A program made the position numbers and the translations under genes. A stretch of 64,000 bases of DNA from NCBI GenBank assembly GCA_015523565.1, contig WAKA01000095.1, positions 18,383 through 82,382 on the forward strand. Reading direction: 5' to 3'. Below the pieces are notes generated by a model. The model was not told the DNA's origin. It did no database searches and saw only the letters and a list, made by a program, of their open reading frames with translations. Every line of letters begins with the position of its first letter. The first letter of the stretch is position 1. The stretch comes from Candidatus Heimdallarchaeota archaeon. GTDB taxonomy: Archaea; Asgardarchaeota; Heimdallarchaeia; Heimdallarchaeales; Kariarchaeaceae. Shown here in pieces: positions 1 to 64,000 of this stretch.

Positions 1-1
1 C

Positions 2-1936
2 TATCTACAACAAGCACTTGCTCCACTAGGCATAGATGTCAAGGTAGTCGGCAAGCCATTCAGCCAATTTGTTGGTGACTTGCTCTTTGTCAGTCCCAAA
101 CCATATGGCATTGGCATTGTCGGATTTGTTGGCGGTTCTGTCATTGCCCCTGACTTCTATGACCTTTACCACAGCCAAGGGTTCTTCGGTGATCTCCTCT
201 ATCAACTGGCATCTGATGAATGGCAGTCTTGGTTGCCAAATGACCCTGGCAGCGGTGGTATCACCCAACGTGAGGTGGACAACCTCATCGGCAACATGAC
301 AAACTCTTTTGACCTGCTTGGTGAGAGAAAGCAATTGACATTGCAATTCCAGCAGATGTTTATGGAACAGTTGCTTTATGACTATCCACTTCTTGCCCCA
401 ACTGGCATTTTCTCAATTTGGCATGGACTCGAAAACTTCGACCCTGAAGAGGGTACCCTTGGTTCTGCATACCTTGGTGCATATTGGGGTAATGAAACCT
501 CCCCAGACAGGCAAAACAATGCATCAACCATCGCAGTCAGGCTTGCCTCCATTACTGGAAACTTTGACCCTCTCCAAGTTGCAGACAGTGAAACATCAAC
601 AACATTGGCTGGATTATTCCCAAGCCTTCTGTTGTTCTCTGGAAGGGATTACAGCCCCCATCCATTCTTGGCAAAACAATTCAATGTCAGCACATGGTTT
701 GATGCTCCAATTGGTCCAAACGGAACAACTGTTGATGTGCCTTACGGAAGAATGGACTTTTGGATTAACAATGATTGGAAATGGAGATATCCAAACGGAA
801 CTGAATTCGGACCAGTCACCGTCGATGATGTCAAGTTCTCATTTGACTTGAGAACCGCACCCCACACCCTTATCAACGGCAAATCCGCGTATCAATATAT
901 CCATCATGTCGAGACCAATGCGACTGAGGGACGGGTCAGTGTTTTCGTTTCTGTACCAAATGTTGATGACCTCTTTGCATTTGGAGGTATGGATATTGTA
1001 CCATACGACTTGTTGGGCGGTGAACTTACATTCGCCAACGGCACAAAAATAACCGCTTTGGGTAATACCTCATACAACCCATTTGAAACCGAAGAATGGA
1101 ATGCTTTTGAGGACAACCCAGTGCAAAGCGGTCCATATTACATTGACTTCTCAGACGTCAATCAATACAAGCCTGGTGAGTATATCTACAAGTGGGCAAA
1201 CCCAGACTTCACCTTCCCCAATGAATGGGACAGCTCAAACTTTGACATGAGAACCCCTGAAGCAGAGGATGCATACTTCTTCGCATGGGCAGACGATCCA
1301 AATACTGCAACCCATGAGAAACCAACTGAGATGACAATCAACCAATTCTACTATCCAATTGTTGAGGACATCAATGTAGAATTGATCCTCTTCAAAGCAG
1401 GTGAAGTTGACTTGACTTCACCCACTGCTTTCGGTGGTAATGAGCTACAATCCCAAATCAATGATCCAAGGTTTGACGTGCACACTGTTTCAACCACAGC
1501 CACAGCAGACCTGTTGATATTCAACCTGCTTGATCCCAACCTGAAGAAATACAATGTCAGGAGAGCAATAGCTCACGCTGTCGACAAAACTGCATTGCAA
1601 GCACTTGTTGACAATCTCCGTGAGCCACAGGACTCACCTGTCAAACCATTCTTCAAGAACAACTACTACTCTGACCAATGGAAGATCCCATACGACATTG
1701 AGGCCGCAAAGGATCTTATGAGGAAAGAAGGTTATACAATTGTCGACCAAGCCGCAGCTAACCCAACAAGCGTAGCTTCATCCAAAGTCGAACAAATTCA
1801 AACCTCTGTCCAATCCAAGGTTAATTCCGTAGTTAACAAAGTGACACAACAAATCAGTCCAAGCCCAGTTGCAGCATTCTTTGCTTCTTTGGCTGTAATG
1901 ACTGTTGTTGTTGGTCTTAAAAGAAGAAAAAACTAA
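2..1936 (+). CDS. Extracellular solute-binding protein, family-5 (ABC substrate-binding)-like, 5'-truncated by the window edge, with a C-terminal TM anchor
   Basis: Frame 2 is open from nt 2, so the listed ORF 80..1936 only starts at an internal TTG. It has SBP_bac_5-like stretches (e.g. ADLLIFNLLDPNLKKYNVRRAIAHAVDKTALQ) and many N-x-S/T sequons (NMT, NET, NAS, NVS, NGT). The C-terminus is a hydrophobic helix plus a KRRKN tail, typical of archaeal surface-anchored binding proteins. Confidence 0.6.
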   Translation, partial: YLQQALAPLGIDVKVVGKPFSQFVGDLLFVSPKPYGIGIVGFVGGSVIAPDFYDLYHSQGFFGDLLYQLASDEWQSWLPNDPGSGGITQREVDNLIGNMTNSFDLLGERKQLTLQFQQMFMEQLLYDYPLLAPTGIFSIWHGLENFDPEEGTLGSAYLGAYWGNETSPDRQNNASTIAVRLASITGNFDPLQVADSETSTTLAGLFPSLLLFSGRDYSPHPFLAKQFNVSTWFDAPIGPNGTTVDVPYGRMDFWINNDWKWRYPNGTEFGPVTVDDVKFSFDLRTAPHTLINGKSAYQYIHHVETNATEGRVSVFVSVPNVDDLFAFGGMDIVPYDLLGGELTFANGTKITALGNTSYNPFETEEWNAFEDNPVQSGPYYIDFSDVNQYKPGEYIYKWANPDFTFPNEWDSSNFDMRTPEAEDAYFFAWADDPNTATHEKPTEMTINQFYYPIVEDINVELILFKAGEVDLTSPTAFGGNELQSQINDPRFDVHTVSTTATADLLIFNLLDPNLKKYNVRRAIAHAVDKTALQALVDNLREPQDSPVKPFFKNNYYSDQWKIPYDIEAAKDLMRKEGYTIVDQAAANPTSVASSKVEQIQTSVQSKVNSVVNKVTQQISPSPVAAFFASLAVMTVVVGLKRRKN

Positions 1937-2021
1937 ACACTCATCAATTTAAAGTGAAATAGTATCAAAAAGTTATCTTAAACAAAAAAAATCTAAAAAA
2001 AGTTTATTTGGAAATAGTTAC

Positions 2022-3815
2022 GTGCAATTCAAAAATATTAGTATAAGAAAGAAAATATTCATTATTGTTCTTCCTATATTGATCATTTCCGCTTTTATTT
2101 TCGGGTATAGGGAATTTAATCAAACATCAAATATTATTGTGTCTAATTTCGACGGTAATCTGGAAAACACAATCGATCTGATAAACAACAAATTAATTGA
2201 AAGAATCACATTTACGCAGAATTTATTGAAAATGCTTGCTTTTTCAAATTTGTCCAAAGCTAAATTTAATTTCCCTAACGATAAAACAGTTGATAGCATA
2301 GTCTATTCATTTTTGGATTCTTTTGAAAACTTGAATGATACTGGAATTTTTGAAGTTTCATTACTTAACTCAACAGGATTTGAAATTGCAAAAGCAGAAT
2401 ACAGGAATCTTAGGGGTAAATTTTACGCAGTGCCAATCCGCGGATTGAAATTACAAGACCGTACAACCGAGGCTTATTTTATAGAAACAAAAAACCTCGT
2501 TGAGGGGCAATTTTTTGTTGATGAAATTCATTTGCAACGTCAGGACGGCGATATAAGGTTTAATCTTGGAGAAGTTATTCCTGTCTTAAAATTAGGTGCT
2601 CCAGTATATGATAATGGTAATTTCCTTGGAGTGGTTGAAATTGGACTATACTTTGACTTTTTCATTAAATCTGATTTGGAATCCTTGAATAAATTAGGTT
2701 CCCTTAATGTTTCAATTGTTGATAGTCATGGATATTTTCTTTATGATAGCTCGTCACCTTGGTCCTCCCCTCAAGACTTGGCTTCAAATTTCACAATATT
2801 TGAAAGATATGAAAACATTGTGTTTCCCAAAGGGGATGAATTCAAGATAACAAGCTTTACACAGCAGTCAAGAATCTATTTGAAAACGCTAGGGATACAT
2901 CCTTCGTCTGGAAATAAATATTTCTTTATAATTGATGCTGATTTAAGTAGTACATTTAGTCGTTCTGGCAAACTTGCACTTTCAGGCATCGTTTTGCAAT
3001 TTTTCATATTCTTGGTAATCGGATCTCTAATTTTCTTCTTTTTTGAAATATTTGTATTTAAAAGGCTTCAGCATCTAAATCAACAACTCACAAAAATCGA
3101 ACAGGGAAAATTGAATGAGATAAATTTGGAGGAAGAAACGATTGATGAGATAGGTCATATTTACCAAACTTTGAAAGGAATGGTCATTTCATTAAGCGAA
3201 ATAATCTCAAATGAACGAATGCTAATTTCGCAAATAAAGGAAAAAACCGTGCATCTAAATCATACGGCAGAAGATGTGACATCAGCTTCAGAAGAGGTTT
3301 CTGCTACTGCTGAATCTCTTTCATTGGGAGCACAGAACCAAACAGAATTAATGGGAGAGGTGACAGGTTCCCTTCATTCATTAAATAAATTGATAGTGGA
3401 TGTTTCCAAGGAAATTGAAATCAGTGCAAAACTCATTTCTGACATCGCAATGCAGACAAACATACTTGCGTTGAATGCAGGTATTGAGGCAAGCAGAGCG
3501 GGGGATTATGGTAGGGGTTTTTCTGTTGTGGCAGACAACATCAGAAAACTTTCAAATGAAACACAAGAGGCAGTCAAAAGAATTGCAGAAACTTCAGAGC
3601 ACTTGGTAAAGGAAATGAAAAATTCATTTGACAGTATAGCTTTACAACTCGAAAACGTAATGAGTGTGTCAGAAGAGACCTCTGCCTCTTCAGAAGAAGT
3701 GGTGGCTTCCATAGAGGAAATCAAAAGTTCAATGGCTTCACTTCTCGAAGAATTCCAAAATCTGAAAAGTATTGCAGAAGACTCTGAAAAAGGTCTTTCA
3801 AAATTAAAAATTTAG
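2022..3815 (+). CDS. Methyl-accepting chemotaxis protein (two TM helices flanking an extracytoplasmic sensor domain, then a signalling domain)
   Basis: It has the highly conserved MCP hairpin MQTNILALNAGIEASRAGDYGRGFSVVADNIRKLSNET. There is an N-terminal TM helix (IFIIVLPILIISAFIFG) and a second TM helix around aa 320-345, followed by a HAMP-like linker. The start is GTG. Confidence 0.85.
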   Translation: MQFKNISIRKKIFIIVLPILIISAFIFGYREFNQTSNIIVSNFDGNLENTIDLINNKLIERITFTQNLLKMLAFSNLSKAKFNFPNDKTVDSIVYSFLDSFENLNDTGIFEVSLLNSTGFEIAKAEYRNLRGKFYAVPIRGLKLQDRTTEAYFIETKNLVEGQFFVDEIHLQRQDGDIRFNLGEVIPVLKLGAPVYDNGNFLGVVEIGLYFDFFIKSDLESLNKLGSLNVSIVDSHGYFLYDSSSPWSSPQDLASNFTIFERYENIVFPKGDEFKITSFTQQSRIYLKTLGIHPSSGNKYFFIIDADLSSTFSRSGKLALSGIVLQFFIFLVIGSLIFFFFEIFVFKRLQHLNQQLTKIEQGKLNEINLEEETIDEIGHIYQTLKGMVISLSEIISNERMLISQIKEKTVHLNHTAEDVTSASEEVSATAESLSLGAQNQTELMGEVTGSLHSLNKLIVDVSKEIEISAKLISDIAMQTNILALNAGIEASRAGDYGRGFSVVADNIRKLSNETQEAVKRIAETSEHLVKEMKNSFDSIALQLENVMSVSEETSASSEEVVASIEEIKSSMASLLEEFQNLKSIAEDSEKGLSKLKI

Positions 3816-3860
3816 CATACAAGAACAAAATTTTATATCGTTCCCGTAAAATTTGACTTA

Positions 3861-4394
3861 ATGACAATATGGCGATTTAGGGGATGCCAGCCAAAAATAG
3901 GGAAAAATGTGTTTATAGCTCCCTCTGCAGACGTCATTGGTGATGTAACCATTGAAGATGACTGCTACATTGGTTTTGGCTGTAGACTGAGGGGTGATTT
4001 CGGTTCAATTCATATTGGTAAAGGCACCACGATTCAAGAAAATGTCGTTATTCACACAAAACCAGAAGAAACTGTTGAAATTGGTGAAAATGTTACCATA
4101 GGTCATGGGTCCGTTCTGCATGGATGTTCCATTGGCAACTTTGCATTGATTGGAATTCGTTCAATCATAAGTGATTTCGCAACTGTGGGGGAATGGGCTG
4201 TTATAGGGGAAGGAAGCTTAGTTCGAAGGAAACAAATTGTTTCAGCCAGAAGCATTGCTGTTGGTTCCCCTGTAAGGATTATTGGCACAATAGATGATCG
4301 AAAAACAGTTAAAATGGAGATGGAGGAGACAAAAAAACATTATAGGGACCTTCTTGAATGCTTGAACAGCAATGATTGTCTTGAAAAAATATAG
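3861..4394 (+). CDS. Gamma-class carbonic anhydrase-like / hexapeptide-repeat (LbH) protein, YrdA/PaaY/CaiE family
   Basis: It has left-handed beta-helix hexapeptide repeats (IAPSADVIGDVTIEDDCYIGFGCRLRGD). The conserved His positions are present (VVIHTKP, IGHGSVLHGC). Its size of 177 aa is typical for the family. Confidence 0.8.
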   Translation: MTIWRFRGCQPKIGKNVFIAPSADVIGDVTIEDDCYIGFGCRLRGDFGSIHIGKGTTIQENVVIHTKPEETVEIGENVTIGHGSVLHGCSIGNFALIGIRSIISDFATVGEWAVIGEGSLVRRKQIVSARSIAVGSPVRIIGTIDDRKTVKMEMEETKKHYRDLLECLNSNDCLEKI

Positions 4395-4443
4395 GAAGGC
4401 AAACTCTATAGATTTTTTTTTAAATTAGGACAGATATTTCACA

Positions 4444-5898
4444 TTGGAAATGGTTGAGCTAAAAAGAATAAACAATAATGTTTGGGAAATTCCTGTTACT
4501 GCCAGGTCAGACATGAATGTTCCAGTGCACATTTATTCCTCAGAAATATTATTGAAAGACTTGGATCAGGGAGTTATAAATCAAGGGATGAATGTTGCAT
4601 CATTGCCTGGCTTGGTGAAAAAAGTCTCCGTTATGCCTGATGGGCATTGGGGATATGGATTCCCAATTGGTGGCGTTGCCGCAATGGATGTTGAAGAAGG
4701 TGTCATTTCTCCAGGCGGTATTGGTTTTGACATCAATTGTGGAATGCGGTTAATTAGAACTAACCTTACTATTGAAGATGTCAAACCTAAACTAAAGGAA
4801 TTAGTGGATGAACTATTCAAGGCAGTTCCAACAGGTGTCGGTACAAAAGGCTTGATTTCGTTGAAAGACCGCCAATTTGACGAAGTTATGCAGAGTGGAA
4901 TTGATTGGGTGATTGAAAATGATCTTGGATGGAAAGAGGATAAGCAATTCATGGAAGAGCAAGGGGTGATCAAGGGTGCAAGGCCTGAATTGATTTCACA
5001 AAAGGCACGTTCAAGGGGTCGTAATCAGTTGGGAACACTTGGCAGTGGCAATCACTTTCTTGAAATTCAAGTGGCACATCCCCAAAACATCCATGACAAG
5101 GAAACAGCAGAAGCTTTTGGTGTAGATATTGACAATCAAATCGTCATCATGATACATTGTGGTTCTCGCGGTTTTGGGCATCAAATAGCTTCTGAACATT
5201 TACGTGTCTTTTTGGAGGCAATGCCGAGATATGGCATAAAAATATTGGATAAGGAACTGGCCGCAGCCCCAATAAAATCGAGAGAAGGTGAAGAATATTT
5301 TGCATCCATGGCGGCCGCTGCAAACATGGCATTCGCAAATCGTGCAATTATTATGCATCAAACAAGGAAAGTTTTCTCAAAAGTGTTCGGTCAGGATCCT
5401 GAAGACTTGGGTATGAGACTCACTTATGATGTTTGTCACAATATTGCAAAATTTGAGGAACACACTGTTGATGGTGAAAAACGGGAGGTCTTGGTTCATA
5501 GAAAAGGTGCGACTCGTGCTTTCGGTCCCAATCATCCAGATTTGGCAGAAAAATACAAACCTTATGGACAACCAGTCATTATAGGTGGAAGCATGGAAAC
5601 TGGTTCCTATATCTTGGCAGGCACAGATGAATCCATGCATGAGGCATTTGGAAGCTCAGCACATGGATCTGGAAGGACAATGAGCCGAAGCAAAGCCAAA
5701 AAGCAAATTACAGGACAGGAACTCTATGAACAAATGTTAACTAAAGGCATATATGTACGGGGCGCTTCTTGGAAAGGTCTTGCCGAAGAAGCAGGATTTG
5801 CCTATAAGGATCTTTCAGAAGTAGTCAAAGCCTGTGAAGGTGGTCATTTGGCCAAACCCATTGTTCAATTAAGACCAATCGGAAATATTAAGGGTTAA
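4444..5898 (+). CDS. rtcB: RNA-splicing ligase RtcB (3'-phosphate/5'-hydroxyl RNA ligase)
   Basis: RtcB signatures are present: MPDGHWGYGFPIGG, GFDINCGMR, GSGNHFLEIQ, HCGSRGFGHQ and the C-terminal HGSGR. The true start may be the ATG at 4450, where a T/A-rich TATA-like run sits about 25 nt upstream. No intein is present. Confidence 0.95.
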   Translation: MEMVELKRINNNVWEIPVTARSDMNVPVHIYSSEILLKDLDQGVINQGMNVASLPGLVKKVSVMPDGHWGYGFPIGGVAAMDVEEGVISPGGIGFDINCGMRLIRTNLTIEDVKPKLKELVDELFKAVPTGVGTKGLISLKDRQFDEVMQSGIDWVIENDLGWKEDKQFMEEQGVIKGARPELISQKARSRGRNQLGTLGSGNHFLEIQVAHPQNIHDKETAEAFGVDIDNQIVIMIHCGSRGFGHQIASEHLRVFLEAMPRYGIKILDKELAAAPIKSREGEEYFASMAAAANMAFANRAIIMHQTRKVFSKVFGQDPEDLGMRLTYDVCHNIAKFEEHTVDGEKREVLVHRKGATRAFGPNHPDLAEKYKPYGQPVIIGGSMETGSYILAGTDESMHEAFGSSAHGSGRTMSRSKAKKQITGQELYEQMLTKGIYVRGASWKGLAEEAGFAYKDLSEVVKACEGGHLAKPIVQLRPIGNIKG

Positions 5899-6839
5899 AC
5901 ATCCCATTCTATAGCCATTGTTCCCATTGAAAATCCAAGGCTTGTGCCTGACACCAAGATTTTCGACCCCTTTTTGATCAATCCATGTTCAATCCCATAA
6001 TTCAATTGAAACAGCAAATCATTGGTTCCCATGTGTGGCACTTCTTGAAGGCATTTCAATCCTGTTTTTTCCAATGGGAATTTCATTTGTTCCAACACCA
6101 TCTTGGTCGCTGCATATGTTGAACAACTTAAAGCAATAAAATCAATGTCTTTTGGATATGTTTTCATGGCAAGACATGCCTTTCGCATATGAGTTCCGAA
6201 TGTTTTCACCATGTAAGCTGAAAGCTCCTTTCCTTTCTGTAAATTTGCCAACTGATATTTTGCATCACTGTTCAGAACAAACATGTCTCTAAAATAAGGG
6301 TTTGTGCTTATTTCCACATATCTTATCATGTTTCCGTGATCTGCCTTGGAAAACGCAAATGCCCCAATAGAATCAGCAAAGATACAATTCCCGTCTGAAC
6401 AATTGTTTGTATATTGTGTTGTCATTTGAACTGATCCAACTATGATGTTTTCAATTTCTGGGTGTATGAAATGGGTTCCCGCGATCTGTGCGGCAACTGT
6501 AACCGAAGCACATCCAAGGGAAAAATCAAATCCAAATCCTTCAGCTCCTGGAAAGGCTTCCATTGTGACTGGGCTTGCTCCTTCTGGATGCCTGTCTATG
6601 CCATTATGAATCCCCAAAAACCCTTGAATGTCTTCTCCTGTCAATCCTGCCATTTCTGCTGTTTTCCTGACTTCACTTATGAGTACCTTGTCCCAATCAC
6701 TTTCATTTGAATAGACATAGGTTGCAGGAACAGGATTTCTACCAAGGACTGTTTTTGGAAGATTAAGCTCTTCAACTGCTATGCGCTTATCGCCCTTGTT
6801 GTAACTCCATCCAGAAAGAGAAAGGTTATCGAACTTCAT
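5895..6839 (-). CDS. FabH-like beta-ketoacyl synthase III / thiolase-fold condensing enzyme
   Basis: It has a thiolase-fold layout with an active-site Cys context (FSLGCASVTVAAQIAG). A His/Asn region (VPHMGTNDL) resembles the FabH HQAN motif, and the C-terminus (GTSLGFSMGTMAIEW) resembles the FabH GFGGGLTWG...W motif. It is divergently transcribed from accC. Confidence 0.65.
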   Translation of the reverse strand: MKFDNLSLSGWSYNKGDKRIAVEELNLPKTVLGRNPVPATYVYSNESDWDKVLISEVRKTAEMAGLTGEDIQGFLGIHNGIDRHPEGASPVTMEAFPGAEGFGFDFSLGCASVTVAAQIAGTHFIHPEIENIIVGSVQMTTQYTNNCSDGNCIFADSIGAFAFSKADHGNMIRYVEISTNPYFRDMFVLNSDAKYQLANLQKGKELSAYMVKTFGTHMRKACLAMKTYPKDIDFIALSCSTYAATKMVLEQMKFPLEKTGLKCLQEVPHMGTNDLLFQLNYGIEHGLIKKGSKILVSGTSLGFSMGTMAIEWDV

Positions 6840-6973
6840 AGAACTAATTCATAAGCCAAAAAGCCTATTCAATAAAGTTTCTTTGTTTACAATATCTATT
6901 TTACAGATAAAAAACAAGAAGAGCCCAACATCCCGAAAAGATTTTCTACACTTGATCGCCAATCATGCAACCA

Positions 6974-6983
6974 TTTTTTTATT
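6974..6983 (+). promoter_or_regulatory. TATA-like box upstream of accC (leaderless-type spacing)
   Basis: The run TTTTTTTATT is centred about 24 nt upstream of the ATG at 7003, and no SD sequence lies between them. This fits archaeal TATA-to-TSS spacing for a leaderless mRNA. Confidence 0.3.
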
Positions 6984-7002
6984 CATGAAAAAAACTTGAA
7001 AC

Positions 7003-8481
7003 ATGATCCAAAAATTACTGATTGCCAACCGAGGTGAAATTGCACTCCGCATCATTCGAGCTGCAAAAACCTTGGGGGTTGAAACAATTGCCGTCTATTC
7101 AGAACAAGACAGGCATTCATCACATGTGAAAATGGCTGATCTGGCAATCAATATTGGCGGAGGTCCTGCAAGCAACAATTACCTGAGCATTGAAAAATTG
7201 ATTGATGTCGCTGAAAAACATGAGGCTGACTCTGTACATCCAGGTTATGGTTTCCTTGCCGAATCCCCTGAATTTGCAGAAGCTGTTGTTAAAGCAGGAT
7301 TTAAATGGGTTGGGCCAAGTGCCGAAGTAATCCAAAAACTTGGTGATAAGCTTACTTCTAGATCCATTGCCGAAAAGGTTGGTGTACCCACTACTTCTGG
7401 AAGTCCAGATCCAGTACTTCCAAACGAAGATGCAAAAAAGATTGCAAAAGAAATAGGCTATCCTGTCATGATCAAGGCATCATATGGAGGAGGCGGTATG
7501 GGCATTCAGGTTGTAAGATCTGAGGATGAATTGCTCCCAACCATTGAAAAAACCTCCAAACAAGCTCAAGCGGCATTTGGGAACCCTGAAGTTTTTATTG
7601 AGAAATTCATAGAAAAACCACGACATATTGAATTCCAATTCATGGCCGATAAAAGAGGGAATGTTGTCCATTTAGGGGAAAGAGAATGCTCAATTCAAAG
7701 AAGACATCAAAAGTTAATTGAAGAAGCCCCATCAATGGCTATCAATGAAGAAGAAAGGGAAAAAATGGGCAAACTGGTTAAAAAGCTTGCAAAATATGTG
7801 GGATATGAAAATGCAGGGACGGCTGAGTTTCTCTATAAGGATGGTCAGTTCTATTTCAATGAAGTAAACACACGAATTCAAGTGGAGCATCCAGTCACAG
7901 AAATGATAACGGGCAAGGATCTTGTCCTTGAACAACTTCTGGTTGCATCTGGAAAAAGACTTTCATGGAAACAAAAGGATATTGCTTTCAATGGCCATGC
8001 AATTGAATTGCGAATCAATGCAGAAGACCCTCTCCAAAATTTTGCTCCTACTGCTGGAAAAATAGAACAATTGTCAATCCCTGGTGGTCCTGGCGTCAGA
8101 TTTGACTCACATATTTATTCAGGATATACTATTCCTCGTGAATATGATTCCCTGCTTGGAAAATTGATCATTTGGGGAGAAAACCGCAACCAATCAACTG
8201 CTCGTGCTTTTATTGCAATGACCGAACTGGCAATAACAGGTGTGCCAACCAATCTCCCATTTCATCGGGTTGCAATTGCCAACAAGAATTTCCAAAAAGG
8301 CAATTTGAATACCCATTTCATCGAAGATAATCTGATACTTCCATATATCCGTGCTGCATACAATAGGAGGGTTGCTGCATTGTTTGCCACACAAATGAAA
8401 ACGCGAAAGGTCTTTCTTCCAATCAGGGAGCAATCCAATTGGCGAAGGGTTGCCTTAAAGGAAATGACAAGGAGGTACTGA
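7003..8481 (+). CDS. accC: Biotin carboxylase subunit of acyl-CoA (acetyl/propionyl-CoA) carboxylase
   Basis: The ATP-grasp biotin carboxylase is conserved along its full length: KLLIANRGEIALRIIRA, HPGYGFLAE, GYPVMIKASYGGGGMGI, ERECSIQRRHQKLIEEAP, NTRIQVEHPVTE. Confidence 0.95.
   Translation: MIQKLLIANRGEIALRIIRAAKTLGVETIAVYSEQDRHSSHVKMADLAINIGGGPASNNYLSIEKLIDVAEKHEADSVHPGYGFLAESPEFAEAVVKAGFKWVGPSAEVIQKLGDKLTSRSIAEKVGVPTTSGSPDPVLPNEDAKKIAKEIGYPVMIKASYGGGGMGIQVVRSEDELLPTIEKTSKQAQAAFGNPEVFIEKFIEKPRHIEFQFMADKRGNVVHLGERECSIQRRHQKLIEEAPSMAINEEEREKMGKLVKKLAKYVGYENAGTAEFLYKDGQFYFNEVNTRIQVEHPVTEMITGKDLVLEQLLVASGKRLSWKQKDIAFNGHAIELRINAEDPLQNFAPTAGKIEQLSIPGGPGVRFDSHIYSGYTIPREYDSLLGKLIIWGENRNQSTARAFIAMTELAITGVPTNLPFHRVAIANKNFQKGNLNTHFIEDNLILPYIRAAYNRRVAALFATQMKTRKVFLPIREQSNWRRVALKEMTRRY
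8471..8476 (+). promoter_or_regulatory. Shine-Dalgarno-like site (GGAGGT) for accB, inside the 3' end of accC
   Basis: GGAGGT lies 6 nt upstream of the ATG at 8483. The accC stop (8479-8481) is 1 nt before the accB start, which suggests translational coupling. Confidence 0.45.
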
Positions 8482-8482
8482 A

Positions 8483-9076
8483 ATGACTCATCCTGCAATC
8501 AAAAAATCAATGGAAGCACAGGAGAAGCTCAAAAAACAATCCCATGAAAAAGTGGAATTGCCTAAAGATTACCTAAAAGAATTCAAATCGTACGATATTG
8601 TATTTACAGGTCGAAAGTCCACACTTCTTTATAATGAAAAAACTGGTGAAATTATCATAGATGGCCAAATATATAAGCCACAAGTGATTGATTGTGGATC
8701 CCATTATGAAATTAAGGTTCTCGGAAAACATTCTTACAATGTATCTTATAGTGAAGGTCACATTTTCCTTGATGGACGGATGGTTGATTTCTCATTTACC
8801 CCTTCAGTCCCCAAACTCAAAAGAAAAGGAAAACACGGTGCCAATAAAATTGAAATCCGTTCTCCTCTACCTGGTGTGATTGTTGGTCTTCATGTCAAAG
8901 AAGGGGACATTGTCAAGCAGGGGGATAAAATTGCCACATTAGAGGCAATGAAAATGCAAAATGAGCTGGTCACCGACCAAGATGGAATTGTTGAAAAAAT
9001 ACATATCAAAATCAATGACCAAACAGAAACCAACCAAATTATTGCCCTGATCAACACCAAAATTGAAAGCAATTGA
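8483..9076 (+). CDS. accB: Biotin carboxyl carrier protein (biotinyl/lipoyl domain) with an N-terminal extension
   Basis: The C-terminal biotinyl domain has the EAMKMQNE biotinylation motif (Lys within AMKM). A PLPGVIV...VKEGDIVKQGD context precedes it. Confidence 0.85.
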   Translation: MTHPAIKKSMEAQEKLKKQSHEKVELPKDYLKEFKSYDIVFTGRKSTLLYNEKTGEIIIDGQIYKPQVIDCGSHYEIKVLGKHSYNVSYSEGHIFLDGRMVDFSFTPSVPKLKRKGKHGANKIEIRSPLPGVIVGLHVKEGDIVKQGDKIATLEAMKMQNELVTDQDGIVEKIHIKINDQTETNQIIALINTKIESN

Positions 9077-9152
9077 TATTCTATAGCTATAGTATAAAAG
9101 AAAACTCGACCTGCTCAGTTGATTTTAAAAACCAATCCGTTTATCCTGATAC

Positions 9153-10724
9153 ATGGGTAACCCCGGGAATGAGGAAACAACAGAAAAAAAAATCCAAAAA
9201 TTTCTTGAACTCAAAAAACAAGCCATGTTAGGCGGGGGGGAAAAACGAATCCATGCACAACATGAAAAAGGCAAGTATACTGCCCGTGAAAGAATTCAGT
9301 TGCTTATGGATCCAGGCTCTTTTGTAGAACTCGGGGGATTTGTAACGCATCACAAAACCGAATTTGGTCTTGACAAAAAAAAATATCTGGGTGACGGTGT
9401 TGTCACTGGCTACGGTCGTGTCAATGGCAGGCTGGTTTATGTCTATGCACAAGATTTTACGGTATTGGGCGGTTCTCTTGGAAATTCACACGCCAAAAAA
9501 ATTGTAAACATAATGAATCTTGCATTGAAAACTGGTGCTCCACTTGTCGGTTTCAATGATTCTGGTGGTGCCCGTATCCAAGAAGGTGTTGATGCCTTGG
9601 CAGGTTATGGTGAAATTTTCTTTCACAACGTTCTTGCTTCTGGTGTGATTCCCCAAATCTCTGTCATTGTTGGCCCTTCAGCAGGTGGCGCAGTTTATTC
9701 TCCTGCCCTAACTGACTTTATCATCATGACAAAAGAAACATCACATATGTTTGTCACTGGTCCATCTGTCGTAAAAACGGTCACTGGTGAGGACATTTCC
9801 TTTGAAGAACTTGGCGGGTCTACAACCCATACCCTGAAATCAGGAGTCGCACACTTTGACGGAGCAGACGAAAAGGAAAGTATCGAATTGATCAAGAAAA
9901 TTCTAAGCTACCTGCCATCAAACAACTTAGAGGATCCTCCCGTTATCACTCCAACTGATGATAAATCCCGAACCAGTGAAAAACTCAATCGCATCATTCC
10001 AGATGATTCCAAATTGCCATACGATATGAAAGAGGTAATAAAAGAAGTCGTGGATCATGGTGAATTCTTGGAAATCCAAGAAAAATGGGCTAAAAACATC
10101 ATTATAGGTTTTGCACGTTTGAATGGCTATCCTGTTGGAATTGTTGCAAACCAACCTCCTGTGCTTGCAGGCGCTCTTGATAGTGAGGCAAGTATAAAGG
10201 GTGCAAAGTTTGTCAGGTTATGTGATGCATTCAATATTCCCATTATTACCTTTGTTGATGTCCCTGGCTTTCTTCCAGGAGTGGATCAGGAATGGAAGGG
10301 AATTATCAGAAATGGCGCAAAGCTTCTTTATGCATATTGTGAAGCTACAGTTCCAAAAATTGCAGTAGTTACGAGAAAAGCATTTGGTGGCGCATATATT
10401 GTCATGTCTTCAAAACATTTGCGGACTGACGTCAATTTCGCATGGCCAATGGCGGAAATTGCAGTCATGGGATCGGAAGCGGCAGTCAACGTGATTTTCA
10501 GAAGGGATTTGGAAAAAGCTGAAGATCCAATTGCCAAACAAAAGGAAATAGAGGCAGAATACCGAGAAAAGTTCTATAACCCATATTCTGCGGCATCATT
10601 TGGATACATCGACGAGGTAATCCTCCCTTCAGAAACCAGACCAAAACTCATTGAAGCACTCTGGCCCCTACTGACAAAACGTGAAAATCGATTTCCCAAA
10701 AAACATGGTAATATCCCATTATAG
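9153..10724 (+). CDS. Acyl-CoA carboxylase carboxyltransferase subunit (PccB / methylmalonyl-CoA carboxyltransferase 12S family)
   Basis: It shows the fused N- and C-terminal carboxyltransferase architecture at 523 aa. Conserved stretches include DFTVLGGSLG, GARIQEG, GPSAGGAVYSPALTDF, PGFLPG..QEW.GIIRNGAKLLYA and RKAFGGAY. Confidence 0.9.
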   Translation: MGNPGNEETTEKKIQKFLELKKQAMLGGGEKRIHAQHEKGKYTARERIQLLMDPGSFVELGGFVTHHKTEFGLDKKKYLGDGVVTGYGRVNGRLVYVYAQDFTVLGGSLGNSHAKKIVNIMNLALKTGAPLVGFNDSGGARIQEGVDALAGYGEIFFHNVLASGVIPQISVIVGPSAGGAVYSPALTDFIIMTKETSHMFVTGPSVVKTVTGEDISFEELGGSTTHTLKSGVAHFDGADEKESIELIKKILSYLPSNNLEDPPVITPTDDKSRTSEKLNRIIPDDSKLPYDMKEVIKEVVDHGEFLEIQEKWAKNIIIGFARLNGYPVGIVANQPPVLAGALDSEASIKGAKFVRLCDAFNIPIITFVDVPGFLPGVDQEWKGIIRNGAKLLYAYCEATVPKIAVVTRKAFGGAYIVMSSKHLRTDVNFAWPMAEIAVMGSEAAVNVIFRRDLEKAEDPIAKQKEIEAEYREKFYNPYSAASFGYIDEVILPSETRPKLIEALWPLLTKRENRFPKKHGNIPL

Positions 10725-10835
10725 ATTATGCAGTGAAAACAGAACCTTAATCCCTTGACTATTTTATGACTAAATAATCAATCTAACACATATTTTAAGA
10801 ATTGTCAGTCAATCAGTCACATAGAAATTACTATA

Positions 10836-13800
10836 GTGATCAATATGAGTGGCAACGACTCCCAAAAAATAAAAATCGAAACTCCTGAAATCTATGATTA
10901 TGAACCTGTTGCAATTGTCGGTATTGGTGCAATCATGCCCGACGCACTTAATGCCAAGGAATTTTGGGAGAATATCAAATCTGGTAAAAACAGTATCACT
11001 GAAGTGCCCAAAGAACGATGGGATCCTGAATTGTTTTACGACCCTGACCCAAGTGTTCCAGACAAGACCTACACTAAAATCGGAGGTTTCATAAAAAATT
11101 TTGAGTTCAATGGAATTCAATTCCGTATTCCACCAAAAATTGCCAGTAAGCTTGACCCAATCCAACAAATGGCTTTGACTGCCGCAAAGGAGGCATTGGA
11201 AGACGCCAATTATGAATCCGATTCATTCAATAAAGAACGAACTGCCGTAATCTTAGGAAATTCTATGGGTGGCGAAATTGTTAGGCAATATACCAGAAGG
11301 GTCTATTTTCCTGAAATTGTCAGAACATTAAAACAAACAAAAGCCTTCAATACACTTGATCAGGATGCACAACAACAATTGTTAATTGAAGTTGAGAAAG
11401 AATATAAATCACATCTGGAAGAAATCACTGAAGATTCCATGCCTGGGGAGCTTGCCAATGTAATTGCCGGTCGTATTGCAAATGTTTTCAATCTTAGGGG
11501 AAAAAACATGACCACTGATGCAGCATGTGCATCCTCTATGGCCGCCATTGACGAGGCCTTCAAAAGCCTTGTGGCACATGAAGTCGATGCAGTCGTCTGT
11601 GGTGGTGCTGACAGGTCAATGGATGTCAGTACATATGTCAAATTTTGTAAAATTGGTGCACTGTCACCTGATGGATCATTTCCTTTCGATGCAAGGGCAA
11701 ATGGCTTTGTCATGGGTGAAGGTGTGGGATTCTTTGTCCTGAAACGTCTTTCAGATGCAATTCGAGATGGCAACAAAATTTATGCATTAATCAGGGGCGT
11801 GGGTTCATCATCTGATGGAAAAGGAAAAGGGATTACTGCCCCAAATCCAATAGGACAGCAACTTGCAATAGAAAGGGCATATAAGCTTGCAGGTATCTCA
11901 CCTGCTGAAGTGACATTAATTGAGGCTCATGGGACATCCACAAAAGTTGGTGACGTTGTTGAAGTCGAAACGTTGCATAAGGTATTCAACAAATACAATC
12001 TACCCAAACAAAGCATTGCATTAGGTTCAATCAAAAGCCAAATCGGACACCTGAAAAGTGCGGCTGGTGCAGCTGCGATCATAAAGACTGCTTTGGCATT
12101 ATATCACAAAATCTTGCCCCCCTCAATAAATTTCGAAACTCCCAATCCAAAAATTGATTGGAGCAATTCCCCCTTTTATGTCAACACACAAGCTAAAGAG
12201 TGGATTCATCCTTCAACAAAGCCACGTAAGGCAGGAGTGTCATCATTTGGTTTTGGAGGAACAAATTTCCACGTGGTAATGGAAGAATATGACCCAAATT
12301 TTGACTATTTTGCCCCCCTAAAGGAAAAGGAAAGGCATAAGGAAACAGAACCATTCGCCTTTCAAGAATTCATTGCCAAAAATAAACATCTCCAAGGAGA
12401 GGCATTTGCAATATCTGGCAAGGATGAAAGCGAATTAAAGGAAAATATTGAATTTTTCTTCAACAGCCTTCCCGAAAATACCTTCTTAGAAGACCCTGAA
12501 ATGCCTTCCCTAACAGAAATTCGAGATCAGGTCAAGTTCAAACCAAATGATGGCTATCGCGTCGCCTTTGCAGCTAATTCTTTGGAACAAATCCATGATA
12601 AAAAAGAAATAATCAACAAGGCAATCTTGACCCCTTCATTCCGAAAAGCGGCGCAGAAAAGAGGCATTTACTTCTCGCAAGATCTCCCAACAGGAAAAAT
12701 TGCATTTGTCTTCCCTGGTCAAGGGTCTCAATATGTAAACATGCTAAAAGACCTTCGTGACAGGTATGAAATAGTTCAGAAAACATTTGAAGAAGCAGAT
12801 ACGGTATTGGAGGAATTTCTAGGAAGAAAACTTTCTGAAATTATTTTTGCTTCCAATCATCAAATAAAGGATAATGAGGAGTTGCTTAAGCAAACCCAAT
12901 TCACCCAACCTGCAATGCTTACTGCCGATATTGCAATATTTAGATTGCTGAAAATGCATGGAATTGTCCCTGAAATGGTTGCAGGACACTCTCTCGGTGA
13001 ATATGCCGCATTGGTCGCTGCAGGTGTACTTTCGTTCCCAGACGCCTTGAAGGCAGTTGCCATAAGGGGAAGGGCTATGGCTAATGTTGATTCAGAAGAC
13101 AAGGGAACAATGGCGTCTGTCTCAGCTCCTTTTGAGAAGGTTCAGGAAGTGCTTAAGACAGTTGATGATTATGTAATTGCCGCTAACCTGAACAGTGTAA
13201 AAAGAATTGTCATTTCAGGGTCAACCCAAGGCGTCAAGAAAGCTATGGAAAAATTCAAGGAACTCGGCATTCAAACTGTTCCCTTATCTGTTTCTGCCGC
13301 TTTCCATACTGATATCGTTGCTCCAGCGGCAAAGGAACTTGCAGAGTTCCTAAAGACAATTGAATTCAAATCACCTCGCATTAAGGTTTCTTCGAATGTT
13401 CTTGGCGATTTTTACCCTGATGACCCTGATGAAATCAGGGCACTTCTTGAAAAACAAGTTGAATCCCCTGTTCATTGGATACAACAATGTGAAACCATGT
13501 ATCAAGCTGGAGCAAGAATTTTCTTTGAAGTGGGTCCAAAAAGGGCTCTTGCTACCTTTGTGCAAGAAAATCTTGAAGGGAAGGACATTGTCTCACAAAT
13601 CACAAATCATCCAAAGACAGGCGACATTTACCAATTCAATGATGCTATTGCATTGGCAAGAGCTTTGGGTATTCAGGTCTCATTTATTGATTTTGAATAT
13701 CCGAAACCAAAAGTCAAGCCAAAGAAAGCTGATCCTCTTCCAAAAATAAAACAGCAAATTACTGCTAAAACAGAATATAATCCAAATGAATTGGCCAATT

Positions 13801-16800
13801 TTGTTAAAACACAACCTTCTCTTCAAAAAATCATTAATGATGAGCTGTTTGAACAGTTTCTTAAACATCAAGGTCAAGCCTTCAATAATTTTCTTTTGGA
13901 GGCATTTGAGGGATTCAAGAAAACAATCAAGGAATCAAATGCCATTGCAGAAAAAGTACAGAGGCTTGGATTAAATCTTGATGACATTGTCATTACAGGA
14001 ACAGGTGTCGGACTTCCTGGAAAATTCAAGGAAATATTTGACGAACGTAATATTGAGCTGATATTGGATGGTTATAATTTCATTGACCCTGTAGGCGACC
14101 GAAAACTCAAACAACAAACCGACAAGAATATCGTAAAACTTGTCAAAAGGGATAGGGGTCAACCTACACTTGAGAAAATCAATAATATTAGGGATGTCAT
14201 AAAGCTTGCCGCCCAAGGAGGAAAATTTGACTTTGTCGAAGAATTCCAACTTGGTGAGAAAATTGTTGAAGCTTACGATAGAACCACAAAACTTGCCATC
14301 GCCGCTGGATTGGAGGCATTAAAGGATGCAGGCATCCCATTGGTCAGAAGCTATACAAAAACAAGCACTGGAAGTTATCTCCCTAGCGATTGGGTATTGC
14401 CAGAAGATCTACGCGAAGATACCGGTGTCATCTTTGCTTCCGCATTTCCAGGATATGACAGCTTAGTTCAGGAAATGACCAAGTTCTATGAAAGCAAATA
14501 TGCAGGAGAGGCATTGGATGTTCTAAGAAAAGTTTATGGCGAAATTGTCAGGAAATTGGGAAACAAGGATGAGTATAGGGAATTTGTCGAATTTCTGGAA
14601 CAGAATCTCAACGAACTTGAAGAACATAAGTCGGTCTACCAGTTCAACAGAAAATTCCTTTTCAAGATCCTCTCGATGGGTCATTCTCAATTTGCACAAC
14701 TTATCAAGGCGTATGGTCCCAACACACAGGTCAATGCCGCATGTGCATCCACAACACAAGCAGTTGGAATTGCCAATGATTGGATAAGATCTGGTAGATG
14801 CAAAAGAGTCATCCTCATTGGTGCAGATGATGCTTCAGGTGAAAACCTATTTGAATGGATAGGTTCTGGATTCTTGGCTTCAGGTGCAGCAACAACAAAA
14901 GAAAAGGTATCTGAAGCAGCCTTGCCATTTGACCGAAGAAGACATGGAATGATCATTGGAATGGGGGCAGTTGGAATTGTAATTGAAACAGCAGAAGAAG
15001 CAAAACGACGAGGCATTAAACCCATCGTCAAAATACTTGGGACATATTATTCCAATTCTGCATACCATGGAACAAGACTCGATGTCAATCATATTTCATA
15101 TGAATTGGAAAAATTCTTCAAAAAAATAAACGCGACCACTGGTCTGACTCCTGAACAGATTGCAAACTCTGCAATGTTCATGAGTCACGAGACATATACT
15201 CCTGCTAGAGGTGGGAGTGCCGCCGCTGAAATACAATCGCTCCGTCATGTCTTTGGTGAAAATGCTTCAAAGATCATCATTGCAAATACAAAAGGATTTA
15301 CTGGTCATCCAATGGGCGCAGGTATTGAAGACGCAATAGCAATCAAGGCACTGCAATACGGGAAAATTCCTCCAATTGCCAATTTCAAAGAACCTGATGA
15401 GACATTGGGAAACCTTTCCCTTTCCAAAGGTGGAAAATACAATGTCAAATATGCAATCCGTTTGGCCGCAGGCTTTGGATCACAGCTTGCATTCGCCCTT
15501 TATGAAAAGGCTGCGGGAATGGATAGGGAAACTCCTCAATATGAGCAATGGCTTAAATCAATTGGTGGCTCAAAGGCAGACCTAATTAAAGTTGGAAAGA
15601 CATTAAGATTAAAAGACAACGGACCACCAAAGAAATCAATCCAAAAGACCAAAATTGTCAAAAAAGTCAAATCCCCTACTCGACCCATTCCCGCAACAGT
15701 TGCAAAACAAAAATCAACACACGCAAATGACATCTTGGAATGGATCGCAAATGAAACTGGCTATCCAAAAGACCTTCTTGATGATTTTGTAAATCCTGTA
15801 AAGGATCTAGGAATAAATGCTCAGAAGCTCGCTTCTGTTGTAGGACAAACAAATGTTGATAATCTGACAATTGCAGATCTCAAAAAACTTTCTTTCAAAG
15901 ACACTTCACCCCAAAAATCCACCCCTATATCCACGAAACCTGACTCTCCAAAAGATGTGAAAGTTCAAAAACGAACAATGACATCTCAAGATGGTGTTAT
16001 CAAAGAAATTGTGAAAATTGTCGCTGAAAAGACGGGCTATCCTGAAGAAATGCTTGATCCCAATCTTGATATGGAGGCGGATTTGGGTATAGATACCGTT
16101 AAACAGGCTGAACTCTTCGGTTTGATACGGGAACATTACAATATTCCTTTGATTGAAGACCTTGATCTTTCTGAATATAACACCCTTGCAAAAATTGCGG
16201 ATTTTGTCAATGAGCATTCGTCATTTGAATCTAAAGCTACTGTTTCATCATCTTCCTCTTCCGCAAACATTGGCATTTCACAAGATCAAGATGAAATCAT
16301 TAAGACAATTACGTCTTTGATTGCCGAACAAACTGGTTATCCCAACGAAATGCTTGAACCCGACTTGGACATGGAAGCAGATCTGGGAATTGATACTGTC
16401 AAACAAGCAGAGTTGATTGGGATGATCCGAGATTATTACAACATCCCATTGATTGAAGACCTCGACATATCTGAATACAATACAATCCGTAGGATTGCTA
16501 ACTTTGTCATGGAATATGCACCCGCCTCCGACAAAAAACAGGTGGTAGTACATAAAGAGGCAAGAGATCAAGATAGGATTCTGAAAACTATCACATCAAT
16601 TATTGCAGAAAAAACTGGTTATCCTGAAGAGATGCTTGAACCTGACTTGGATATGGAGGCAGACTTGGGAATTGACACCGTGAAACAGGCAGAACTAATC
16701 GGTGTCATCAGGGAACACTACAATATCCCATTGATTGAAGACCTTGATATATCTGAATACAATACGATCCGAAAAATTAGTAAATTTGTCATTGAAAACA

Positions 16801-19800
16801 CAAAACCTACAACAGAAATAGAAAGAAAAGAAATTGAAGATGATAAAACTCCAATACTGCAAACGATTACAAAAATAATTGCAGAAAAAACTGGTTATCC
16901 TGAAGAGATGCTTGAACCTGACTTGGACATGGAAGCAGACTTGGGAATTGACACGGTGAAACAGGCAGAACTGATCGGTGTCATTAGAGAGCATTACAAC
17001 ATCCCATTGATTGAAGACCTTGACATATCTGAATACAATACCATTTCCAGAGTGGCGGATTTCGTCATGCAATATAAGCCACAAGAATCTAAGCCGCAAG
17101 AATCATCTCAAAAAGAAAAATCCAAGGAAAGGCAACAAGAAACCCAAAAGGAAAACGAAAAATCCAATGGTGAAATGCTGATCATCCAAAAACTGAAAGA
17201 AAAAGTTTCTGAACTGACTGGTTTCCCTGCAGAATTGGTTGAGGAAAATATCGACTTGGAAAAAGAAATGGGTATTGACAATGCACAAATATTACAGTTG
17301 ACAAAATCCCTCCTCGATGATTTAAATCTACCAGACATGAAAGTCACTGCAACAAGCATCAAGGAAATAGCACAAGAAATTTCAAAACTTTCGCCCTCTT
17401 CCCAAAAAACTTATCGGTACGTAATTGAGATGCAGGAATCACCTAGAACCCTTGATCCAAAGAACATTGATTTCATTGTCCTTACTGAAGAGAAATTGGA
17501 AAATGTCAAAACAGTGGATCTCGATGGTCTAGAACAAACTGAATGCAATCACCTATTGATATTGAATCCCAAACCTGATTTCAATATCTCCAAACTTTTT
17601 GAAATTCTGAAAGGGAAAATTGATGCACTAAAATCATTTGGCGTTGCAGAAACAATTTCAAGACCAAAATCCATAAACGATATCTCTCCAATTACAGGGG
17701 CAATTGGTGGCATGGCAAAAACCCTGATGCATGAGTTCAATATCAATGCAAAAATAATTGCCGCAAATGATCTCCGTGTCATATTGAATGAATTTACTGA
17801 TCAAAATCCCGATATTGAAGTCGTTTTTGATGGATCAAAACGCCTAGTGCCTGCATTGAAAGAAATGGATCTCCCTGTTCCCACTGACATCTCCCTTCCT
17901 AAAGGAAGCAATTTTATAGTCTCTGGAGGCGCTCAAGGAATTACCTTTGAATGTATCATGCCAATTGTAAAATCATCAGAAAACGTTCGGGTGATCCTTA
18001 TTGGTCGAACTGAAATTAAGGAAAATGCATCGGAAATTGCACAAATGTCTGATGAACAACTCAAAGAAAAGAAAAATGAACTTCTTGCACAATTAAAGGA
18101 AAAACATGAAAAAGTGACTCCAGTAATGCTGAACAAAGAATGGTCAAAAATCATAAAATCTGCCATTGTCTACCAGAATATTGAGAAATTGAAATCAATG
18201 GGTGCAGAAGTTGTATATATTCAATCAGACATTACTGCTCCCTCTCTCCCCGATAAAATTAAATCCAACATTATTCCTGACAAACCTGTTTTCATTGTCC
18301 ATGGTGCTGGTGTAGAAATATCAAAAGCAACAAAATCCAAACTCACCTCTGAATTTGAATTGGTTTACAACATAAAGGTTGTAGGCATTGAAAACCTCTT
18401 GAAATCAGTTAAACAAGAGAATGTCAAAAGAATCATTTCATTCACTTCTGTTGCTGGTCGTTTTGGAAATGCGACACAAATTGACTATTCTGCCGCAAAT
18501 GAATATCTTGCAAAACGAATGGCAATGCTAAAACGCCAAGGGGTCTCTGCAACCTCTATTGATTGGTCTGCATGGGCAGAGATTGGAATGGCAACAAAAG
18601 ACACGACAATGAAGGTATTACAGGCTGCGGGTGTAACCCCGATTCCTCTGAAAGACGGTGTTGCCCGTTTCCTTTCTGAATTCTTCAATTCCACCGAAGA
18701 CGAAGTCGTAATAAGCGGCAAACTGGGAATGTTGGCAAAAGGCACTAAATTCGTAAAAAATGACAAAATACCTCTTCCAGCAACAGAAAACAAGAAAAAA
18801 CTATCGTCCCAGAAGCAAAGAAAAGAAGAAGGTGCAAGGAAACAGGAAGCACAAGCTAAATCTGAATCAACCCAAAAGATGGTGACGATAAAAGAACCTC
18901 AAACTGAAAAAACAAAAGAAATAGCGAAAACAAGAGCACCTAACCAAATCAAATCACAATTACATAAGGAACAACCTGTCACAAAAAAAGAACAGAAGAC
19001 ATTCCCCATTCTTAATCCTGAATTTCCTATGATGCATGGAACAATAACAATCAACAAAATTATTGCGGGTAAAAAAGTGTTGAACTTAGAACAGGATTTG
19101 TATCTTGATGACCATCGTATTGACGGAAAAGCTGTTCTCCCCGGTGTTATGGGTCTTGAGTTTTTCACTGAGTTTGTAAACTATCATGGTGGCAAGGTAA
19201 CAGGGATGAGATCTGTTGTTTTTTCATCCCCTGTCAAACTTCCAAAAGACAAGCCCCTTGAAATTTTTGTCATTCCAGAAAAAGTTACTGGTTTGAATTC
19301 AATCAAACTTACTCTCAAATCTAAATTCATTGGTCCAGATGGCAAACAACTAGGGGATCTCCGACCCCATTTTGTTGCAGAAATTATTGAAGGAGAATTA
19401 GCTCCTGGTTATCCCTTCCTTCCCGCAACACAATCAAAATGGTTCATTAAGGAGAACTTGGTGATTCCTAAGGAAAAGATCTATGAAGTCTTTTTCCATG
19501 GACCTTCATTCCAAGTCCTTGACGGAATCATAAATTTGGGTGCCAACAGTATTTCTGCCGTATACAATGAACCTAATGAACCCCTGTTCCCTGACAAGAA
19601 TGCATCTGTGCACCTTGCACCTAGACTTATTGAGGCATGTTTCCAAACAGCAGGCATGTATGATTTACTCATCAATAAAACCATGTCCCTTCCAAATGGC
19701 ATTACAAAAATTCAACTCTACCAAGGATTTGAGAATGCAAAATATATCCATGCCACCCAAACAAGATCAAAGAACAATATTTCCCATTATAACGTCTTTG

Positions 19801-20567
19801 CATTGGACAAAGACCTAAACGTTGTTCTTGAACTGATTAACTATGAAATGATCCACACTGGCACAACAGAAATACCTTTCAATACACCTGAAACCGTTGA
19901 TGAACCTGTTGTTGCAGAATTGATGCATCACGTGGGTCAAATCACTCCGTTGGCAGTTTCAATCTCAACAGAAGCAATGGAACACATCAATGAAGAATTC
20001 CTCGACGCATATTTACTACCCTCTGAAAAAGTAATCTATGCTCGATTCAAAGTGCCAAAAAGGAAAATGGAGTGGCTCGCTGGAACTATCGCCGCAAAAA
20101 AGGCAATTTCTCTAACATTCAATGTCCCTGAAACTGAAGTGGAAATAATTAAAAACAAAAACGGGAAACCTGGTGGAATCTTTGAAGGAATTGAATATCC
20201 TGTCACCAAAACCCATTCAAATGGTGTTGCCATTGCATTGTCACACCCTGATGGTGGTGTAGGCATTGATATTGAAAAAATAGAGCCAAGAGATCCTTCA
20301 TTAATTAAAACCGCCTTCACCAATGACGAAATCAAGCGGTTCCAGATTAAGCCTGATAAACATAAGCTCATCACCCAACTCTGGTCTATAAAAGAAGCAA
20401 GCCTAAAGGCAATAGGAACTGGTTTGAAAACATCACTGAAAGACACAATCATCAAAAAATCGAGCAAAAGCAAAAGATATACCGTCCAAATCAAAAAGAA
20501 ATTGTTGTCAATAACATCTGTCACAACTGATGATTGGGTTGTCACTTTGGCTATACTGAATCAATGA
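10836..20567 (+). CDS. Type I PfaA/PKS-like iterative megasynthase: KS-AT-KS-(carrier-like x6)-KR-DH-PPTase, 3243 aa
   Basis: It is a single uninterrupted ORF. Catalytic motifs for each domain are listed in the sub-features below. The tandem carrier domains and overall layout resemble PUFA / secondary-lipid synthases (PfaA-like). Confidence 0.9.
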   Translation: MINMSGNDSQKIKIETPEIYDYEPVAIVGIGAIMPDALNAKEFWENIKSGKNSITEVPKERWDPELFYDPDPSVPDKTYTKIGGFIKNFEFNGIQFRIPPKIASKLDPIQQMALTAAKEALEDANYESDSFNKERTAVILGNSMGGEIVRQYTRRVYFPEIVRTLKQTKAFNTLDQDAQQQLLIEVEKEYKSHLEEITEDSMPGELANVIAGRIANVFNLRGKNMTTDAACASSMAAIDEAFKSLVAHEVDAVVCGGADRSMDVSTYVKFCKIGALSPDGSFPFDARANGFVMGEGVGFFVLKRLSDAIRDGNKIYALIRGVGSSSDGKGKGITAPNPIGQQLAIERAYKLAGISPAEVTLIEAHGTSTKVGDVVEVETLHKVFNKYNLPKQSIALGSIKSQIGHLKSAAGAAAIIKTALALYHKILPPSINFETPNPKIDWSNSPFYVNTQAKEWIHPSTKPRKAGVSSFGFGGTNFHVVMEEYDPNFDYFAPLKEKERHKETEPFAFQEFIAKNKHLQGEAFAISGKDESELKENIEFFFNSLPENTFLEDPEMPSLTEIRDQVKFKPNDGYRVAFAANSLEQIHDKKEIINKAILTPSFRKAAQKRGIYFSQDLPTGKIAFVFPGQGSQYVNMLKDLRDRYEIVQKTFEEADTVLEEFLGRKLSEIIFASNHQIKDNEELLKQTQFTQPAMLTADIAIFRLLKMHGIVPEMVAGHSLGEYAALVAAGVLSFPDALKAVAIRGRAMANVDSEDKGTMASVSAPFEKVQEVLKTVDDYVIAANLNSVKRIVISGSTQGVKKAMEKFKELGIQTVPLSVSAAFHTDIVAPAAKELAEFLKTIEFKSPRIKVSSNVLGDFYPDDPDEIRALLEKQVESPVHWIQQCETMYQAGARIFFEVGPKRALATFVQENLEGKDIVSQITNHPKTGDIYQFNDAIALARALGIQVSFIDFEYPKPKVKPKKADPLPKIKQQITAKTEYNPNELANFVKTQPSLQKIINDELFEQFLKHQGQAFNNFLLEAFEGFKKTIKESNAIAEKVQRLGLNLDDIVITGTGVGLPGKFKEIFDERNIELILDGYNFIDPVGDRKLKQQTDKNIVKLVKRDRGQPTLEKINNIRDVIKLAAQGGKFDFVEEFQLGEKIVEAYDRTTKLAIAAGLEALKDAGIPLVRSYTKTSTGSYLPSDWVLPEDLREDTGVIFASAFPGYDSLVQEMTKFYESKYAGEALDVLRKVYGEIVRKLGNKDEYREFVEFLEQNLNELEEHKSVYQFNRKFLFKILSMGHSQFAQLIKAYGPNTQVNAACASTTQAVGIANDWIRSGRCKRVILIGADDASGENLFEWIGSGFLASGAATTKEKVSEAALPFDRRRHGMIIGMGAVGIVIETAEEAKRRGIKPIVKILGTYYSNSAYHGTRLDVNHISYELEKFFKKINATTGLTPEQIANSAMFMSHETYTPARGGSAAAEIQSLRHVFGENASKIIIANTKGFTGHPMGAGIEDAIAIKALQYGKIPPIANFKEPDETLGNLSLSKGGKYNVKYAIRLAAGFGSQLAFALYEKAAGMDRETPQYEQWLKSIGGSKADLIKVGKTLRLKDNGPPKKSIQKTKIVKKVKSPTRPIPATVAKQKSTHANDILEWIANETGYPKDLLDDFVNPVKDLGINAQKLASVVGQTNVDNLTIADLKKLSFKDTSPQKSTPISTKPDSPKDVKVQKRTMTSQDGVIKEIVKIVAEKTGYPEEMLDPNLDMEADLGIDTVKQAELFGLIREHYNIPLIEDLDLSEYNTLAKIADFVNEHSSFESKATVSSSSSSANIGISQDQDEIIKTITSLIAEQTGYPNEMLEPDLDMEADLGIDTVKQAELIGMIRDYYNIPLIEDLDISEYNTIRRIANFVMEYAPASDKKQVVVHKEARDQDRILKTITSIIAEKTGYPEEMLEPDLDMEADLGIDTVKQAELIGVIREHYNIPLIEDLDISEYNTIRKISKFVIENTKPTTEIERKEIEDDKTPILQTITKIIAEKTGYPEEMLEPDLDMEADLGIDTVKQAELIGVIREHYNIPLIEDLDISEYNTISRVADFVMQYKPQESKPQESSQKEKSKERQQETQKENEKSNGEMLIIQKLKEKVSELTGFPAELVEENIDLEKEMGIDNAQILQLTKSLLDDLNLPDMKVTATSIKEIAQEISKLSPSSQKTYRYVIEMQESPRTLDPKNIDFIVLTEEKLENVKTVDLDGLEQTECNHLLILNPKPDFNISKLFEILKGKIDALKSFGVAETISRPKSINDISPITGAIGGMAKTLMHEFNINAKIIAANDLRVILNEFTDQNPDIEVVFDGSKRLVPALKEMDLPVPTDISLPKGSNFIVSGGAQGITFECIMPIVKSSENVRVILIGRTEIKENASEIAQMSDEQLKEKKNELLAQLKEKHEKVTPVMLNKEWSKIIKSAIVYQNIEKLKSMGAEVVYIQSDITAPSLPDKIKSNIIPDKPVFIVHGAGVEISKATKSKLTSEFELVYNIKVVGIENLLKSVKQENVKRIISFTSVAGRFGNATQIDYSAANEYLAKRMAMLKRQGVSATSIDWSAWAEIGMATKDTTMKVLQAAGVTPIPLKDGVARFLSEFFNSTEDEVVISGKLGMLAKGTKFVKNDKIPLPATENKKKLSSQKQRKEEGARKQEAQAKSESTQKMVTIKEPQTEKTKEIAKTRAPNQIKSQLHKEQPVTKKEQKTFPILNPEFPMMHGTITINKIIAGKKVLNLEQDLYLDDHRIDGKAVLPGVMGLEFFTEFVNYHGGKVTGMRSVVFSSPVKLPKDKPLEIFVIPEKVTGLNSIKLTLKSKFIGPDGKQLGDLRPHFVAEIIEGELAPGYPFLPATQSKWFIKENLVIPKEKIYEVFFHGPSFQVLDGIINLGANSISAVYNEPNEPLFPDKNASVHLAPRLIEACFQTAGMYDLLINKTMSLPNGITKIQLYQGFENAKYIHATQTRSKNNISHYNVFALDKDLNVVLELINYEMIHTGTTEIPFNTPETVDEPVVAELMHHVGQITPLAVSISTEAMEHINEEFLDAYLLPSEKVIYARFKVPKRKMEWLAGTIAAKKAISLTFNVPETEVEIIKNKNGKPGGIFEGIEYPVTKTHSNGVAIALSHPDGGVGIDIEKIEPRDPSLIKTAFTNDEIKRFQIKPDKHKLITQLWSIKEASLKAIGTGLKTSLKDTIIKKSSKSKRYTVQIKKKLLSITSVTTDDWVVTLAILNQ
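10900..12290 (+). other. Domain: ketosynthase 1 (KS, Cys-His-His type)
   Basis: Motifs are EPVAIVGIG, the active-site TDAACASS (Cys codon 11526-11528), EAHGTSTKVGD and GSIKSQIGHLKSAAG. Confidence 0.9.
12695..13560 (+). other. Domain: acyltransferase (malonyl-type AT)
   Basis: Motifs are FVFPGQGSQY and GHSLGEYAAL (Ser codon 12990-12992). The specificity region SVSAAFHTDIV (xAFH) resembles the malonyl-specific HAFH/GAFH motif rather than YASH. Confidence 0.9.
13975..15515 (+). other. Domain: second ketosynthase-like domain (retains Cys and both His, so not an obvious chain-length factor)
   Basis: Motifs are VITGTGVGLPG and VNAACASTTQA (Cys codon 14742-14744). The His regions are SHETYTPARGG and NTKGFTGHPMGAG. 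An insert of about 80 aa follows the N-terminal strand. Confidence 0.75.
15721..15897 (+). other. Domain: degenerate carrier-protein-like domain (Ala at the attachment position)
   Basis: The sequence ILEWIANETGYPKDLLDDFVNPVKDLGINAQKLASVV aligns with the repeats downstream. The motif reads GINAQ instead of GIDS/T. Confidence 0.4.
15990..17075 (+). repeat. Four tandem in-frame carrier-protein (PP-binding-like) domain repeats, period about 276-300 bp
   Basis: Four copies have the consensus ..I(A)E(K/Q)TGYP(E/N)EMLEPDLDMEADLGIDTVKQAELIG.IREHYNIPLIEDLDISEYNT... Copies 3 and 4 are near-identical at nucleotide level over more than 150 nt (compare 16602-16770 with 16878-17046). Confidence 0.85.
17175..17391 (+). 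other. Domain: degenerate carrier-protein-like domain (Asn at the attachment position)
   Basis: The sequence is LIIQKLKEKVSELTGFPAELVEENIDLEKEMGIDNAQILQLTKSLLDDLNL. It has the same helix pattern as the repeats, but the motif reads GIDNA. Confidence 0.4.
17400..18740 (+). other. Domain: ketoreductase (structural pseudo-KR subdomain plus catalytic SDR subdomain)
   Basis: The Rossmann motif is NFIVSGGAQGITFE (about 17905-17950). A catalytic Tyr context is IDYSAANEYLAK (about 18481-18515). About 160 aa of N-terminal structural half precede it, as in PKS/PfaA KRs. Confidence 0.8.
19000..19860 (+). other. Domain: PKS-type (double hot-dog) dehydratase
   Basis: The HxxxGxxxxP motif is LDDHRIDGKAVLPGV (His codon 19113-19115). 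The second-half motif is HLAPRLIEACFQ, which resembles HPxLLDxxxQ with Glu in place of Asp. Confidence 0.75.
20030..20564 (+). other. Domain: C-terminal Sfp-type 4'-phosphopantetheinyl transferase
   Basis: The ordered PPTase motifs are KRKMEWLAGTIAAKKAI, KNGKPGG, KTHSNGVAIALS, GVGIDIEKI, FTNDEIKRF and LWSIKEASLKAIGTGL. Confidence 0.7.
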
Positions 20568-20589
20568 CAAGTTAACGAAGAAAATATTA

Positions 20590-21402
20590 ATGGCATATGA
20601 AATTCAAATTATGATTGATTTAACAGGCAAACGAGCAATCGTTTTTGGTGTCGCCTCAGAAACAAGCATTGCTTGGGCAATTTCAAAATGGCTTGCCAAA
20701 GCCGGTGCAAAAATCACCCTTTCATATCAAAAACGCTTTAGATCCCGTATTTACTCATTGACCAAAGATGTTGACTTCATCGAGGGGATGCATGAGTGCG
20801 ATGTTGCTTATGACGATCAGGTAAGGGATTTCTTTGCAAACTTGGACGGGAAATTTGATATGGTCGTACATGCAATCGGCTATGCTCCTGCAACCGCATT
20901 GAGCAAACCTATTATCTACACTTCCGAAGAGGATTTCAACACTGCAATGGTGATCTCTGCATATTCTCTGCAAAGAATTGTCAGGCATGCCATGAGGGTG
21001 TTGAACCCAAACAGTGCCTTTCTTACGCTGACATATTTGGGTGCTGTCCGTGTGGTTCCTGGATACCGAATTATGGGCGTTGCCAAAGCCGCTTTAGAGG
21101 CATTTGTCAGGGAGCTTTCTGTCAACATAGGTCTTGCTGGTCATCGTATCAATGCAATTTCCTCAGGACCAATTAAAACTCTTGCAGCAAGTCATGTCCC
21201 TGGATTTGACAACATCCTTGAGTATATGCAACATGCATCCCCGCTAAGACGAAACGTCGTACAGGATGATGTTGCCAAAACGGCTCTGTTTTTACTGAGT
21301 GATTTGAGCTCAGGCATAACTGGCCAAACAATCTATGTTGATACAGGCTTTTCCAGCGTTGCTCTTCCTGCTGATATTGACAAGCTCAAATTTGAGGATT
21401 AA
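20590..21402 (+). CDS. fabI: Enoyl-[acyl-carrier-protein] reductase, FabI type (SDR)
   Basis: FabI signatures are GKRAIVFGVASETSIAWAISK, the Tyr/Lys region LTYLGAVRVVPGYRIMGVAKAALEA, INAISSGPIKTLAAS and ITGQTIYVDTG. It starts 22 nt after the megasynthase stop. Confidence 0.9.
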   Translation: MAYEIQIMIDLTGKRAIVFGVASETSIAWAISKWLAKAGAKITLSYQKRFRSRIYSLTKDVDFIEGMHECDVAYDDQVRDFFANLDGKFDMVVHAIGYAPATALSKPIIYTSEEDFNTAMVISAYSLQRIVRHAMRVLNPNSAFLTLTYLGAVRVVPGYRIMGVAKAALEAFVRELSVNIGLAGHRINAISSGPIKTLAASHVPGFDNILEYMQHASPLRRNVVQDDVAKTALFLLSDLSSGITGQTIYVDTGFSSVALPADIDKLKFED

Positions 21403-21836
21403 ATGTCAATTATGAAATGAGCCTCCCACCCATTGTCAACTTGCTTGACATAAAAATCATGCATTGTAATGGCTTTAATGTCATTTCCAATCTTATCATT
21501 CTCGGGATCAAATAAGTCACCAACAAATTTCCCCTTAACTGCATATCCCTCGTTTTCCTTATCAACGTGAAGTTCAACATTCTTGACAAAAAATAGCTCC
21601 GCATCTTTCAAATAAACCATCTCCTCAAGAAGCGTGTGCAACAGCAAATCCAATGATTTCTCCTCGAACTGAATGGCCTTCTGCATTAATTCATCCAGAT
21701 TACTTGGGTCTGTCATCAAATTTGCAATGGAAAGGCATGCATCCCTAAAAAGCTCATTAAGGTCTTTCCCCGTTACCTTAATGCCAATATCTGCAATTGC
21801 CTCTTCTTCTAGATATTCCCATGGCATAACCTGCAT
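21399..21836 (-). CDS. Archease (RtcB activator / tRNA-modification chaperone)
   Basis: The N-terminus (EEEAIADIGIKVTGKDLNELFRDA) and C-terminus (IKAITMHDFYVKQVDNGWEAHFIIDI) match the archease pattern (..ADI....G..leelf and vKavTyh.l.v....w.a.vvlDi). It is about 140 aa. Confidence 0.8.
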   Translation of the reverse strand: MQVMPWEYLEEEAIADIGIKVTGKDLNELFRDACLSIANLMTDPSNLDELMQKAIQFEEKSLDLLLHTLLEEMVYLKDAELFFVKNVELHVDKENEGYAVKGKFVGDLFDPENDKIGNDIKAITMHDFYVKQVDNGWEAHFIIDI

Positions 21837-21881
21837 TTATTGTGACCCTTTATGAATTTGTTAACAGGTGGTTAAATAATT

Positions 21882-22415
21882 TCAATCTTTTTTCCAATAT
21901 TGTTCTCTTAACTTGAATCTTTGTGGAATGACTGACCTATCTCTTATGATAATGTTATCTTGTTCTAATCTCTCTATCTGCCTACGAATTGATTCAGGTC
22001 TCTTTAATCCCCTGTATTTCGCAATTTGTTCTGCTGTAGCTTCCCCTCCCCATGAAATGATTGCCTCTAAAGTTTCCCTAACTGATACTGCCTGTGTTTG
22101 ATGTAATCTAGTTGTTTCAAGATATTTCTGAAGGCTGTCTGGTAATTCTACTCTGACTTTTCTCTCTTGTTTTGGTTGTTCTATGGTTTGTTCTCTACAA
22201 TTTTCTCTAATGAGTTTTTCAATTACTGCCAATTTCTCTTCAATTCTTGTAAATGAGGTTTGTTTTTCAGGGTTTAGCACTGTGGGATGGGTGAAAAATT
22301 GTTTAACTGCCAATTCTATAAGTCCTGTTCTTGTTATTTTTGTCTCGCTACAATATTCTTCCATCTTTTCAAGCAATTCCTTAGGTAACCATAGTGATAT
22401 CTGGCGTTTCTCCAT
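21882..22415 (-). CDS. Putative transcriptional regulator: N-terminal ribbon-helix-helix (CopG-like) plus C-terminal winged-helix-like domain
   Basis: The RHH pattern is QISLWLPKELLEKMEEYCSETKITRTGLIELAVKQFF. The C-terminus (ATAEQIAKYRGLKRPESIRRQIERLEQDNIIIRDR) resembles a wHTH. Confidence 0.5.
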   Translation of the reverse strand: MEKRQISLWLPKELLEKMEEYCSETKITRTGLIELAVKQFFTHPTVLNPEKQTSFTRIEEKLAVIEKLIRENCREQTIEQPKQERKVRVELPDSLQKYLETTRLHQTQAVSVRETLEAIISWGGEATAEQIAKYRGLKRPESIRRQIERLEQDNIIIRDRSVIPQRFKLREQYWKKD

Positions 22416-22680
22416 GATTATATATTATTATATCATATTATATATTTTTCTACCTTTTTCTTTTTAATGTATTTTTTTATATATGGTTTGTATCGTGGCT
22501 TGGCTTTATTATATAATTTTATATATCGATTGTGCAATTATATATAAATTTATATTGTTTCCTAAATTATATTCTCCCAAAATTCCTTGGCATCGAATCT
22601 TGGATCCTTTATGTCCCCATGAAATGTTGATTGTGTTGATTTTTTTGATGATATTAGAGTGGGCTTGTATTATAATTGGT
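22416..22680. repeat. Extremely AT-rich intergenic region with reiterated TTATATA heptamers
   Basis: By eye I count six exact TTATATA and two TTATATT within about 200 bp. The region lies immediately upstream of the RHH regulator gene. Confidence 0.5.
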
Positions 22681-23127
22681 CTATTGGGTTGACAATTTTG
22701 CTTTTGCTATTGACCATTTCGCTTGTATCACCTTAATGACATCGAAATATACTGAAGAATCTGCTGTTGCCAATATTTGAGGTGGTGATGATGGACCACT
22801 CAACTCCACAGTGGTTTCTATCTTGTCTCTGCCAATGGGTATGCGTAAGAAAGCCGTTACTCCATCGATTGCCTCAAAATCTCCAACAATGGACAGGATT
22901 TTTTGGAGGATTTTTTCAAAGTCATAGAATTTGTCTTCTTGAATTTCCAATAATATAGAATTTTCTATAAATTTGCCGTCTTCCCTTGAGTCATTGAATT
23001 CTTGCTCCAACGCGGATGAGACCGCATGAACATCTTGCAAGTCTATTTGAACGGTGACAACCTCTCCCAAAGTGGAAAGGAGTCCAATGTCTGTTGCCAG
23101 TAACTTTAACTTTTCTTTGGTGCCCAA
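22681..23127 (-). CDS. Hypothetical acidic protein (148 aa)
   Basis: It is a long ORF with a TTG start and no motif I recognise. Coding is inferred from length and from gene packing on the same strand. Confidence 0.4.
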   Translation of the reverse strand: MGTKEKLKLLATDIGLLSTLGEVVTVQIDLQDVHAVSSALEQEFNDSREDGKFIENSILLEIQEDKFYDFEKILQKILSIVGDFEAIDGVTAFLRIPIGRDKIETTVELSGPSSPPQILATADSSVYFDVIKVIQAKWSIAKAKLSTQ

Positions 23128-23248
23128 CCGCGTTCCTCCTTGTTTCTTGTTAAATGATAATAAGTTGATTGCATATTTTAAACTTAAGGGATTTTGAAAA
23201 AGAAAATGCCAATTGGTAGGTAAATCTATTTTCAGGACGTTCTTTTTT

Positions 23249-23620
23249 CTACCAAGCGGTATATAGAATTTCTATGGAATCAAGAACCTTTTCTATGAAT
23301 GTCGTTGCAAGAGAATGTAACATCTTTTTCTCCTCATTTTTCGCTATCAATTGCAAATAATATTCAAGTTGGTTAATCATGGCTGAAAGGATTGCTTCAA
23401 CTCTTGAAATTTCAAGATGGGCCATTGTTTCATCAAATTTTGTCTTGTTGTCGATCACTGCAAGTGCGTCGATTATTGATTTGCCAGCCTCTTCCATTAG
23501 GATCGATAAAGTATCTTCCTTGTCAAAAGTCGTCATGAAAATCAAGGCTTTAATGTTCCTGATTACTTCCTCCATTTCGTCAAGTTTTTGCATAATTTGT
23601 ACTGTAGGTTTTTGATCCAC
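23249..23620 (-). CDS. Hypothetical all-helical protein (123 aa)
   Basis: It is an ORF with a GTG start and heptad-like helical composition. I recognise no family. Confidence 0.4.
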   Translation of the reverse strand: MDQKPTVQIMQKLDEMEEVIRNIKALIFMTTFDKEDTLSILMEEAGKSIIDALAVIDNKTKFDETMAHLEISRVEAILSAMINQLEYYLQLIAKNEEKKMLHSLATTFIEKVLDSIEILYTAW

Positions 23621-23724
23621 AAAACTTAACTATGCATCATATAGTTAAGGATTAGGCAATTATTATGGAGAGATGCTAAAAGAAATTTGGCATTTACGGG
23701 AAAATATTAATTCATCAAATTCTT

Positions 23725-25017
23725 TTGACTCTTGTGTGGTCTGAGGGTTATTCCCGATATGAAACGTCTATCGCTGAAATTTTTAAGGCTGAACAAAAAT
23801 TGAGATATCAGCTTAATGTTGAGGTTGCACTTGCCAAAGTCCAAGAGGAACTTGGCATGATACCCACAGGGTGTGCAAAGGAAATTGAAATCGCTTCCAA
23901 TAATGTAAAACTGGAACGTGTACTTGAAATTGAGAACGAAATCCATCATGATCTTATGGCAATGGTCAAGGCGCTTGCAGAAAAGGCGGGGTCTGCTGGA
24001 GAATATGTGCATTATACTGCAACTTCAATGGATATCCAAGATACTGTTCTTGCATTACAAATGACTAAGGCAAAAGAAGTCATTCTCGATGAAGTTGCCA
24101 AGGTTAAAGAAATATTAAGAAATTTAGTTCAAAACTACAAAAATTTTCCATGTGTTGGTCGAACCCATGGTCAATTTGCGGTTCCAACAACAGTGGGGTT
24201 CAAATTTGCTAATTTTCTTTTTGAATTAGACCTCGCTTCAAAAAACTTAGTGACCGTCCCAACAGAGTATGCAAAGATTTCAGGAGCGGTTGGCAATTAC
24301 GCATCTTCAATGAGAATGGATTTAGAAGAGAAGGTTCTTGCATCTTTGGGATTAAAACCCGTACCAATTTCTACCCAAGTTGTCACTCGTTTGGTTCATT
24401 CTAGGGTTTTGTTTGCCCTTGCCCAAATTGGCGCTGTTTTGGAACGAATCTCCAAAGAAGTTCGGCATTTACAACGATCCGAGATTGGCGAATGGTTTGA
24501 ACCTCGATCAAAAAAGCAAGTTGGAAGTTCTGCAATGCCTCATAAACGTAATCCCCATAAATCTGAACGTATCAACGGATTGGCTAGGGTATTGCGTTCA
24601 AATGTGATGGTCGGCTTGGAAAACATTGCCCTTGAGCATGAACGGGACTTGACAAATTCTTCACCTGAACGACTTGTCATTCCTGAAAATTTCATAGTTC
24701 TTCATTATATGCTACAACAAACAGTTTTCATTCTATCAGGTTTGGAAATCAATGAAAAAAACATTAAACGAAACTTGGATAGGGCCGCGGTTAGTCGTTC
24801 TGAGCAAATTCTAAAACTTCTAGTTGATAAGGTCGGACGGCAGACAGGTCATGAGCTCTTGCGAAGACATGTCGATGCAGAAAACTTCAGGGAATCGGTA
24901 CTCTCTGACGAAAAAATCACTGAATTGATCCCTAAAGACCAATTGGTGAAAATTTTTGATGAGATCAATGTTGGTTTGGCTCCTGACAAATGCGACTATA
25001 TCATTCAAAACCTATAA
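23725..25017 (+). CDS. purB: Adenylosuccinate lyase
   Basis: It has the fumarate-lyase signature GSSAMPHKRNP, plus GRTHGQFAVPTT and YTATSMDIQDT. It is 430 aa with a TTG start. Confidence 0.95.
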   Translation: MTLVWSEGYSRYETSIAEIFKAEQKLRYQLNVEVALAKVQEELGMIPTGCAKEIEIASNNVKLERVLEIENEIHHDLMAMVKALAEKAGSAGEYVHYTATSMDIQDTVLALQMTKAKEVILDEVAKVKEILRNLVQNYKNFPCVGRTHGQFAVPTTVGFKFANFLFELDLASKNLVTVPTEYAKISGAVGNYASSMRMDLEEKVLASLGLKPVPISTQVVTRLVHSRVLFALAQIGAVLERISKEVRHLQRSEIGEWFEPRSKKQVGSSAMPHKRNPHKSERINGLARVLRSNVMVGLENIALEHERDLTNSSPERLVIPENFIVLHYMLQQTVFILSGLEINEKNIKRNLDRAAVSRSEQILKLLVDKVGRQTGHELLRRHVDAENFRESVLSDEKITELIPKDQLVKIFDEINVGLAPDKCDYIIQNL

Positions 25018-25152
25018 ATTGATCAATTTTAATGAAAAGGAGACTGCTAATGTCATGGTACTCTTTTGAGGGCGATCCCTATGAGAAAGAGATTCATAGC
25101 AGTCATTACCCCCCTTCAAAACGTATTGGAAATTTATTTGCTTCGAATTAAG

Positions 25153-25160
25153 TATAAATA
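25153..25160 (+). promoter_or_regulatory. TATA box (TATAAATA) for the zinc-ribbon membrane protein gene
   Basis: TATAAATA begins 23 nt upstream of the ATG at 25176, and no SD sequence is present. This is consistent with a leaderless archaeal transcript. Confidence 0.35.
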
Positions 25161-25175
25161 TTTCTATGCACATGG

Positions 25176-26381
25176 ATGCTTGTGGGAAATTCAGAGCATA
25201 ACGTATGCTGGAACTGTGGGCATCACAACAAAAAATCCGACGTGATCTGTGAAAATTGTGGCATGGGTCTTCAAATTGACGATGAAATGATGGAAAATGA
25301 AGACATTTCTTCCTCTGAAATTATTTCTGAAATAGAAACGCCGCAGGAAATAGCCGAAGGAAATGTATGTTGGAATTGTGGGCACCATAATTTGGAGGGG
25401 GAGATAGTTTGTGAAAATTGTGGCATGGGACTTCAGATTGATGAAGACATGACTGAGGTTGAGAGTTCAGAAACGACATCTGTTGAAAGTCAAGAGGAAG
25501 AGACATTTGCAACATTGGATGAACTTGATTCTTTATTGGATGATACTGAAGATGTCAGTTTAGGCACATTGGGTGATGAATTGGATGCTCTTTTGGAAGA
25601 AGATGATGAGGAACTTGATATAGATAGCATATTGAAAGAGTCATCGGTTCCAGAAATTCCCCAAATTGTTGAAACCAAGGAATTAACTGATGAAAAGGCA
25701 ACAACTTCTCCTGCTGTTCCTGCAATCACTGATGTCTCTCCTTCTGAAGATGTTTTTGTGGCTGAACCCGAAAATTTGCAAATGCCTGCAATCCCTACCT
25801 TTGACGATTTTGCAATTGAAAAAGAGGAAGAGATTGAACAAGAGCTTTCCCCTGTATATGTTTCGAAAGCATCCACCTCCACAAGAAAGTTTCTATCTCT
25901 CATGGGTCAATATTTCTATTGGTTTTTTGTTTATCTTCTTATTGGCATACTTTCAATCGATTTGCAGGATCCCAACGTCTTGGTTCAAGACATCCCAAAA
26001 GCAATTAACGAAAATTTCTTCGTTATTCGCCTAAGTAAACATCTCTTTTTGGGTGTCTTTGTGTTTCTTCCGATGGGATGGTTTTTCTCATACAAGCTAA
26101 AACAGTGGAATGTCACCCGTAAAGCGGTCTATGGATTTTTATTCATCATTGGGCAATTTTTTGTTTTCTCGATATTGACATTAGGCTTATTGTTGTTAAA
26201 TCCTGGTGTTGTTTTTTCCCTTTATTTAATAATGGGTTGGGCTGATTTTTGGATTTCTTTCCTTTTGGGCGGTGTCCTAATGTTTTTTGCAGGTTATAAT
26301 GTCTTGTTTGATCCAATCTATAAAATTTCACCAATGCACGAATTGGAGGAACTTGAAAGCCTAAAGCAGTCAATCCAATAA
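25176..26381 (+). CDS. Membrane protein with two duplicated N-terminal zinc ribbons, an acidic linker and a C-terminal multi-TM domain
   Basis: There are two copies of NVCWNCGHHN..(I/V)CENCGMGLQID(D/E). The nucleotide repeat is about 25200-25290 versus 25362-25450. A D/E-rich low-complexity region follows, then at least four hydrophobic helices. Confidence 0.6.
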   Translation: MLVGNSEHNVCWNCGHHNKKSDVICENCGMGLQIDDEMMENEDISSSEIISEIETPQEIAEGNVCWNCGHHNLEGEIVCENCGMGLQIDEDMTEVESSETTSVESQEEETFATLDELDSLLDDTEDVSLGTLGDELDALLEEDDEELDIDSILKESSVPEIPQIVETKELTDEKATTSPAVPAITDVSPSEDVFVAEPENLQMPAIPTFDDFAIEKEEEIEQELSPVYVSKASTSTRKFLSLMGQYFYWFFVYLLIGILSIDLQDPNVLVQDIPKAINENFFVIRLSKHLFLGVFVFLPMGWFFSYKLKQWNVTRKAVYGFLFIIGQFFVFSILTLGLLLLNPGVVFSLYLIMGWADFWISFLLGGVLMFFAGYNVLFDPIYKISPMHELEELESLKQSIQ

Positions 26382-26744
26382 TTCTGCCAATTGTTTGCTT
26401 AGTTGTCTAATGTTCATTTCTCTTAGTCCTGGTGTTTCTGACTTATCGGTAATAACCACAATATGGTATTTGTCATTAATCTGTCTAACATAAATAAAAT
26501 GATTTTCTTCTTCAATTGTTGTTGAGATAAGTCGGAAATTCTTGCCCAACAACTCTTCTAAAGTTTTCATGGATAGGTCGATTATTTTTGCGGATGTTCC
26601 TTGAATGCTACTTCTATCAAATTTTTGCGAGGCTTCGGCCATGACGAGGGCTTGGTTAGTATCTATTATGCTTGATCCCAATATTCCTTCTGTTTTTGTT
26701 TCAAAGTTTTTTAAAATGTTTTCAAGTTTACTTCCAAACGACAT
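26370..26744 (-). CDS. Roadblock/LC7 (MglB-like) domain protein
   Basis: It is 124 aa and matches the Robl/LC7 pattern: EGILGSSIIDTNQALVMAEAS, then a helix, then LISTTIEEENHFIYVRQINDKYHIVVITDK. Confidence 0.6.
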   Translation of the reverse strand: MSFGSKLENILKNFETKTEGILGSSIIDTNQALVMAEASQKFDRSSIQGTSAKIIDLSMKTLEELLGKNFRLISTTIEEENHFIYVRQINDKYHIVVITDKSETPGLREMNIRQLSKQLAELLD

Positions 26745-26889
26745 GTTTCATTTCTTTTATTCAAAAGAAAAATTTAAACCATTTGCTCCTTTTTTATAAA
26801 TACGATTCAAAATAGCTGTGAATATAGCCTAATCAATAAAATTGCAGAAAAAAAATGAAGCAAGTGGGTATAATTAATTAATATGAAAA

Positions 26890-28299
26890 TTGCAGTTGAA
26901 TACAATGACTTATTTGGAATCTGCAATTACTGACTTTACAAAATCTGTGCTTACGGACGGGTTGCGGACTCTTTTCACTAAACAATACCTCCCATACACC
27001 TTGGCAGCAGTCTCTTTAATCGTTTTTAATTCTGTTGTGTCACTGTCTGGGAATGTTTTTGGTTATCAATTGAATAAAGAGACTGTCGATCTCCTGTTGG
27101 CGGTTGAGGTATCTTTAGGTCTCGCTTTTGTTCTGACAGGTCTAACCATTTCTCGATTTGAAAAATATTGGCTTGATATTCTTTTGATATTTTTGTTTGC
27201 TGGTATCATATTTTATGCCTTCTATACAGGCATTATCTCTTTTGTATATGTGGGTTATGTGGCTGGTGTTCTTTTTATTTTGTGGATGGTTGTCGCAACC
27301 ATTTCACAATACACATTCTTCAGGGATCTTTTTGGTCATTATGTTTTTGGCGGTATTCTGTTCTTTGGAAAACCTGAAGATGATGGAAAGGTACTGTTTG
27401 ACGGGACGATTGGTTTTATAACATTAGTAAATATTGGGTTGGGGTATTTAATTTATCAACATGACAAATCAAATCAGTCATTGCAGTTTTTGGGATTGAT
27501 GATCATTGTTGGTGGTGTGCTTAATTTTCTTCCACTATTGCATTTGCAAAACAAAGGTGATGTCTTTTTCACTGCTTTGACTTGGTTTTATGCCTTAAAT
27601 ACAATTCGGACTGTCAGTATTGTCTTACAATTGTTTGTTTTTTCAGGTGGTGGGAATAATTCTTCAATTGTGGAAACCTTTTTTGCATTGTTTATGGTTC
27701 TGTTTGCTGTTCATAAGGCCGCCCAACAGAGTGTGAAAATTGGCAGGAAAGTTTCAAAGCTTGAAAACATTGATGAAGAGGAAGTTACAATGAAGACTCG
27801 ACCTGATTTGGGGATTTTTAGACTTGTGGGAAAGCTTTTTGGGGATCAAGGCATTGTATTGCTTATTTTGGGGTTTGTTGTAGGTTATCACGCTACCCAA
27901 ATCCAGATAAGATTGGGTTCTGAAAACCTATTGAACATAATTCCGTTCAGCGAAGGAATCAGTCCCCGTATTTGGAGCAATGAAATTGCTTTATTGACTG
28001 CTTTGGTTATTTACCTTGTAACTCTTCTCATGTATTTTGCATTTCCAAAATTCAGGGCATTTGCATCTCCTGAGATTTATCGGGCACCATGGGCACCACC
28101 ATATGAGGAGGCCAAACTTTTGATAACGGCAATCAAGGAAGGTCGTATTGATTATAAGACTGATCTGCTGAAAATGACAGCAAGCCTTGCAAAGGATCAA
28201 CTCAGCAAAAAGCTGTTGGGGAAAAAAGTAAGTCATGAAAAAACGATTGCAGGCACTTTGAGAAGACTCATCAACAAGAGCAAGGAAAAAAATGAATGA
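26890..28299 (+). CDS. Hypothetical polytopic membrane protein (469 aa)
   Basis: It has about 10 hydrophobic segments and a basic C-terminal tail. I recognise no family. An alternative start is the ATG at 26905. Confidence 0.5.
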   Translation: MQLNTMTYLESAITDFTKSVLTDGLRTLFTKQYLPYTLAAVSLIVFNSVVSLSGNVFGYQLNKETVDLLLAVEVSLGLAFVLTGLTISRFEKYWLDILLIFLFAGIIFYAFYTGIISFVYVGYVAGVLFILWMVVATISQYTFFRDLFGHYVFGGILFFGKPEDDGKVLFDGTIGFITLVNIGLGYLIYQHDKSNQSLQFLGLMIIVGGVLNFLPLLHLQNKGDVFFTALTWFYALNTIRTVSIVLQLFVFSGGGNNSSIVETFFALFMVLFAVHKAAQQSVKIGRKVSKLENIDEEEVTMKTRPDLGIFRLVGKLFGDQGIVLLILGFVVGYHATQIQIRLGSENLLNIIPFSEGISPRIWSNEIALLTALVIYLVTLLMYFAFPKFRAFASPEIYRAPWAPPYEEAKLLITAIKEGRIDYKTDLLKMTASLAKDQLSKKLLGKKVSHEKTIAGTLRRLINKSKEKNE

Positions 28300-28378
28300 T
28301 GCATCCAAAAAATTGCCCTTTTTAAATGTTTCTTGGACAATTATATATACCCCAAAAACATAAATGAATTGATAACCC

Positions 28379-29206
28379 ATGCTGGAATTCAAGGTATTTA
28401 TTGACAAAAAGAAAAACCGATCTGATCCATTTGAGCTATTGCTAAAGCAGGTCAGTGAAGCACTGAACTCAGACCAATTTACTTATGAGATTTTTGATAT
28501 TAATAATAAGCAGGCAAGGGATATTGCTGTTCAAATTGGATTGGATGAAGTTCCCGCTGTTCTTTTCAATAAAATAAAAATTAGTGGTCAATTGAATGAA
28601 TATTTTCTCCAAGCCATCGTTGGTCAAATTATAGGTGCAGGAAATGACCAAAAGCTAACAAAATTTGTATTGGATGGGGATGATGCAACTACTAAAATTT
28701 ATGCTGCATCTGAATTCATATTTCACAAGGCATTGATGAGGGATGATACACAAAGTTTCCTCTTCTTGATCAGGGAAACCCCTGACAAGTTTAACATTCC
28801 TGAATTGCAAAAGGCAATTGATAAGGGAACAACAGTGTTTCTGCTTACAAATTTCAAAAAGGGGAAGAATGGGGCAGTCATTGCTGAGCTTGGATCAAAT
28901 GACAATGTCTTGGTAGGTCATATCCTTAGGGATAATATGCATATGACCATGTCAATAACCATACGCAAGAATCGACCATTCTTTGGTTCATATATCAGGG
29001 CCAAACATGTTGATGACAAATGGAAAGGTCAATGGTCTCCCTTATTGCACGATACTGTTGGTGAATTGAAAAAGTTCTATTTGCCTCTGTTTTCCACTGC
29101 ATCTCCTGTTCAGCTTGATGGTACCCTTCCAGAGCCACCAGAAACAAATAGGGTTGTCGCAAAAGTCAAGGATAATATCGAAAAAATCAAAACTCTGTTC
29201 TTCTAA
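28379..29206 (+). CDS. Hypothetical protein; the N-terminal region resembles a cysteine-less thioredoxin/glutaredoxin-like fold
   Basis: The N-terminus (MLEFKVFIDKK...YEIFDINNKQARDIAVQIGLDEVPAVLFNKIKISG) resembles glutaredoxin-like beta-alpha-beta proteins but has no CxxC. The rest is unassigned. Confidence 0.4.
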   Translation: MLEFKVFIDKKKNRSDPFELLLKQVSEALNSDQFTYEIFDINNKQARDIAVQIGLDEVPAVLFNKIKISGQLNEYFLQAIVGQIIGAGNDQKLTKFVLDGDDATTKIYAASEFIFHKALMRDDTQSFLFLIRETPDKFNIPELQKAIDKGTTVFLLTNFKKGKNGAVIAELGSNDNVLVGHILRDNMHMTMSITIRKNRPFFGSYIRAKHVDDKWKGQWSPLLHDTVGELKKFYLPLFSTASPVQLDGTLPEPPETNRVVAKVKDNIEKIKTLFF

Positions 29207-30177
29207 TATTTTTTCACTCTCTTTAATAATGCCCTCAGATCAAACAAATCTGGATATCCATCAAAATCCACAATTTCTGCAAGCTTGACAATTTCATTTA
29301 GATAATCATATAATTCTGATTCTGGGTCTTGTTCTTTCAAAACCTTTTCCAGATAGTAGGGCTTGAAACCAATTATCCATCTCATTGGTTTTCCTGCAAA
29401 AGTGCCATAGGGAAACGTTCTAGAAAGTAATGCATCCAATTTTTGGAATGTATTTTTCAGATCAAATTGATCATCATCCATTTTCAGATCATCATGTTCT
29501 ATTATAACGCTTGATTTTTCCATCATGCTTGTTTCTTCCATTGATCCCTCATTTTTTGTCTCCCTTTCTTTCTTCAAATGGCATGGCACAATTGAAATAA
29601 AATTGTATCGATTTTTAATTGCGTCTCCCAAATAAATTTCAAGCAGGGATGACTTATTGAGAAACAATTCGTCCCGTTCTGATTGGCGAAGTTTTCTGTT
29701 CTTGTCCAAATGAACCCATAAAACCCCTTTCTCTCCATTGATTTCCGCATTGGTAATTATCAAATCAAATTTTAAGACTGATGGCTTTGGCTCATAATTG
29801 ATTTCAATAACACTGTCAGTTAAACTTATCTCAAATTCATGGCTTGTTTTACATTCCATGCATTTTCCAACCAATGTAAACAGAGTTCCTGCAAATTTCA
29901 ATTCCGAAAAATAATTTTCCAATACTTCCCTGCTAAGATAGAATCCATTTTTCTCCCGAACTAATTTTCGTTTTTGTGTTTCAGGATCTCTGGTCTTGAC
30001 AAAAAAGGAAGCAACATTTTCTCGTCTGAACCGATATTCTCGAGTGACCGAAGAGAGAAATGTCATCATGTCTCCAAAATCCTTCAGCCCTCGCATGGTT
30101 GATGTAAATGCATTAATGAGTTTTTTATCTTGTTCAACTTCCTTGACCCAGTCTTCAATCCTGTTTTGATGGCTCAA
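29203..30177 (-). CDS. Hypothetical protein (324 aa)
   Basis: It is a long ORF convergent with the previous gene, overlapping it by 4 nt. I recognise no motif. Confidence 0.4.
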   Translation of the reverse strand: MSHQNRIEDWVKEVEQDKKLINAFTSTMRGLKDFGDMMTFLSSVTREYRFRRENVASFFVKTRDPETQKRKLVREKNGFYLSREVLENYFSELKFAGTLFTLVGKCMECKTSHEFEISLTDSVIEINYEPKPSVLKFDLIITNAEINGEKGVLWVHLDKNRKLRQSERDELFLNKSSLLEIYLGDAIKNRYNFISIVPCHLKKERETKNEGSMEETSMMEKSSVIIEHDDLKMDDDQFDLKNTFQKLDALLSRTFPYGTFAGKPMRWIIGFKPYYLEKVLKEQDPESELYDYLNEIVKLAEIVDFDGYPDLFDLRALLKRVKKY

Positions 30178-30261
30178 ATTCTTTTCGTGGCAAAATCTAA
30201 TTTAAAAAATAAAAGCGTTTGGAATCTAAAAAGAATAAATAGGATGATCTAAAGATTAAAA

Positions 30262-31527
30262 TTGCTTCATTCTGCTTTGCGTATGATGGTTGCTTCAGTT
30301 GTGAACAATTCTATTTCATCAAAGACATCTTCCATAAAAATCTCATTGATTGGGTTGATGCAGCTTTCTGTTGGAATGGTTACGATTGTTGTTGGAAGTT
30401 TCATTAATTCAGAGATGGCTCTCATTGGATGGAAATCAAGTCAAATTTCAATTTTTCTGGGAATTGGGATCTATTTTGAGGTTGTACGAATTTTTGTCGG
30501 AAGGTTGAGTGATTATTATAATGCTGTTAAACCTTTCTTGATTTTTTCGTTTCTTCTTTCAATTGTCGGTTTTCTATCGGTTCCGTATACCATTTCACCA
30601 ATAGGCAACCCCCTGATTATTGTGTCAATTATTTTATTTTCAATTGGAACTGCAATCATGAGTACATTGATCGATTCTCATGTTACTGCGATCTCCCATC
30701 CTTCAGAAAGAAATCGGATCGCTGGTCTCATTCAAGGTTTTAGGTTAAGTGGCTTTGCAGTGGGAGGAATTTTGGGCTACGTTTTCTATAAATCTCTTGA
30801 ATTCTCCCAATTCATTCAGACAATGGCCCTATTTTATTCAATTTTGACTATTGTTTCCTTATTGAATATTTCTGACAGGGATCGAATTATTCAAGGAAAA
30901 ACGGATGCGCATATTTTTCAAATAAATTGGGACTTCCTGTTTTCTGAAAAGACAATTATGATGATCTTATTCCTTGTAATTTATCCGATTTCACTATTTA
31001 TGCAGGACAATATTTTGGAACCTTTTGCAATTGATGAGTTGGGATTCAATAAGGACGGTATTGGAAGGCTTTCCACAATTTGGGGTGTTGTTACTCTGCT
31101 GTTTGTTCCTATGGGTGTGAAAATATCGAATGCGATTGGTCGTTTCAAAACTTTGGCAATTGGTCAAATTCTTTCTTCATTCGGATTGGGTCTCTTAATT
31201 TACAGCGGTCTTGTAGAAAATCCACAATGGGTATATGCAGGTCTCACTCTCTTTGGTATTGGTGCGGGCATTTATAGCGTACCTGGAATATCAAGCATGT
31301 TTGATTTGGCTTCAGAGGATCCTGCATTTTTGGCAACCAATTTGGCAATTTTTGGAATTCTTGTTACGATTGCAAGGGGGAGTGCTTCACTTATTGCTGG
31401 TTTTATTCTCAGTTTTTCAAATGAAAACTATTACTTGGTCTTTCTAACGGAAATAATCTTTTGCTTGGTTTCAATTTTTCCGTTTTATAAAGTTGAAAAT
31501 GCTCTGGAGGTAATGAAATCTAAATGA
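30262..31527 (+). CDS. MFS-type transporter
   Basis: It has about 12 hydrophobic helices and an MFS motif-A-like loop (VGRLSDYYN) after TM2. The start is TTG, and the stop overlaps the next start (ATGA). Confidence 0.6.
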   Translation: MLHSALRMMVASVVNNSISSKTSSIKISLIGLMQLSVGMVTIVVGSFINSEMALIGWKSSQISIFLGIGIYFEVVRIFVGRLSDYYNAVKPFLIFSFLLSIVGFLSVPYTISPIGNPLIIVSIILFSIGTAIMSTLIDSHVTAISHPSERNRIAGLIQGFRLSGFAVGGILGYVFYKSLEFSQFIQTMALFYSILTIVSLLNISDRDRIIQGKTDAHIFQINWDFLFSEKTIMMILFLVIYPISLFMQDNILEPFAIDELGFNKDGIGRLSTIWGVVTLLFVPMGVKISNAIGRFKTLAIGQILSSFGLGLLIYSGLVENPQWVYAGLTLFGIGAGIYSVPGISSMFDLASEDPAFLATNLAIFGILVTIARGSASLIAGFILSFSNENYYLVFLTEIIFCLVSIFPFYKVENALEVMKSK

Positions 31528-31931
31528 AATGCATCCCTGTAGTTGCTGGCATTATATGGCATGAAGACAAGGTTCTTGTTGCTCAACGATTAAAAAAGGA
31601 CAAGGCATTTCCTGGAATGTGGGAATTTCCCGGTGGAAAGATAGAGCTTGGTGAAAGCCCGGAAGATGCATTAAAAAGAGAGATCCAAGAGGAATTGGCT
31701 TTGGATATTTCAGATTTGAAACTGTATGATGTTAAAACCCATACAATGTTATACAGAGGTGAAGATATTCAGCTTATTCTTATTTATTATCTTGCAAAAG
31801 CAAAAGATACCAACGTCATTGAGCTGGAAGTTGAAGATGCAAAATGGGTTTCCAAAGGTGAATTATTGGCTTTTGATTTGACTCCAATGGATGCAACTGT
31901 TGCCTATCAACTGAATAACCTTGATTATTGA
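31524..31931 (+). CDS. Nudix hydrolase (MutT-like)
   Basis: It has the complete Nudix box GGKIELGESPEDALKREIQEELAL (GX5EX7REUXEEXGU). Confidence 0.9.
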   Translation: MKCIPVVAGIIWHEDKVLVAQRLKKDKAFPGMWEFPGGKIELGESPEDALKREIQEELALDISDLKLYDVKTHTMLYRGEDIQLILIYYLAKAKDTNVIELEVEDAKWVSKGELLAFDLTPMDATVAYQLNNLDY

Positions 31932-32030
31932 TGTTTACATTGTTACAAATTATTCAAACTCTGTAATATTTTCCTCATTTTTTCATTTCGTGACAAATGG
32001 ACATATAAATTCAGTAGTTTCAAGCAACTT

Positions 32031-33572
32031 ATGGGTTCTGATGTTTTTGAAAAATATCCATTTCTTAAAGAACTTGGCATCAAGGAAGTCAACTCTGGTT
32101 CATGCTATGGAGAAGACGGCTGGATGCCTATTGAAGGAAGGGAAATAATTGAATCTGTAACTCCAATAGATGGAACTGTTATTGCGAAAGTTGCTTTGGC
32201 AAATGATGAAGATTACGAGACAATTGTAACCAAGGCACAAGAGGCATTTGAAAAATGGAGAATGACTCCTGCACCAAAACGAGGTTTGGTTGTCAGGGAT
32301 TTTGCCAATGAACTGAGAAAATACAAGGATGCATTGGGACAACTCATCACATTGGAAATGGGCAAAATCGTAGTTGAAGGAAAAGGAGAGGTTCAAGAGG
32401 CCATTGATATTGCTGATTTTGCGGTTGGGCTCTCTCGTCAACTTTATGGGTTTACCATGAAATCAGAGAGACCAAGGCACAAAATGTACGAACAATGGCA
32501 CCCATTGGGTGTAATCGGTATTATCACTGCCTTTAATTTCCCTGTTGCCGTTTGGTCTTGGAATGCCATGATTGCCGCGGTTTGCGGTGATCCAATGATT
32601 TGGAAACCTTCTTCACAAACACCTTTATGTGCAATTGCAGTCCAAAACATTGCAAATAAAGTGATGAAGAGACACGGGCTGGAAGGAATATTCAACATCT
32701 GCATTGGTAGGGGATCTGTAGTTGGTGAAAAATTGACAAATGACAGGCGTATCCCATTAATCTCCGCCACTGGTTCCACAAGGATGGGGATTAAGGTTGC
32801 TGAGGCTGTGGCCAGAAGGTTAGGTCGAACCATTCTTGAATTGGGTGGAAACAATGCCATAATAGTGATGGAAGATGCTGATTTGGATCTTGCGGTTCGT
32901 GCCATTCTCTTTGGTGCTGTTGGTACAGCAGGTCAAAGATGTACTACTACTCGACGAATTATTGCACATGAGAGTATTGTGGATGAACTTCAAGAAAGGC
33001 TGGTCAATGCTTACAAACAAGTGAGAATCGGGAATCCATTGGAAGAGGGCATCTTGATGGGTCCAGTTGTCAGTGAAACTGCAATCAACGATATGATGGC
33101 GGCAATTGATAGCTTGCCTATGCAGGGTGGAAAATTAATTTATGGTGGTGAACGCCTTGATAGACCTGGATATTATGTGACTCCTGCAATTGCCCGTGTT
33201 CCAGGCAATGTTCAGATGGTCTGCCGGGAAACTTTTGCTCCATTGCTTTATATTATGTCATTCAAAGACATTGATGAAGCAATTAAACTCCATAATGAAG
33301 TTCCACAAGGTCTATCATCCGCTATTTTTACTAATTCCATCAAATATTCCGAAAGATTCCTCTCTGCTATTGGAAGTGATTGTGGTATTGCCAATGTTAA
33401 TATAGGGACTTCAGGTGCAGAAATTGGTGGCGCGTTTGGCGGAGAAAAAGAGACGGGTGGTGGGAGAGAAGCTGGATCTGACGCATGGAAAGCCTACATG
33501 AGAAGACAGACTAATACAATAAATTGGGGTGATGAGCTTCCTCTCGCTCAAGGCATAAAATTTGGTGATTAA
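32031..33572 (+). CDS. Aldehyde dehydrogenase, ALDH7/antiquitin-like (aminoadipate-semialdehyde dehydrogenase type)
   Basis: The stretch ELGGNNAIIVMEDADLDLAVRAILFGAVGTAGQRCTTTRR closely matches the ALDH7 family catalytic-Cys region. Also present are FNFPVAVWSWN and the C-terminal EKETGGGREAGSDAWK. Confidence 0.9.
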   Translation: MGSDVFEKYPFLKELGIKEVNSGSCYGEDGWMPIEGREIIESVTPIDGTVIAKVALANDEDYETIVTKAQEAFEKWRMTPAPKRGLVVRDFANELRKYKDALGQLITLEMGKIVVEGKGEVQEAIDIADFAVGLSRQLYGFTMKSERPRHKMYEQWHPLGVIGIITAFNFPVAVWSWNAMIAAVCGDPMIWKPSSQTPLCAIAVQNIANKVMKRHGLEGIFNICIGRGSVVGEKLTNDRRIPLISATGSTRMGIKVAEAVARRLGRTILELGGNNAIIVMEDADLDLAVRAILFGAVGTAGQRCTTTRRIIAHESIVDELQERLVNAYKQVRIGNPLEEGILMGPVVSETAINDMMAAIDSLPMQGGKLIYGGERLDRPGYYVTPAIARVPGNVQMVCRETFAPLLYIMSFKDIDEAIKLHNEVPQGLSSAIFTNSIKYSERFLSAIGSDCGIANVNIGTSGAEIGGAFGGEKETGGGREAGSDAWKAYMRRQTNTINWGDELPLAQGIKFGD

Positions 33573-33632
33573 CCCGTTTTATCACTCGGAAATTAAATTA
33601 AAAGCAAATTAAAATATGCTCTTGATTTTTGA

Positions 33633-33872
33633 TTACTCGTCAGCTGCAATCATTGTCATTGTTTTCCTGATGCCTTCAATATTCCTGATTCTATCGCTTA
33701 CCCCTTCCCTGATGGATTTAAGGTCAGGTGCCTCCACTTTTGCGATAATGTCATAGATGCCGTATACCATATCGACTTCTTTTACTTCAGAAAGTTGTTT
33801 CAATTTTTCAACAACTTCGTCTTCCTTAGAAACATCGGTATTGATTAATATGAATGCGAGTGCTATATCAAT
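33633..33872 (-). CDS. Stand-alone Lrp/AsnC-type RAM (ligand-binding) domain protein, about 78 aa, with a non-canonical start
   Basis: This ORF is not in the ORF track. My hand translation of the minus strand is (I)DIALAFILINTDVSKEDEVVEKLKQLSEVKEVDMVYGIYDIIAKVEAPDLKSIREGVSDRIRNIEGIRKTMTMIAADE*. That matches the stand-alone AsnC C-terminal domain pattern (AFILI...G.E..V...L....V.EV..V.G.YDI..KVE..D...). A GGAGG sits just upstream. The first in-frame ATG, GTG or TTG lies well inside the domain. Confidence 0.5.
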   Translation of the reverse strand: MDIALAFILINTDVSKEDEVVEKLKQLSEVKEVDMVYGIYDIIAKVEAPDLKSIREGVSDRIRNIEGIRKTMTMIAADE

Positions 33873-34006
33873 TCCTCCTTTGACAAATTACCTATCGCAA
33901 CAAAACTATTTGAAGCTTTTTCTGCTAAATAATTTCTAAAACACTTGATTCTAATTTTTTGATTTTTTATTCATTGTATAATGCAATTTAAATTTTCATT
34001 ACTCTA

Positions 34007-35020
34007 ATGCATTTTATGTCATTGGTATTGGCGATATTAAAAGCAGTGTTTTTTTTGATTGTATTGGCTCTCTCATCAGAACTATTGGCAAAAGGCGCTG
34101 AAATTTTGGAAGATCGTTTTGGTGCTGGATTTGTTGGATCTGTTATTTTGGGTTTTATAACTATGTTGCCAGAACTGATTTTTGTGCTAATTGCAGTTAA
34201 GGCAAGTGAAGTCGACGTTGCTCTTGGATCGGCAATCGGGGGCAATATTCTTCTTTTCACTTTTGGTCTTGGTCTTGTGATTCTACTTGCATTTTGGAAA
34301 CATGGACAAGCAATTCAAATTTCACGACTATTACGGGATGACCTTGCCTATTTATTTGTCTCTTCAATCATTATACTCATTTTTGCATTTGATCATAAAT
34401 TTCAATTATTAGATGGATTAATCCTGATTGGAATTTATCTTGTTTTTATCATTCATCAATATTGGGAGACTAAAAAATATCCAATGGGGTATCATCCTGA
34501 TGACAAACAGTATTCCAAAACAATTGAAAATGCAAATATGGATAAAACTGAAAAAAAGAACATGAAGCAGAGTATCTTTTATTTTATTATTGGTGGTGTT
34601 GGTATTCTAGTTGCCGCGGAACCATTTGTTGAAAGTCTTGTCGAAATATCATTTGAAACAGGAATTCCTGCCTTATTTCTTTCATTGATAATTTCTCCAC
34701 TTGCCTCTGAAATGCCTGAAAAAATATCTGCATTGATATTAACAATCAAATCAATGACTGGAGCTGAAATGGCTGTCGCTAATTTTATAGGGTCAAAAAT
34801 TCAGGCAAATTCGCTATTATTTGGAGCAATGATTGTTTATTTTTTCTATTTAAATGATTCTGCATTTCCAGTAGGTGATTCTTTTATTGATATCATGATC
34901 ACAATTCTTGTAACTATTTTGGGGGTTTATGTTTTCCTTGATCTCAAACTAAACAAAAAAGAGGGTATTCTCGTTTTCATACTTTACATTTTATCGCTTA
35001 TTGTTTTATATTTCTTCTAA
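34007..35020 (+). CDS. Ca2+/cation antiporter (CaCA, YrbG/NCX-like)
   Basis: Two alpha-repeat motifs are present: GSAIGGNILLFTFGLG and VANFIGSKIQANSLLFG. They are separated by a hydrophilic loop, and there are about 10 TM helices. Confidence 0.7.
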   Translation: MHFMSLVLAILKAVFFLIVLALSSELLAKGAEILEDRFGAGFVGSVILGFITMLPELIFVLIAVKASEVDVALGSAIGGNILLFTFGLGLVILLAFWKHGQAIQISRLLRDDLAYLFVSSIIILIFAFDHKFQLLDGLILIGIYLVFIIHQYWETKKYPMGYHPDDKQYSKTIENANMDKTEKKNMKQSIFYFIIGGVGILVAAEPFVESLVEISFETGIPALFLSLIISPLASEMPEKISALILTIKSMTGAEMAVANFIGSKIQANSLLFGAMIVYFFYLNDSAFPVGDSFIDIMITILVTILGVYVFLDLKLNKKEGILVFILYILSLIVLYFF

Positions 35021-35071
35021 AATTCAACTTATGATAGAATCTATTTTATCTTAATTCCCTTAACAAATGAT

Positions 35072-35989
35072 GTGAACAAAATAGCTTTAATTGGTTCGAA
35101 GGGCAGCGGTAAAAATACATTCATTAATATTTTTGCAGGTGACAACCGGGTCTTCTCCAACGAAAATCATTTAATGGCAATTTGGACGCTAAATATACAA
35201 AATAATGAATTTTTGATTTATGAAATGGAAAATGAAACCTTGAATCAAAATGTGAGTGTTCTTAACACATGCACTGGTTTCATCATAATTATTGACACTC
35301 CAACGATGGAATTTGACAATGACAAAGAGATCATTTCATTTTTAATCAACAAATATCCTTCACGGTCTTTTCTAATTATCTTGAATAAGATAGACCAAAT
35401 TTTTAACAATCAAATTGATTTGTCTTTTTTTGAGTGGTTAACTAATTTGAAATCAGACAATATCCAAATAATGGAAACAAGTCTTGCCTACAAATTGGAT
35501 GTCCCTAAAATCCAAAAGTGGTTCACCCAACTGAAACCAGTCATAGATGTAAATAATTTGGATTTGGTATTTTATAAACTTGGAAAAAATGGTCCAAAAA
35601 ATATTTGTTTTCAATTTGACAAAATATCTTTTGGGTCAGAAGAAAAAAATATAGAGTTTTTAGAGGAATTCATGATCAATACCTCAATTCAATTGACTCA
35701 AGGCGAGGCGTATTCCAAGGGAATTTTTATTACTCCTGCGGGAAGAGTAAATAGTTTCCGTGCTATAAATATGGTTTGGAGGATGAAAGATCCCAGCCCT
35801 GAGAAAGACGAACGTTTGAATGAAGGATTATTTTTTCTATCGATCTTTCTTCCAAGTGATTCTCCGCTATTTTCAATTCCATATTATGAACTAGATGTAT
35901 ACTTTAGTAAATTATCCTTTGATGAGCAAAAGGGGTCAAAGGAATTTGTTTATTCTTTATTGAACGATTTTTTTTCTCAATTGATTTAA
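35072..35989 (+). CDS. Divergent small-GTPase-like domain (deviant G1/G3) fused to an uncharacterised C-terminal domain
   Basis: G1 reads GSKGSGKNT, with Asn where Ser/Thr is expected. G3 reads IIIDTPTM, with no DxxG Gly and no Gln. G4 (LNKID) and a G5-like ETSLA are intact. The C-terminal roughly 145 aa are similar to the C-terminus of the response regulator at 42553..43506. The start is GTG. Confidence 0.6.
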   Translation: MNKIALIGSKGSGKNTFINIFAGDNRVFSNENHLMAIWTLNIQNNEFLIYEMENETLNQNVSVLNTCTGFIIIIDTPTMEFDNDKEIISFLINKYPSRSFLIILNKIDQIFNNQIDLSFFEWLTNLKSDNIQIMETSLAYKLDVPKIQKWFTQLKPVIDVNNLDLVFYKLGKNGPKNICFQFDKISFGSEEKNIEFLEEFMINTSIQLTQGEAYSKGIFITPAGRVNSFRAINMVWRMKDPSPEKDERLNEGLFFLSIFLPSDSPLFSIPYYELDVYFSKLSFDEQKGSKEFVYSLLNDFFSQLI

Positions 35990-36083
35990 ACCAATGTCAA
36001 TCTCTATTCATTATTTCCATATTTTTCGTAATGGAAAGAAAAAAGGTTTTCAATATTGATGTTTTGTTGATATTTGAAGACAC

Positions 36084-36599
36084 ATGGTCACAGCATACAA
36101 AATACTTGTTATTGGGGATGGTGCAGTAGGAAAGACAAGCATTGCCACAAGATATACCACTGGCGGTTTCAAAGAAAGCCATTTAATGACTGTTGGGGCA
36201 AACTTCATGTTAAAGACATTAAATATAGACGGAAAAAGTGTAAAATTAAGTATTTGGGATACCGCAGGTCAAGAAAAGTTCAGGAAAGTTGTTGAATCGT
36301 ACTATAAAGGGGGAAAGGGAGTTCTCATCTGCTTTGCAATCAATGATCGTCGTTCTTTTGAGGCACTTGATTATTGGTATTCAAGTACACAAAAACAATT
36401 GGGTACCAAAGCAAAATATGTTTTAGTTGGAAACAAAAGTGACCTTGAAGATAGCAGAGTGGTTTCCAGAGAAGAAGCTGAAAAATGGGCTGAAGAACAT
36501 AACATGAAATACTTTGAAACTTCAGCCTTACTGAATAAAAACATCTCAGATGTTTTTGAACATATCACCAAATTAATACTATCAAGCGAGGAAAATTAG
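36084..36599 (+). CDS. Rab/Ras-family small GTPase
   Basis: All G motifs are canonical: G1 GDGAVGKTS, a switch I Thr (MTVG), G3 WDTAGQE, G4 GNKSD and G5 ETSAL. It is 171 aa and has no C-terminal Cys prenylation motif (it ends SSEEN). Confidence 0.9.
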   Translation: MVTAYKILVIGDGAVGKTSIATRYTTGGFKESHLMTVGANFMLKTLNIDGKSVKLSIWDTAGQEKFRKVVESYYKGGKGVLICFAINDRRSFEALDYWYSSTQKQLGTKAKYVLVGNKSDLEDSRVVSREEAEKWAEEHNMKYFETSALLNKNISDVFEHITKLILSSEEN

Positions 36600-36601
36600 A
36601 G

Positions 36602-37894
36602 ATGTCGGTCAATGAGGAAACTTCAACTCAAGAAATTGAAATATCTGTAAATGAGCAGATAGAAAAAACATCAATTAATATTTACACATTTTCACTACTT
36701 GATGAGGAATCTGGCATTCCCATGAATTTTCCTTTAATCTTAGGTGGTGAAAATTTAATTACTGATGAAAATGCAAAACTGAAAGTTGAAGAGGCATTTG
36801 GTCAGTTAAACCTGCAAAGCTTGTTTGGGTTTGAAAGACATATATTCCGTTCAGTTGTGTATAGTACTTTCCACCTTCATAATATCAAAGATACATTGAC
36901 TCCTAATGTCTATATTCAAAAAGCCTTTACAAACAATGTTTATCTCTTCAATTACCTTTCAACTCCATATTCTGATTTGAATATTGAATCTACATTTGAA
37001 GAAATCGATTTTATGAGCAAGGCTTTATCGGGTGTTTTTAGGAGAGCTAGTGCACAAGAGAATTTAGGCGAAATAGATAATGATCAAAAATTTGAAATTT
37101 GCAAGGAAAACGTGGATCATCTTGGTGGTTTCATGCATTATAAAATTTTCACCGAAAGGGAATTTCGTGAACGGAGTTCTTCTGTTAAGAAAACTAGTTT
37201 AATGATTTTAGGATTATTTTTTGAACTAGAGGCTGTTGCTTCTGAATATCAATGTCTCGGCAACTGTGGACTTACTTTTTCAGAAAATGACGTTGCTTTC
37301 GAAGGAAAAGACCCTTTAGATGTTGGATGTCCTAATGGTGATGAAGAAGGTCTTGTATTGGCGCCTCCTGCCCTAAAACTAAAAACGGTACAATATGTTT
37401 TGCCTCCAAACACAAAATCTGTCTTCACTGAATTTTCTGAGGATGACTTGGATACTTCCCTATATCTTGGATATTTCACGGGGATTTTCATGCCTCGAAA
37501 TATCTCTTTGACTGTAAACAGATTGGCACCTTCACATTTTCAAGATTTGGTTTCAATTCCAAGACAGGCATTCTATTCAAACAAAATCAATTTTGAGGAT
37601 TATGTCAAGATTGATTGCAATTACCGTATTGAAAACAATAAAATCATTGTATTTGCAAGCATTTCTGATTCAAGGTATAGTCAAAGCAAACATGAAGAAA
37701 ATCTTGTTTCAAGTCTTTCTTCAGTAACCCTGAATCGTGATATCGTTGAAGGCTTCAAAAAGGGATATTCTCTGGAAAAAATTATAAGAGGAAGCATTCT
37801 CAATGATTGGAAAATGAGCGAGAAAATTAAAGTTGACGAAATAGGAAAGTATCCGACTCTTTTGGATATTCCAATTCAAAAAGGTGACGCATAA
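36602..37894 (+). CDS. Hypothetical protein, possible N-terminal longin/roadblock-like domain; translationally coupled to the small GTPase gene
   Basis: It starts 2 nt after the GTPase stop. The N-terminal pattern is INIYTFSLLDEESGIPMNFPLILG ... NVYLFNYLST ... FEEIDFMSKALSGVF, a beta-beta-alpha-beta-beta-beta-alpha-like order. I recognise no family. Confidence 0.5.
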   Translation: MSVNEETSTQEIEISVNEQIEKTSINIYTFSLLDEESGIPMNFPLILGGENLITDENAKLKVEEAFGQLNLQSLFGFERHIFRSVVYSTFHLHNIKDTLTPNVYIQKAFTNNVYLFNYLSTPYSDLNIESTFEEIDFMSKALSGVFRRASAQENLGEIDNDQKFEICKENVDHLGGFMHYKIFTEREFRERSSSVKKTSLMILGLFFELEAVASEYQCLGNCGLTFSENDVAFEGKDPLDVGCPNGDEEGLVLAPPALKLKTVQYVLPPNTKSVFTEFSEDDLDTSLYLGYFTGIFMPRNISLTVNRLAPSHFQDLVSIPRQAFYSNKINFEDYVKIDCNYRIENNKIIVFASISDSRYSQSKHEENLVSSLSSVTLNRDIVEGFKKGYSLEKIIRGSILNDWKMSEKIKVDEIGKYPTLLDIPIQKGDA

Positions 37895-39282
37895 TGGGTC
37901 TGCTACGAGAAACACAAGAAGCAATTGCAAATGAAATCAATAAGACCTTTAGCTCTTTAGCCGCAAAAATAGACGTATTTCAAATCACACAAGATTCTTA
38001 TGTTGAATCTTTAATTCCTAAACTTCAACCGTTTTTCCCCCATTTGGATGATGTAACATTGAAACAAGTCGCTGCACTTTATGGGATTTGCCTAACGGAT
38101 GAATCATTAAGGGATTATACCCCTCAAGGGTTTGCGGAGGATGTTGCATTTCTTAATGAAATAATCCAGGAAAACGAAAACAAGAGTGAAACAGAGCCAG
38201 GGGCACCTACTGAAGAAGAAATTGACGAAGAAAATGATGATGAGATCAAGTCGAAAGAGGATTTGAAATCAGTTCCTTCTTTGGAGGATCAGGGATATGA
38301 AAATTGGTCTGATCGACTTCAAAAGGCAACAGCAGAACAATCCCCCCTAATTCGGGGATTAACAGCTTATTATCAATCCAACATTGATATTTTTAATTTT
38401 ATTACCGCTTTAACAAATGATATTGTCCTGCATAATGTAAATCAAAGAATTGAATTGGCCATCTCTTCCATTTTAATTCGTGAACACATAATTCCATTAT
38501 TGGATCGATTATATTCATTGTATCTTAATTCTGGAATTGACATAGACTTACGTTTCTTAATAGCACAAATACAATATGCTCTGGAAACATATCTTGACAA
38601 TTCCGTTGAGTTTAAAAATTTCAAGAAAAGGTTTGATGAACTAAAGCAGGTTTATCCTCTTGGGAAAGGTGCTGACTTATATTGGGACATGTCTAAGCTT
38701 CTTGTTTACGATAAATATTATGAACCTTTGAAAAAGATGCTTGAACCAATTATAAATGATCAAATTCGTGAAAGGGAAGAATCTGCCAAGGCAATCAAGA
38801 ATATTTTGGACGCACCGAAACCCCGTCAGGGGAGCACTGAATCAATTCGGTCACAAGTGGATAGCCTGATTTTTGAGAGTGTTCGATTTGGTCGTCCTTT
38901 CCAAGGGGAGCAAAGAATTAAGGCACAGAGACTTATTGCCACAGTTCTTAAACGTATGGCTCTCGAAGAATTTGGGAAACAGGATATCCCACACATGGAA
39001 AAGTACAAAGAATATTTCATGAAAGAATTCTTTGAACCTATAATGAAGGAATATCCGCAGTTTCTACTTCCGTTTATTGATTTTCGTCTATATCGTGATT
39101 TTGCAGAAGACCCTCTTGCACATTTCGAAAAAAACAAGGATTATATCCTAAACCAATTTTGGTTCAAAATGCGAAAAATGGGATATGTTCCACGTGGCAC
39201 CCCGAATCAAATTGCAGCGGCATTTGCAGGATTGTTGCAGGACGTTCTTAATGATCCAAGGGTCAAATCATTTGATGCGTAG
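37894..39282 (+). CDS. Hypothetical all-alpha protein with an acidic insert (462 aa)
   Basis: Its start overlaps the upstream stop (TAATG). It has helical composition and an E/D-rich segment (EEEIDEENDDE). I recognise no family. Confidence 0.5.
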   Translation: MGLLRETQEAIANEINKTFSSLAAKIDVFQITQDSYVESLIPKLQPFFPHLDDVTLKQVAALYGICLTDESLRDYTPQGFAEDVAFLNEIIQENENKSETEPGAPTEEEIDEENDDEIKSKEDLKSVPSLEDQGYENWSDRLQKATAEQSPLIRGLTAYYQSNIDIFNFITALTNDIVLHNVNQRIELAISSILIREHIIPLLDRLYSLYLNSGIDIDLRFLIAQIQYALETYLDNSVEFKNFKKRFDELKQVYPLGKGADLYWDMSKLLVYDKYYEPLKKMLEPIINDQIREREESAKAIKNILDAPKPRQGSTESIRSQVDSLIFESVRFGRPFQGEQRIKAQRLIATVLKRMALEEFGKQDIPHMEKYKEYFMKEFFEPIMKEYPQFLLPFIDFRLYRDFAEDPLAHFEKNKDYILNQFWFKMRKMGYVPRGTPNQIAAAFAGLLQDVLNDPRVKSFDA

Positions 39283-39356
39283 TTTTATTGTCAATTTCCT
39301 CATAAAATGTAAACTGAAAAGGAATTCTTAATTTATGACCTTTCTATTCAAATAAT

Positions 39357-41270
39357 GTGGTTATTGAAAATTATGTAACAATACTCCGGGGAAATGAAAA
39401 ACAAATAAATTTTGAAGACCCTGGGAGTTATTCCGTAATTTCTAAAAATCCTGAATTTGGTGAATCTGTTATATCTACATTGAAAAATATTTTTGGAACC
39501 TCGATTATATCATTGGAAAGTTTTCAAAAAATCAATATTGAAAGTTATGATGATTACTTGGGTCCTGTTTTTTTTGATCCATATTATTTTGTGTTTATAG
39601 GGCAGTTTTCTTCATTGACAATAATCGCAATTAATAAAAATTATCCATATAATGCCGATTGGATTTTGCAATCTGTAGAATTGCATTTGAATCATAACCG
39701 CCCAATTTCTTTCAATAGTCTTCAAGAAATGCGTTATGAATTTCTTGATATTTGTACTTCTCCAATTTATGACGATACTACAGATAGTTATAATGATTTG
39801 TTTGCGACATTTCCTCCCAGTAATTTTCTCAATTCAATTATTGGTGAATCAAAAATCACCAACAATATTTTAAGTGACACAATTGATGTAACCAATGCAA
39901 TAGAGATAATTGAATTTTTCCTTTCACAAATTTATCGATCTGACAACAATCATGGACATATCAAAAATTGGCTAGAGAAAATCCATCAGGTATTTCAAGA
40001 ACATTTACTTCCCAATTTGACTCAAAACCCAGAAATAATGTTAATTCTTCTTAATTTTTATGATGCACTTATATTGTTTTCTCCACCGCTGATTTCCCTC
40101 CCTATGATTATTTCTTTCTTGAAAAAGGTACTGAGTTTGGAAGAAATTCAAAAACATCCTTCAGTTCAATATGTGTTAACACTCCAAAAGGCTTTCTTAA
40201 CTAGGGATTCATTACCTCCCTTTGAAATTCATAAAAGATCAATCCCTGAAAGTTATAAACTTATCCCCTATTTTCTTGAAGTACTCAAGAAAGAAAACAT
40301 ATCACAAGAAAACTTCAATAAGATTCAACAATCCATTTCCCCAGAAATATTTTACCGTGGTTATTTTCAGTTAATGCAATACATTGGTGATGAATTGTTT
40401 CGTCAATGCAGATATTCTGTTGCTGAAATCTACTATTCTGAATTAAGGCAAAAGATCCTGGTAAAAGAATCAAATTTTCCCCTTAAGCGAATTATTGATT
40501 CAAAGATTTTTTTCTCGAAACAGGGGATTTTTAATCTATATGTGAAAACTTCAATCCTTCATTACAATATTCATCAATTTGATAAGGCAATGGATTTTGC
40601 TTGGTCTGCAATCAGGATAGGATTAAAGACCATTCAATTTGCAATAGAAAACTCTGTGTCTCCAAGCACCCTGATAGATTCACTTTTCAACAATTTTCTT
40701 CAAATAAAAGAGTCTTTATTGGCAGAGGAAAGGGAAATGAATCCTGTTATTGAGTTAAAACTTGATGAACTCTATACAGACCTTATGGAAATAAAAAATT
40801 TGGATGAATTGCTCGAAAAGATTAATGTTCACCAAGAATCCTTTGCATTCTTAATGCCACAAACTCCCCCAAAATTTTTGTTCCTTACACCAGATGGAAG
40901 ATTGTTATATTCTGTAACTGCCAATTATGACCTTGAAAACAGCGAAGAGGAAACTGAATCACATTTAATGGCTGGTGTATTGACTGCAATACGCACTATT
41001 TTCTTGGAGGCTTCATTTTCAGGAAGTGGAAATGTAAAAGAGATCGATGCAGGTGATACAACCCTATACATTGAAGCAAGAGATTCTGTAGTTGTAGTCG
41101 TCTCATCAGTCAATCTTGATCAAGAACTGAAAAATTTTGCAAATTGGATAGCCAATGAGATTCAGCTCAATTACAGTGAGATCATTGACAATTGGGATGG
41201 GCGAATGCTCTCATTGGAACCCATTGTCAAGTTCATTATTCAAAGCATTAAAGAAAAATTATTGGACTAG
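39357..41270 (+). CDS. Hypothetical large protein (637 aa): TPR-like helical middle and a roadblock/longin-like C-terminal domain
   Basis: The C-terminus reads FLFLTPDGRLLYSV....SHLMAGVLTAIRTIFLEASFSG.GNVKEIDAGDTTLYIEARDSVVVVVSS. This has the roadblock-like order strand-strand-helix-strand-strand-strand. The start is GTG. Confidence 0.5.
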   Translation: MVIENYVTILRGNEKQINFEDPGSYSVISKNPEFGESVISTLKNIFGTSIISLESFQKINIESYDDYLGPVFFDPYYFVFIGQFSSLTIIAINKNYPYNADWILQSVELHLNHNRPISFNSLQEMRYEFLDICTSPIYDDTTDSYNDLFATFPPSNFLNSIIGESKITNNILSDTIDVTNAIEIIEFFLSQIYRSDNNHGHIKNWLEKIHQVFQEHLLPNLTQNPEIMLILLNFYDALILFSPPLISLPMIISFLKKVLSLEEIQKHPSVQYVLTLQKAFLTRDSLPPFEIHKRSIPESYKLIPYFLEVLKKENISQENFNKIQQSISPEIFYRGYFQLMQYIGDELFRQCRYSVAEIYYSELRQKILVKESNFPLKRIIDSKIFFSKQGIFNLYVKTSILHYNIHQFDKAMDFAWSAIRIGLKTIQFAIENSVSPSTLIDSLFNNFLQIKESLLAEEREMNPVIELKLDELYTDLMEIKNLDELLEKINVHQESFAFLMPQTPPKFLFLTPDGRLLYSVTANYDLENSEEETESHLMAGVLTAIRTIFLEASFSGSGNVKEIDAGDTTLYIEARDSVVVVVSSVNLDQELKNFANWIANEIQLNYSEIIDNWDGRMLSLEPIVKFIIQSIKEKLLD

Positions 41271-42044
41271 TTAGATCACAAAAATCTCATGAATTTCTTG
41301 CAAGGCAGTTAAATTCCTAATTTTTATCCCTCCTCCTATTTTCATCCGCAAATTTGGTGTAGATACCAATAATTTTGGACCCATGTTCTCCAAATTGACC
41401 TTGATTTCTTGTCTGATTTGCAAGCCTCTCAGTCCCTTTTTTACATCTTCCCCAACAAATTCAATATAATCAAGCCCTGAAAATCCCGCAATTTCATGCT
41501 TTGTAGCTATTCTTAAACTATTTATTTGTTCATATTTGGAAAATGCTTTTGAATTTTCAAGTGCACGAATTCTATATTTTTTTACTCCCGCATTTTCAAA
41601 AATTTTTTGGGTTCCCTTGTTTCTTAAACTTTCCAGAATTATTCCATGTTTTGGGAAAAAGAACACCACGTCCCAAAAATCCCAATTCATTTTTAACTTG
41701 TCTTTGATTGCACTTCCCTTTTTAAAATCAGTAAGGCAGACAATTCTTGGTTTTTGAAGTAAAACAGTTTTGGTTCCTAAAATTTGTACCTTGACTTTTT
41801 CAATTAGATCTGCTGCATTTCCTTCCTCTTTGAAAGACATTAAATTGAATTCGTCACAAAAAAGCCGATGGAACAGGAAAAGCTTCCAAATTCGATTGGA
41901 TATGCCTCTTTCTTTTATATTTTCATTTATTGCTTCGTTAAACTCTCTTGCTTCTCTATTGATATCTAATGATTCAAATATCTCTGTTGGCACACATTTC
42001 TGAGCTATATTGATGACTTTCCAATAAAGGGATTGTTGTTTCAT
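41271..42044 (-). CDS. Hypothetical protein (257 aa)
   Basis: It is a long ORF abutting the stop of the convergent gene. I recognise no motif. Confidence 0.4.
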   Translation of the reverse strand: MKQQSLYWKVINIAQKCVPTEIFESLDINREAREFNEAINENIKERGISNRIWKLFLFHRLFCDEFNLMSFKEEGNAADLIEKVKVQILGTKTVLLQKPRIVCLTDFKKGSAIKDKLKMNWDFWDVVFFFPKHGIILESLRNKGTQKIFENAGVKKYRIRALENSKAFSKYEQINSLRIATKHEIAGFSGLDYIEFVGEDVKKGLRGLQIRQEIKVNLENMGPKLLVSTPNLRMKIGGGIKIRNLTALQEIHEIFVI

Positions 42045-42054
42045 TTATTCATCA

Positions 42055-42468
42055 CTATTTAAAAATAAACATGTCCTCCTCAATTACTCCATTTACCTTC
42101 CCTGAAGAAATATATTTCTTCAATATTTTGAGAAGATTTTCCTTTGCCACACCAACTTCTGTTGCAAATTCCCCAATGTTGAAATTTTCTGAACTTTTGA
42201 GTTTATCTTCAACCAATTGTTTTTTGGATTTCCCTTGAAAATCTCCTTTTGTTTTTCCCATGGATCCTGTTATGTTTTTTCCACATTTCGGACAGTCCCA
42301 TGTAGCCATGATTGTAATGGTTACATTACCGTCCTTATCAGGCATGGGGGACACCAAGGTCCATTGCTTTTTTGTTGGAACATCGGCAGGCATAAAGGTA
42401 TGTCCACATTTTTTGCATTTGACTGGTTTGACTTTAGGTTTTGTACTTGTCTTTGTTCTTTTACCCAT
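42055..42468 (-). CDS. Basic zinc-ribbon protein with a possible C-terminal winged-helix-like region
   Basis: Two Cys pairs, CKKCGH ... CPKCGK, form a Zn ribbon. The N-terminus is Lys-rich. The C-terminus (IGEFATEVGVAKENLLKILKKYISSGKV) is HTH-like. Confidence 0.45.
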   Translation of the reverse strand: MGKRTKTSTKPKVKPVKCKKCGHTFMPADVPTKKQWTLVSPMPDKDGNVTITIMATWDCPKCGKNITGSMGKTKGDFQGKSKKQLVEDKLKSSENFNIGEFATEVGVAKENLLKILKKYISSGKVNGVIEEDMFIFK

Positions 42469-42552
42469 AACTTCACTACCACCTAAACCGTTGAAAAGAT
42501 TTCTGACTAATTTAAAGAATTATGAACAAACATGATCAAAAGTAAGAACTTC

Positions 42553-43506
42553 TCACTTATTGAATTTGCTTTTCAAAAGCAGTTTCTTCTTTACTTCCTT
42601 AATAATTTCATCCAATAGGCTCTTCTTGACTTGAACCCAATCTACTGATTTCAATTCGTTCGGCATTTGTGACATGACTTGGTAAAACATTTTTTCTAAT
42701 GTGAGAATTTCTGGCAATAACGGCATGTGCTCCTTTTCTATAAAAAACACAATTTGAAAATATCCATTTTTCAATCTCGGATCTTCTGCCTCTTTATCCA
42801 TTAACCTAAAACTGAAAACAAGTAGAATAAAATTCTGAAAAAGACCTGATTGGTAAATGGCAAGACCTTCACTATACTCCTCTCCTTGACCTGCTGAAAA
42901 TAAAGTGTACATACCGAGTTCAAGAAGTGCATCATCCAATTTGTCTTCAGTCAGAAGATCAAGCTTGTCAAAATCTTTGGTTAGAAGTTTGGGACCAATT
43001 GTGTCCATCTTAAAGACTGCCATGGGAAATTTATCTTCTCTAAACGCCCTTTTGATCAACTCTGAATTTGCTTTTATCAGTTCAATGACATGAAGGGCTG
43101 ATGAAGTGGTTTTAATGAGATCTCCCTCTAAGTTCTCTCCCTTTAAAATATATGAGACTCCCTTTTCTACACACTCCAATACCATCCTAATGTCGTCTTG
43201 CCCTGAAAGCATAATTATGTACATCTCTGGATATTTCGACTGTAAATAATCGATTGTATCGATGGTTGTCTCCCCATGCAAATAGATGTCCAAAAACAAA
43301 ATGTCTGGCTTAAACTTCTCAATTCCATCATAAATGTCTTTTTTTCGGGTTATGTTCATGATCTCAAATTTATTTGGATAATGTTTTTCAAGGAACATTG
43401 CCAAAAGATAATAGTCCATGTCATTATCCTCTACACTTATGACTCGAAATTTCTCATCCTGTTGAAATTTTTCAAACTGATCTTTTGAGATAGGTTTGAA
43501 TTCCAT
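42553..43506 (-). CDS. Response regulator: receiver domain plus an uncharacterised C-terminal output domain
   Basis: REC motifs are the acidic pair VISVEDND, the phospho-acceptor PDILFLDIYL, IIMLSGQ and YILKG. The C-terminal roughly 165 aa resemble the C-terminus of the GTPase-like fusion at 35072..35989. Confidence 0.8.
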   Translation of the reverse strand: MEFKPISKDQFEKFQQDEKFRVISVEDNDMDYYLLAMFLEKHYPNKFEIMNITRKKDIYDGIEKFKPDILFLDIYLHGETTIDTIDYLQSKYPEMYIIMLSGQDDIRMVLECVEKGVSYILKGENLEGDLIKTTSSALHVIELIKANSELIKRAFREDKFPMAVFKMDTIGPKLLTKDFDKLDLLTEDKLDDALLELGMYTLFSAGQGEEYSEGLAIYQSGLFQNFILLVFSFRLMDKEAEDPRLKNGYFQIVFFIEKEHMPLLPEILTLEKMFYQVMSQMPNELKSVDWVQVKKSLLDEIIKEVKKKLLLKSKFNK

Positions 43507-43559
43507 TATTATTATCTTCCATTGATTTTATCCCATAAAAAAGCTCCTATTTCAGATTA

Positions 43560-43889
43560 TCAGATAGAGGAAAGCTCTTCTACCAAATATACTAATTCAT
43601 CAAGTAATACCTTCTCTTCTTCTGTAACCTTTCCATCACTTTCTGCTATTTTCTCACACTTTTTTACGATTTCAGTTTCCATTTTCTTCAATTGTTCTTT
43701 GTCAACCATGCCTGTGTTCAATGAAGATATTATCACATTCAAATAATTATGCAACGCCTCGTTAATTGAACTTAATATTGCTTTTTCTTCATTTGTAACA
43801 ACCTCATCTGCCATGGCCAAATCAATCAGTTTTTCCATAATCCTAGACGCTGATTGAACCTTTTCCATTACGTATCCTTGGTCAACCAT
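43560..43889 (-). CDS. Small helical protein, tentatively TerB-like
   Basis: It has two repeats of an acidic helix motif: ADEVVTNEEKAILSSI and SDGKVTEEEKVLLDEL. These resemble TerB/DjlA-N type domains, but the assignment is weak. Confidence 0.35.
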   Translation of the reverse strand: MVDQGYVMEKVQSASRIMEKLIDLAMADEVVTNEEKAILSSINEALHNYLNVIISSLNTGMVDKEQLKKMETEIVKKCEKIAESDGKVTEEEKVLLDELVYLVEELSSI

Positions 43890-43946
43890 CCATTTTTTTT
43901 TATTCTGCTAATTTATTAATCTCTTTATGTGATGGTGAATAAATCC

Positions 43947-45503
43947 CTAATTTTCAATTAATGCTAAAAATGAACTTACTGTGATTGGAAATAAAAAGAC
44001 AATCCCCTCAATGAAAATTAATATTCCACTAGAGAATTGATTAATCATTAGATTATATCCAAGACCTATCAAACCCAAACCAAGCAAGGCAAATATTATT
44101 GAATTTCTAAACAAATGGACATTTCTGTTCCAGACTGATTTTGGATTTGAAGGCATCCCATATTTCAAAAAGCCCAAGATGCTTGCAAACATTATCAATA
44201 CTGTTGTAGAAATGCCAATAATTGTCATAATTGGGATCAATCTCCATTTATAGGATACTCTGGTTGTTTCTTCTTCCCTCAATGATTTGAAAGCAAAAAC
44301 TAAAATCACAAGATATGTCATTAATTCAAACAACGGCAACAAGATGTAAGTAGACACAGTTATTTGATTTATTTGGAGTGACGGTCTGACCAAGTTAATT
44401 CCTATTCCTCCCAAAAATGAGACTATTAGCCCATAAAGAAAAAGTAACGGAACAATGAATGCAATTCCAATGGTGGTTAAAACATCAAGTTTCTGTACTA
44501 CAGACAAGTTCTTGGAAAAAATCAGGTTTTTTAGATTTACACGGATTGATTGTCCCGCCCCAAGTGCCCATCTCCAAAGCTGTGAAATTTGTTCCTTATA
44601 AGTTAGGGGAGATTTTCCCCATGACCCAATTCTTTTGACTAATTTTCCATAATAACCATGTACCATTAATTTTATTGTGGTATCCGTATCCTCTGTAATG
44701 GAATCATAGGAGAAACCATTTATTGACTTTATTGCCGATGTTTTGAACATTGCTGTTGAACCTACAAAAAGGACAGTTTTCCTATTGTTTTTTGGAGTTT
44801 CAATGACTTCAAAATTTTGAAGATATAATAATGCAGAGAAATATGAACTTATTGTCTTCAATCTATTAAAGCGTTTTATTGCTTGCACAAAAGCGAGATT
44901 TTCATCATTTGTCTTCTTGAATTCGGATAACAGAATGTCTATTAAGTCTTTGACTGGAACTTGATCATAATCTAAAATGATAAAATAAGGATCTTTCACT
45001 TTTTGAAGGAGGATATTTACCATCCCTGCCTTGAATTTTTTTTGTGTTCCTGAATGAAAATAGAAAAGGCCATAATTATTGCACAATTCCTTTATTTTCA
45101 ATTTCAGTTCCTGTTCTGTTGTGTCATCTCCTACCATGACCGTCAATTTGTTTCTTGGATAAGTTAAATTTCCAATAGCCTTTACTGTCTCCTCAAAATA
45201 TGAGAGATTTGGGTTTTTAATGGGAATCAAGATTGTAACTCTCTCGTCATAATCATGATTGGGATTTGCTGTTTCGATGTTATTCCCATTTCTTCCCCAA
45301 AAAAGAAAAATGTTGATCGTTGCAATTTGAAGAAAAATTAATGATTCAATAGCCAACGTGATCCAATTGATTCTTTTTGCTATCTCGTCTGTTATTTTTC
45401 TGATTGGTTGAATTGAGAAATAAAGGTGTATGCCAAACCCAAAAATGATTGATGAAATCCAAAAAAATGCAAGCCATTTCTCTTTTTTATTTGATCTTTT
45501 CAA
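43947..45503 (-). CDS. Processive family-2 glycosyltransferase (cellulose/chitin/hyaluronan-synthase-like), integral membrane
   Basis: GT2 motifs appear in order: ILIPIKN, VGDDTT, ILDYDQVP, ITEDTDTT and the Q(Q/R)xRW-type QLWRW. TM helices lie both N-terminal and C-terminal of the catalytic domain. Confidence 0.85.
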   Translation of the reverse strand: MKRSNKKEKWLAFFWISSIIFGFGIHLYFSIQPIRKITDEIAKRINWITLAIESLIFLQIATINIFLFWGRNGNNIETANPNHDYDERVTILIPIKNPNLSYFEETVKAIGNLTYPRNKLTVMVGDDTTEQELKLKIKELCNNYGLFYFHSGTQKKFKAGMVNILLQKVKDPYFIILDYDQVPVKDLIDILLSEFKKTNDENLAFVQAIKRFNRLKTISSYFSALLYLQNFEVIETPKNNRKTVLFVGSTAMFKTSAIKSINGFSYDSITEDTDTTIKLMVHGYYGKLVKRIGSWGKSPLTYKEQISQLWRWALGAGQSIRVNLKNLIFSKNLSVVQKLDVLTTIGIAFIVPLLFLYGLIVSFLGGIGINLVRPSLQINQITVSTYILLPLFELMTYLVILVFAFKSLREEETTRVSYKWRLIPIMTIIGISTTVLIMFASILGFLKYGMPSNPKSVWNRNVHLFRNSIIFALLGLGLIGLGYNLMINQFSSGILIFIEGIVFLFPITVSSFLALIEN

Positions 45504-45564
45504 CCCACTTCAAACTTTCCTAAAATGTTATTTATATCTAATTGATGGTAACGGCTTAAAATCA

Positions 45565-47052
45565 TTATTCAACAAGATTATATGGCAGGGAAAAGACAAA
45601 GGTGGTTCCACTCTCATTGACATTTGGTCTACACTCAATGCTTCCTCCATGTATCTCAATTATTTTTTTCACAAGCGCTAGTCCAATGCCTGTACCCTCT
45701 TGATCTGATATCCCCAATTTTCTGAACATCTCAAAAATCTCATCTTTTTTCTTTATTGGTATCCCTATTCCATTGTCTTTACAATAATATATTATCCATT
45801 CCCCTCTTTTCTCTCCCCAAATCTTAATGTGTGGTGGTACCCCTTTACGACTGAATTTAATCGCATTTTGGATAAGATTTTGCCATACCTGCATAACAAG
45901 GGAAATGTCTCCGAAAGAATATGGGATGTCTTCAGAAACTTCAATTTTTGCATTTGTGTTGTCTATTCTTTCTTGGAGACTTACTGTCGTTACAAATTCA
46001 ATTATTTTTTTCATGTCCAATTTTTGATAGGTGATTTTTTGACTATCAATTCGAGAATAATTGACCAATGCATTTATCATATTATAAAGATGTTTCGCCC
46101 CATCGACCATGATTTTTATCCATTCTTTTTCAGTATTCGTTAACCTATCGGTTGCTGAGTTTTGCAACAATTCCCCAAATGAAACAATCCTTCTTGCAGG
46201 ATCTTTGAGATCATGGGAAACAATTGAGACAAAACGATCCAGTTTTTTGTTAAGAACTTCCAGTTTTTTGTTTGCCTCTTTCAATTCCTGATTTTTTTGT
46301 TTTAGTGCTCTCTTTTGGTCTTCAATCATGGAAACGTCCATGAAATTCAATTCAACCAATAAAATTTCATCATCAAATATAATGGGTGTCAATATCCATT
46401 GCATTGTCTTGTTCCCTAATTTTTCTGTAAACCACATTGACTTTTTTTTCGTAATTGCCAAATTCAGATATTCCTCAAGCTTATGTTTTAAATGATCTTC
46501 AAACAAATTAATAATTTCCTTTCCAAGAACCTCCTCTTTTTTCAGTCCATTCAAATATTTCAACCCTGTTCGGTTTACGAAAGTTACAAAATTTTCAGGA
46601 TTAAAAAGTATCAGTCCAGAAGAAATATTGTCAAGCAATATCTGATCCACATGTATCGTTTCCTTGAGTTGGTCTATTTGCTCTTCAACAAGAGTAAAAT
46701 CATTTCCGATAAAGGCAACCTGCGATTTGTTGCCATTTACTAATTGAAAAATAAGCACCTCTATTTTTTTTTCAGGTCCATTTTTGTCTGAAATGACAAT
46801 TTGAATTGCATTTTCATGATTTATGGTCTGAATGGATTGTTCTATGCAATTCCTGTCTAAAAGCTCTTTCCAATATTTTTGATCTTCTCTTATTGCTTCA
46901 AGAGCCGTTTTTAATTCCTCATCCGCACAAATTATCTGGTTCGTCTCTTTATCAACTATTGCAATTAACCTGTCAAATTTATAACTCAATTTGGATGGGG
47001 TGATTTTTATTATTCCCTTGTCATAATCAAACTTTTTTGTATGGGAACTCAA
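45565..47052 (-). CDS. Sensor histidine kinase (cytoplasmic, PAS-containing)
   Basis: Motifs are the H-box VSIVSHDLKDPARRI, the N-box QNLIQNAIKFS, G1 DNGIGI and G2 GTGIGLALVKKIIEIHGG. A PAS-like region (LILFNPENFVTFVNRTGLKYL) is followed by a coiled coil before the H-box. No TM helix is present. Confidence 0.9.
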   Translation of the reverse strand: MSSHTKKFDYDKGIIKITPSKLSYKFDRLIAIVDKETNQIICADEELKTALEAIREDQKYWKELLDRNCIEQSIQTINHENAIQIVISDKNGPEKKIEVLIFQLVNGNKSQVAFIGNDFTLVEEQIDQLKETIHVDQILLDNISSGLILFNPENFVTFVNRTGLKYLNGLKKEEVLGKEIINLFEDHLKHKLEEYLNLAITKKKSMWFTEKLGNKTMQWILTPIIFDDEILLVELNFMDVSMIEDQKRALKQKNQELKEANKKLEVLNKKLDRFVSIVSHDLKDPARRIVSFGELLQNSATDRLTNTEKEWIKIMVDGAKHLYNMINALVNYSRIDSQKITYQKLDMKKIIEFVTTVSLQERIDNTNAKIEVSEDIPYSFGDISLVMQVWQNLIQNAIKFSRKGVPPHIKIWGEKRGEWIIYYCKDNGIGIPIKKKDEIFEMFRKLGISDQEGTGIGLALVKKIIEIHGGSIECRPNVNESGTTFVFSLPYNLVE

Positions 47053-47192
47053 CTAATATCTCTTTATTTTATCAATTATAGTTATTTCGGTTTGGAATTT
47101 TCGTCAATACAAAAAAAAAGAAAAAGTGATACATGTATTGTCTACTAATGGATTAGGTAAAACTTTATCAAGTATTCGGAGCCATCTAATTT

Positions 47193-47849
47193 ATGGATTA
47201 CTTGAGATTGTATTTATTAGTGGCATATATTCTATTGGCAGGTTTATTACGTTTTTTGAACCAAAAAAACAAAAGTGCCATTTCAATTGGATTATATTTT
47301 GGAATCGCGTTTACTGTCGTTTTCAATGTTTATACATTAATATATGAGGCAATTGTATCGACAACTTTCATTGAATCGGTAAAAACAGATTATCAACCAT
47401 ATGTCTTTTTTTCATTGGCATTGTTGGCTCTTACATTTGTTATTCCTCAACGCATTCTCCTAATAAGAAACTTATCTCAAATCAATCCTCTTGACCATCT
47501 CTATGTTTATTGGCTTGCTGTTTTGTTGCCAATATTTGCTTATCGCATTGTTGACTTGTTCCAACTCTATGGTCTTTTTAATACCGTTATTATTCTTCTT
47601 TTTTATTGCATTTATAACTTGCCAACTTTGTATTTTATCCTTAATTCTTTTGAAAATTCAAAATTTGGCATGTTTGCTGCAGTTATTTACTTGATTTATG
47701 ACCTTTTCATATATGGGGTCGTTGCACATGGCAATTCATTGAAAGAAATAGTTGTTCCAATGTTGGCATTGACTTTTCTTAACCTATTTCTTGCAGGAAT
47801 GCTTTTGCTAAAGAACAAAGGAAAGAATAAAAACTCAAACAACCAATGA
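47193..47849 (+). CDS. Hypothetical membrane protein (about 6 TM)
   Basis: It is hydrophobic throughout. Its stop overlaps the next start (ATGA). I recognise no family. Confidence 0.4.
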   Translation: MDYLRLYLLVAYILLAGLLRFLNQKNKSAISIGLYFGIAFTVVFNVYTLIYEAIVSTTFIESVKTDYQPYVFFSLALLALTFVIPQRILLIRNLSQINPLDHLYVYWLAVLLPIFAYRIVDLFQLYGLFNTVIILLFYCIYNLPTLYFILNSFENSKFGMFAAVIYLIYDLFIYGVVAHGNSLKEIVVPMLALTFLNLFLAGMLLLKNKGKNKNSNNQ

Positions 47850-48592
47850 CACGCATGGAAAATGAGCTAATTTTTTTGGGAACAGGTAATGCCTTTGGAC
47901 ATACTGGAAGAAGACATTCTTCTTATTTTTTAAAACATAAAACGATTGGATTGCTTATTGACTGCGGTCCATCTACACTTCCTGCTCTTCATGATAATGG
48001 ACTTTCTCCTTTGGATATTGATTTCATATGGATAAGCCATCTCCATCCTGATCATTGGTTGGGATTGCCTCTTTTGGTTTTAGATGATAAATGGATTTCA
48101 AAACGAAAAAATCCAATAAGACTAATTGCTCCAAATGGTATATCTGAAATGCTGGACAGAGTCTGCTCTCAAATTTACTCACAAGAAGAGGCAGAGCATA
48201 TACCTAGTGTTTTTGAAGTGATTGAAACTCCACAAGAGGGGGAGATTTCTTTAACAGATGAAATTTCCATTGAATTTTGGCCTGCAATCCATGGTGGGAA
48301 TGGTCGATGTTGCAAATTTTATCTTGGTGATAAAACCCTGTCTTATTCTGGAGATACCGCATATTCTCCTTCCTTATTCAAGCATCTGATTGCAGATATT
48401 TTAATTCATGAGGCATCTTCGTATGATTTTCAAATTCCAAACCACACTATGTTTTTGGATCTCTTAAAGTCAAAAGCTCCTTCAGATTCAACAATTTTCT
48501 TGACACATATTGATGAAAGTATAATCAAAAACAGAGAACAAATACATCCTCCATTTTTTATCGCTGAAGATAATCTCAAAATTTTCTTTTAA
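47846..48592 (+). CDS. Metallo-beta-lactamase-fold hydrolase (RNase Z/PhnP-like)
   Basis: The HxHxDH motif is ISHLHPDHWLG. Other motifs are IDCGPST, the downstream YSGDTAY and LTHID. Confidence 0.8.
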   Translation: MTRMENELIFLGTGNAFGHTGRRHSSYFLKHKTIGLLIDCGPSTLPALHDNGLSPLDIDFIWISHLHPDHWLGLPLLVLDDKWISKRKNPIRLIAPNGISEMLDRVCSQIYSQEEAEHIPSVFEVIETPQEGEISLTDEISIEFWPAIHGGNGRCCKFYLGDKTLSYSGDTAYSPSLFKHLIADILIHEASSYDFQIPNHTMFLDLLKSKAPSDSTIFLTHIDESIIKNREQIHPPFFIAEDNLKIFF

Positions 48593-48644
48593 AAAACTGT
48601 CCGAGATCAAAACTCTAATCTTTTTCAATTTAAAATATGGAATT

Positions 48645-49697
48645 GTGGAATTTGAATTCTCAAGTTACTATTCCCGTCACTTTCCTCTGAATTCTATAGG
48701 AAAAGATGGGCAAAAGCTCCTTGCTAAACGCCATGTATTGGTTGCTGGTGTTGGCGGGTTAGGTACAATAAGTTCTGACCTTTTGGCGGGGCTTGGCATC
48801 GGGAAATTGACAATTGCTGATTTTGACGTCGTAGAACAATCAAACTTACCAAGGCAACCTCTATATACCTTCAATGATATGGGGATGGCAAAGGTTGACG
48901 TTGCCGCAAAAAGGCTTAGCGAGAGAAATCCTTCAATTGAAATCAACCCTGTAGCAATAAGGCTTGACGGTTTGAGTGTAAAAGAACTGCTTGATGATGT
49001 TGATTTGGTGGTTGATGGCTTAGATAGGTTTAGTTCTCGTCAATCATTGCATTTTCATGCAATGAAACTTAAAATCCCCTATTTGTTTGCAGGGGCTGTT
49101 GGAGAACAAGCAAACATTTCTACATTCATGTTTCAGGAAAATGACCCTTGCATGAATTGTGTTTTTGGCATGGCAAATGACGATCCAAACCGAACCTGTG
49201 AATTTATGGGGATTCATCCTTCAATTCTTCATATTGCCGCAGGTATCCAAGTATCTGAAGCGGTTCGTATTCTAACGGAAAAAAAACCATTATTGCAATC
49301 AAAATTGATGATTGTTGATTTGGATGACCTCGATTTTTCTATTTTAAGCCTTAACAAAAATCCAATCTGTCCAACCTGTAGCAATGAGCAAGAAGAAAAG
49401 GGAAATATTGGAGAAAGGAAGAAATTCATGTTTGAAATACCTGGAAAGGGAACTGCTAAAGTGACATCAATTTGCGGGAGAAGTACTTACATCATTGAAC
49501 CACAATGGGAAATAAATCCTGATTTTTCTATTATTGAAGAGAATTACAAGACAATTAAAAAATCAGAAAATGTGATTACTTTTGTTTATCGAAATGCAAA
49601 TGTCTCTATTCTGAAAAGCGGTTTATCTACATTAAGGGGACCTGATTCTATTGAATTGGCAAAAACCATTGCTAAAAAAATATACGGGAATATATAG
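48645..49697 (+). CDS. ThiF/MoeB/UbaA-type E1-like adenylyltransferase with a C-terminal extension of about 95 aa
   Basis: The nucleotide-binding motif is VLVAGVGGLGTISSDLLAGLGIGKLTIADFDVVEQSNLPRQ. Two CxxC pairs are present (CMNC and CPTC). The start is GTG. Confidence 0.8.
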   Translation: MEFEFSSYYSRHFPLNSIGKDGQKLLAKRHVLVAGVGGLGTISSDLLAGLGIGKLTIADFDVVEQSNLPRQPLYTFNDMGMAKVDVAAKRLSERNPSIEINPVAIRLDGLSVKELLDDVDLVVDGLDRFSSRQSLHFHAMKLKIPYLFAGAVGEQANISTFMFQENDPCMNCVFGMANDDPNRTCEFMGIHPSILHIAAGIQVSEAVRILTEKKPLLQSKLMIVDLDDLDFSILSLNKNPICPTCSNEQEEKGNIGERKKFMFEIPGKGTAKVTSICGRSTYIIEPQWEINPDFSIIEENYKTIKKSENVITFVYRNANVSILKSGLSTLRGPDSIELAKTIAKKIYGNI

Positions 49698-49762
49698 GAA
49701 CATTTCCAGATTTACGCAGAAAATTTAACAACCTTTAAGAATTCAATATTAAAAGCCGATTT

Positions 49763-49984
49763 GTGGCAGAAACTTACTCCCCAATCATTTCAGGAAAATT
49801 GCTTATTGCGTCAATCTGGATTTTTTCAATTCTTTCCGTTGCATTTTTGATTTTATTTACATTGTATGCTTGGACTTCCAAAGAAAAGACAAGAAAAGGT
49901 ATTGTCCTATTTCTTGTCTTGACCTGTTTGTCAATTGCAATAGATATTCAATTGATATTTTATCAAAATGCAGTAAATTATTAG
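49763..49984 (+). CDS. Possible small two-TM membrane protein (73 aa)
   Basis: It has two hydrophobic helices and a GTG start. There is no homology signal, so the call is weak. Confidence 0.25.
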   Translation: MAETYSPIISGKLLIASIWIFSILSVAFLILFTLYAWTSKEKTRKGIVLFLVLTCLSIAIDIQLIFYQNAVNY

Positions 49985-50661
49985 CTGGTTAACGCTCCAA
50001 TAGCAATCATGAGATTCAGGACAAAGTGACCTAACATCAAACCGTAAATATTTCTTGTATAAAGCGCAATGAAATCACCTGATATTCCCAAAAACAGCGT
50101 CAGTAAAATAGATCCGAGTAACCCAATGTAAGGTATCAATAATATGATTTCATAGAGATGGATAATGAACCATATAATGTTTTGTAAAACAATTGCTTGG
50201 AATTCACCATGCTTCTTTGCCCAGATCAATAAAATGAACCCTCTTGTCCAATAATCGGTTATTGCCGCCATGATCCCAATCATCAATAGATTTAGTATCC
50301 TCTCTGTTGGGGAAAGCAACGCCCACCCATAAAAAAATATCTGAAATTTCAAAAACACTATCCCCGCCAATGCATAGATGATTCCTCCCCCAAAAATGGA
50401 AATCAATATTTTCCGTCTTTCTTTACATGGGCAAAGCCCCAGATCACATAGGGTCATTCCATTCACCTTAATGAAGAAAAATGAAGGAAACACATAAACC
50501 AAGGTCATTCTGATCATCCTAATGAAACTTCCTGCAAGAATGGTAAGATTCAAATTCTGTTGCATCAAATATAGAATGCCCGCTAAAATCATCTGAATTA
50601 TGATGAGCAAAAAGAATTGGAATTCCCAATCTTTTCTATCTGTTTTCATTACTTTCCTCAA
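49981..50661 (-). CDS. CPBP-family (CAAX/Abi-like) intramembrane protease homologue with a degenerate first motif
   Basis: Motif 2 (FxxxH) is WFIIHL and motif 3 is GHFVLN. The position of the EExxxR motif reads TDYWTRG. Confidence 0.5.
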   Translation of the reverse strand: MRKVMKTDRKDWEFQFFLLIIIQMILAGILYLMQQNLNLTILAGSFIRMIRMTLVYVFPSFFFIKVNGMTLCDLGLCPCKERRKILISIFGGGIIYALAGIVFLKFQIFFYGWALLSPTERILNLLMIGIMAAITDYWTRGFILLIWAKKHGEFQAIVLQNIIWFIIHLYEIILLIPYIGLLGSILLTLFLGISGDFIALYTRNIYGLMLGHFVLNLMIAIGALTS

Positions 50662-52114
50662 ATTGGCTTTCCATAATTATGTTGAAAAGGATGTCCTCGA
50701 CTTTTTCATTTATTTCTTCAATCCTTAAATCATTTTCACCAAAATTTTTGGCAATTTCCTTAATGATCCCTTTGGGATCAAATCCTTTTGTGATTGCTGT
50801 ATTCACCAATGACTCCACTTTTTTTCTAATCAACATTTCTTTTTCTTCTTTTTTCCTGATCCGCTTAATTCGATTTATTCCATCCATGAAATTATCTATC
50901 AACTCTTGAGACTTTTCACTTTGAATAAAGTCGGCTTTAACTTTCTCCTTTTTTAAGTATAGATTCAATTGATCAAGTGCCCATTTCAAATTGCTTTGTA
51001 CCGCAAGGATTTTTGCGATCTCCTTGTTTTCCTCTCCTTTTTCAATCAATTTTTGTGTTTCATTCTCTATACTTCCCACAATTAGGCGTTCCAATGTGTC
51101 GACATCATTGTTGTCTTTTGAAATATTAAAAATTATAGCTTCAATGAATTCAATAGGGTCACTTGTGTTGAATGCAAGAAGTGCTTTCTCAAACTCAGAA
51201 ATCATTGTTTGTTCATCAACTTCTTCGTTTGTAATTACTGTATCTATGAAATTGTTTACTATTTCTGTCTTATCCCTTGATTTCTCTTTCCTATCTCCCA
51301 AAAGAAATCTTTCAATTAGTATCACTAAAAGAATGGTTGCATAAAATGGCTTTTCAAAATCATGATCAACAATCTTTTGAAATTGTTCCAAAAAATCTGT
51401 TGACCACTCAATCAATTTGGTTCTATAGTTTTCAGCTTGCATTAGAATTGGATTGTCTTCAATACTTTCCTCAAATTCAAGATCCATGGCTCTTTTTTTT
51501 ATCGTTCTTACTGCTCCCTCAATTATTTGATCCCCTAACCGGATTTTTGTGTTCATTGACAAAGCACATAAAATTGAAAACGGTTTTGTGATGGGTTTAA
51601 ATTTGATTTGGTTAAACCAGTTTTTGATAAGAGGCATAATCAGATTGTTGGTCAAATTTTCCAATTCGATGAGAAAAAACATGCCTGTCTCAGGACTTGA
51701 TTTCTTTTCGATAAACAACTCTTTCCAAAGATTAATGATATTCTTTAATTTCGGGTAGTAATATTCTTTTACCTTTTGTCGTAACAAGACAATCCACGTT
51801 GCAAATTCTGCCCCCATCCTGATCTGATGGGTTTCAATGTCAGAAATGGGTTCTCCTGACTTTTCCAATGCATTGACATACCATTGGAAATCATCTTTGA
51901 CTAATTTTTTAGAGAGTGTGAATGATGTGTGCAAAACATATACCATTTTTTTAATTGGATAAGGAAAATCCAAAAAGTAAAATTCATCAGGCATTTTTTC
52001 ATTGGAATCTCTGGTATAAATTGATAAGATTTCATTAAATAGACGTTCTTTAAATTGCTCCAAGTTTTTCTCATTCTCATCTGAATCAAGAAATTTTGTT
52101 GAGTTTCCCATCAA
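50636..52114 (-). CDS. Hypothetical all-alpha protein (492 aa)
   Basis: It is a long ORF overlapping the downstream CPBP gene by 26 nt on the same strand. It is helical and K/E-rich. I recognise no family. Confidence 0.45.
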   Translation of the reverse strand: MMGNSTKFLDSDENEKNLEQFKERLFNEILSIYTRDSNEKMPDEFYFLDFPYPIKKMVYVLHTSFTLSKKLVKDDFQWYVNALEKSGEPISDIETHQIRMGAEFATWIVLLRQKVKEYYYPKLKNIINLWKELFIEKKSSPETGMFFLIELENLTNNLIMPLIKNWFNQIKFKPITKPFSILCALSMNTKIRLGDQIIEGAVRTIKKRAMDLEFEESIEDNPILMQAENYRTKLIEWSTDFLEQFQKIVDHDFEKPFYATILLVILIERFLLGDRKEKSRDKTEIVNNFIDTVITNEEVDEQTMISEFEKALLAFNTSDPIEFIEAIIFNISKDNNDVDTLERLIVGSIENETQKLIEKGEENKEIAKILAVQSNLKWALDQLNLYLKKEKVKADFIQSEKSQELIDNFMDGINRIKRIRKKEEKEMLIRKKVESLVNTAITKGFDPKGIIKEIAKNFGENDLRIEEINEKVEDILFNIIMESQFEESNENR

Positions 52115-52276
52115 TTTACCCTCATCTGTTCATTTCTTGTTTAAGCTCTATTTCTTTTGATTCAATTTAAACTAGTGGGCATAGGAACGGACATTTCATT
52201 TTCTTGTTTCAAATTTTAACAACAACTTGGATTTTCTCAGAAAAGTTATAACCTACCGACTACACTTGAAAAATGT

Positions 52277-53503
52277 ATGGTACAGGAAGACGTCGATGAT
52301 GAGCTTTATAATGAAAAAATCAATGAGCTTCCTGTATCAATTTTTTCAAGACCATTCTTCCGTGATTTTGGTCTTTATTTTCTTGCTTTGATCAAATTTG
52401 ATATGTTCTTGGGACCTGTACTGTACTATCATGAAACCAGTAAAGGCTCAGAATATATTCAAAATCTTTTGGATATCCGTAGACTTGCAGAAATATATGC
52501 TGGTTTCGAAAACAACACAATAAAGGTTGTTACAATAAATGACAGGGAAATTGTCCTTGTATCAAGATTATTGGAAGAACATGAGGGAATGGAAACCACC
52601 ACTTTGTTTCTCGTTGGTATAATGAAGAATGATAATCTGGATGAAATTGGAAAAGCCGTTCAACTTTCGCTTAACAAGTCTGGAGGAGATCCAAATAAAA
52701 TTGCGGAAATTTTGAAGAACTCCATTCTAAACATTAAGGAAGAAAAGAAAAATGAGGTTAAGGCCAAAAAATTAGGCAAATCATTTAAAATACTTGCAGA
52801 GGAGAGACCTGTCAAATCTTTGAACCTTCAAAACATAAAAGGTGCAATTATCCTTGACGTTTCTATGGGAATTGCTGATTTTAGGCTTATGCCTCAATGG
52901 GTTGGTCAACAAAACTTGTTCGTCAAGGATTTTGTTGAAGATATTGAATCCTCAATCAAAATTTTAAAACCAAAAACAATATCCTCTATTTACCATAACA
53001 ATGTACATTTTGTCGTCTATACCGCAGATAAAAATTTCTTTATTTTCCTTTATATGCCCTCACCTAACCCATTATTTGCAAGCAATGTGGGAAACTGGCT
53101 TTCAATCTTGATTAAAGTATTGAAAACAGATTGGAAAACTGCATCACGGAGGGAATTGCATACGACATTACAATATTTGGATATGGCAGGAATCCGTTCT
53201 CCCCCCAATGATTTTATTGAAATGACATTTAAACTTTTAATCCATTCTGATAGGATATATCCAATTACAAATACCGAAAATTTTGAACTCTTCTCAATTA
53301 CGTTACCCGAAATAATGAAGCCCATTAACCTTGATCCCCTAAAAAACTTGGGTGGTGAAAAAACAATCAGTGAAATTGCAGATGAATGGCTTACTAACAA
53401 TTTGGAAGTAGTTTTCATTATGCAATGGGCACGAAGCAGGAATCTAATCTCCTTTTTAACGAGCAAACAGTCTTTTGGAAATGGTAAACAAGAAATACAA
53501 TAA
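52277..53503 (+). CDS. Hypothetical protein with two longin/roadblock-like modules
   Basis: The N-terminus reads LYFLALIKFDMFLGPVLYYHE ... IKVVTINDREIVLVSRLL ... TTLFLVGIMK. The middle reads IKGAIILDVSMGIADFRL ... VHFVVYTADKNFFIFLY. This is pattern-level recognition only. Confidence 0.45.
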   Translation: MVQEDVDDELYNEKINELPVSIFSRPFFRDFGLYFLALIKFDMFLGPVLYYHETSKGSEYIQNLLDIRRLAEIYAGFENNTIKVVTINDREIVLVSRLLEEHEGMETTTLFLVGIMKNDNLDEIGKAVQLSLNKSGGDPNKIAEILKNSILNIKEEKKNEVKAKKLGKSFKILAEERPVKSLNLQNIKGAIILDVSMGIADFRLMPQWVGQQNLFVKDFVEDIESSIKILKPKTISSIYHNNVHFVVYTADKNFFIFLYMPSPNPLFASNVGNWLSILIKVLKTDWKTASRRELHTTLQYLDMAGIRSPPNDFIEMTFKLLIHSDRIYPITNTENFELFSITLPEIMKPINLDPLKNLGGEKTISEIADEWLTNNLEVVFIMQWARSRNLISFLTSKQSFGNGKQEIQ

Positions 53504-53523
53504 TATCAATGAAAGTATAGGAC

Positions 53524-54483
53524 ATGAATGTTTCTGACGAATTTCTATTGACCCAACAAATCTGTTCCAGTAACTATCTTGATTGGCTTAATAACAATGG
53601 TATCCTAAACAAACTCAAAAGCAATATCTTTCCTGAAAAGCTTTTTTTTGAAAAGAATTGGTCTGAAAAAGGAATGCCGATTTTCATGAAAATCATGGAA
53701 TTCCTCACGGCTATGGGAATTGTCCAATCTGAAGGTGGCGCTATCCACCTAAATCCTTCAAATATCCCGCAAATACAGCCAATGCTCAAACAAAAGCAAC
53801 AATTTCCTTCATCAAATCCAGTGTCTGTGTTTGTTCGGATTGCACTAAAAAAACTTGATTCTTTACTTATGCATGACGATGAAAAATTTAGTCTGGAAAA
53901 AGATTTGTACTTGGTTGAAGCTGCTTTTGTATTTCCTTATTTTCGAGATATAATAATGACTGTCAAACATTTAATCAAATCCACTTACAAATCCATGTCT
54001 CCACCAAGGATTTTGCTTTTAGGAAATTTTGTGGAATGGTTTGTTGCACCTTTAGTCCAATTGATCGAGTTCCCAGATCAAATAACATTGATTGCTCCTT
54101 CAACAGTTGCAAGAAATAATGCAATCGCATTTTGTGAACTGCATAGTAAAACTTCCATTTTTTCTAATAAGATTATTACCTATTCACAACTGAAAGATTT
54201 TGAAAAAGCTGAATTCCTTCTAGGTCTATTTGCTCTAGGATTTGATCTTTCACCACTTGACATGAAAAAACTTATGTCCTCTCTTTTAAAACATGAAGGA
54301 TATATTATTGGGAACTTCCCATTTCATCACAATAAATCTGGATTGGAGCCTTTCTTTCCCATGATTGAAAATTGGAGGGGTGATCTTTCATCAGACCGAT
54401 TTTTCACAGATCCGTTTATCAAAACCAAATCACCCCGATCAAATATTGTCCTTGGAAAGCTCAAGGGCTTTCAAGCTACATGA
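53524..54483 (+). CDS. Hypothetical protein, O-methyltransferase-like layout with a degenerate SAM-binding motif
   Basis: The N-terminal winged-helix-like segment (IFMKIMEFLTAMGIVQSEGGAIHLNP) resembles an OMT dimerisation domain. The position of motif I reads RILLLGNF instead of a DxGxGxG type. The call is weak. Confidence 0.3.
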   Translation: MNVSDEFLLTQQICSSNYLDWLNNNGILNKLKSNIFPEKLFFEKNWSEKGMPIFMKIMEFLTAMGIVQSEGGAIHLNPSNIPQIQPMLKQKQQFPSSNPVSVFVRIALKKLDSLLMHDDEKFSLEKDLYLVEAAFVFPYFRDIIMTVKHLIKSTYKSMSPPRILLLGNFVEWFVAPLVQLIEFPDQITLIAPSTVARNNAIAFCELHSKTSIFSNKIITYSQLKDFEKAEFLLGLFALGFDLSPLDMKKLMSSLLKHEGYIIGNFPFHHNKSGLEPFFPMIENWRGDLSSDRFFTDPFIKTKSPRSNIVLGKLKGFQAT

Positions 54484-54540
54484 GTGGAAAAGACATTACC
54501 CACAAGCTTTTAGCCTTTAAAAAACATTCTTACATATCAA

Positions 54541-56208
54541 ATGTCCAAAGCTTCACTAGGATTGATTTTCAATAAATGGCGGAAAACCCCTGATCAGGAA
54601 ATAATCCCTGAATTCTATCTGATAAAAATGACACAAAGGGTAAACCGTACTTCACCAATTCTTAAGGGGAAATTCATATTTTGCATACGTGGCAACAGGC
54701 TTGTTGCAAGCAAAATAGAGCTAAAAAAAGGAAATATGACAAAATATATGACATATAAGTCTTTCAAAGAAACTTATTTCCCGAAAATAGAATATTTGAT
54801 GGTACCGATTGATCAATCCATCCCTGCAAGAAATGAATTCATTGAATTCACTCAAAAGGAAAAGTTGCCTTATCCACGTGCAGTAAATCTCTGTCCATCA
54901 TGTCTTGCAAACTATCAACGAATCACGTTAATCCCCAAAAATGAGGTGATAGAGTATTATGGGAAAAAAATCTGCCAGCAATGTGCATTGGAGGACATTC
55001 GGGAAGAGTTTATCAAACGAGGGATTGAACTAACTGACTCTACAACATCATTTTATAGGCAACAATTAAAAAGGACTAAATCTGTTGAAAAAACAATTTC
55101 ATTACTGGAAACAAAACGACAACGCTATTCTGACGAGAGTACACTATTCGATATAATTCCTGCCGATACCTCTTTTCCATTAAAACCTATCTCAACAGGG
55201 TTGAAACAAATCGTCGAAAAGGGAATTTTGGATCAAAAGGTCATTGATGTTTGGATTTCCAAAAATTACAAGTATCTGTTGCCAGTGCAACAGTTGGCAA
55301 TAAAGGAAGGTCTTTTTGATTATCAAGACATGCTTGTTGTGGCAGGGACCTCGTCAGGAAAAACGTTTGTTGGGGAACTTGCTGGCATTTCAACAATTTT
55401 CCGGAAAAAAACAAAGTTTGTGTTCTTAACTCCTCTTGTGGCATTGACCAATCAAAAATATGAGCAATTCAAGCAATTATATCGAAAGGTCGGTCTACGA
55501 GTGGCAATTCGTGTAGGCATGACAAAAATCAATGTAAGAAATCAGGAAAAGGTCATAATTGACGGGTCGATTGAACATGCAGATATAATAGTTGCAACCT
55601 ATGAGGCTTTTGATTGGATACTCAGAAGTAAACAGTATAAGAAAATGGGGGATATAGGATGCTTGGTGATAGACGAGGTTCAATTATTGGGAGATGAAGA
55701 AAGGGGACAGGAATTGGATGGCATTATAGCCAGAACGAGACAAATCTATCCTCATTGCCAAGTCATTGCACTATCTGCAACAATAGGCAACAAAGAGGAA
55801 CTTGCCCAAGACCTAAAGATGTCTTTGGTCTCATACAATCATCGTCCAATACCTTTGGAACGCCATTTGGTTTTTGCTGAAAAAGAGGATGAAAAACCGA
55901 AAATAATTAGTGAACTTATCAAGGAAGGTCTTCAAGAAATTTCATCCACTGGTTTTGTCGGTCGCTCATTGGTATTTACAAATTCAAGACGAAGGGCTCA
56001 AGAGCTCTCCTCATTTTTCAGAGGGGAAGGCATACGGTCAACTTATTATCATGCTGGATTGACATACTATGAAAGAAAGAAAATTGAACAACTTTTTGAC
56101 CAGCAGAAAGTGGATGTCATTGTTACAACAGCCGCGTTGGGAGCAGGTGTAGATTTTCCTGTCTCTCAAGTGATATTGGAAAACCCTCTATGGGTGCAAA
56201 ATGGTTAA
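54541..56208 (+). CDS. SF2 (Ski2/Hel308-like) helicase, N-terminal fragment: Zn-ribbon N-domain plus motifs I-V
   Basis: Motifs are I (AGTSSGKTF), II (VIDEVQLL), III (LSATIGN), VFTNSRR and V (VTTAALGAGVDFP). The N-domain has CPSC...CQQC. The ORF ends just before motif VI. Confidence 0.85.
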   Translation: MSKASLGLIFNKWRKTPDQEIIPEFYLIKMTQRVNRTSPILKGKFIFCIRGNRLVASKIELKKGNMTKYMTYKSFKETYFPKIEYLMVPIDQSIPARNEFIEFTQKEKLPYPRAVNLCPSCLANYQRITLIPKNEVIEYYGKKICQQCALEDIREEFIKRGIELTDSTTSFYRQQLKRTKSVEKTISLLETKRQRYSDESTLFDIIPADTSFPLKPISTGLKQIVEKGILDQKVIDVWISKNYKYLLPVQQLAIKEGLFDYQDMLVVAGTSSGKTFVGELAGISTIFRKKTKFVFLTPLVALTNQKYEQFKQLYRKVGLRVAIRVGMTKINVRNQEKVIIDGSIEHADIIVATYEAFDWILRSKQYKKMGDIGCLVIDEVQLLGDEERGQELDGIIARTRQIYPHCQVIALSATIGNKEELAQDLKMSLVSYNHRPIPLERHLVFAEKEDEKPKIISELIKEGLQEISSTGFVGRSLVFTNSRRRAQELSSFFRGEGIRSTYYHAGLTYYERKKIEQLFDQQKVDVIVTTAALGAGVDFPVSQVILENPLWVQNG

Positions 56209-57221
56209 CTGTTGCAGAATTCCATCAAATGTATGGTCGTGCAGGTCGTTATGGATACCACGATAAAGGTAAGGTATTCTTGGTTGTAACCCCTGGTGCA
56301 AAACTTTATGCGGCAATGGATCGGTCAGAAGAGACAGTGGCTTTTGATCTTTTGATAAGGGATGTTGAACCTGTTGATGTTGAAATTGACTACGACCGAG
56401 AAATGGAGCAGGTTTTGGCAGGTATATCCTCTCTCCGACCAATTGGATTTCACCAATTAAAAAAATATTATCACTCACTTCTATACAATACTAAGCAATT
56501 GGACAATATGCTTTTGTCACTCAATAATTATGGGATGGCAATAAAAAATAATCAAAGGATTCAATTGACTCATCTTGGAAAATCAATTGCTGAAAGCTTT
56601 TTGGATCCAAAAGTTGGATATTCTGTGGCTAAACGCCTTTTGCATGATGAGGTTTTGGATATCGTTGTTGACTTGGCTCCTTTCAAAGCTTTGCACTTAT
56701 CTCCAAAAGCCCACGCTGAAATGGAACAGGGATTGAAATTCAAGATTCCGTCTCGATTTTTAAGTGACCCTGTCTTGGAAGGTATTACCCAAGGAACAAA
56801 CTTTTCAAAGTCAATATCAAAGCCCCTTACCCAACGGATGAAAACTTGGCATTCAGAATTTCTTGACTGCACCTGTAAAGAAAATCCTTACTGCAGGCAT
56901 CCTTTACAAAAAATAACTCGATTGATGATTGCTTTAAGACAAGACGGTCTAGGACCTGTTGAGATCAATTATGAATTAATGAAGCAATATGAACTGATGG
57001 CATTTCCTGGTGATATTTTCTCATGGCTGGAAGAATTGGTGCATGCAATTGAGACAACCATCCGAATTTCAAAAGCCATGAAATTAGCCAAAAAAGAAGA
57101 GGACGCCAAGGCTTTGCTGGAATCAATTGCTCAAACCCATATCTATCAACAACGAATCAAAAAAAGAAAACATGTCCCCAAAAAAAAGAGATCGGTTAAA
57201 AAACCAGCAAATGCAAAATAA
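56190..57221 (+). CDS. SF2 (Ski2/Hel308-like) helicase, C-terminal fragment: motif VI plus WH/ratchet-like region and a Lys-rich tail
   Basis: It contains motif VI (FHQMYGRAGRYGY) immediately after the frame change. It lies in the -1 frame relative to 54541..56208 and overlaps it by 19 nt. Confidence 0.8.
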   Translation: MGAKWLTVAEFHQMYGRAGRYGYHDKGKVFLVVTPGAKLYAAMDRSEETVAFDLLIRDVEPVDVEIDYDREMEQVLAGISSLRPIGFHQLKKYYHSLLYNTKQLDNMLLSLNNYGMAIKNNQRIQLTHLGKSIAESFLDPKVGYSVAKRLLHDEVLDIVVDLAPFKALHLSPKAHAEMEQGLKFKIPSRFLSDPVLEGITQGTNFSKSISKPLTQRMKTWHSEFLDCTCKENPYCRHPLQKITRLMIALRQDGLGPVEINYELMKQYELMAFPGDIFSWLEELVHAIETTIRISKAMKLAKKEEDAKALLESIAQTHIYQQRIKKRKHVPKKKRSVKKPANAK

Positions 57222-57295
57222 GTGATCTTTTTCCGGAATTCATGGGATGACATTAATATGGGCTTGTTGAAAATAAATTGTAGCTAGGTGATGGG

Positions 57296-58234
57296 TTGAA
57301 ACTACTGCGTCAAATTCTCCAAAACATGCGTATTCTAGGTGCTGTGGTAAAAAGGAATATCTTGGTGGATTTAAGATACAAATTTCAGATATTTGTCGAA
57401 ATTACATGGACAACCGTAAATGTTCTTGCATTTGTTCTGCTTGGTGCCGCATGGGATGCAACTGCCTCTCCAGCAGGAGTTCCCTATTCCATGGTCACTT
57501 TCTTTTTGGTCGCAACGGGATTTTTCACTGTTTTTTCTGGAGTCATGGAATCAACTGTTGAAGCAGTTACAGAGGAAAGCAAACTTGGAACCATGGGCTT
57601 TTTGATAACCAACTCTGTTTCACCCACAACCATAATACTTGGAAGATATATTGCCGCAACAATACGATGGCTTATTGTATTGTTTGTTATCGTACTCCCT
57701 CCACTTGTTTTCAAAGGTGTTTATCCAAATACATTGTCACTTGTATTTTCTTCTATTCTTGTATTTTTCATGGCTTGGATTTTCATGGCTGGATTTACCT
57801 TAATATTGACTTCTGTTTCCCTTATCTTCAAAAGAACTACAACATTTAATAAAGTTGGAATATATATTGTAAGATTCCTCTCTGGCGCTATTGTTCCTAT
57901 TTTTTCATTTGATTCCAGCTTCCGCATTCTTGGGAAACCTCTTTCAAACATCCTGATCTGGTTCCCACCAACATATGCGCTGGAAACCCTAAGATGGCTG
58001 TTCTCTGTTCAAGATGAAAAATCCATTGTGTCTGGAGGTACTGTCTCAAAGGACGGTCTTGTTTATGGGTCTTTCAATTCGATTTTCCATATGAATGCAA
58101 CCAATTTTGGATTGAATGACCCTACACTTCAATTGATGTATTTGATATCATTTGTCTTCCTATTGTTGTCTGGTCTTTTCTCCTATTGGCTCACTCAGGT
58201 CAGTCGAAGATGGGGCACAATTGAATTTTATTGA
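57296..58234 (+). CDS. ABC-2-type transporter permease
   Basis: It has about 6 TM helices, is 312 aa, and lies immediately upstream of an ABC ATPase. The start is TTG. Confidence 0.6.
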   Translation: MKLLRQILQNMRILGAVVKRNILVDLRYKFQIFVEITWTTVNVLAFVLLGAAWDATASPAGVPYSMVTFFLVATGFFTVFSGVMESTVEAVTEESKLGTMGFLITNSVSPTTIILGRYIAATIRWLIVLFVIVLPPLVFKGVYPNTLSLVFSSILVFFMAWIFMAGFTLILTSVSLIFKRTTTFNKVGIYIVRFLSGAIVPIFSFDSSFRILGKPLSNILIWFPPTYALETLRWLFSVQDEKSIVSGGTVSKDGLVYGSFNSIFHMNATNFGLNDPTLQLMYLISFVFLLLSGLFSYWLTQVSRRWGTIEFY

Positions 58235-58245
58235 GGTGGAATTAA

Positions 58246-59183
58246 TGGTAGTCAATGCAATAGAATGCCAACATCTGACCAAGACCTTCAAAAATCCCCA
58301 AAACAGGGACGGCTTGACAGTTCTTGGAGATATCACTTTCCATGTGAAAAAAGGTTCAACCCTCGCCATCACTGGTGGGAACGGCTCTGGAAAAACTACT
58401 CTCCTAAAGGTTCTTGCAACCTTGTTTTTACCTGATGGAGGAAATTGTAAAATTCTTGGGCTGGATCTTGTCAAACAAGCTTCTGAAATTCGTGAACGGA
58501 TTTCTTTTGTATCCGCTGGACTTGACTTTCAAAGAAAACTAACCTTGAGGGAAAATCTGGAATTTTTTGCAAAAGTGCAGGGATCGTCTGTTGAGCCTGC
58601 TTTCCGCTTCCTTAACGAGATGAACATGATGCACATCATTGACCAGCGAACAGAGACCTTCAGTGAAGGTCAAAAGGCGATCACCCGCCTTGCAATTGGT
58701 CTGATGAAAGAGAAAAGTGAAATCCTGTTGCTTGATGAGGTCACATTGGGTCTTGATGTAACCCGTAAAGAGGAAGTGATAGATTATTTAACCAAATCAA
58801 TTCGAAACAAAACCCTATTGATTGTTGACCACGATAGTGATGTTATTGAAAGATTATGTGAACAGGTATTGATTCTCAAACCTGGTGGCTTTGTTGACAC
58901 AATTGTTTCTGTTGATCAACTGATGAAATCCCTTCCCTATTCTCACGAAATCACAGCAATTCCCAAACGTTACCTTCAAGACAGGGATATCAAGGAAATA
59001 TGGCCTCATTTTGTAAGGTCCGGCGGAATTATCAAATTCTATCCTGAAAACAAAAGACAGGCCGAAAGGATTACAAACAGATTGTTGAAAACAGATCTGA
59101 TGTCCAGTGTTCAAGCAAGAAAAATAGATTTGAATGACTATGCAATAAGATATAGTCAATCTTCATTAACTGAGTTAATTTAA
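58246..59183 (+). CDS. ABC transporter ATP-binding protein
   Basis: Motifs are Walker A (GGNGSGKTT), the signature FSEGQ, Walker B (ILLLDEVTLGLD) and an H-loop (VDHD). I chose the ATG at 58246, which has GAGGTG 6 nt upstream and follows the permease stop. The track's TTG at 58152 would overlap the permease. Confidence 0.9.
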
Positions 59184-59219
59184 CAAAAGAAATAATTACC
59201 TTGGAAATGGTAAGGTCAT

Positions 59220-60752
59220 GTGCCTGTTGCTGTTTTAAACTTTGGTTCGCAATATACCCACCTTATCGTAAGACGGATAAGGGAGCTTGGAGTCAAGGCA
59301 GAAATCCTCTCACCTACAACAACATTCCAAACAATCCAAAAAGAAGGGTACAATGCCATTGTACTCTCTGGAGGTCCTCAAGACGCTTATAGACCTGATG
59401 CACTCCGACTTGACCAAGAGATACTTCTCTCAGATATTCCTATTCTTGGTGTTTGCTATGGACACCAATTGATGGCAATTCAAAATGGAGGTCAGGTGAA
59501 AAGAAATGAATTTGGGGAATATGGCGTCAAAACCCTAAAAATCTCACATCAAAGTCCACTCTTCAAAGATATTGAAAAAGATGTTTTCAACGTGTGGATG
59601 AGTCACTCTGACCAAGTTATTAAGGTACCGGAAGGCGCTGTCTCAATAGGATCCACAGATACAGATCAAAACGCGGCGATACAATATTCAGATACGAGAT
59701 TTAGCGTTCAGTTCCATCCTGAAGTCCATCATACCGAATATGGCAAGACGATAATCAATAATTTCTTAACATTGGCTAAGGTAAAACGAGATTGGGATGT
59801 CAATTCATTTGTTGACATTGTCTTTTCCAACCTTCCAGAAACAAAGGGAAATATCCTCATGGGAGTGTCGGGGGGGGTTGACAGTACTGTAGTGGCAAAA
59901 ATTTTGTCAGATAGATACCCTGAAAAATTGCATTGCGTCTATGTGGACACTGGTTTAATGCGTGCAAAAGAGACAGAATATGTCTCCAAATTATTCAAGG
60001 TATTGAACATTAGGCATTTCCATGTTGTAAATGCCAAAAAACAATTTCTAGATGCCCTAAAAGGAAAAATTGATCCTGAGGAAAAAAGAAAGGCTATTGG
60101 GAAAACATTTATTGAAGTATTTGAAAAAAGCGCGACGGAAATCTCCGAAAAGTATGGTGAATTTGAATATCTTGGACAGGGAACTATATATCCTGATAGA
60201 ATTGAAAGTTCTGAACCAGGGAAACATGCGGAAGTAATCAAAAGCCATCATAATGTTGGAGGTTTGCCGGAAAAACTTCACCTGAAATTGTTGGAACCAA
60301 TTCGTGACCTCTATAAGGATGAAGTACGCCAACTTGGAAAAATTCTTGGAATTCCCTCAGAATTTCTTAAGAGACAACCGTTCCCTGGACCAGGATTGGC
60401 AATCAGAATCATTGGTGAAGTAACAGAAGAGAGATTGCAAATTGTCAGACAATCAGATGACATATTGCATCAAGTATTGGAAGAAGAGGGGCTGACCGAT
60501 AAAATCTGGCAATTTTTTGCCGCGTTTCTCCCTATAAAAACTGTGGGGGTCATGGGCGATTCCAGGACTTATGACTCCGCAATTGCTGTAAGAATGGTTG
60601 ATAGCATTGATGGGATGACCGCGGATATTATCGATGTCCCAAAAACTGTCCTTCTGAAAATCAGCTCAAGAATTGTCAATGAGGTTAACGGAATAAACCG
60701 CGTATTTTACGACATCACACAAAAACCACCCGCAACCATTGAATTTGAATGA
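59220..60752 (+). CDS. guaA: GMP synthase (glutamine-hydrolysing), fused GATase plus ATP-pyrophosphatase
   Basis: The GATase motif is GVCYGHQLM, the PP-loop is GVSGGVDSTV, and the C-terminal dimerisation domain ends PPATIEFE. The start is GTG. Confidence 0.95.
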   Translation: MPVAVLNFGSQYTHLIVRRIRELGVKAEILSPTTTFQTIQKEGYNAIVLSGGPQDAYRPDALRLDQEILLSDIPILGVCYGHQLMAIQNGGQVKRNEFGEYGVKTLKISHQSPLFKDIEKDVFNVWMSHSDQVIKVPEGAVSIGSTDTDQNAAIQYSDTRFSVQFHPEVHHTEYGKTIINNFLTLAKVKRDWDVNSFVDIVFSNLPETKGNILMGVSGGVDSTVVAKILSDRYPEKLHCVYVDTGLMRAKETEYVSKLFKVLNIRHFHVVNAKKQFLDALKGKIDPEEKRKAIGKTFIEVFEKSATEISEKYGEFEYLGQGTIYPDRIESSEPGKHAEVIKSHHNVGGLPEKLHLKLLEPIRDLYKDEVRQLGKILGIPSEFLKRQPFPGPGLAIRIIGEVTEERLQIVRQSDDILHQVLEEEGLTDKIWQFFAAFLPIKTVGVMGDSRTYDSAIAVRMVDSIDGMTADIIDVPKTVLLKISSRIVNEVNGINRVFYDITQKPPATIEFE

Positions 60753-60772
60753 CAAAAGAAAAAAGTCTCTAG

Positions 60773-61561
60773 TTGATATCAAAACTTGTGAAAGTCCTGC
60801 TTGTAGGTCACGTCTCGAAAGACATGTTTGGAAATCAAGTTCAATATGGTGGTTCACCAACATATCAAACGCCCTTTTTTCTGAGATGGGGTTGCCATGT
60901 CACAATTTATACATCTGCTTCGAGGGATTACCCTTTTCCAAACCACCCAAACCTTCGAATCATAAATGATGAAACTGTTGACACAACTACCTTTTCTTTT
61001 TCATTTGATGAAATTGGCAATAGGCACTTGAGGCTTTTGTACCGGGCAAATGATCTCGGTTCCAAACCTTTAGATAAAGAAATGTTTGACATAGCCATTG
61101 TTTCCCCAATCTGTGGAGAGGTTTCCTCTGACCTGTTGGACACAATAAGAGAACGATCAACCTTTATGGTTGGTGATGCCCAAGGATTCATCAGGGAAAT
61201 AGATCAAAATGGAAATGTGTTGCACTCAAAAGATTTTCCTTGGTTCAAGCTGGAAAGATGGTTTGACATTATCAAAGGATCTGACGAAGAAATTAAAGAA
61301 CCTTCAACATTTCCCAACTTTATATTTATTAGGACAAGGGGAAATAATCCTGTTCAAATCTGGCATAAAGGGACTTATATGGAATTCCCTTTGGAACAAA
61401 TGCCTGAATATAAAATCATTGATACAACTGGTGCTGGAGATTCATTTTTAGCAGGTTTTAGCTATTCTTACTATAAAACACGGAATTTTGAGCAATCAAT
61501 CAAATTTGCCCATACATGTGCAATGGAAAATTTAAGCATGAAAGGTCCACTAAAGCCTTGA
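60773..61561 (+). CDS. PfkB-family carbohydrate/nucleoside kinase
   Basis: The C-terminal PfkB signature DTTGAGDSFLAGF is present, along with an N-terminal GG motif region (YGGSPTY). The start is TTG. Confidence 0.75.
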   Translation: MISKLVKVLLVGHVSKDMFGNQVQYGGSPTYQTPFFLRWGCHVTIYTSASRDYPFPNHPNLRIINDETVDTTTFSFSFDEIGNRHLRLLYRANDLGSKPLDKEMFDIAIVSPICGEVSSDLLDTIRERSTFMVGDAQGFIREIDQNGNVLHSKDFPWFKLERWFDIIKGSDEEIKEPSTFPNFIFIRTRGNNPVQIWHKGTYMEFPLEQMPEYKIIDTTGAGDSFLAGFSYSYYKTRNFEQSIKFAHTCAMENLSMKGPLKP

Positions 61562-61828
61562 AACAAAAGTCAATTCTGCATCCTCCACCCCTTCAAATTC
61601 TTTAATGTATTCTTCCAGCTTGTCTTGCATGCCGTCTTCTTCAGGAATGATAAATTGAACGGTTGCACCCTTAATGCCAAAATACAATGGCTCAATTTTC
61701 ACACCATCTTGCATCTTAATGCGGTCGTCAACCGTCGCAAGTTTCTCTCTTATGCTTTTTGCAATTGCTTCCAAGTCAACGTCTGGACTTGATCCTTTTA
61801 TTTTGTATTGTAATAGTACTTCACCCAT
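61550..61828 (-). CDS. Translation elongation factor aEF-1 beta
   Basis: The sequence MGEVLLQYKIKGSSPDVDLEAIAKSIREKL....IEPLYFGIKGATVQFIIPEEDG..DKLEEYIKEFEGVEDAELTFVSRL matches the roughly 90-aa archaeal EF-1beta. I chose the internal ATG at 61828, which has GAGGTGA upstream. The longer track ORF would overlap the upstream gene. Confidence 0.85.
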   Translation of the reverse strand: MGEVLLQYKIKGSSPDVDLEAIAKSIREKLATVDDRIKMQDGVKIEPLYFGIKGATVQFIIPEEDGMQDKLEEYIKEFEGVEDAELTFVSRL

Positions 61829-61841
61829 GATTTTCACCTCT

Positions 61842-62024
61842 TTATGGTCCTTCAAAGCCACAGCTGATGCAGGTATATTTATTCCCCACTCTTCGGCAAG
61901 ATGCACATCTAATGATCAATGATCCGCATTCCGGACATTGGAACTTTGCGGACCCCTTATCAGATGGGGCAAGTTCCCGATTGCAACTGTAACAATGATC
62001 TAGATTGATGTTAGAACTCATCAA
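61842..62024 (-). CDS. Zn-ribbon protein, the type usually found next to aEF-1beta in archaea
   Basis: Four CxxC pairs are present: CYSC, CPEC, CASC and CISC. It is 60 aa and lies 13 nt upstream of the EF-1beta gene on the same strand. Confidence 0.6.
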   Translation of the reverse strand: MMSSNINLDHCYSCNRELAPSDKGSAKFQCPECGSLIIRCASCRRVGNKYTCISCGFEGP

Positions 62025-62183
62025 AACAATCTCTTCTTATGTTTATAAAAAATAAACGATAGAGTTGGCATAGAAATAAAAATTTCTTGATTTTTCGTGA
62101 ATGAATGGTTTTGGCTTGGATATTCCTATACCAAATAAATGAGTCAATGGCAAAATTAATAATCTCTGCTAAAGTAAATCTTC

Positions 62184-62552
62184 TTGATGGTTGAACTATC
62201 CCTATCTTTCTCCCCTCCTGTCAAAAAAGAATTACATATCACGGAAAAGGCCGCGGAAAAAATTGAAACTCTCCTTAAAAATGAAAACAAAACAGACCAC
62301 GCATTGAGAATCAAAGTTATTCCTGGTGGTTGCGCAGGTTTTTCTTATGACCTTGAATGGTTTCCATTAAATAAAATCAAGGACGAAGTTGTCTTTGAAA
62401 AAGGCAATGCAAAAGTCGTCGTTGGACCCGCGGATCTAAGATTGATTGCAGGAAGTACTTTGGATTATGTGGAAAGCCTGATGGCCAGTAAATTTGAAGT
62501 GAAAAACCCTAATGCCACAAATACTTGCGGATGCGGCAAAAGTTTCTCTTGA
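62184..62552 (+). CDS. Iron-sulfur cluster assembly/insertion protein, HesB/IscA/ErpA family
   Basis: Family motifs are LRIKVIPGGCAGFSYDL and the C-terminal CGCGKSF. The start is probably the ATG at 62187. Confidence 0.85.
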   Translation: MMVELSLSFSPPVKKELHITEKAAEKIETLLKNENKTDHALRIKVIPGGCAGFSYDLEWFPLNKIKDEVVFEKGNAKVVVGPADLRLIAGSTLDYVESLMASKFEVKNPNATNTCGCGKSFS

Positions 62553-62599
62553 AATTTAGTCAAACTTTATATTCGTCATGGTCTACATTTTTTTGAATA

Positions 62600-63550
62600 A
62601 TGACATCTAATGAATTCCCTGACGTGCCTGAACAAATTGTGACTGTTCTGAAAAAAAATGGGTACAATAGCTTAAAAACAGTTGCTCTTGCCACTGAAGA
62701 AGAGTTGATGCACGATCTCAATGTAGGAAGGGAAATCGCGGCGGATCTTATTGCAAAAGCAAGAACACTGGTGTCTGTCCCTCCTGTTACCGCAGATCAA
62801 TTGTTAGATGACGAGAACAACCGCGGAAAGCTTACCACTTCTTCAAACAATTTGGATTCTCTCCTTGAAGGTGGTGTTTGGGAAAAAGAGATCACTGAAA
62901 TTGCAGGCGGGTTTGCCACTGGGAAAAGTCAATTGTGTTTTCAATTATCTGTAAATGCCCAACTCCCACGGGATCGGGGGGGGCTTGAGGGTAAGGTTTT
63001 CTTTGTTGATACAGAAGGAACTTTTTCAGCCAAACGTGTTGGAGAACTTGCGATTGCTCAAGATCTAGACCCCCATGAAGTCTTAAGAAACATATTTGTG
63101 GCAAGAGTCCTTGATTCCAATCAACAATTTCGCATAATCAAGAAAATTGCCGATATGGCAGACAAAGAAAACATTAAACTGGTCATAGTTGATTCTTTGG
63201 CCGCACATTTCAGAGCAGATTATATTGGAAAAGACAAGCTTGTGGAAAGGCAACAAAAAATCATGCAACAGGCTACCTTGTTATCAACTTTGGCATTCAC
63301 TAAAAATCTTGCAGTTGTGGTGACAAATCAAGTTGTTGCAAGGGTTGACGAATTTGCCAGCTCAACCAGCAACCAACCTGCTTTGGGGCAAGCTTGGGCT
63401 CATAGACCTCAAACCAGAATTCTTTTGAGAAAATCTCCTGGGGTCGCAAGACTTGCAAGATTATTGGACAGTCCAAGGAGACCGGAAGGTGAAGAAATCT
63501 TTTATATCACACCTATAGGCATTAGGGATAAACCCCATAATTCATTTTAG
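62600..63550 (+). CDS. radA: DNA repair and recombination protein RadA
   Basis: It has an N-terminal HhH domain (LKTVALATEEELMHDL). The Walker A region is GGFATGKSQLCFQL, followed by FVDTEGTF and Walker B (LVIVDSLAAHFR). It is 316 aa with no intein. Confidence 0.95.
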   Translation: MTSNEFPDVPEQIVTVLKKNGYNSLKTVALATEEELMHDLNVGREIAADLIAKARTLVSVPPVTADQLLDDENNRGKLTTSSNNLDSLLEGGVWEKEITEIAGGFATGKSQLCFQLSVNAQLPRDRGGLEGKVFFVDTEGTFSAKRVGELAIAQDLDPHEVLRNIFVARVLDSNQQFRIIKKIADMADKENIKLVIVDSLAAHFRADYIGKDKLVERQQKIMQQATLLSTLAFTKNLAVVVTNQVVARVDEFASSTSNQPALGQAWAHRPQTRILLRKSPGVARLARLLDSPRRPEGEEIFYITPIGIRDKPHNSF

Positions 63551-63569
63551 GTGCAGCGCCTTGCATAAA

Positions 63570-64000
63570 ATGACTGGACTGGTTCTGGCAGGTGGAAAGT
63601 CAAGCAGGTTTGGAACCAATAAGGCATATGCAACCTATCTGAACACTCCATTCGTCGTTAGGCAAATTCAACTGCTTGCTCATTATTGTGATGAATTATA
63701 TGTCTCAAGTGGTTCAAGGGAAAATACTAAAAAACTGAGAGAGTTTATTTTCTCAAAATTGCCTTCAACTATTTTTGACAAATTGACTTTTGTCACTGAC
63801 CGTCCAGATTTCAATTCCTTTGGTCCCGTCAAGGGAATATTTTCTGCAATTTCCCTGATGAAAAGTGAATTTGTCCTTAGTGTCCCTGTTGATATGCCCT
63901 TATTGAATCAAACTTGCATTGATTCTATGATCAAATATTTCTCTAAATCTATTGATTTAATTTCCTGGATTCACAAGGGAAGAATTACCTACCCTTTTTT
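63570..64000 (+). CDS. MobA-like molybdenum cofactor guanylyl/cytidylyltransferase (NTP_transf_3), 3'-truncated by the window edge
   Basis: My hand translation is MTGLVLAGGKSSRFGTNKA ... DRPDFNSFGPVKGIFSAI ... LSVPVDMPLL, which are the typical MobA motifs. The ORF stays open to the end of the window, so it is absent from the track. Confidence 0.8.
   Translation, partial: MTGLVLAGGKSSRFGTNKAYATYLNTPFVVRQIQLLAHYCDELYVSSGSRENTKKLREFIFSKLPSTIFDKLTFVTDRPDFNSFGPVKGIFSAISLMKSEFVLSVPVDMPLLNQTCIDSMIKYFSKSIDLISWIHKGRITYPF

Follow-up and report, generated by a model that had tools for sequence, protein, structure and literature searches.

A conserved Asgard gene cluster links a Rab-like small GTPase to two lineage-specific protein families in a candidate switch module

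An operon that encodes a Rab-like GTPase together with a DENN protein and a LAMTOR1-like roadblock protein has been reported from most Asgard lineages (Liu et al. 2020/2021, bioRxiv 10.1101/2020.10.19.343400), so that the concept of a GTPase/regulator operon is not new. In the ArvABC/ArcoABC (OapABC) systems, an archaeal small GTPase is accompanied by two conserved partners, one of them with a zinc ribbon, which have been proposed to act as GEF and GAP in the control of a membrane- or division-related process (PMC10927574; bioRxiv 10.64898/2026.07.23.738820). A GP motif together with an arginine finger has been described for GAP longins, and GP-motif longins are known from Asgard archaea (PMC12290439). 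Furthermore, NPRL2-like longin domains have been found fused to two-component domains (Liu et al., bioRxiv 10.1101/2020.10.19.343400). As a rule, Asgard GTPases are not encoded in operons with regulators (Tran et al., PMC10933270), and for this reason a tight GTPase operon is informative; an archaeal GTPase paired with candidate regulators or effectors is both rare and testable.

Here we describe such a pairing in a 64,000-nucleotide stretch of DNA from Candidatus Heimdallarchaeota archaeon (the window). Five co-oriented genes occupy positions 35072-41270 on the plus strand (Table 1), as the first-pass annotation had listed them, and the translation of each is identical to the public gene call. 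The junctions were likewise read as it had described: the GTPase gene ends in TAG, followed by 2 nt and an ATG, and P3 and P4 meet in TAATG, where stop and start overlap. The spacer between P4 and P5 is short, as had been noted, but counts 74 nt and not 75. Near the cluster, a PAS histidine kinase and a response regulator are encoded on the opposite strand. A literature search turned up no published account of these genes as a set, in agreement with its earlier listing as uncharacterised.

Table 1. Positions and predicted features of the genes of the cluster and its surroundings within the window.
Gene	Length	Position	Strand	Features
P1	305 aa	35072-35989	+	GTG start; degenerate Arf-like GTPase domain and C-terminal ~145-aa domain
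G (GTPase)	171 aa	36084-36599	+	Rab-like Ras-family small GTPase
P3	430 aa	36602-37894	+	Asgard-only family; two α/β sandwich domains and zinc ribbon
P4	462 aa	37894-39282	+	Asgard-only family; probably α-helical, acidic linker
P5	637 aa	39357-41270	+	GTG start; α/β domain, TPR-like solenoid, α/β domain
Response regulator	317 aa	42553-43506	-	REC and C-terminal GP-motif domain; Pfam Response_reg 43 bits
TerB-like protein	109 aa	43560-43889	-	Pfam TerB 31.7 bits (cutoff 24.4)

Judged by its sequence, G is a bona fide Ras-family GTPase of Rab-like type, and its earlier description as canonical holds. It matches the Pfam Ras model at 192 bits (cutoff 21.6) and TIGR00231 at 88.6 bits, and all of its G motifs are intact, with GDGAVGKT (G1), DTAGQE (G3), NKSD (G4) and ETSAL (G5) readable in the sequence. 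The top PDB sequence matches are Rabs throughout (Rab21 at 1e-40, Sec4, Rab10, Ypt1 and Rab8), and the Thorarchaeota Rab 7ezb is matched at 3e-36. The protein ends in ...LILSSEEN, and due to the absence of a C-terminal Cys it carries no prenylation signal. Orthologs of G lie directly upstream of a P3 homolog in eight loci (188-308 bits). These linked GTPases form one group, scoring 188-308 bits among themselves, whereas the remaining Ras-like GTPases of these loci reach 87-116 bits.

The linkage extends well beyond the window. In each of the 18 loci where the junction is seen, P3 and P4 lie side by side in the same orientation, spaced by -53 to +5 nt, and their order spans Heimdall-, Hod- and Hermodarchaeota. 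The GTPase gene abuts the pair in eight of eight Heimdall-type loci, at -8 to +4 nt from P3 in seven of them. Gene order is kept among genomes at 28-54% protein identity, and the arrangement is far beyond chance. These counts and the start/stop overlaps support a conserved linkage to the GTPase and the translational coupling that had been suggested. About seven genomes (the window, L001, L004, L008, L018/L019, L021 and L020) have P5 linked to the module, on either strand, and since it stays linked in both orientations, selection for proximity is suggested beyond shared ancestry. In a second P3-P4 clade (L003, L022), a Ras-like GTPase gene adjoins the pair and is divergently transcribed, an independent instance of the association.

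P3 and P4 represent two new Asgard-only families, with no Pfam match and no PDB sequence match placing either one. P3 has 30 homologs, none with Pfam domains and all from Heimdall-, Hod- and Hermodarchaeota; the family profile and Pfam searches returned zinc-ribbon matches only. The AF2 model (pLDDT 85.7, pTM 0.85), analysed by DSSP, predicts an α0-ββ-α-βββ-αα domain at about residues 16-184 (D1) and a second α/β sandwich domain at about residues 200-396 (D2), into which a zinc ribbon is inserted; in this copy the ribbon has lost its fourth Cys and is degenerate (CLGNC...CPNGD). D1 contains 19 of the 23 invariant residues of the family, a clustering that suggests a binding or catalytic surface. 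More specifically, only one helix separates β2 from β3 in D1, and two long helices close the domain at its C-terminus, as is typical of longins; in D2, several short helices stand between these two strands, a PAS-like feature. No Foldseek match to the model was significant: the best E-value (0.0098) fell on tandem PAS domains, the tandem PAS/LOV proteins (FixL, LOV histidine kinases, PpsR) lay at E 0.01-0.06 with probability ≤0.14 and TM ~0.1, longin chains at E 0.13-0.21, and chains of the FLCN complex and NPRL2 at E ~0.2. The model thus predicts two α/β domains with a longin-like strand order that Foldseek does not separate from tandem PAS domains. The N-terminal longin/roadblock-like pattern reported earlier for this protein is retained as strand order in a confident model and finds no significant structural match.

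P4 has 13 homologs, and the family invariably comes after P3. Residues ~1-95 make up its N-terminal domain and ~150-462 its C-terminal domain, with a variable, acidic low-complexity linker (~95-150) in between. The sole difference of an 809-aa homolog (P0044) is an expanded acidic repeat in this linker. The family has no consistent Pfam or PDB match; periodicity and composition weakly suggest that P4 is probably α-helical. The first-pass annotation had called the genes a longin/roadblock multi-protein set; P4 shows evidence of neither fold.

In P5, a TPR-like helical solenoid (~157-499) is flanked by two α/β domains, one N-terminal (1-133) and one C-terminal (506-636). The N-terminal one had been missed by the first-pass annotation. 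The TPR-like middle of P5 had been recognised correctly: a Pfam TPR model is matched by 14 of 27 relatives, and the profile of the family reaches PDB TPR proteins at 2e-35. The C-terminal domain has the strand order ββ-α-βββ-αα in the AF2 model of P5 (pLDDT 81.3, DSSP), family-invariant P501, G514, E551 and W613, a W-x-G motif and near-invariant D513 and R515, which form a 'DGR' in the β1-β2 loop. In the 38 relatives found, domains of this type also occur with TPR alone, as stand-alone proteins and inside large proteins. Longin proteins make up nearly the whole of the top 50 Foldseek matches of P5 (AP σ/μ, ζ/δ-COP, Sec22b, Mon1-Ccz1, Fuzzy, TRAPP Bet5/Trs23), including Fuzzy 7q3d_C (rmsd 3.9 Å) and the Mon1-Ccz1 chains 5ldd and 9lol. 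Nearly all have a probability of 1.00, at modest E-values of 2e-3 to 0.1 that the output does not assign to one or the other α/β domain. The predicted structure supports a longin-class fold in P5. The only roadblock chains in the list stand at ranks 42 and 47, Robl_LC7 matches neither P5 nor any other window gene, and two C-domains of the family give faint Fuz_longin_1 matches. The C-terminus had been called roadblock-like; an α/β domain of the longin/roadblock class it is, but longin fits better.

P1 was aptly described as a degenerate GTPase fusion. Its P-loop, GSKGSGKN, has Asn in place of Ser/Thr, DxxG is absent and NKID is kept; P1 itself gives weak P-loop/GTPase matches only, and its homologs match Pfam Arf at 39 bits in L010 (above cutoff) and 20.8 bits in L008. 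Homologs are found in L006, L008, L010 and L020, and P1 is an accessory part, upstream of the GTPase in the closer relatives only. Its C-domain carries an invariant Gly-Pro (G174-P175), invariant R237 and D240 and a D-x-R-L-x-x-G loop in the alignment, and shares 29% identity with that of the response regulator (E 5e-11). In this shared domain, the early, invariant Gly-Pro is followed 62-73 residues further on by conserved arginines. No Pfam, PDB or hhalign match ties this domain, whose fold is putative, to the GAP longin families or to the GP-motif Asgard longins. A response-regulator homolog occupies the same position in L018 (178 bits), and the protein is a possible signalling input. TerB-like homologs adjoin P5 homologs in L004 (13953-14285) and L008 (12504-12890), which ties the TerB-like protein only loosely to the module.

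We favour, at about even confidence, a conserved Asgard small-GTPase switch module in which P3-P4 would be the dedicated regulator, of GEF or GAP type, of the Rab-like GTPase. The GTPase is translationally coupled, and would be co-transcribed, with the lineage-specific P3 and P4, which most likely form a stoichiometric heterodimer, since their genes always form an overlapping pair. This heterodimer, built on α/β sandwich domains like eukaryotic longin-based regulators, would bind the GTPase directly and control its nucleotide state. P5 (longin, TPR, longin) would join as a third, facultative subunit or as an adaptor, with its longin-type domain(s) docking on the GTPase or on P3-P4 and its solenoid recruiting further partners, and P1 and the response regulator, which have the GP-motif domain in common, may provide accessory inputs. 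The model-based matches of P5 are longin subunits of GTPase-linked machines and count in favour of a GTPase module. P3 and P4 have no Pfam, PDB-sequence or profile-profile link to GEF or GAP families. A physical complex, a direction of regulation and an activity as GEF, GAP or effector are inferred, and so is the 'primordial GEF/GAP complex' proposed earlier.

P3-P4 occurs without an adjacent GTPase in four Hodarchaeota loci, three Hermodarchaeota loci and L023, and in all four Hodarchaeota loci a PLD-like gene is the conserved upstream neighbour instead. The pair therefore has a role independent of a linked GTPase gene, which fits an effector as well as a regulator. As P3 and P4 also show no resemblance to known GEF or GAP families, it is possible, though somewhat unlikely, that they make up an autonomous Asgard effector or output machine with a cellular task of its own, to which the GTPase was added upstream as an on/off switch in Heimdall-type lineages, with P5 as adaptor. 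Speaking for a regulator, characterised prokaryotic small-GTPase operons usually encode one beside the GTPase, as in MglA-MglB and ArvABC/ArcoABC (PMC10927574), and the P3 sandwich and the longin-class domains of P5 belong to the fold class of eukaryotic GTPase regulators. That the proteins act independently and their gene order is merely inherited among related MAGs seems most improbable. The GTPase-linked loci do come mostly from one broad, Heimdall-type lineage, and P5 varies in position and strand, but start/stop overlaps are kept at 45-54% protein identity between loci with wholly different flanking genes, P5 remains nearby despite inversions, and the second clade retains its divergently transcribed GTPase.

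The identity of P3 allows two further readings. As a tandem PAS-like sensor unrelated to longin regulators, P3 would relay a ligand or redox signal to the GTPase. This is suggested by its best Foldseek matches, the short helices of D2 and the nearby PAS histidine kinase and response regulator on the other strand, yet it is quite improbable given that those matches are not significant, that none of 28 P3 family members matches any PAS Pfam model at E≤1, that the helices of D1 follow the longin pattern, and that the kinase and regulator are not conserved beside the module in other lineages. It is very doubtful that the cluster is the published roadblock/GTPase/DENN operon with P3 and/or P4 as a highly diverged, FLCN-like longin-DENN protein. 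The published operon contains a Rab-like GTPase and was proposed to be FLCN-like, FLCN-complex and NPRL2 chains are among the matches of P3, and P3 and P4 together (α/β, α/β, helical) loosely recall the uDENN-DENN-dDENN order. However, at E≤1 none of the Pfam models for DENN, uDENN, dDENN or folliculin is matched by any of the 45 P3 and P4 family members, a small roadblock gene is not a constant neighbour, and that operon is reported from most Asgard lineages, as opposed to the three in which P3 was found.

Compared with known systems, the switch module proposed here shares with the operon of Liu et al., a proposed GEF-like module, a Rab-like (not Rag) small GTPase and neighbours with eukaryote-type regulator folds. 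It differs in the lack of DENN and roadblock matches among the 45 family members, in protein sizes and architectures and in its narrower phyletic range. ArvABC/ArcoABC similarly co-transcribes an archaeal small GTPase with two conserved partner genes, one with a zinc ribbon, but its GTPase is Arf/SRβ-related (Pfam MMR_HSR1 search) and not of the Ras/Rab family, and its partners are DUF2073 and DUF2072, which the P3 and P4 families do not match. In the Myxococcus polarity module MglA-MglB(-RomR/RomX), a Ras-like GTPase is encoded beside an α/β (roadblock) regulator and a REC-domain protein feeds the switch; MglB is a small roadblock homodimer, whereas the partners here are large, apparently heteromeric and unrelated in sequence. 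As proposed for the set described here, Mon1-Ccz1/Fuzzy-type longin sets are heteromeric Rab partners with repeated longin-class α/β domains. In contrast to them, P3 has two such domains rather than three, plus a zinc ribbon, and no significant sequence or structure match, and P4 is probably not a longin. Finally, the Gly-Pro and arginines of P1 and the response regulator resemble the GP motif and the arginine finger found in the longin GAPs FLCN-FNIP, GATOR1 NPRL2-NPRL3 and C9orf72-SMCR8, and the REC-plus-domain architecture of the response regulator agrees with the NPRL2-like longin/two-component fusions of Liu et al.

The five co-oriented genes proposed for this region were all recovered when the open reading frames of the window were translated. 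Together with three genes downstream they are identical to the public gene calls, in which none of the eight proteins bears a name. They encode a degenerate Arf-like GTPase with a C-terminal domain (P1), a Rab-like GTPase (G) and the larger proteins P3, P4 and P5; the module discussed below consists of G, P3 and P4, with P5 linked to it. An AT-rich spacer of 94 nt lies 5' of G. Read directly, the junctions agree with the first-pass annotation: the TAG stop codon of G is followed by 2 nt and the ATG of P3, and a TAATG overlap joins the P3 stop to the P4 start. The reported separation of P4 and P5 also stands, although the spacer measures 74 nt and not 75. Taken as a whole, the observation was confirmed and its interpretation as a GTPase-regulator set was supported in part.

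Features of the region and of loci (L001-L023) of related genomes that hold homologs
Feature	Location	Positions	Strand	Remarks
P1	window	35072-35989	+	305 aa, GTG start
G	window	36084-36599	+	171 aa
P3	window	36602-37894	+	430 aa
P4	window	37894-39282	+	462 aa
P5	window	39357-41270	+	637 aa, GTG start
P3 zinc ribbon	window	37240-37370		P3 residues ~214-256
P3 first α/β domain (D1), elements	P3 residues	β25-33, β40-48, α56-67, β80-91, β102-110, β113-121, α128-154, α160-184		AF2 model
P5 N-terminal α/β domain	P5 residues	1-133		AF2 model
P5 helical solenoid	P5 residues	157-499		AF2 model
P5 C-terminal ββ-α-βββ-αα domain	P5 residues	506-636		AF2 model
257-aa and 137-aa genes	window	41271-42468	-	uncharacterised; 137-aa protein with CxxC...CxxC; immediately convergent to P5
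257-aa and 137-aa genes, counterparts	L018	3509-4686		
Response regulator with GP-motif C-domain	window	42553-43506	-	
TerB-like protein	window	43560-43889	-	
GT2 cellulose-synthase-like glycosyltransferase	window	43947-45503	-	
PAS-HisKA-HATPase histidine kinase	window	45565-47052	-	
Na/Ca-exchanger gene, then P1-like gene	window	34007-35989		GTPase + GP-motif domain
Na/Ca-exchanger gene, then P1-like gene	L020	12023-13948		GTPase + GP-motif domain
Megasynthase, type I PKS or PUFA-synthase-like	window	10836-20567	+	single ORF, 3243 aa
PLD-like (PLDc_2) gene	L002	4374-6578		Hodarchaeota
PLD-like (PLDc_2) gene	L011	5-337		Hodarchaeota
PLD-like (PLDc_2) gene	L012	1054-3225		Hodarchaeota
PLD-like (PLDc_2) gene	L013	6096-7559		Hodarchaeota
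Stretches noted for GTPase genes or for response regulator + ~458-aa gene	L003	389-2777 and 3904-6184		soil clade
Stretch noted for GTPase genes or for response regulator + ~458-aa gene	L022	1047-3373		soil clade
Roadblock/LC7 protein, 287 aa	L023	5549-6412		clade of homolog P0023; Pfam 41.6 bits; no GTPase nearby
GTPase-like ORF, 55 aa	L001	7824-7991		

The identification of G as a Rab-like GTPase with motifs G1-G5 intact is borne out. It reaches 192 bits against the Pfam Ras model (PF00071, cutoff 21.6), its translation carries intact GDGAVGKT, DTAGQE, NKSD and ETSAL motifs, and its top 60 matches among PDB sequences (1e-40 to 1e-35), which include the Thorarchaeota Rab 7ezb, are all Rab/Ypt/Sec4 proteins. 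Judged by these PDB matches rather than by a tree, G appears nearest to Rabs and not to Ras, Rho, Arf or Ran. The C-terminal cysteine prenylation motif of eukaryotic Rabs is absent from G, whose sequence ends in ...KLILSSEEN, with no cysteine.

P1 alone gives weak P-loop and GTPase matches. Its relationship to GTPases is nonetheless clear, because the homolog in L010 exceeds the Pfam Arf threshold with 39 bits; L006, L008 and L010 all have a P1 homolog upstream of the GTPase. In the alignment, the P-loop reads GxxxxGKS in the homologs versus GKN in P1 of the window, the glycine of DxxG is missing from P1 and every aligned homolog, and N/TKxD is retained in all of them. P1 was therefore correctly described as a degenerate GTPase fusion.

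The relationship between this GTPase and its neighbors was assessed by mapping profile HMMs, built from our own alignments, onto 23 loci. P4 directly follows P3 in 18/18 loci that show the junction, with spacings of -53 to +5 nt. In all eight Heimdall-type loci, P3 is immediately preceded on the same strand by an orthologous Rab-like GTPase (188-308 bits), at a spacing of -8 to +4 nt in seven of them. In the remaining one, L001, a 55-aa GTPase fragment separates the GTPase from the P3 homolog; this ORF shares 43% identity with the Rab-like GTPase over the C-terminal third of the latter and looks like what is left of a GTPase that was duplicated in tandem. In these loci the linkage is conserved and translationally coupled. 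Since the genes flanking the module are completely different from lineage to lineage among the mapped loci, the conserved order reflects more than recent shared ancestry.

A GTPase accompanies the pair in a different arrangement in a separate soil clade (L003 and L022), where a Ras-like GTPase adjoins P3-P4 and is divergently transcribed. No adjacent GTPase was found at the pair in Hodarchaeota (4 loci), Hermodarchaeota (3 loci) or L023. The soil-clade loci are rich in GTPase genes, with three Ras/Arf-like GTPases in L003, and both keep a response regulator of ~296 aa followed by an uncharacterised gene of ~458 aa near P3-P4. A 668-aa gene convergent to the pair in the same two loci was considered as a remote P5 relative and discarded, with no detectable relationship. 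In 4/4 Hodarchaeota loci a PLD-like gene occupies the position upstream of P3-P4 that the GTPase holds in Heimdall-type loci; in L012 an inserted RRXRR-HNH gene separates it from the pair.

We collected 30 homologs of P3 and 13 of P4, and none of them bears a precomputed Pfam domain. When one genome of each species was scanned, P3 was found only in MAGs of Heimdallarchaeota, Hodarchaeota and Hermodarchaeota, all within the Asgard kingdom Promethearchaeati. By these searches, P3 and P4 are new families that are restricted to Asgard archaea and always occur together. Profile-profile comparison revealed no relationship of the P3, P4 and P5 families to one another or to the GP-motif domain shared by P1 and the response regulator.

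The AF2 model of P3, computed from a 28-sequence alignment, is confident (pLDDT 85.7, pTM 0.85) and contains two α/β domains. The first, D1 (about residues 16-184), follows the order α0-β-β-α-β-β-β-α-α with two long C-terminal helices, and 19/23 of the residues invariant in the family alignment fall within it; E63, Q68, N70, K107, N127, R148 and R186 make up an invariant patch of D1. The second, D2 (about residues 200-396), is another α/β sandwich; a zinc ribbon separates its first strands, and its last three strands are preceded by several short helices. Most P3 homologs show the ribbon as CxxxC...CPxC. It is degenerate in P3 of the window and its closest relatives (CLGNC...CPNGD, the fourth cysteine replaced by aspartate) and deleted altogether in the L003/L022 clade.

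Because the model is confident and shows two such domains, the assignment of P3 to a profilin-like α/β sandwich fold class, present twice, is well supported as a prediction. More specifically, the modeled strand and helix order of D1 matches that of longin domains. The N-terminal longin/roadblock pattern claimed for P3 therefore stands as to strand order but not as to a significant match in structure or sequence: a Foldseek search of the model against the PDB returned no matches at E≤0.001, and in Pfam and PDB profile searches with the family the zinc ribbon alone was matched. Longin-containing chains appear at E 0.13-0.21 and include 7q3e_B (CPLANE), 8dhb_I (FLCN complex), 8yqg_A (a Lokiarchaeota longin domain, prob 0.44) and 6ces_N (NPRL2). 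P3 may instead be PAS-like, as tandem PAS or LOV arrays head the Foldseek list at E 0.0098-0.06, but their TM-scores of about 0.1 and the same lack of matches at E≤0.001 speak against this assignment.

In P4, a variable acidic linker joins two conserved regions, one at either terminus. A Pfam scan of 17 members yielded no recurring family, and nothing was found with the family profile against the PDB. In hydrophobic periodicity and composition, P4 is nearer to the mostly helical P5 than to the strand-rich P3, by a method that was 62-75% accurate on calibration proteins. One homolog of 809 aa, P0044, has its acidic linker expanded to ~400 residues of near-perfect ~20-residue repeats (…EQGEDDLEESLENNLEKQS…). 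It was considered as a Rosetta-stone fusion and dismissed, the extra length being merely expanded acidic repeat; its OPA1_C Pfam match is likewise spurious, low-complexity noise from the same repeats.

For P5, a word-indexed search retrieved P5 alone, whereas an exhaustive HMMER search gave 38 relatives. The conserved core of the family is the C-terminal ~140 residues, a domain that is also found C-terminal to shorter TPR regions, on its own in proteins of 155-170 aa, and as part of two very large proteins. The TPR-like middle that had been proposed is confirmed at the family level: Pfam TPR models match 14/27 relatives (best 4e-7), the family profile matches consensus and natural TPR proteins in the PDB (2e-35 to 1e-4) at profile positions ~200-320, and the AF2 model (pLDDT 81.3) places a solenoid there. 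P5 of the window on its own gave no Pfam TPR match at E≤1.

DSSP analysis of the model shows the longin ββ-α-βββ-αα order in both terminal domains, and the N-terminal one constitutes a second longin-class domain. Almost all of the top 50 Foldseek matches are longin chains, nearly all with prob 1.00 and at E 2e-3 to 0.1; they refer to the whole model, as the tool does not report which α/β domain was matched. They comprise σ and μ subunits of AP-1/2/3/4, ζ/δ-COP, Fuzzy (rmsd 3.9 Å), Mon1-Ccz1, Sec22b (TMt 0.68), VAMP7 (0.58) and TRAPP Bet5/Trs23. In the model, P5 thus carries a longin fold, one that can be superposed on known longin domains. The C-terminus had been called roadblock-like. Its α/β domain is upheld, but its roadblock identity is not: roadblock chains (3l7h_B and 5y3a_I) rank 42 and 47, below longin chains, and Robl_LC7 was not matched in the family scans, including eight isolated C-domains, so that longin class is the better description. 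Two of these eight gave faint in-register Fuz_longin_1 matches (E 0.06 and 0.12, cutoff 26 bits), and the C-domain profile found no longin and nothing informative in the PDB. As longin and roadblock folds are related, the broader longin/roadblock class still holds.

A P5 homolog lies near the module on the same strand in the window, in L001 and in L018/L019, which belong to the same assembly as L006, and directly after P4 in L021. It is on the opposite strand in L004 and L008, 9 kb from a P4 homolog in L020, and absent within about 6.5 kb in L007. L018/L019 reproduce the layout of the window, down to the convergent genes for the 257-aa protein, the 137-aa protein and the response regulator; the first two keep their position (152 and 225 bits), and neither has a Pfam match. 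A TerB-like gene adjoins P5 in L004 and L008; in the window, 2.3 kb separate the two. The pair of a Na/Ca-exchanger gene and a P1-like gene is common to the window and L020, where a P5 homolog lies directly upstream with no GTPase/P3/P4 cassette between. This layout suggests mobility of the cassette with respect to P1 and P5.

Convergent with P5, the window carries a minus-strand gene run (42553-47052) from the response regulator to the histidine kinase, which may possibly provide a two-component input to the GTPase module. Farther away, the megasynthase ORF combines two KS, AT, four tandem ACP (PP-binding), KR and DH domains with a C-terminal phosphopantetheinyl transferase, and is unusual in an archaeal genome.

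Over its C-terminal ~145 residues, P1 is homologous to the C-terminal part of this response regulator (29% identity, E 5e-11). Among five sequences from P1, its homologs and the response regulator, the domain shows an invariant G174-P175, an invariant R237 in R-x-x-D and a conserved D-x-R-L-x-x-G loop. A GP motif ending the β1-β2 loop, together with an arginine finger, is the signature of GAP-type longins (FLCN, NPRL2, SMCR8, C9orf72) and is also reported for Heimdallarchaeial longins (PMC12290439); furthermore, Asgard archaea are reported to have fusions of NPRL2-like longin domains with two-component domains (Liu et al., bioRxiv 10.1101/2020.10.19.343400). The domain matched neither Pfam at E≤10 nor, as a profile, the PDB, and hhalign against an approximate sequence of the human NPRL2 N-terminus gave an uninformative probability of 0.2. 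From the motifs we infer both a suggestive resemblance to the GAP-type longin signature and the fold that would go with it.

The best-supported reading, predicted from gene context and models, is that the module is a dedicated GTPase switch with P3-P4 as partners. G would act together with an obligate heterodimer of P3 and P4 as its binding partner, P5 would be an adaptor of longin-TPR type, and accessory inputs would come from P1 and the response regulator, the two GP-motif fusions. P3-P4 may regulate G as a GEF or GAP, or may instead be regulated by G as an effector; the latter reading is kept alive by the occurrence of the pair without an adjacent GTPase in Hod- and Hermodarchaeota. We consider it unlikely that P3-P4, with P5 as third subunit, forms an unrecognised archaeal exchange or GTPase-activating complex of the multi-longin class for the Rab-like GTPase, be it a forerunner of eukaryotic regulators or an independent invention. 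If true, it would represent a prokaryotic forerunner of eukaryotic multi-longin Rab regulators (Mon1-Ccz1/CPLANE/TRAPP logic), or the same solution invented independently, among those Asgard lineages that stand closest to eukaryotes.

Dozens of Ras-superfamily GTPases are encoded in Asgard genomes, along with numerous longin and roadblock proteins. To our knowledge, almost none of these GTPases can be paired with longin or roadblock proteins. The present set is an exception, in which, across lineages including Heimdall- and Hodarchaeota, one orthologous Rab-like GTPase is translationally coupled to a fixed unknown pair and has a longin-TPR protein linked to it. Its main value is that one Asgard GTPase-partner relationship becomes directly testable, as three or four proteins make a small clonable set for direct binding, nucleotide-exchange and hydrolysis assays. 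If the pair is a regulator, it would show in what way Rab-type switches were under control before there was eukaryotic membrane trafficking; if an effector, it would be among the few known outputs of any Asgard small GTPase.

We compared the module with known systems. As a rule, the genes of Asgard GTPases do not share operons with those for roadblock, longin or TRAPPC3 proteins, so that GTPases are difficult to pair with GAPs or GEFs (Tran et al., PMC10933270), and we found no published description of the present gene set. RabGEFs of the tri-longin Mon1-Ccz1 type have two subunits with three longin domains each, which heterodimerise through LD1. P3-P4 does not fit this type: P3 has two α/β domains, and P4 shows no β-rich pattern by the weak periodicity estimate. 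The ArvABC/ArcoABC systems consist of an MglA/SRβ-like GTPase (PF01926), DUF2073 (PF09846) and DUF2072 (PF09845) (PMC10927574). They resemble the module as archaeal GTPase operons with a zinc-ribbon partner, but the present GTPase belongs to PF00071 Ras, the partner families are different, and neither DUF was matched in the P3 and P4 family scans; identity with these systems was therefore rejected on domain content. One published Asgard operon, which combines a Rab-like GTPase with a LAMTOR1-like roadblock protein and a DENN protein, has been proposed to be FLCN-like (Liu et al., bioRxiv 10.1101/2020.10.19.343400). DENN, uDENN and folliculin Pfam models had no match at E≤1 in 28 P3 and 17 P4 members, and no small roadblock gene is conserved beside the module in the mapped loci, the Robl_LC7 gene of L023, two genes upstream of P3-P4, being the only one. 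With neither DENN nor roadblock matches in the 45 members, identity with this operon was likewise rejected on domain content, at the sensitivity of Pfam models. The partners differ and the phyletic range of the present module is narrower, but both are built around a Rab-like GTPase and follow the same logic.
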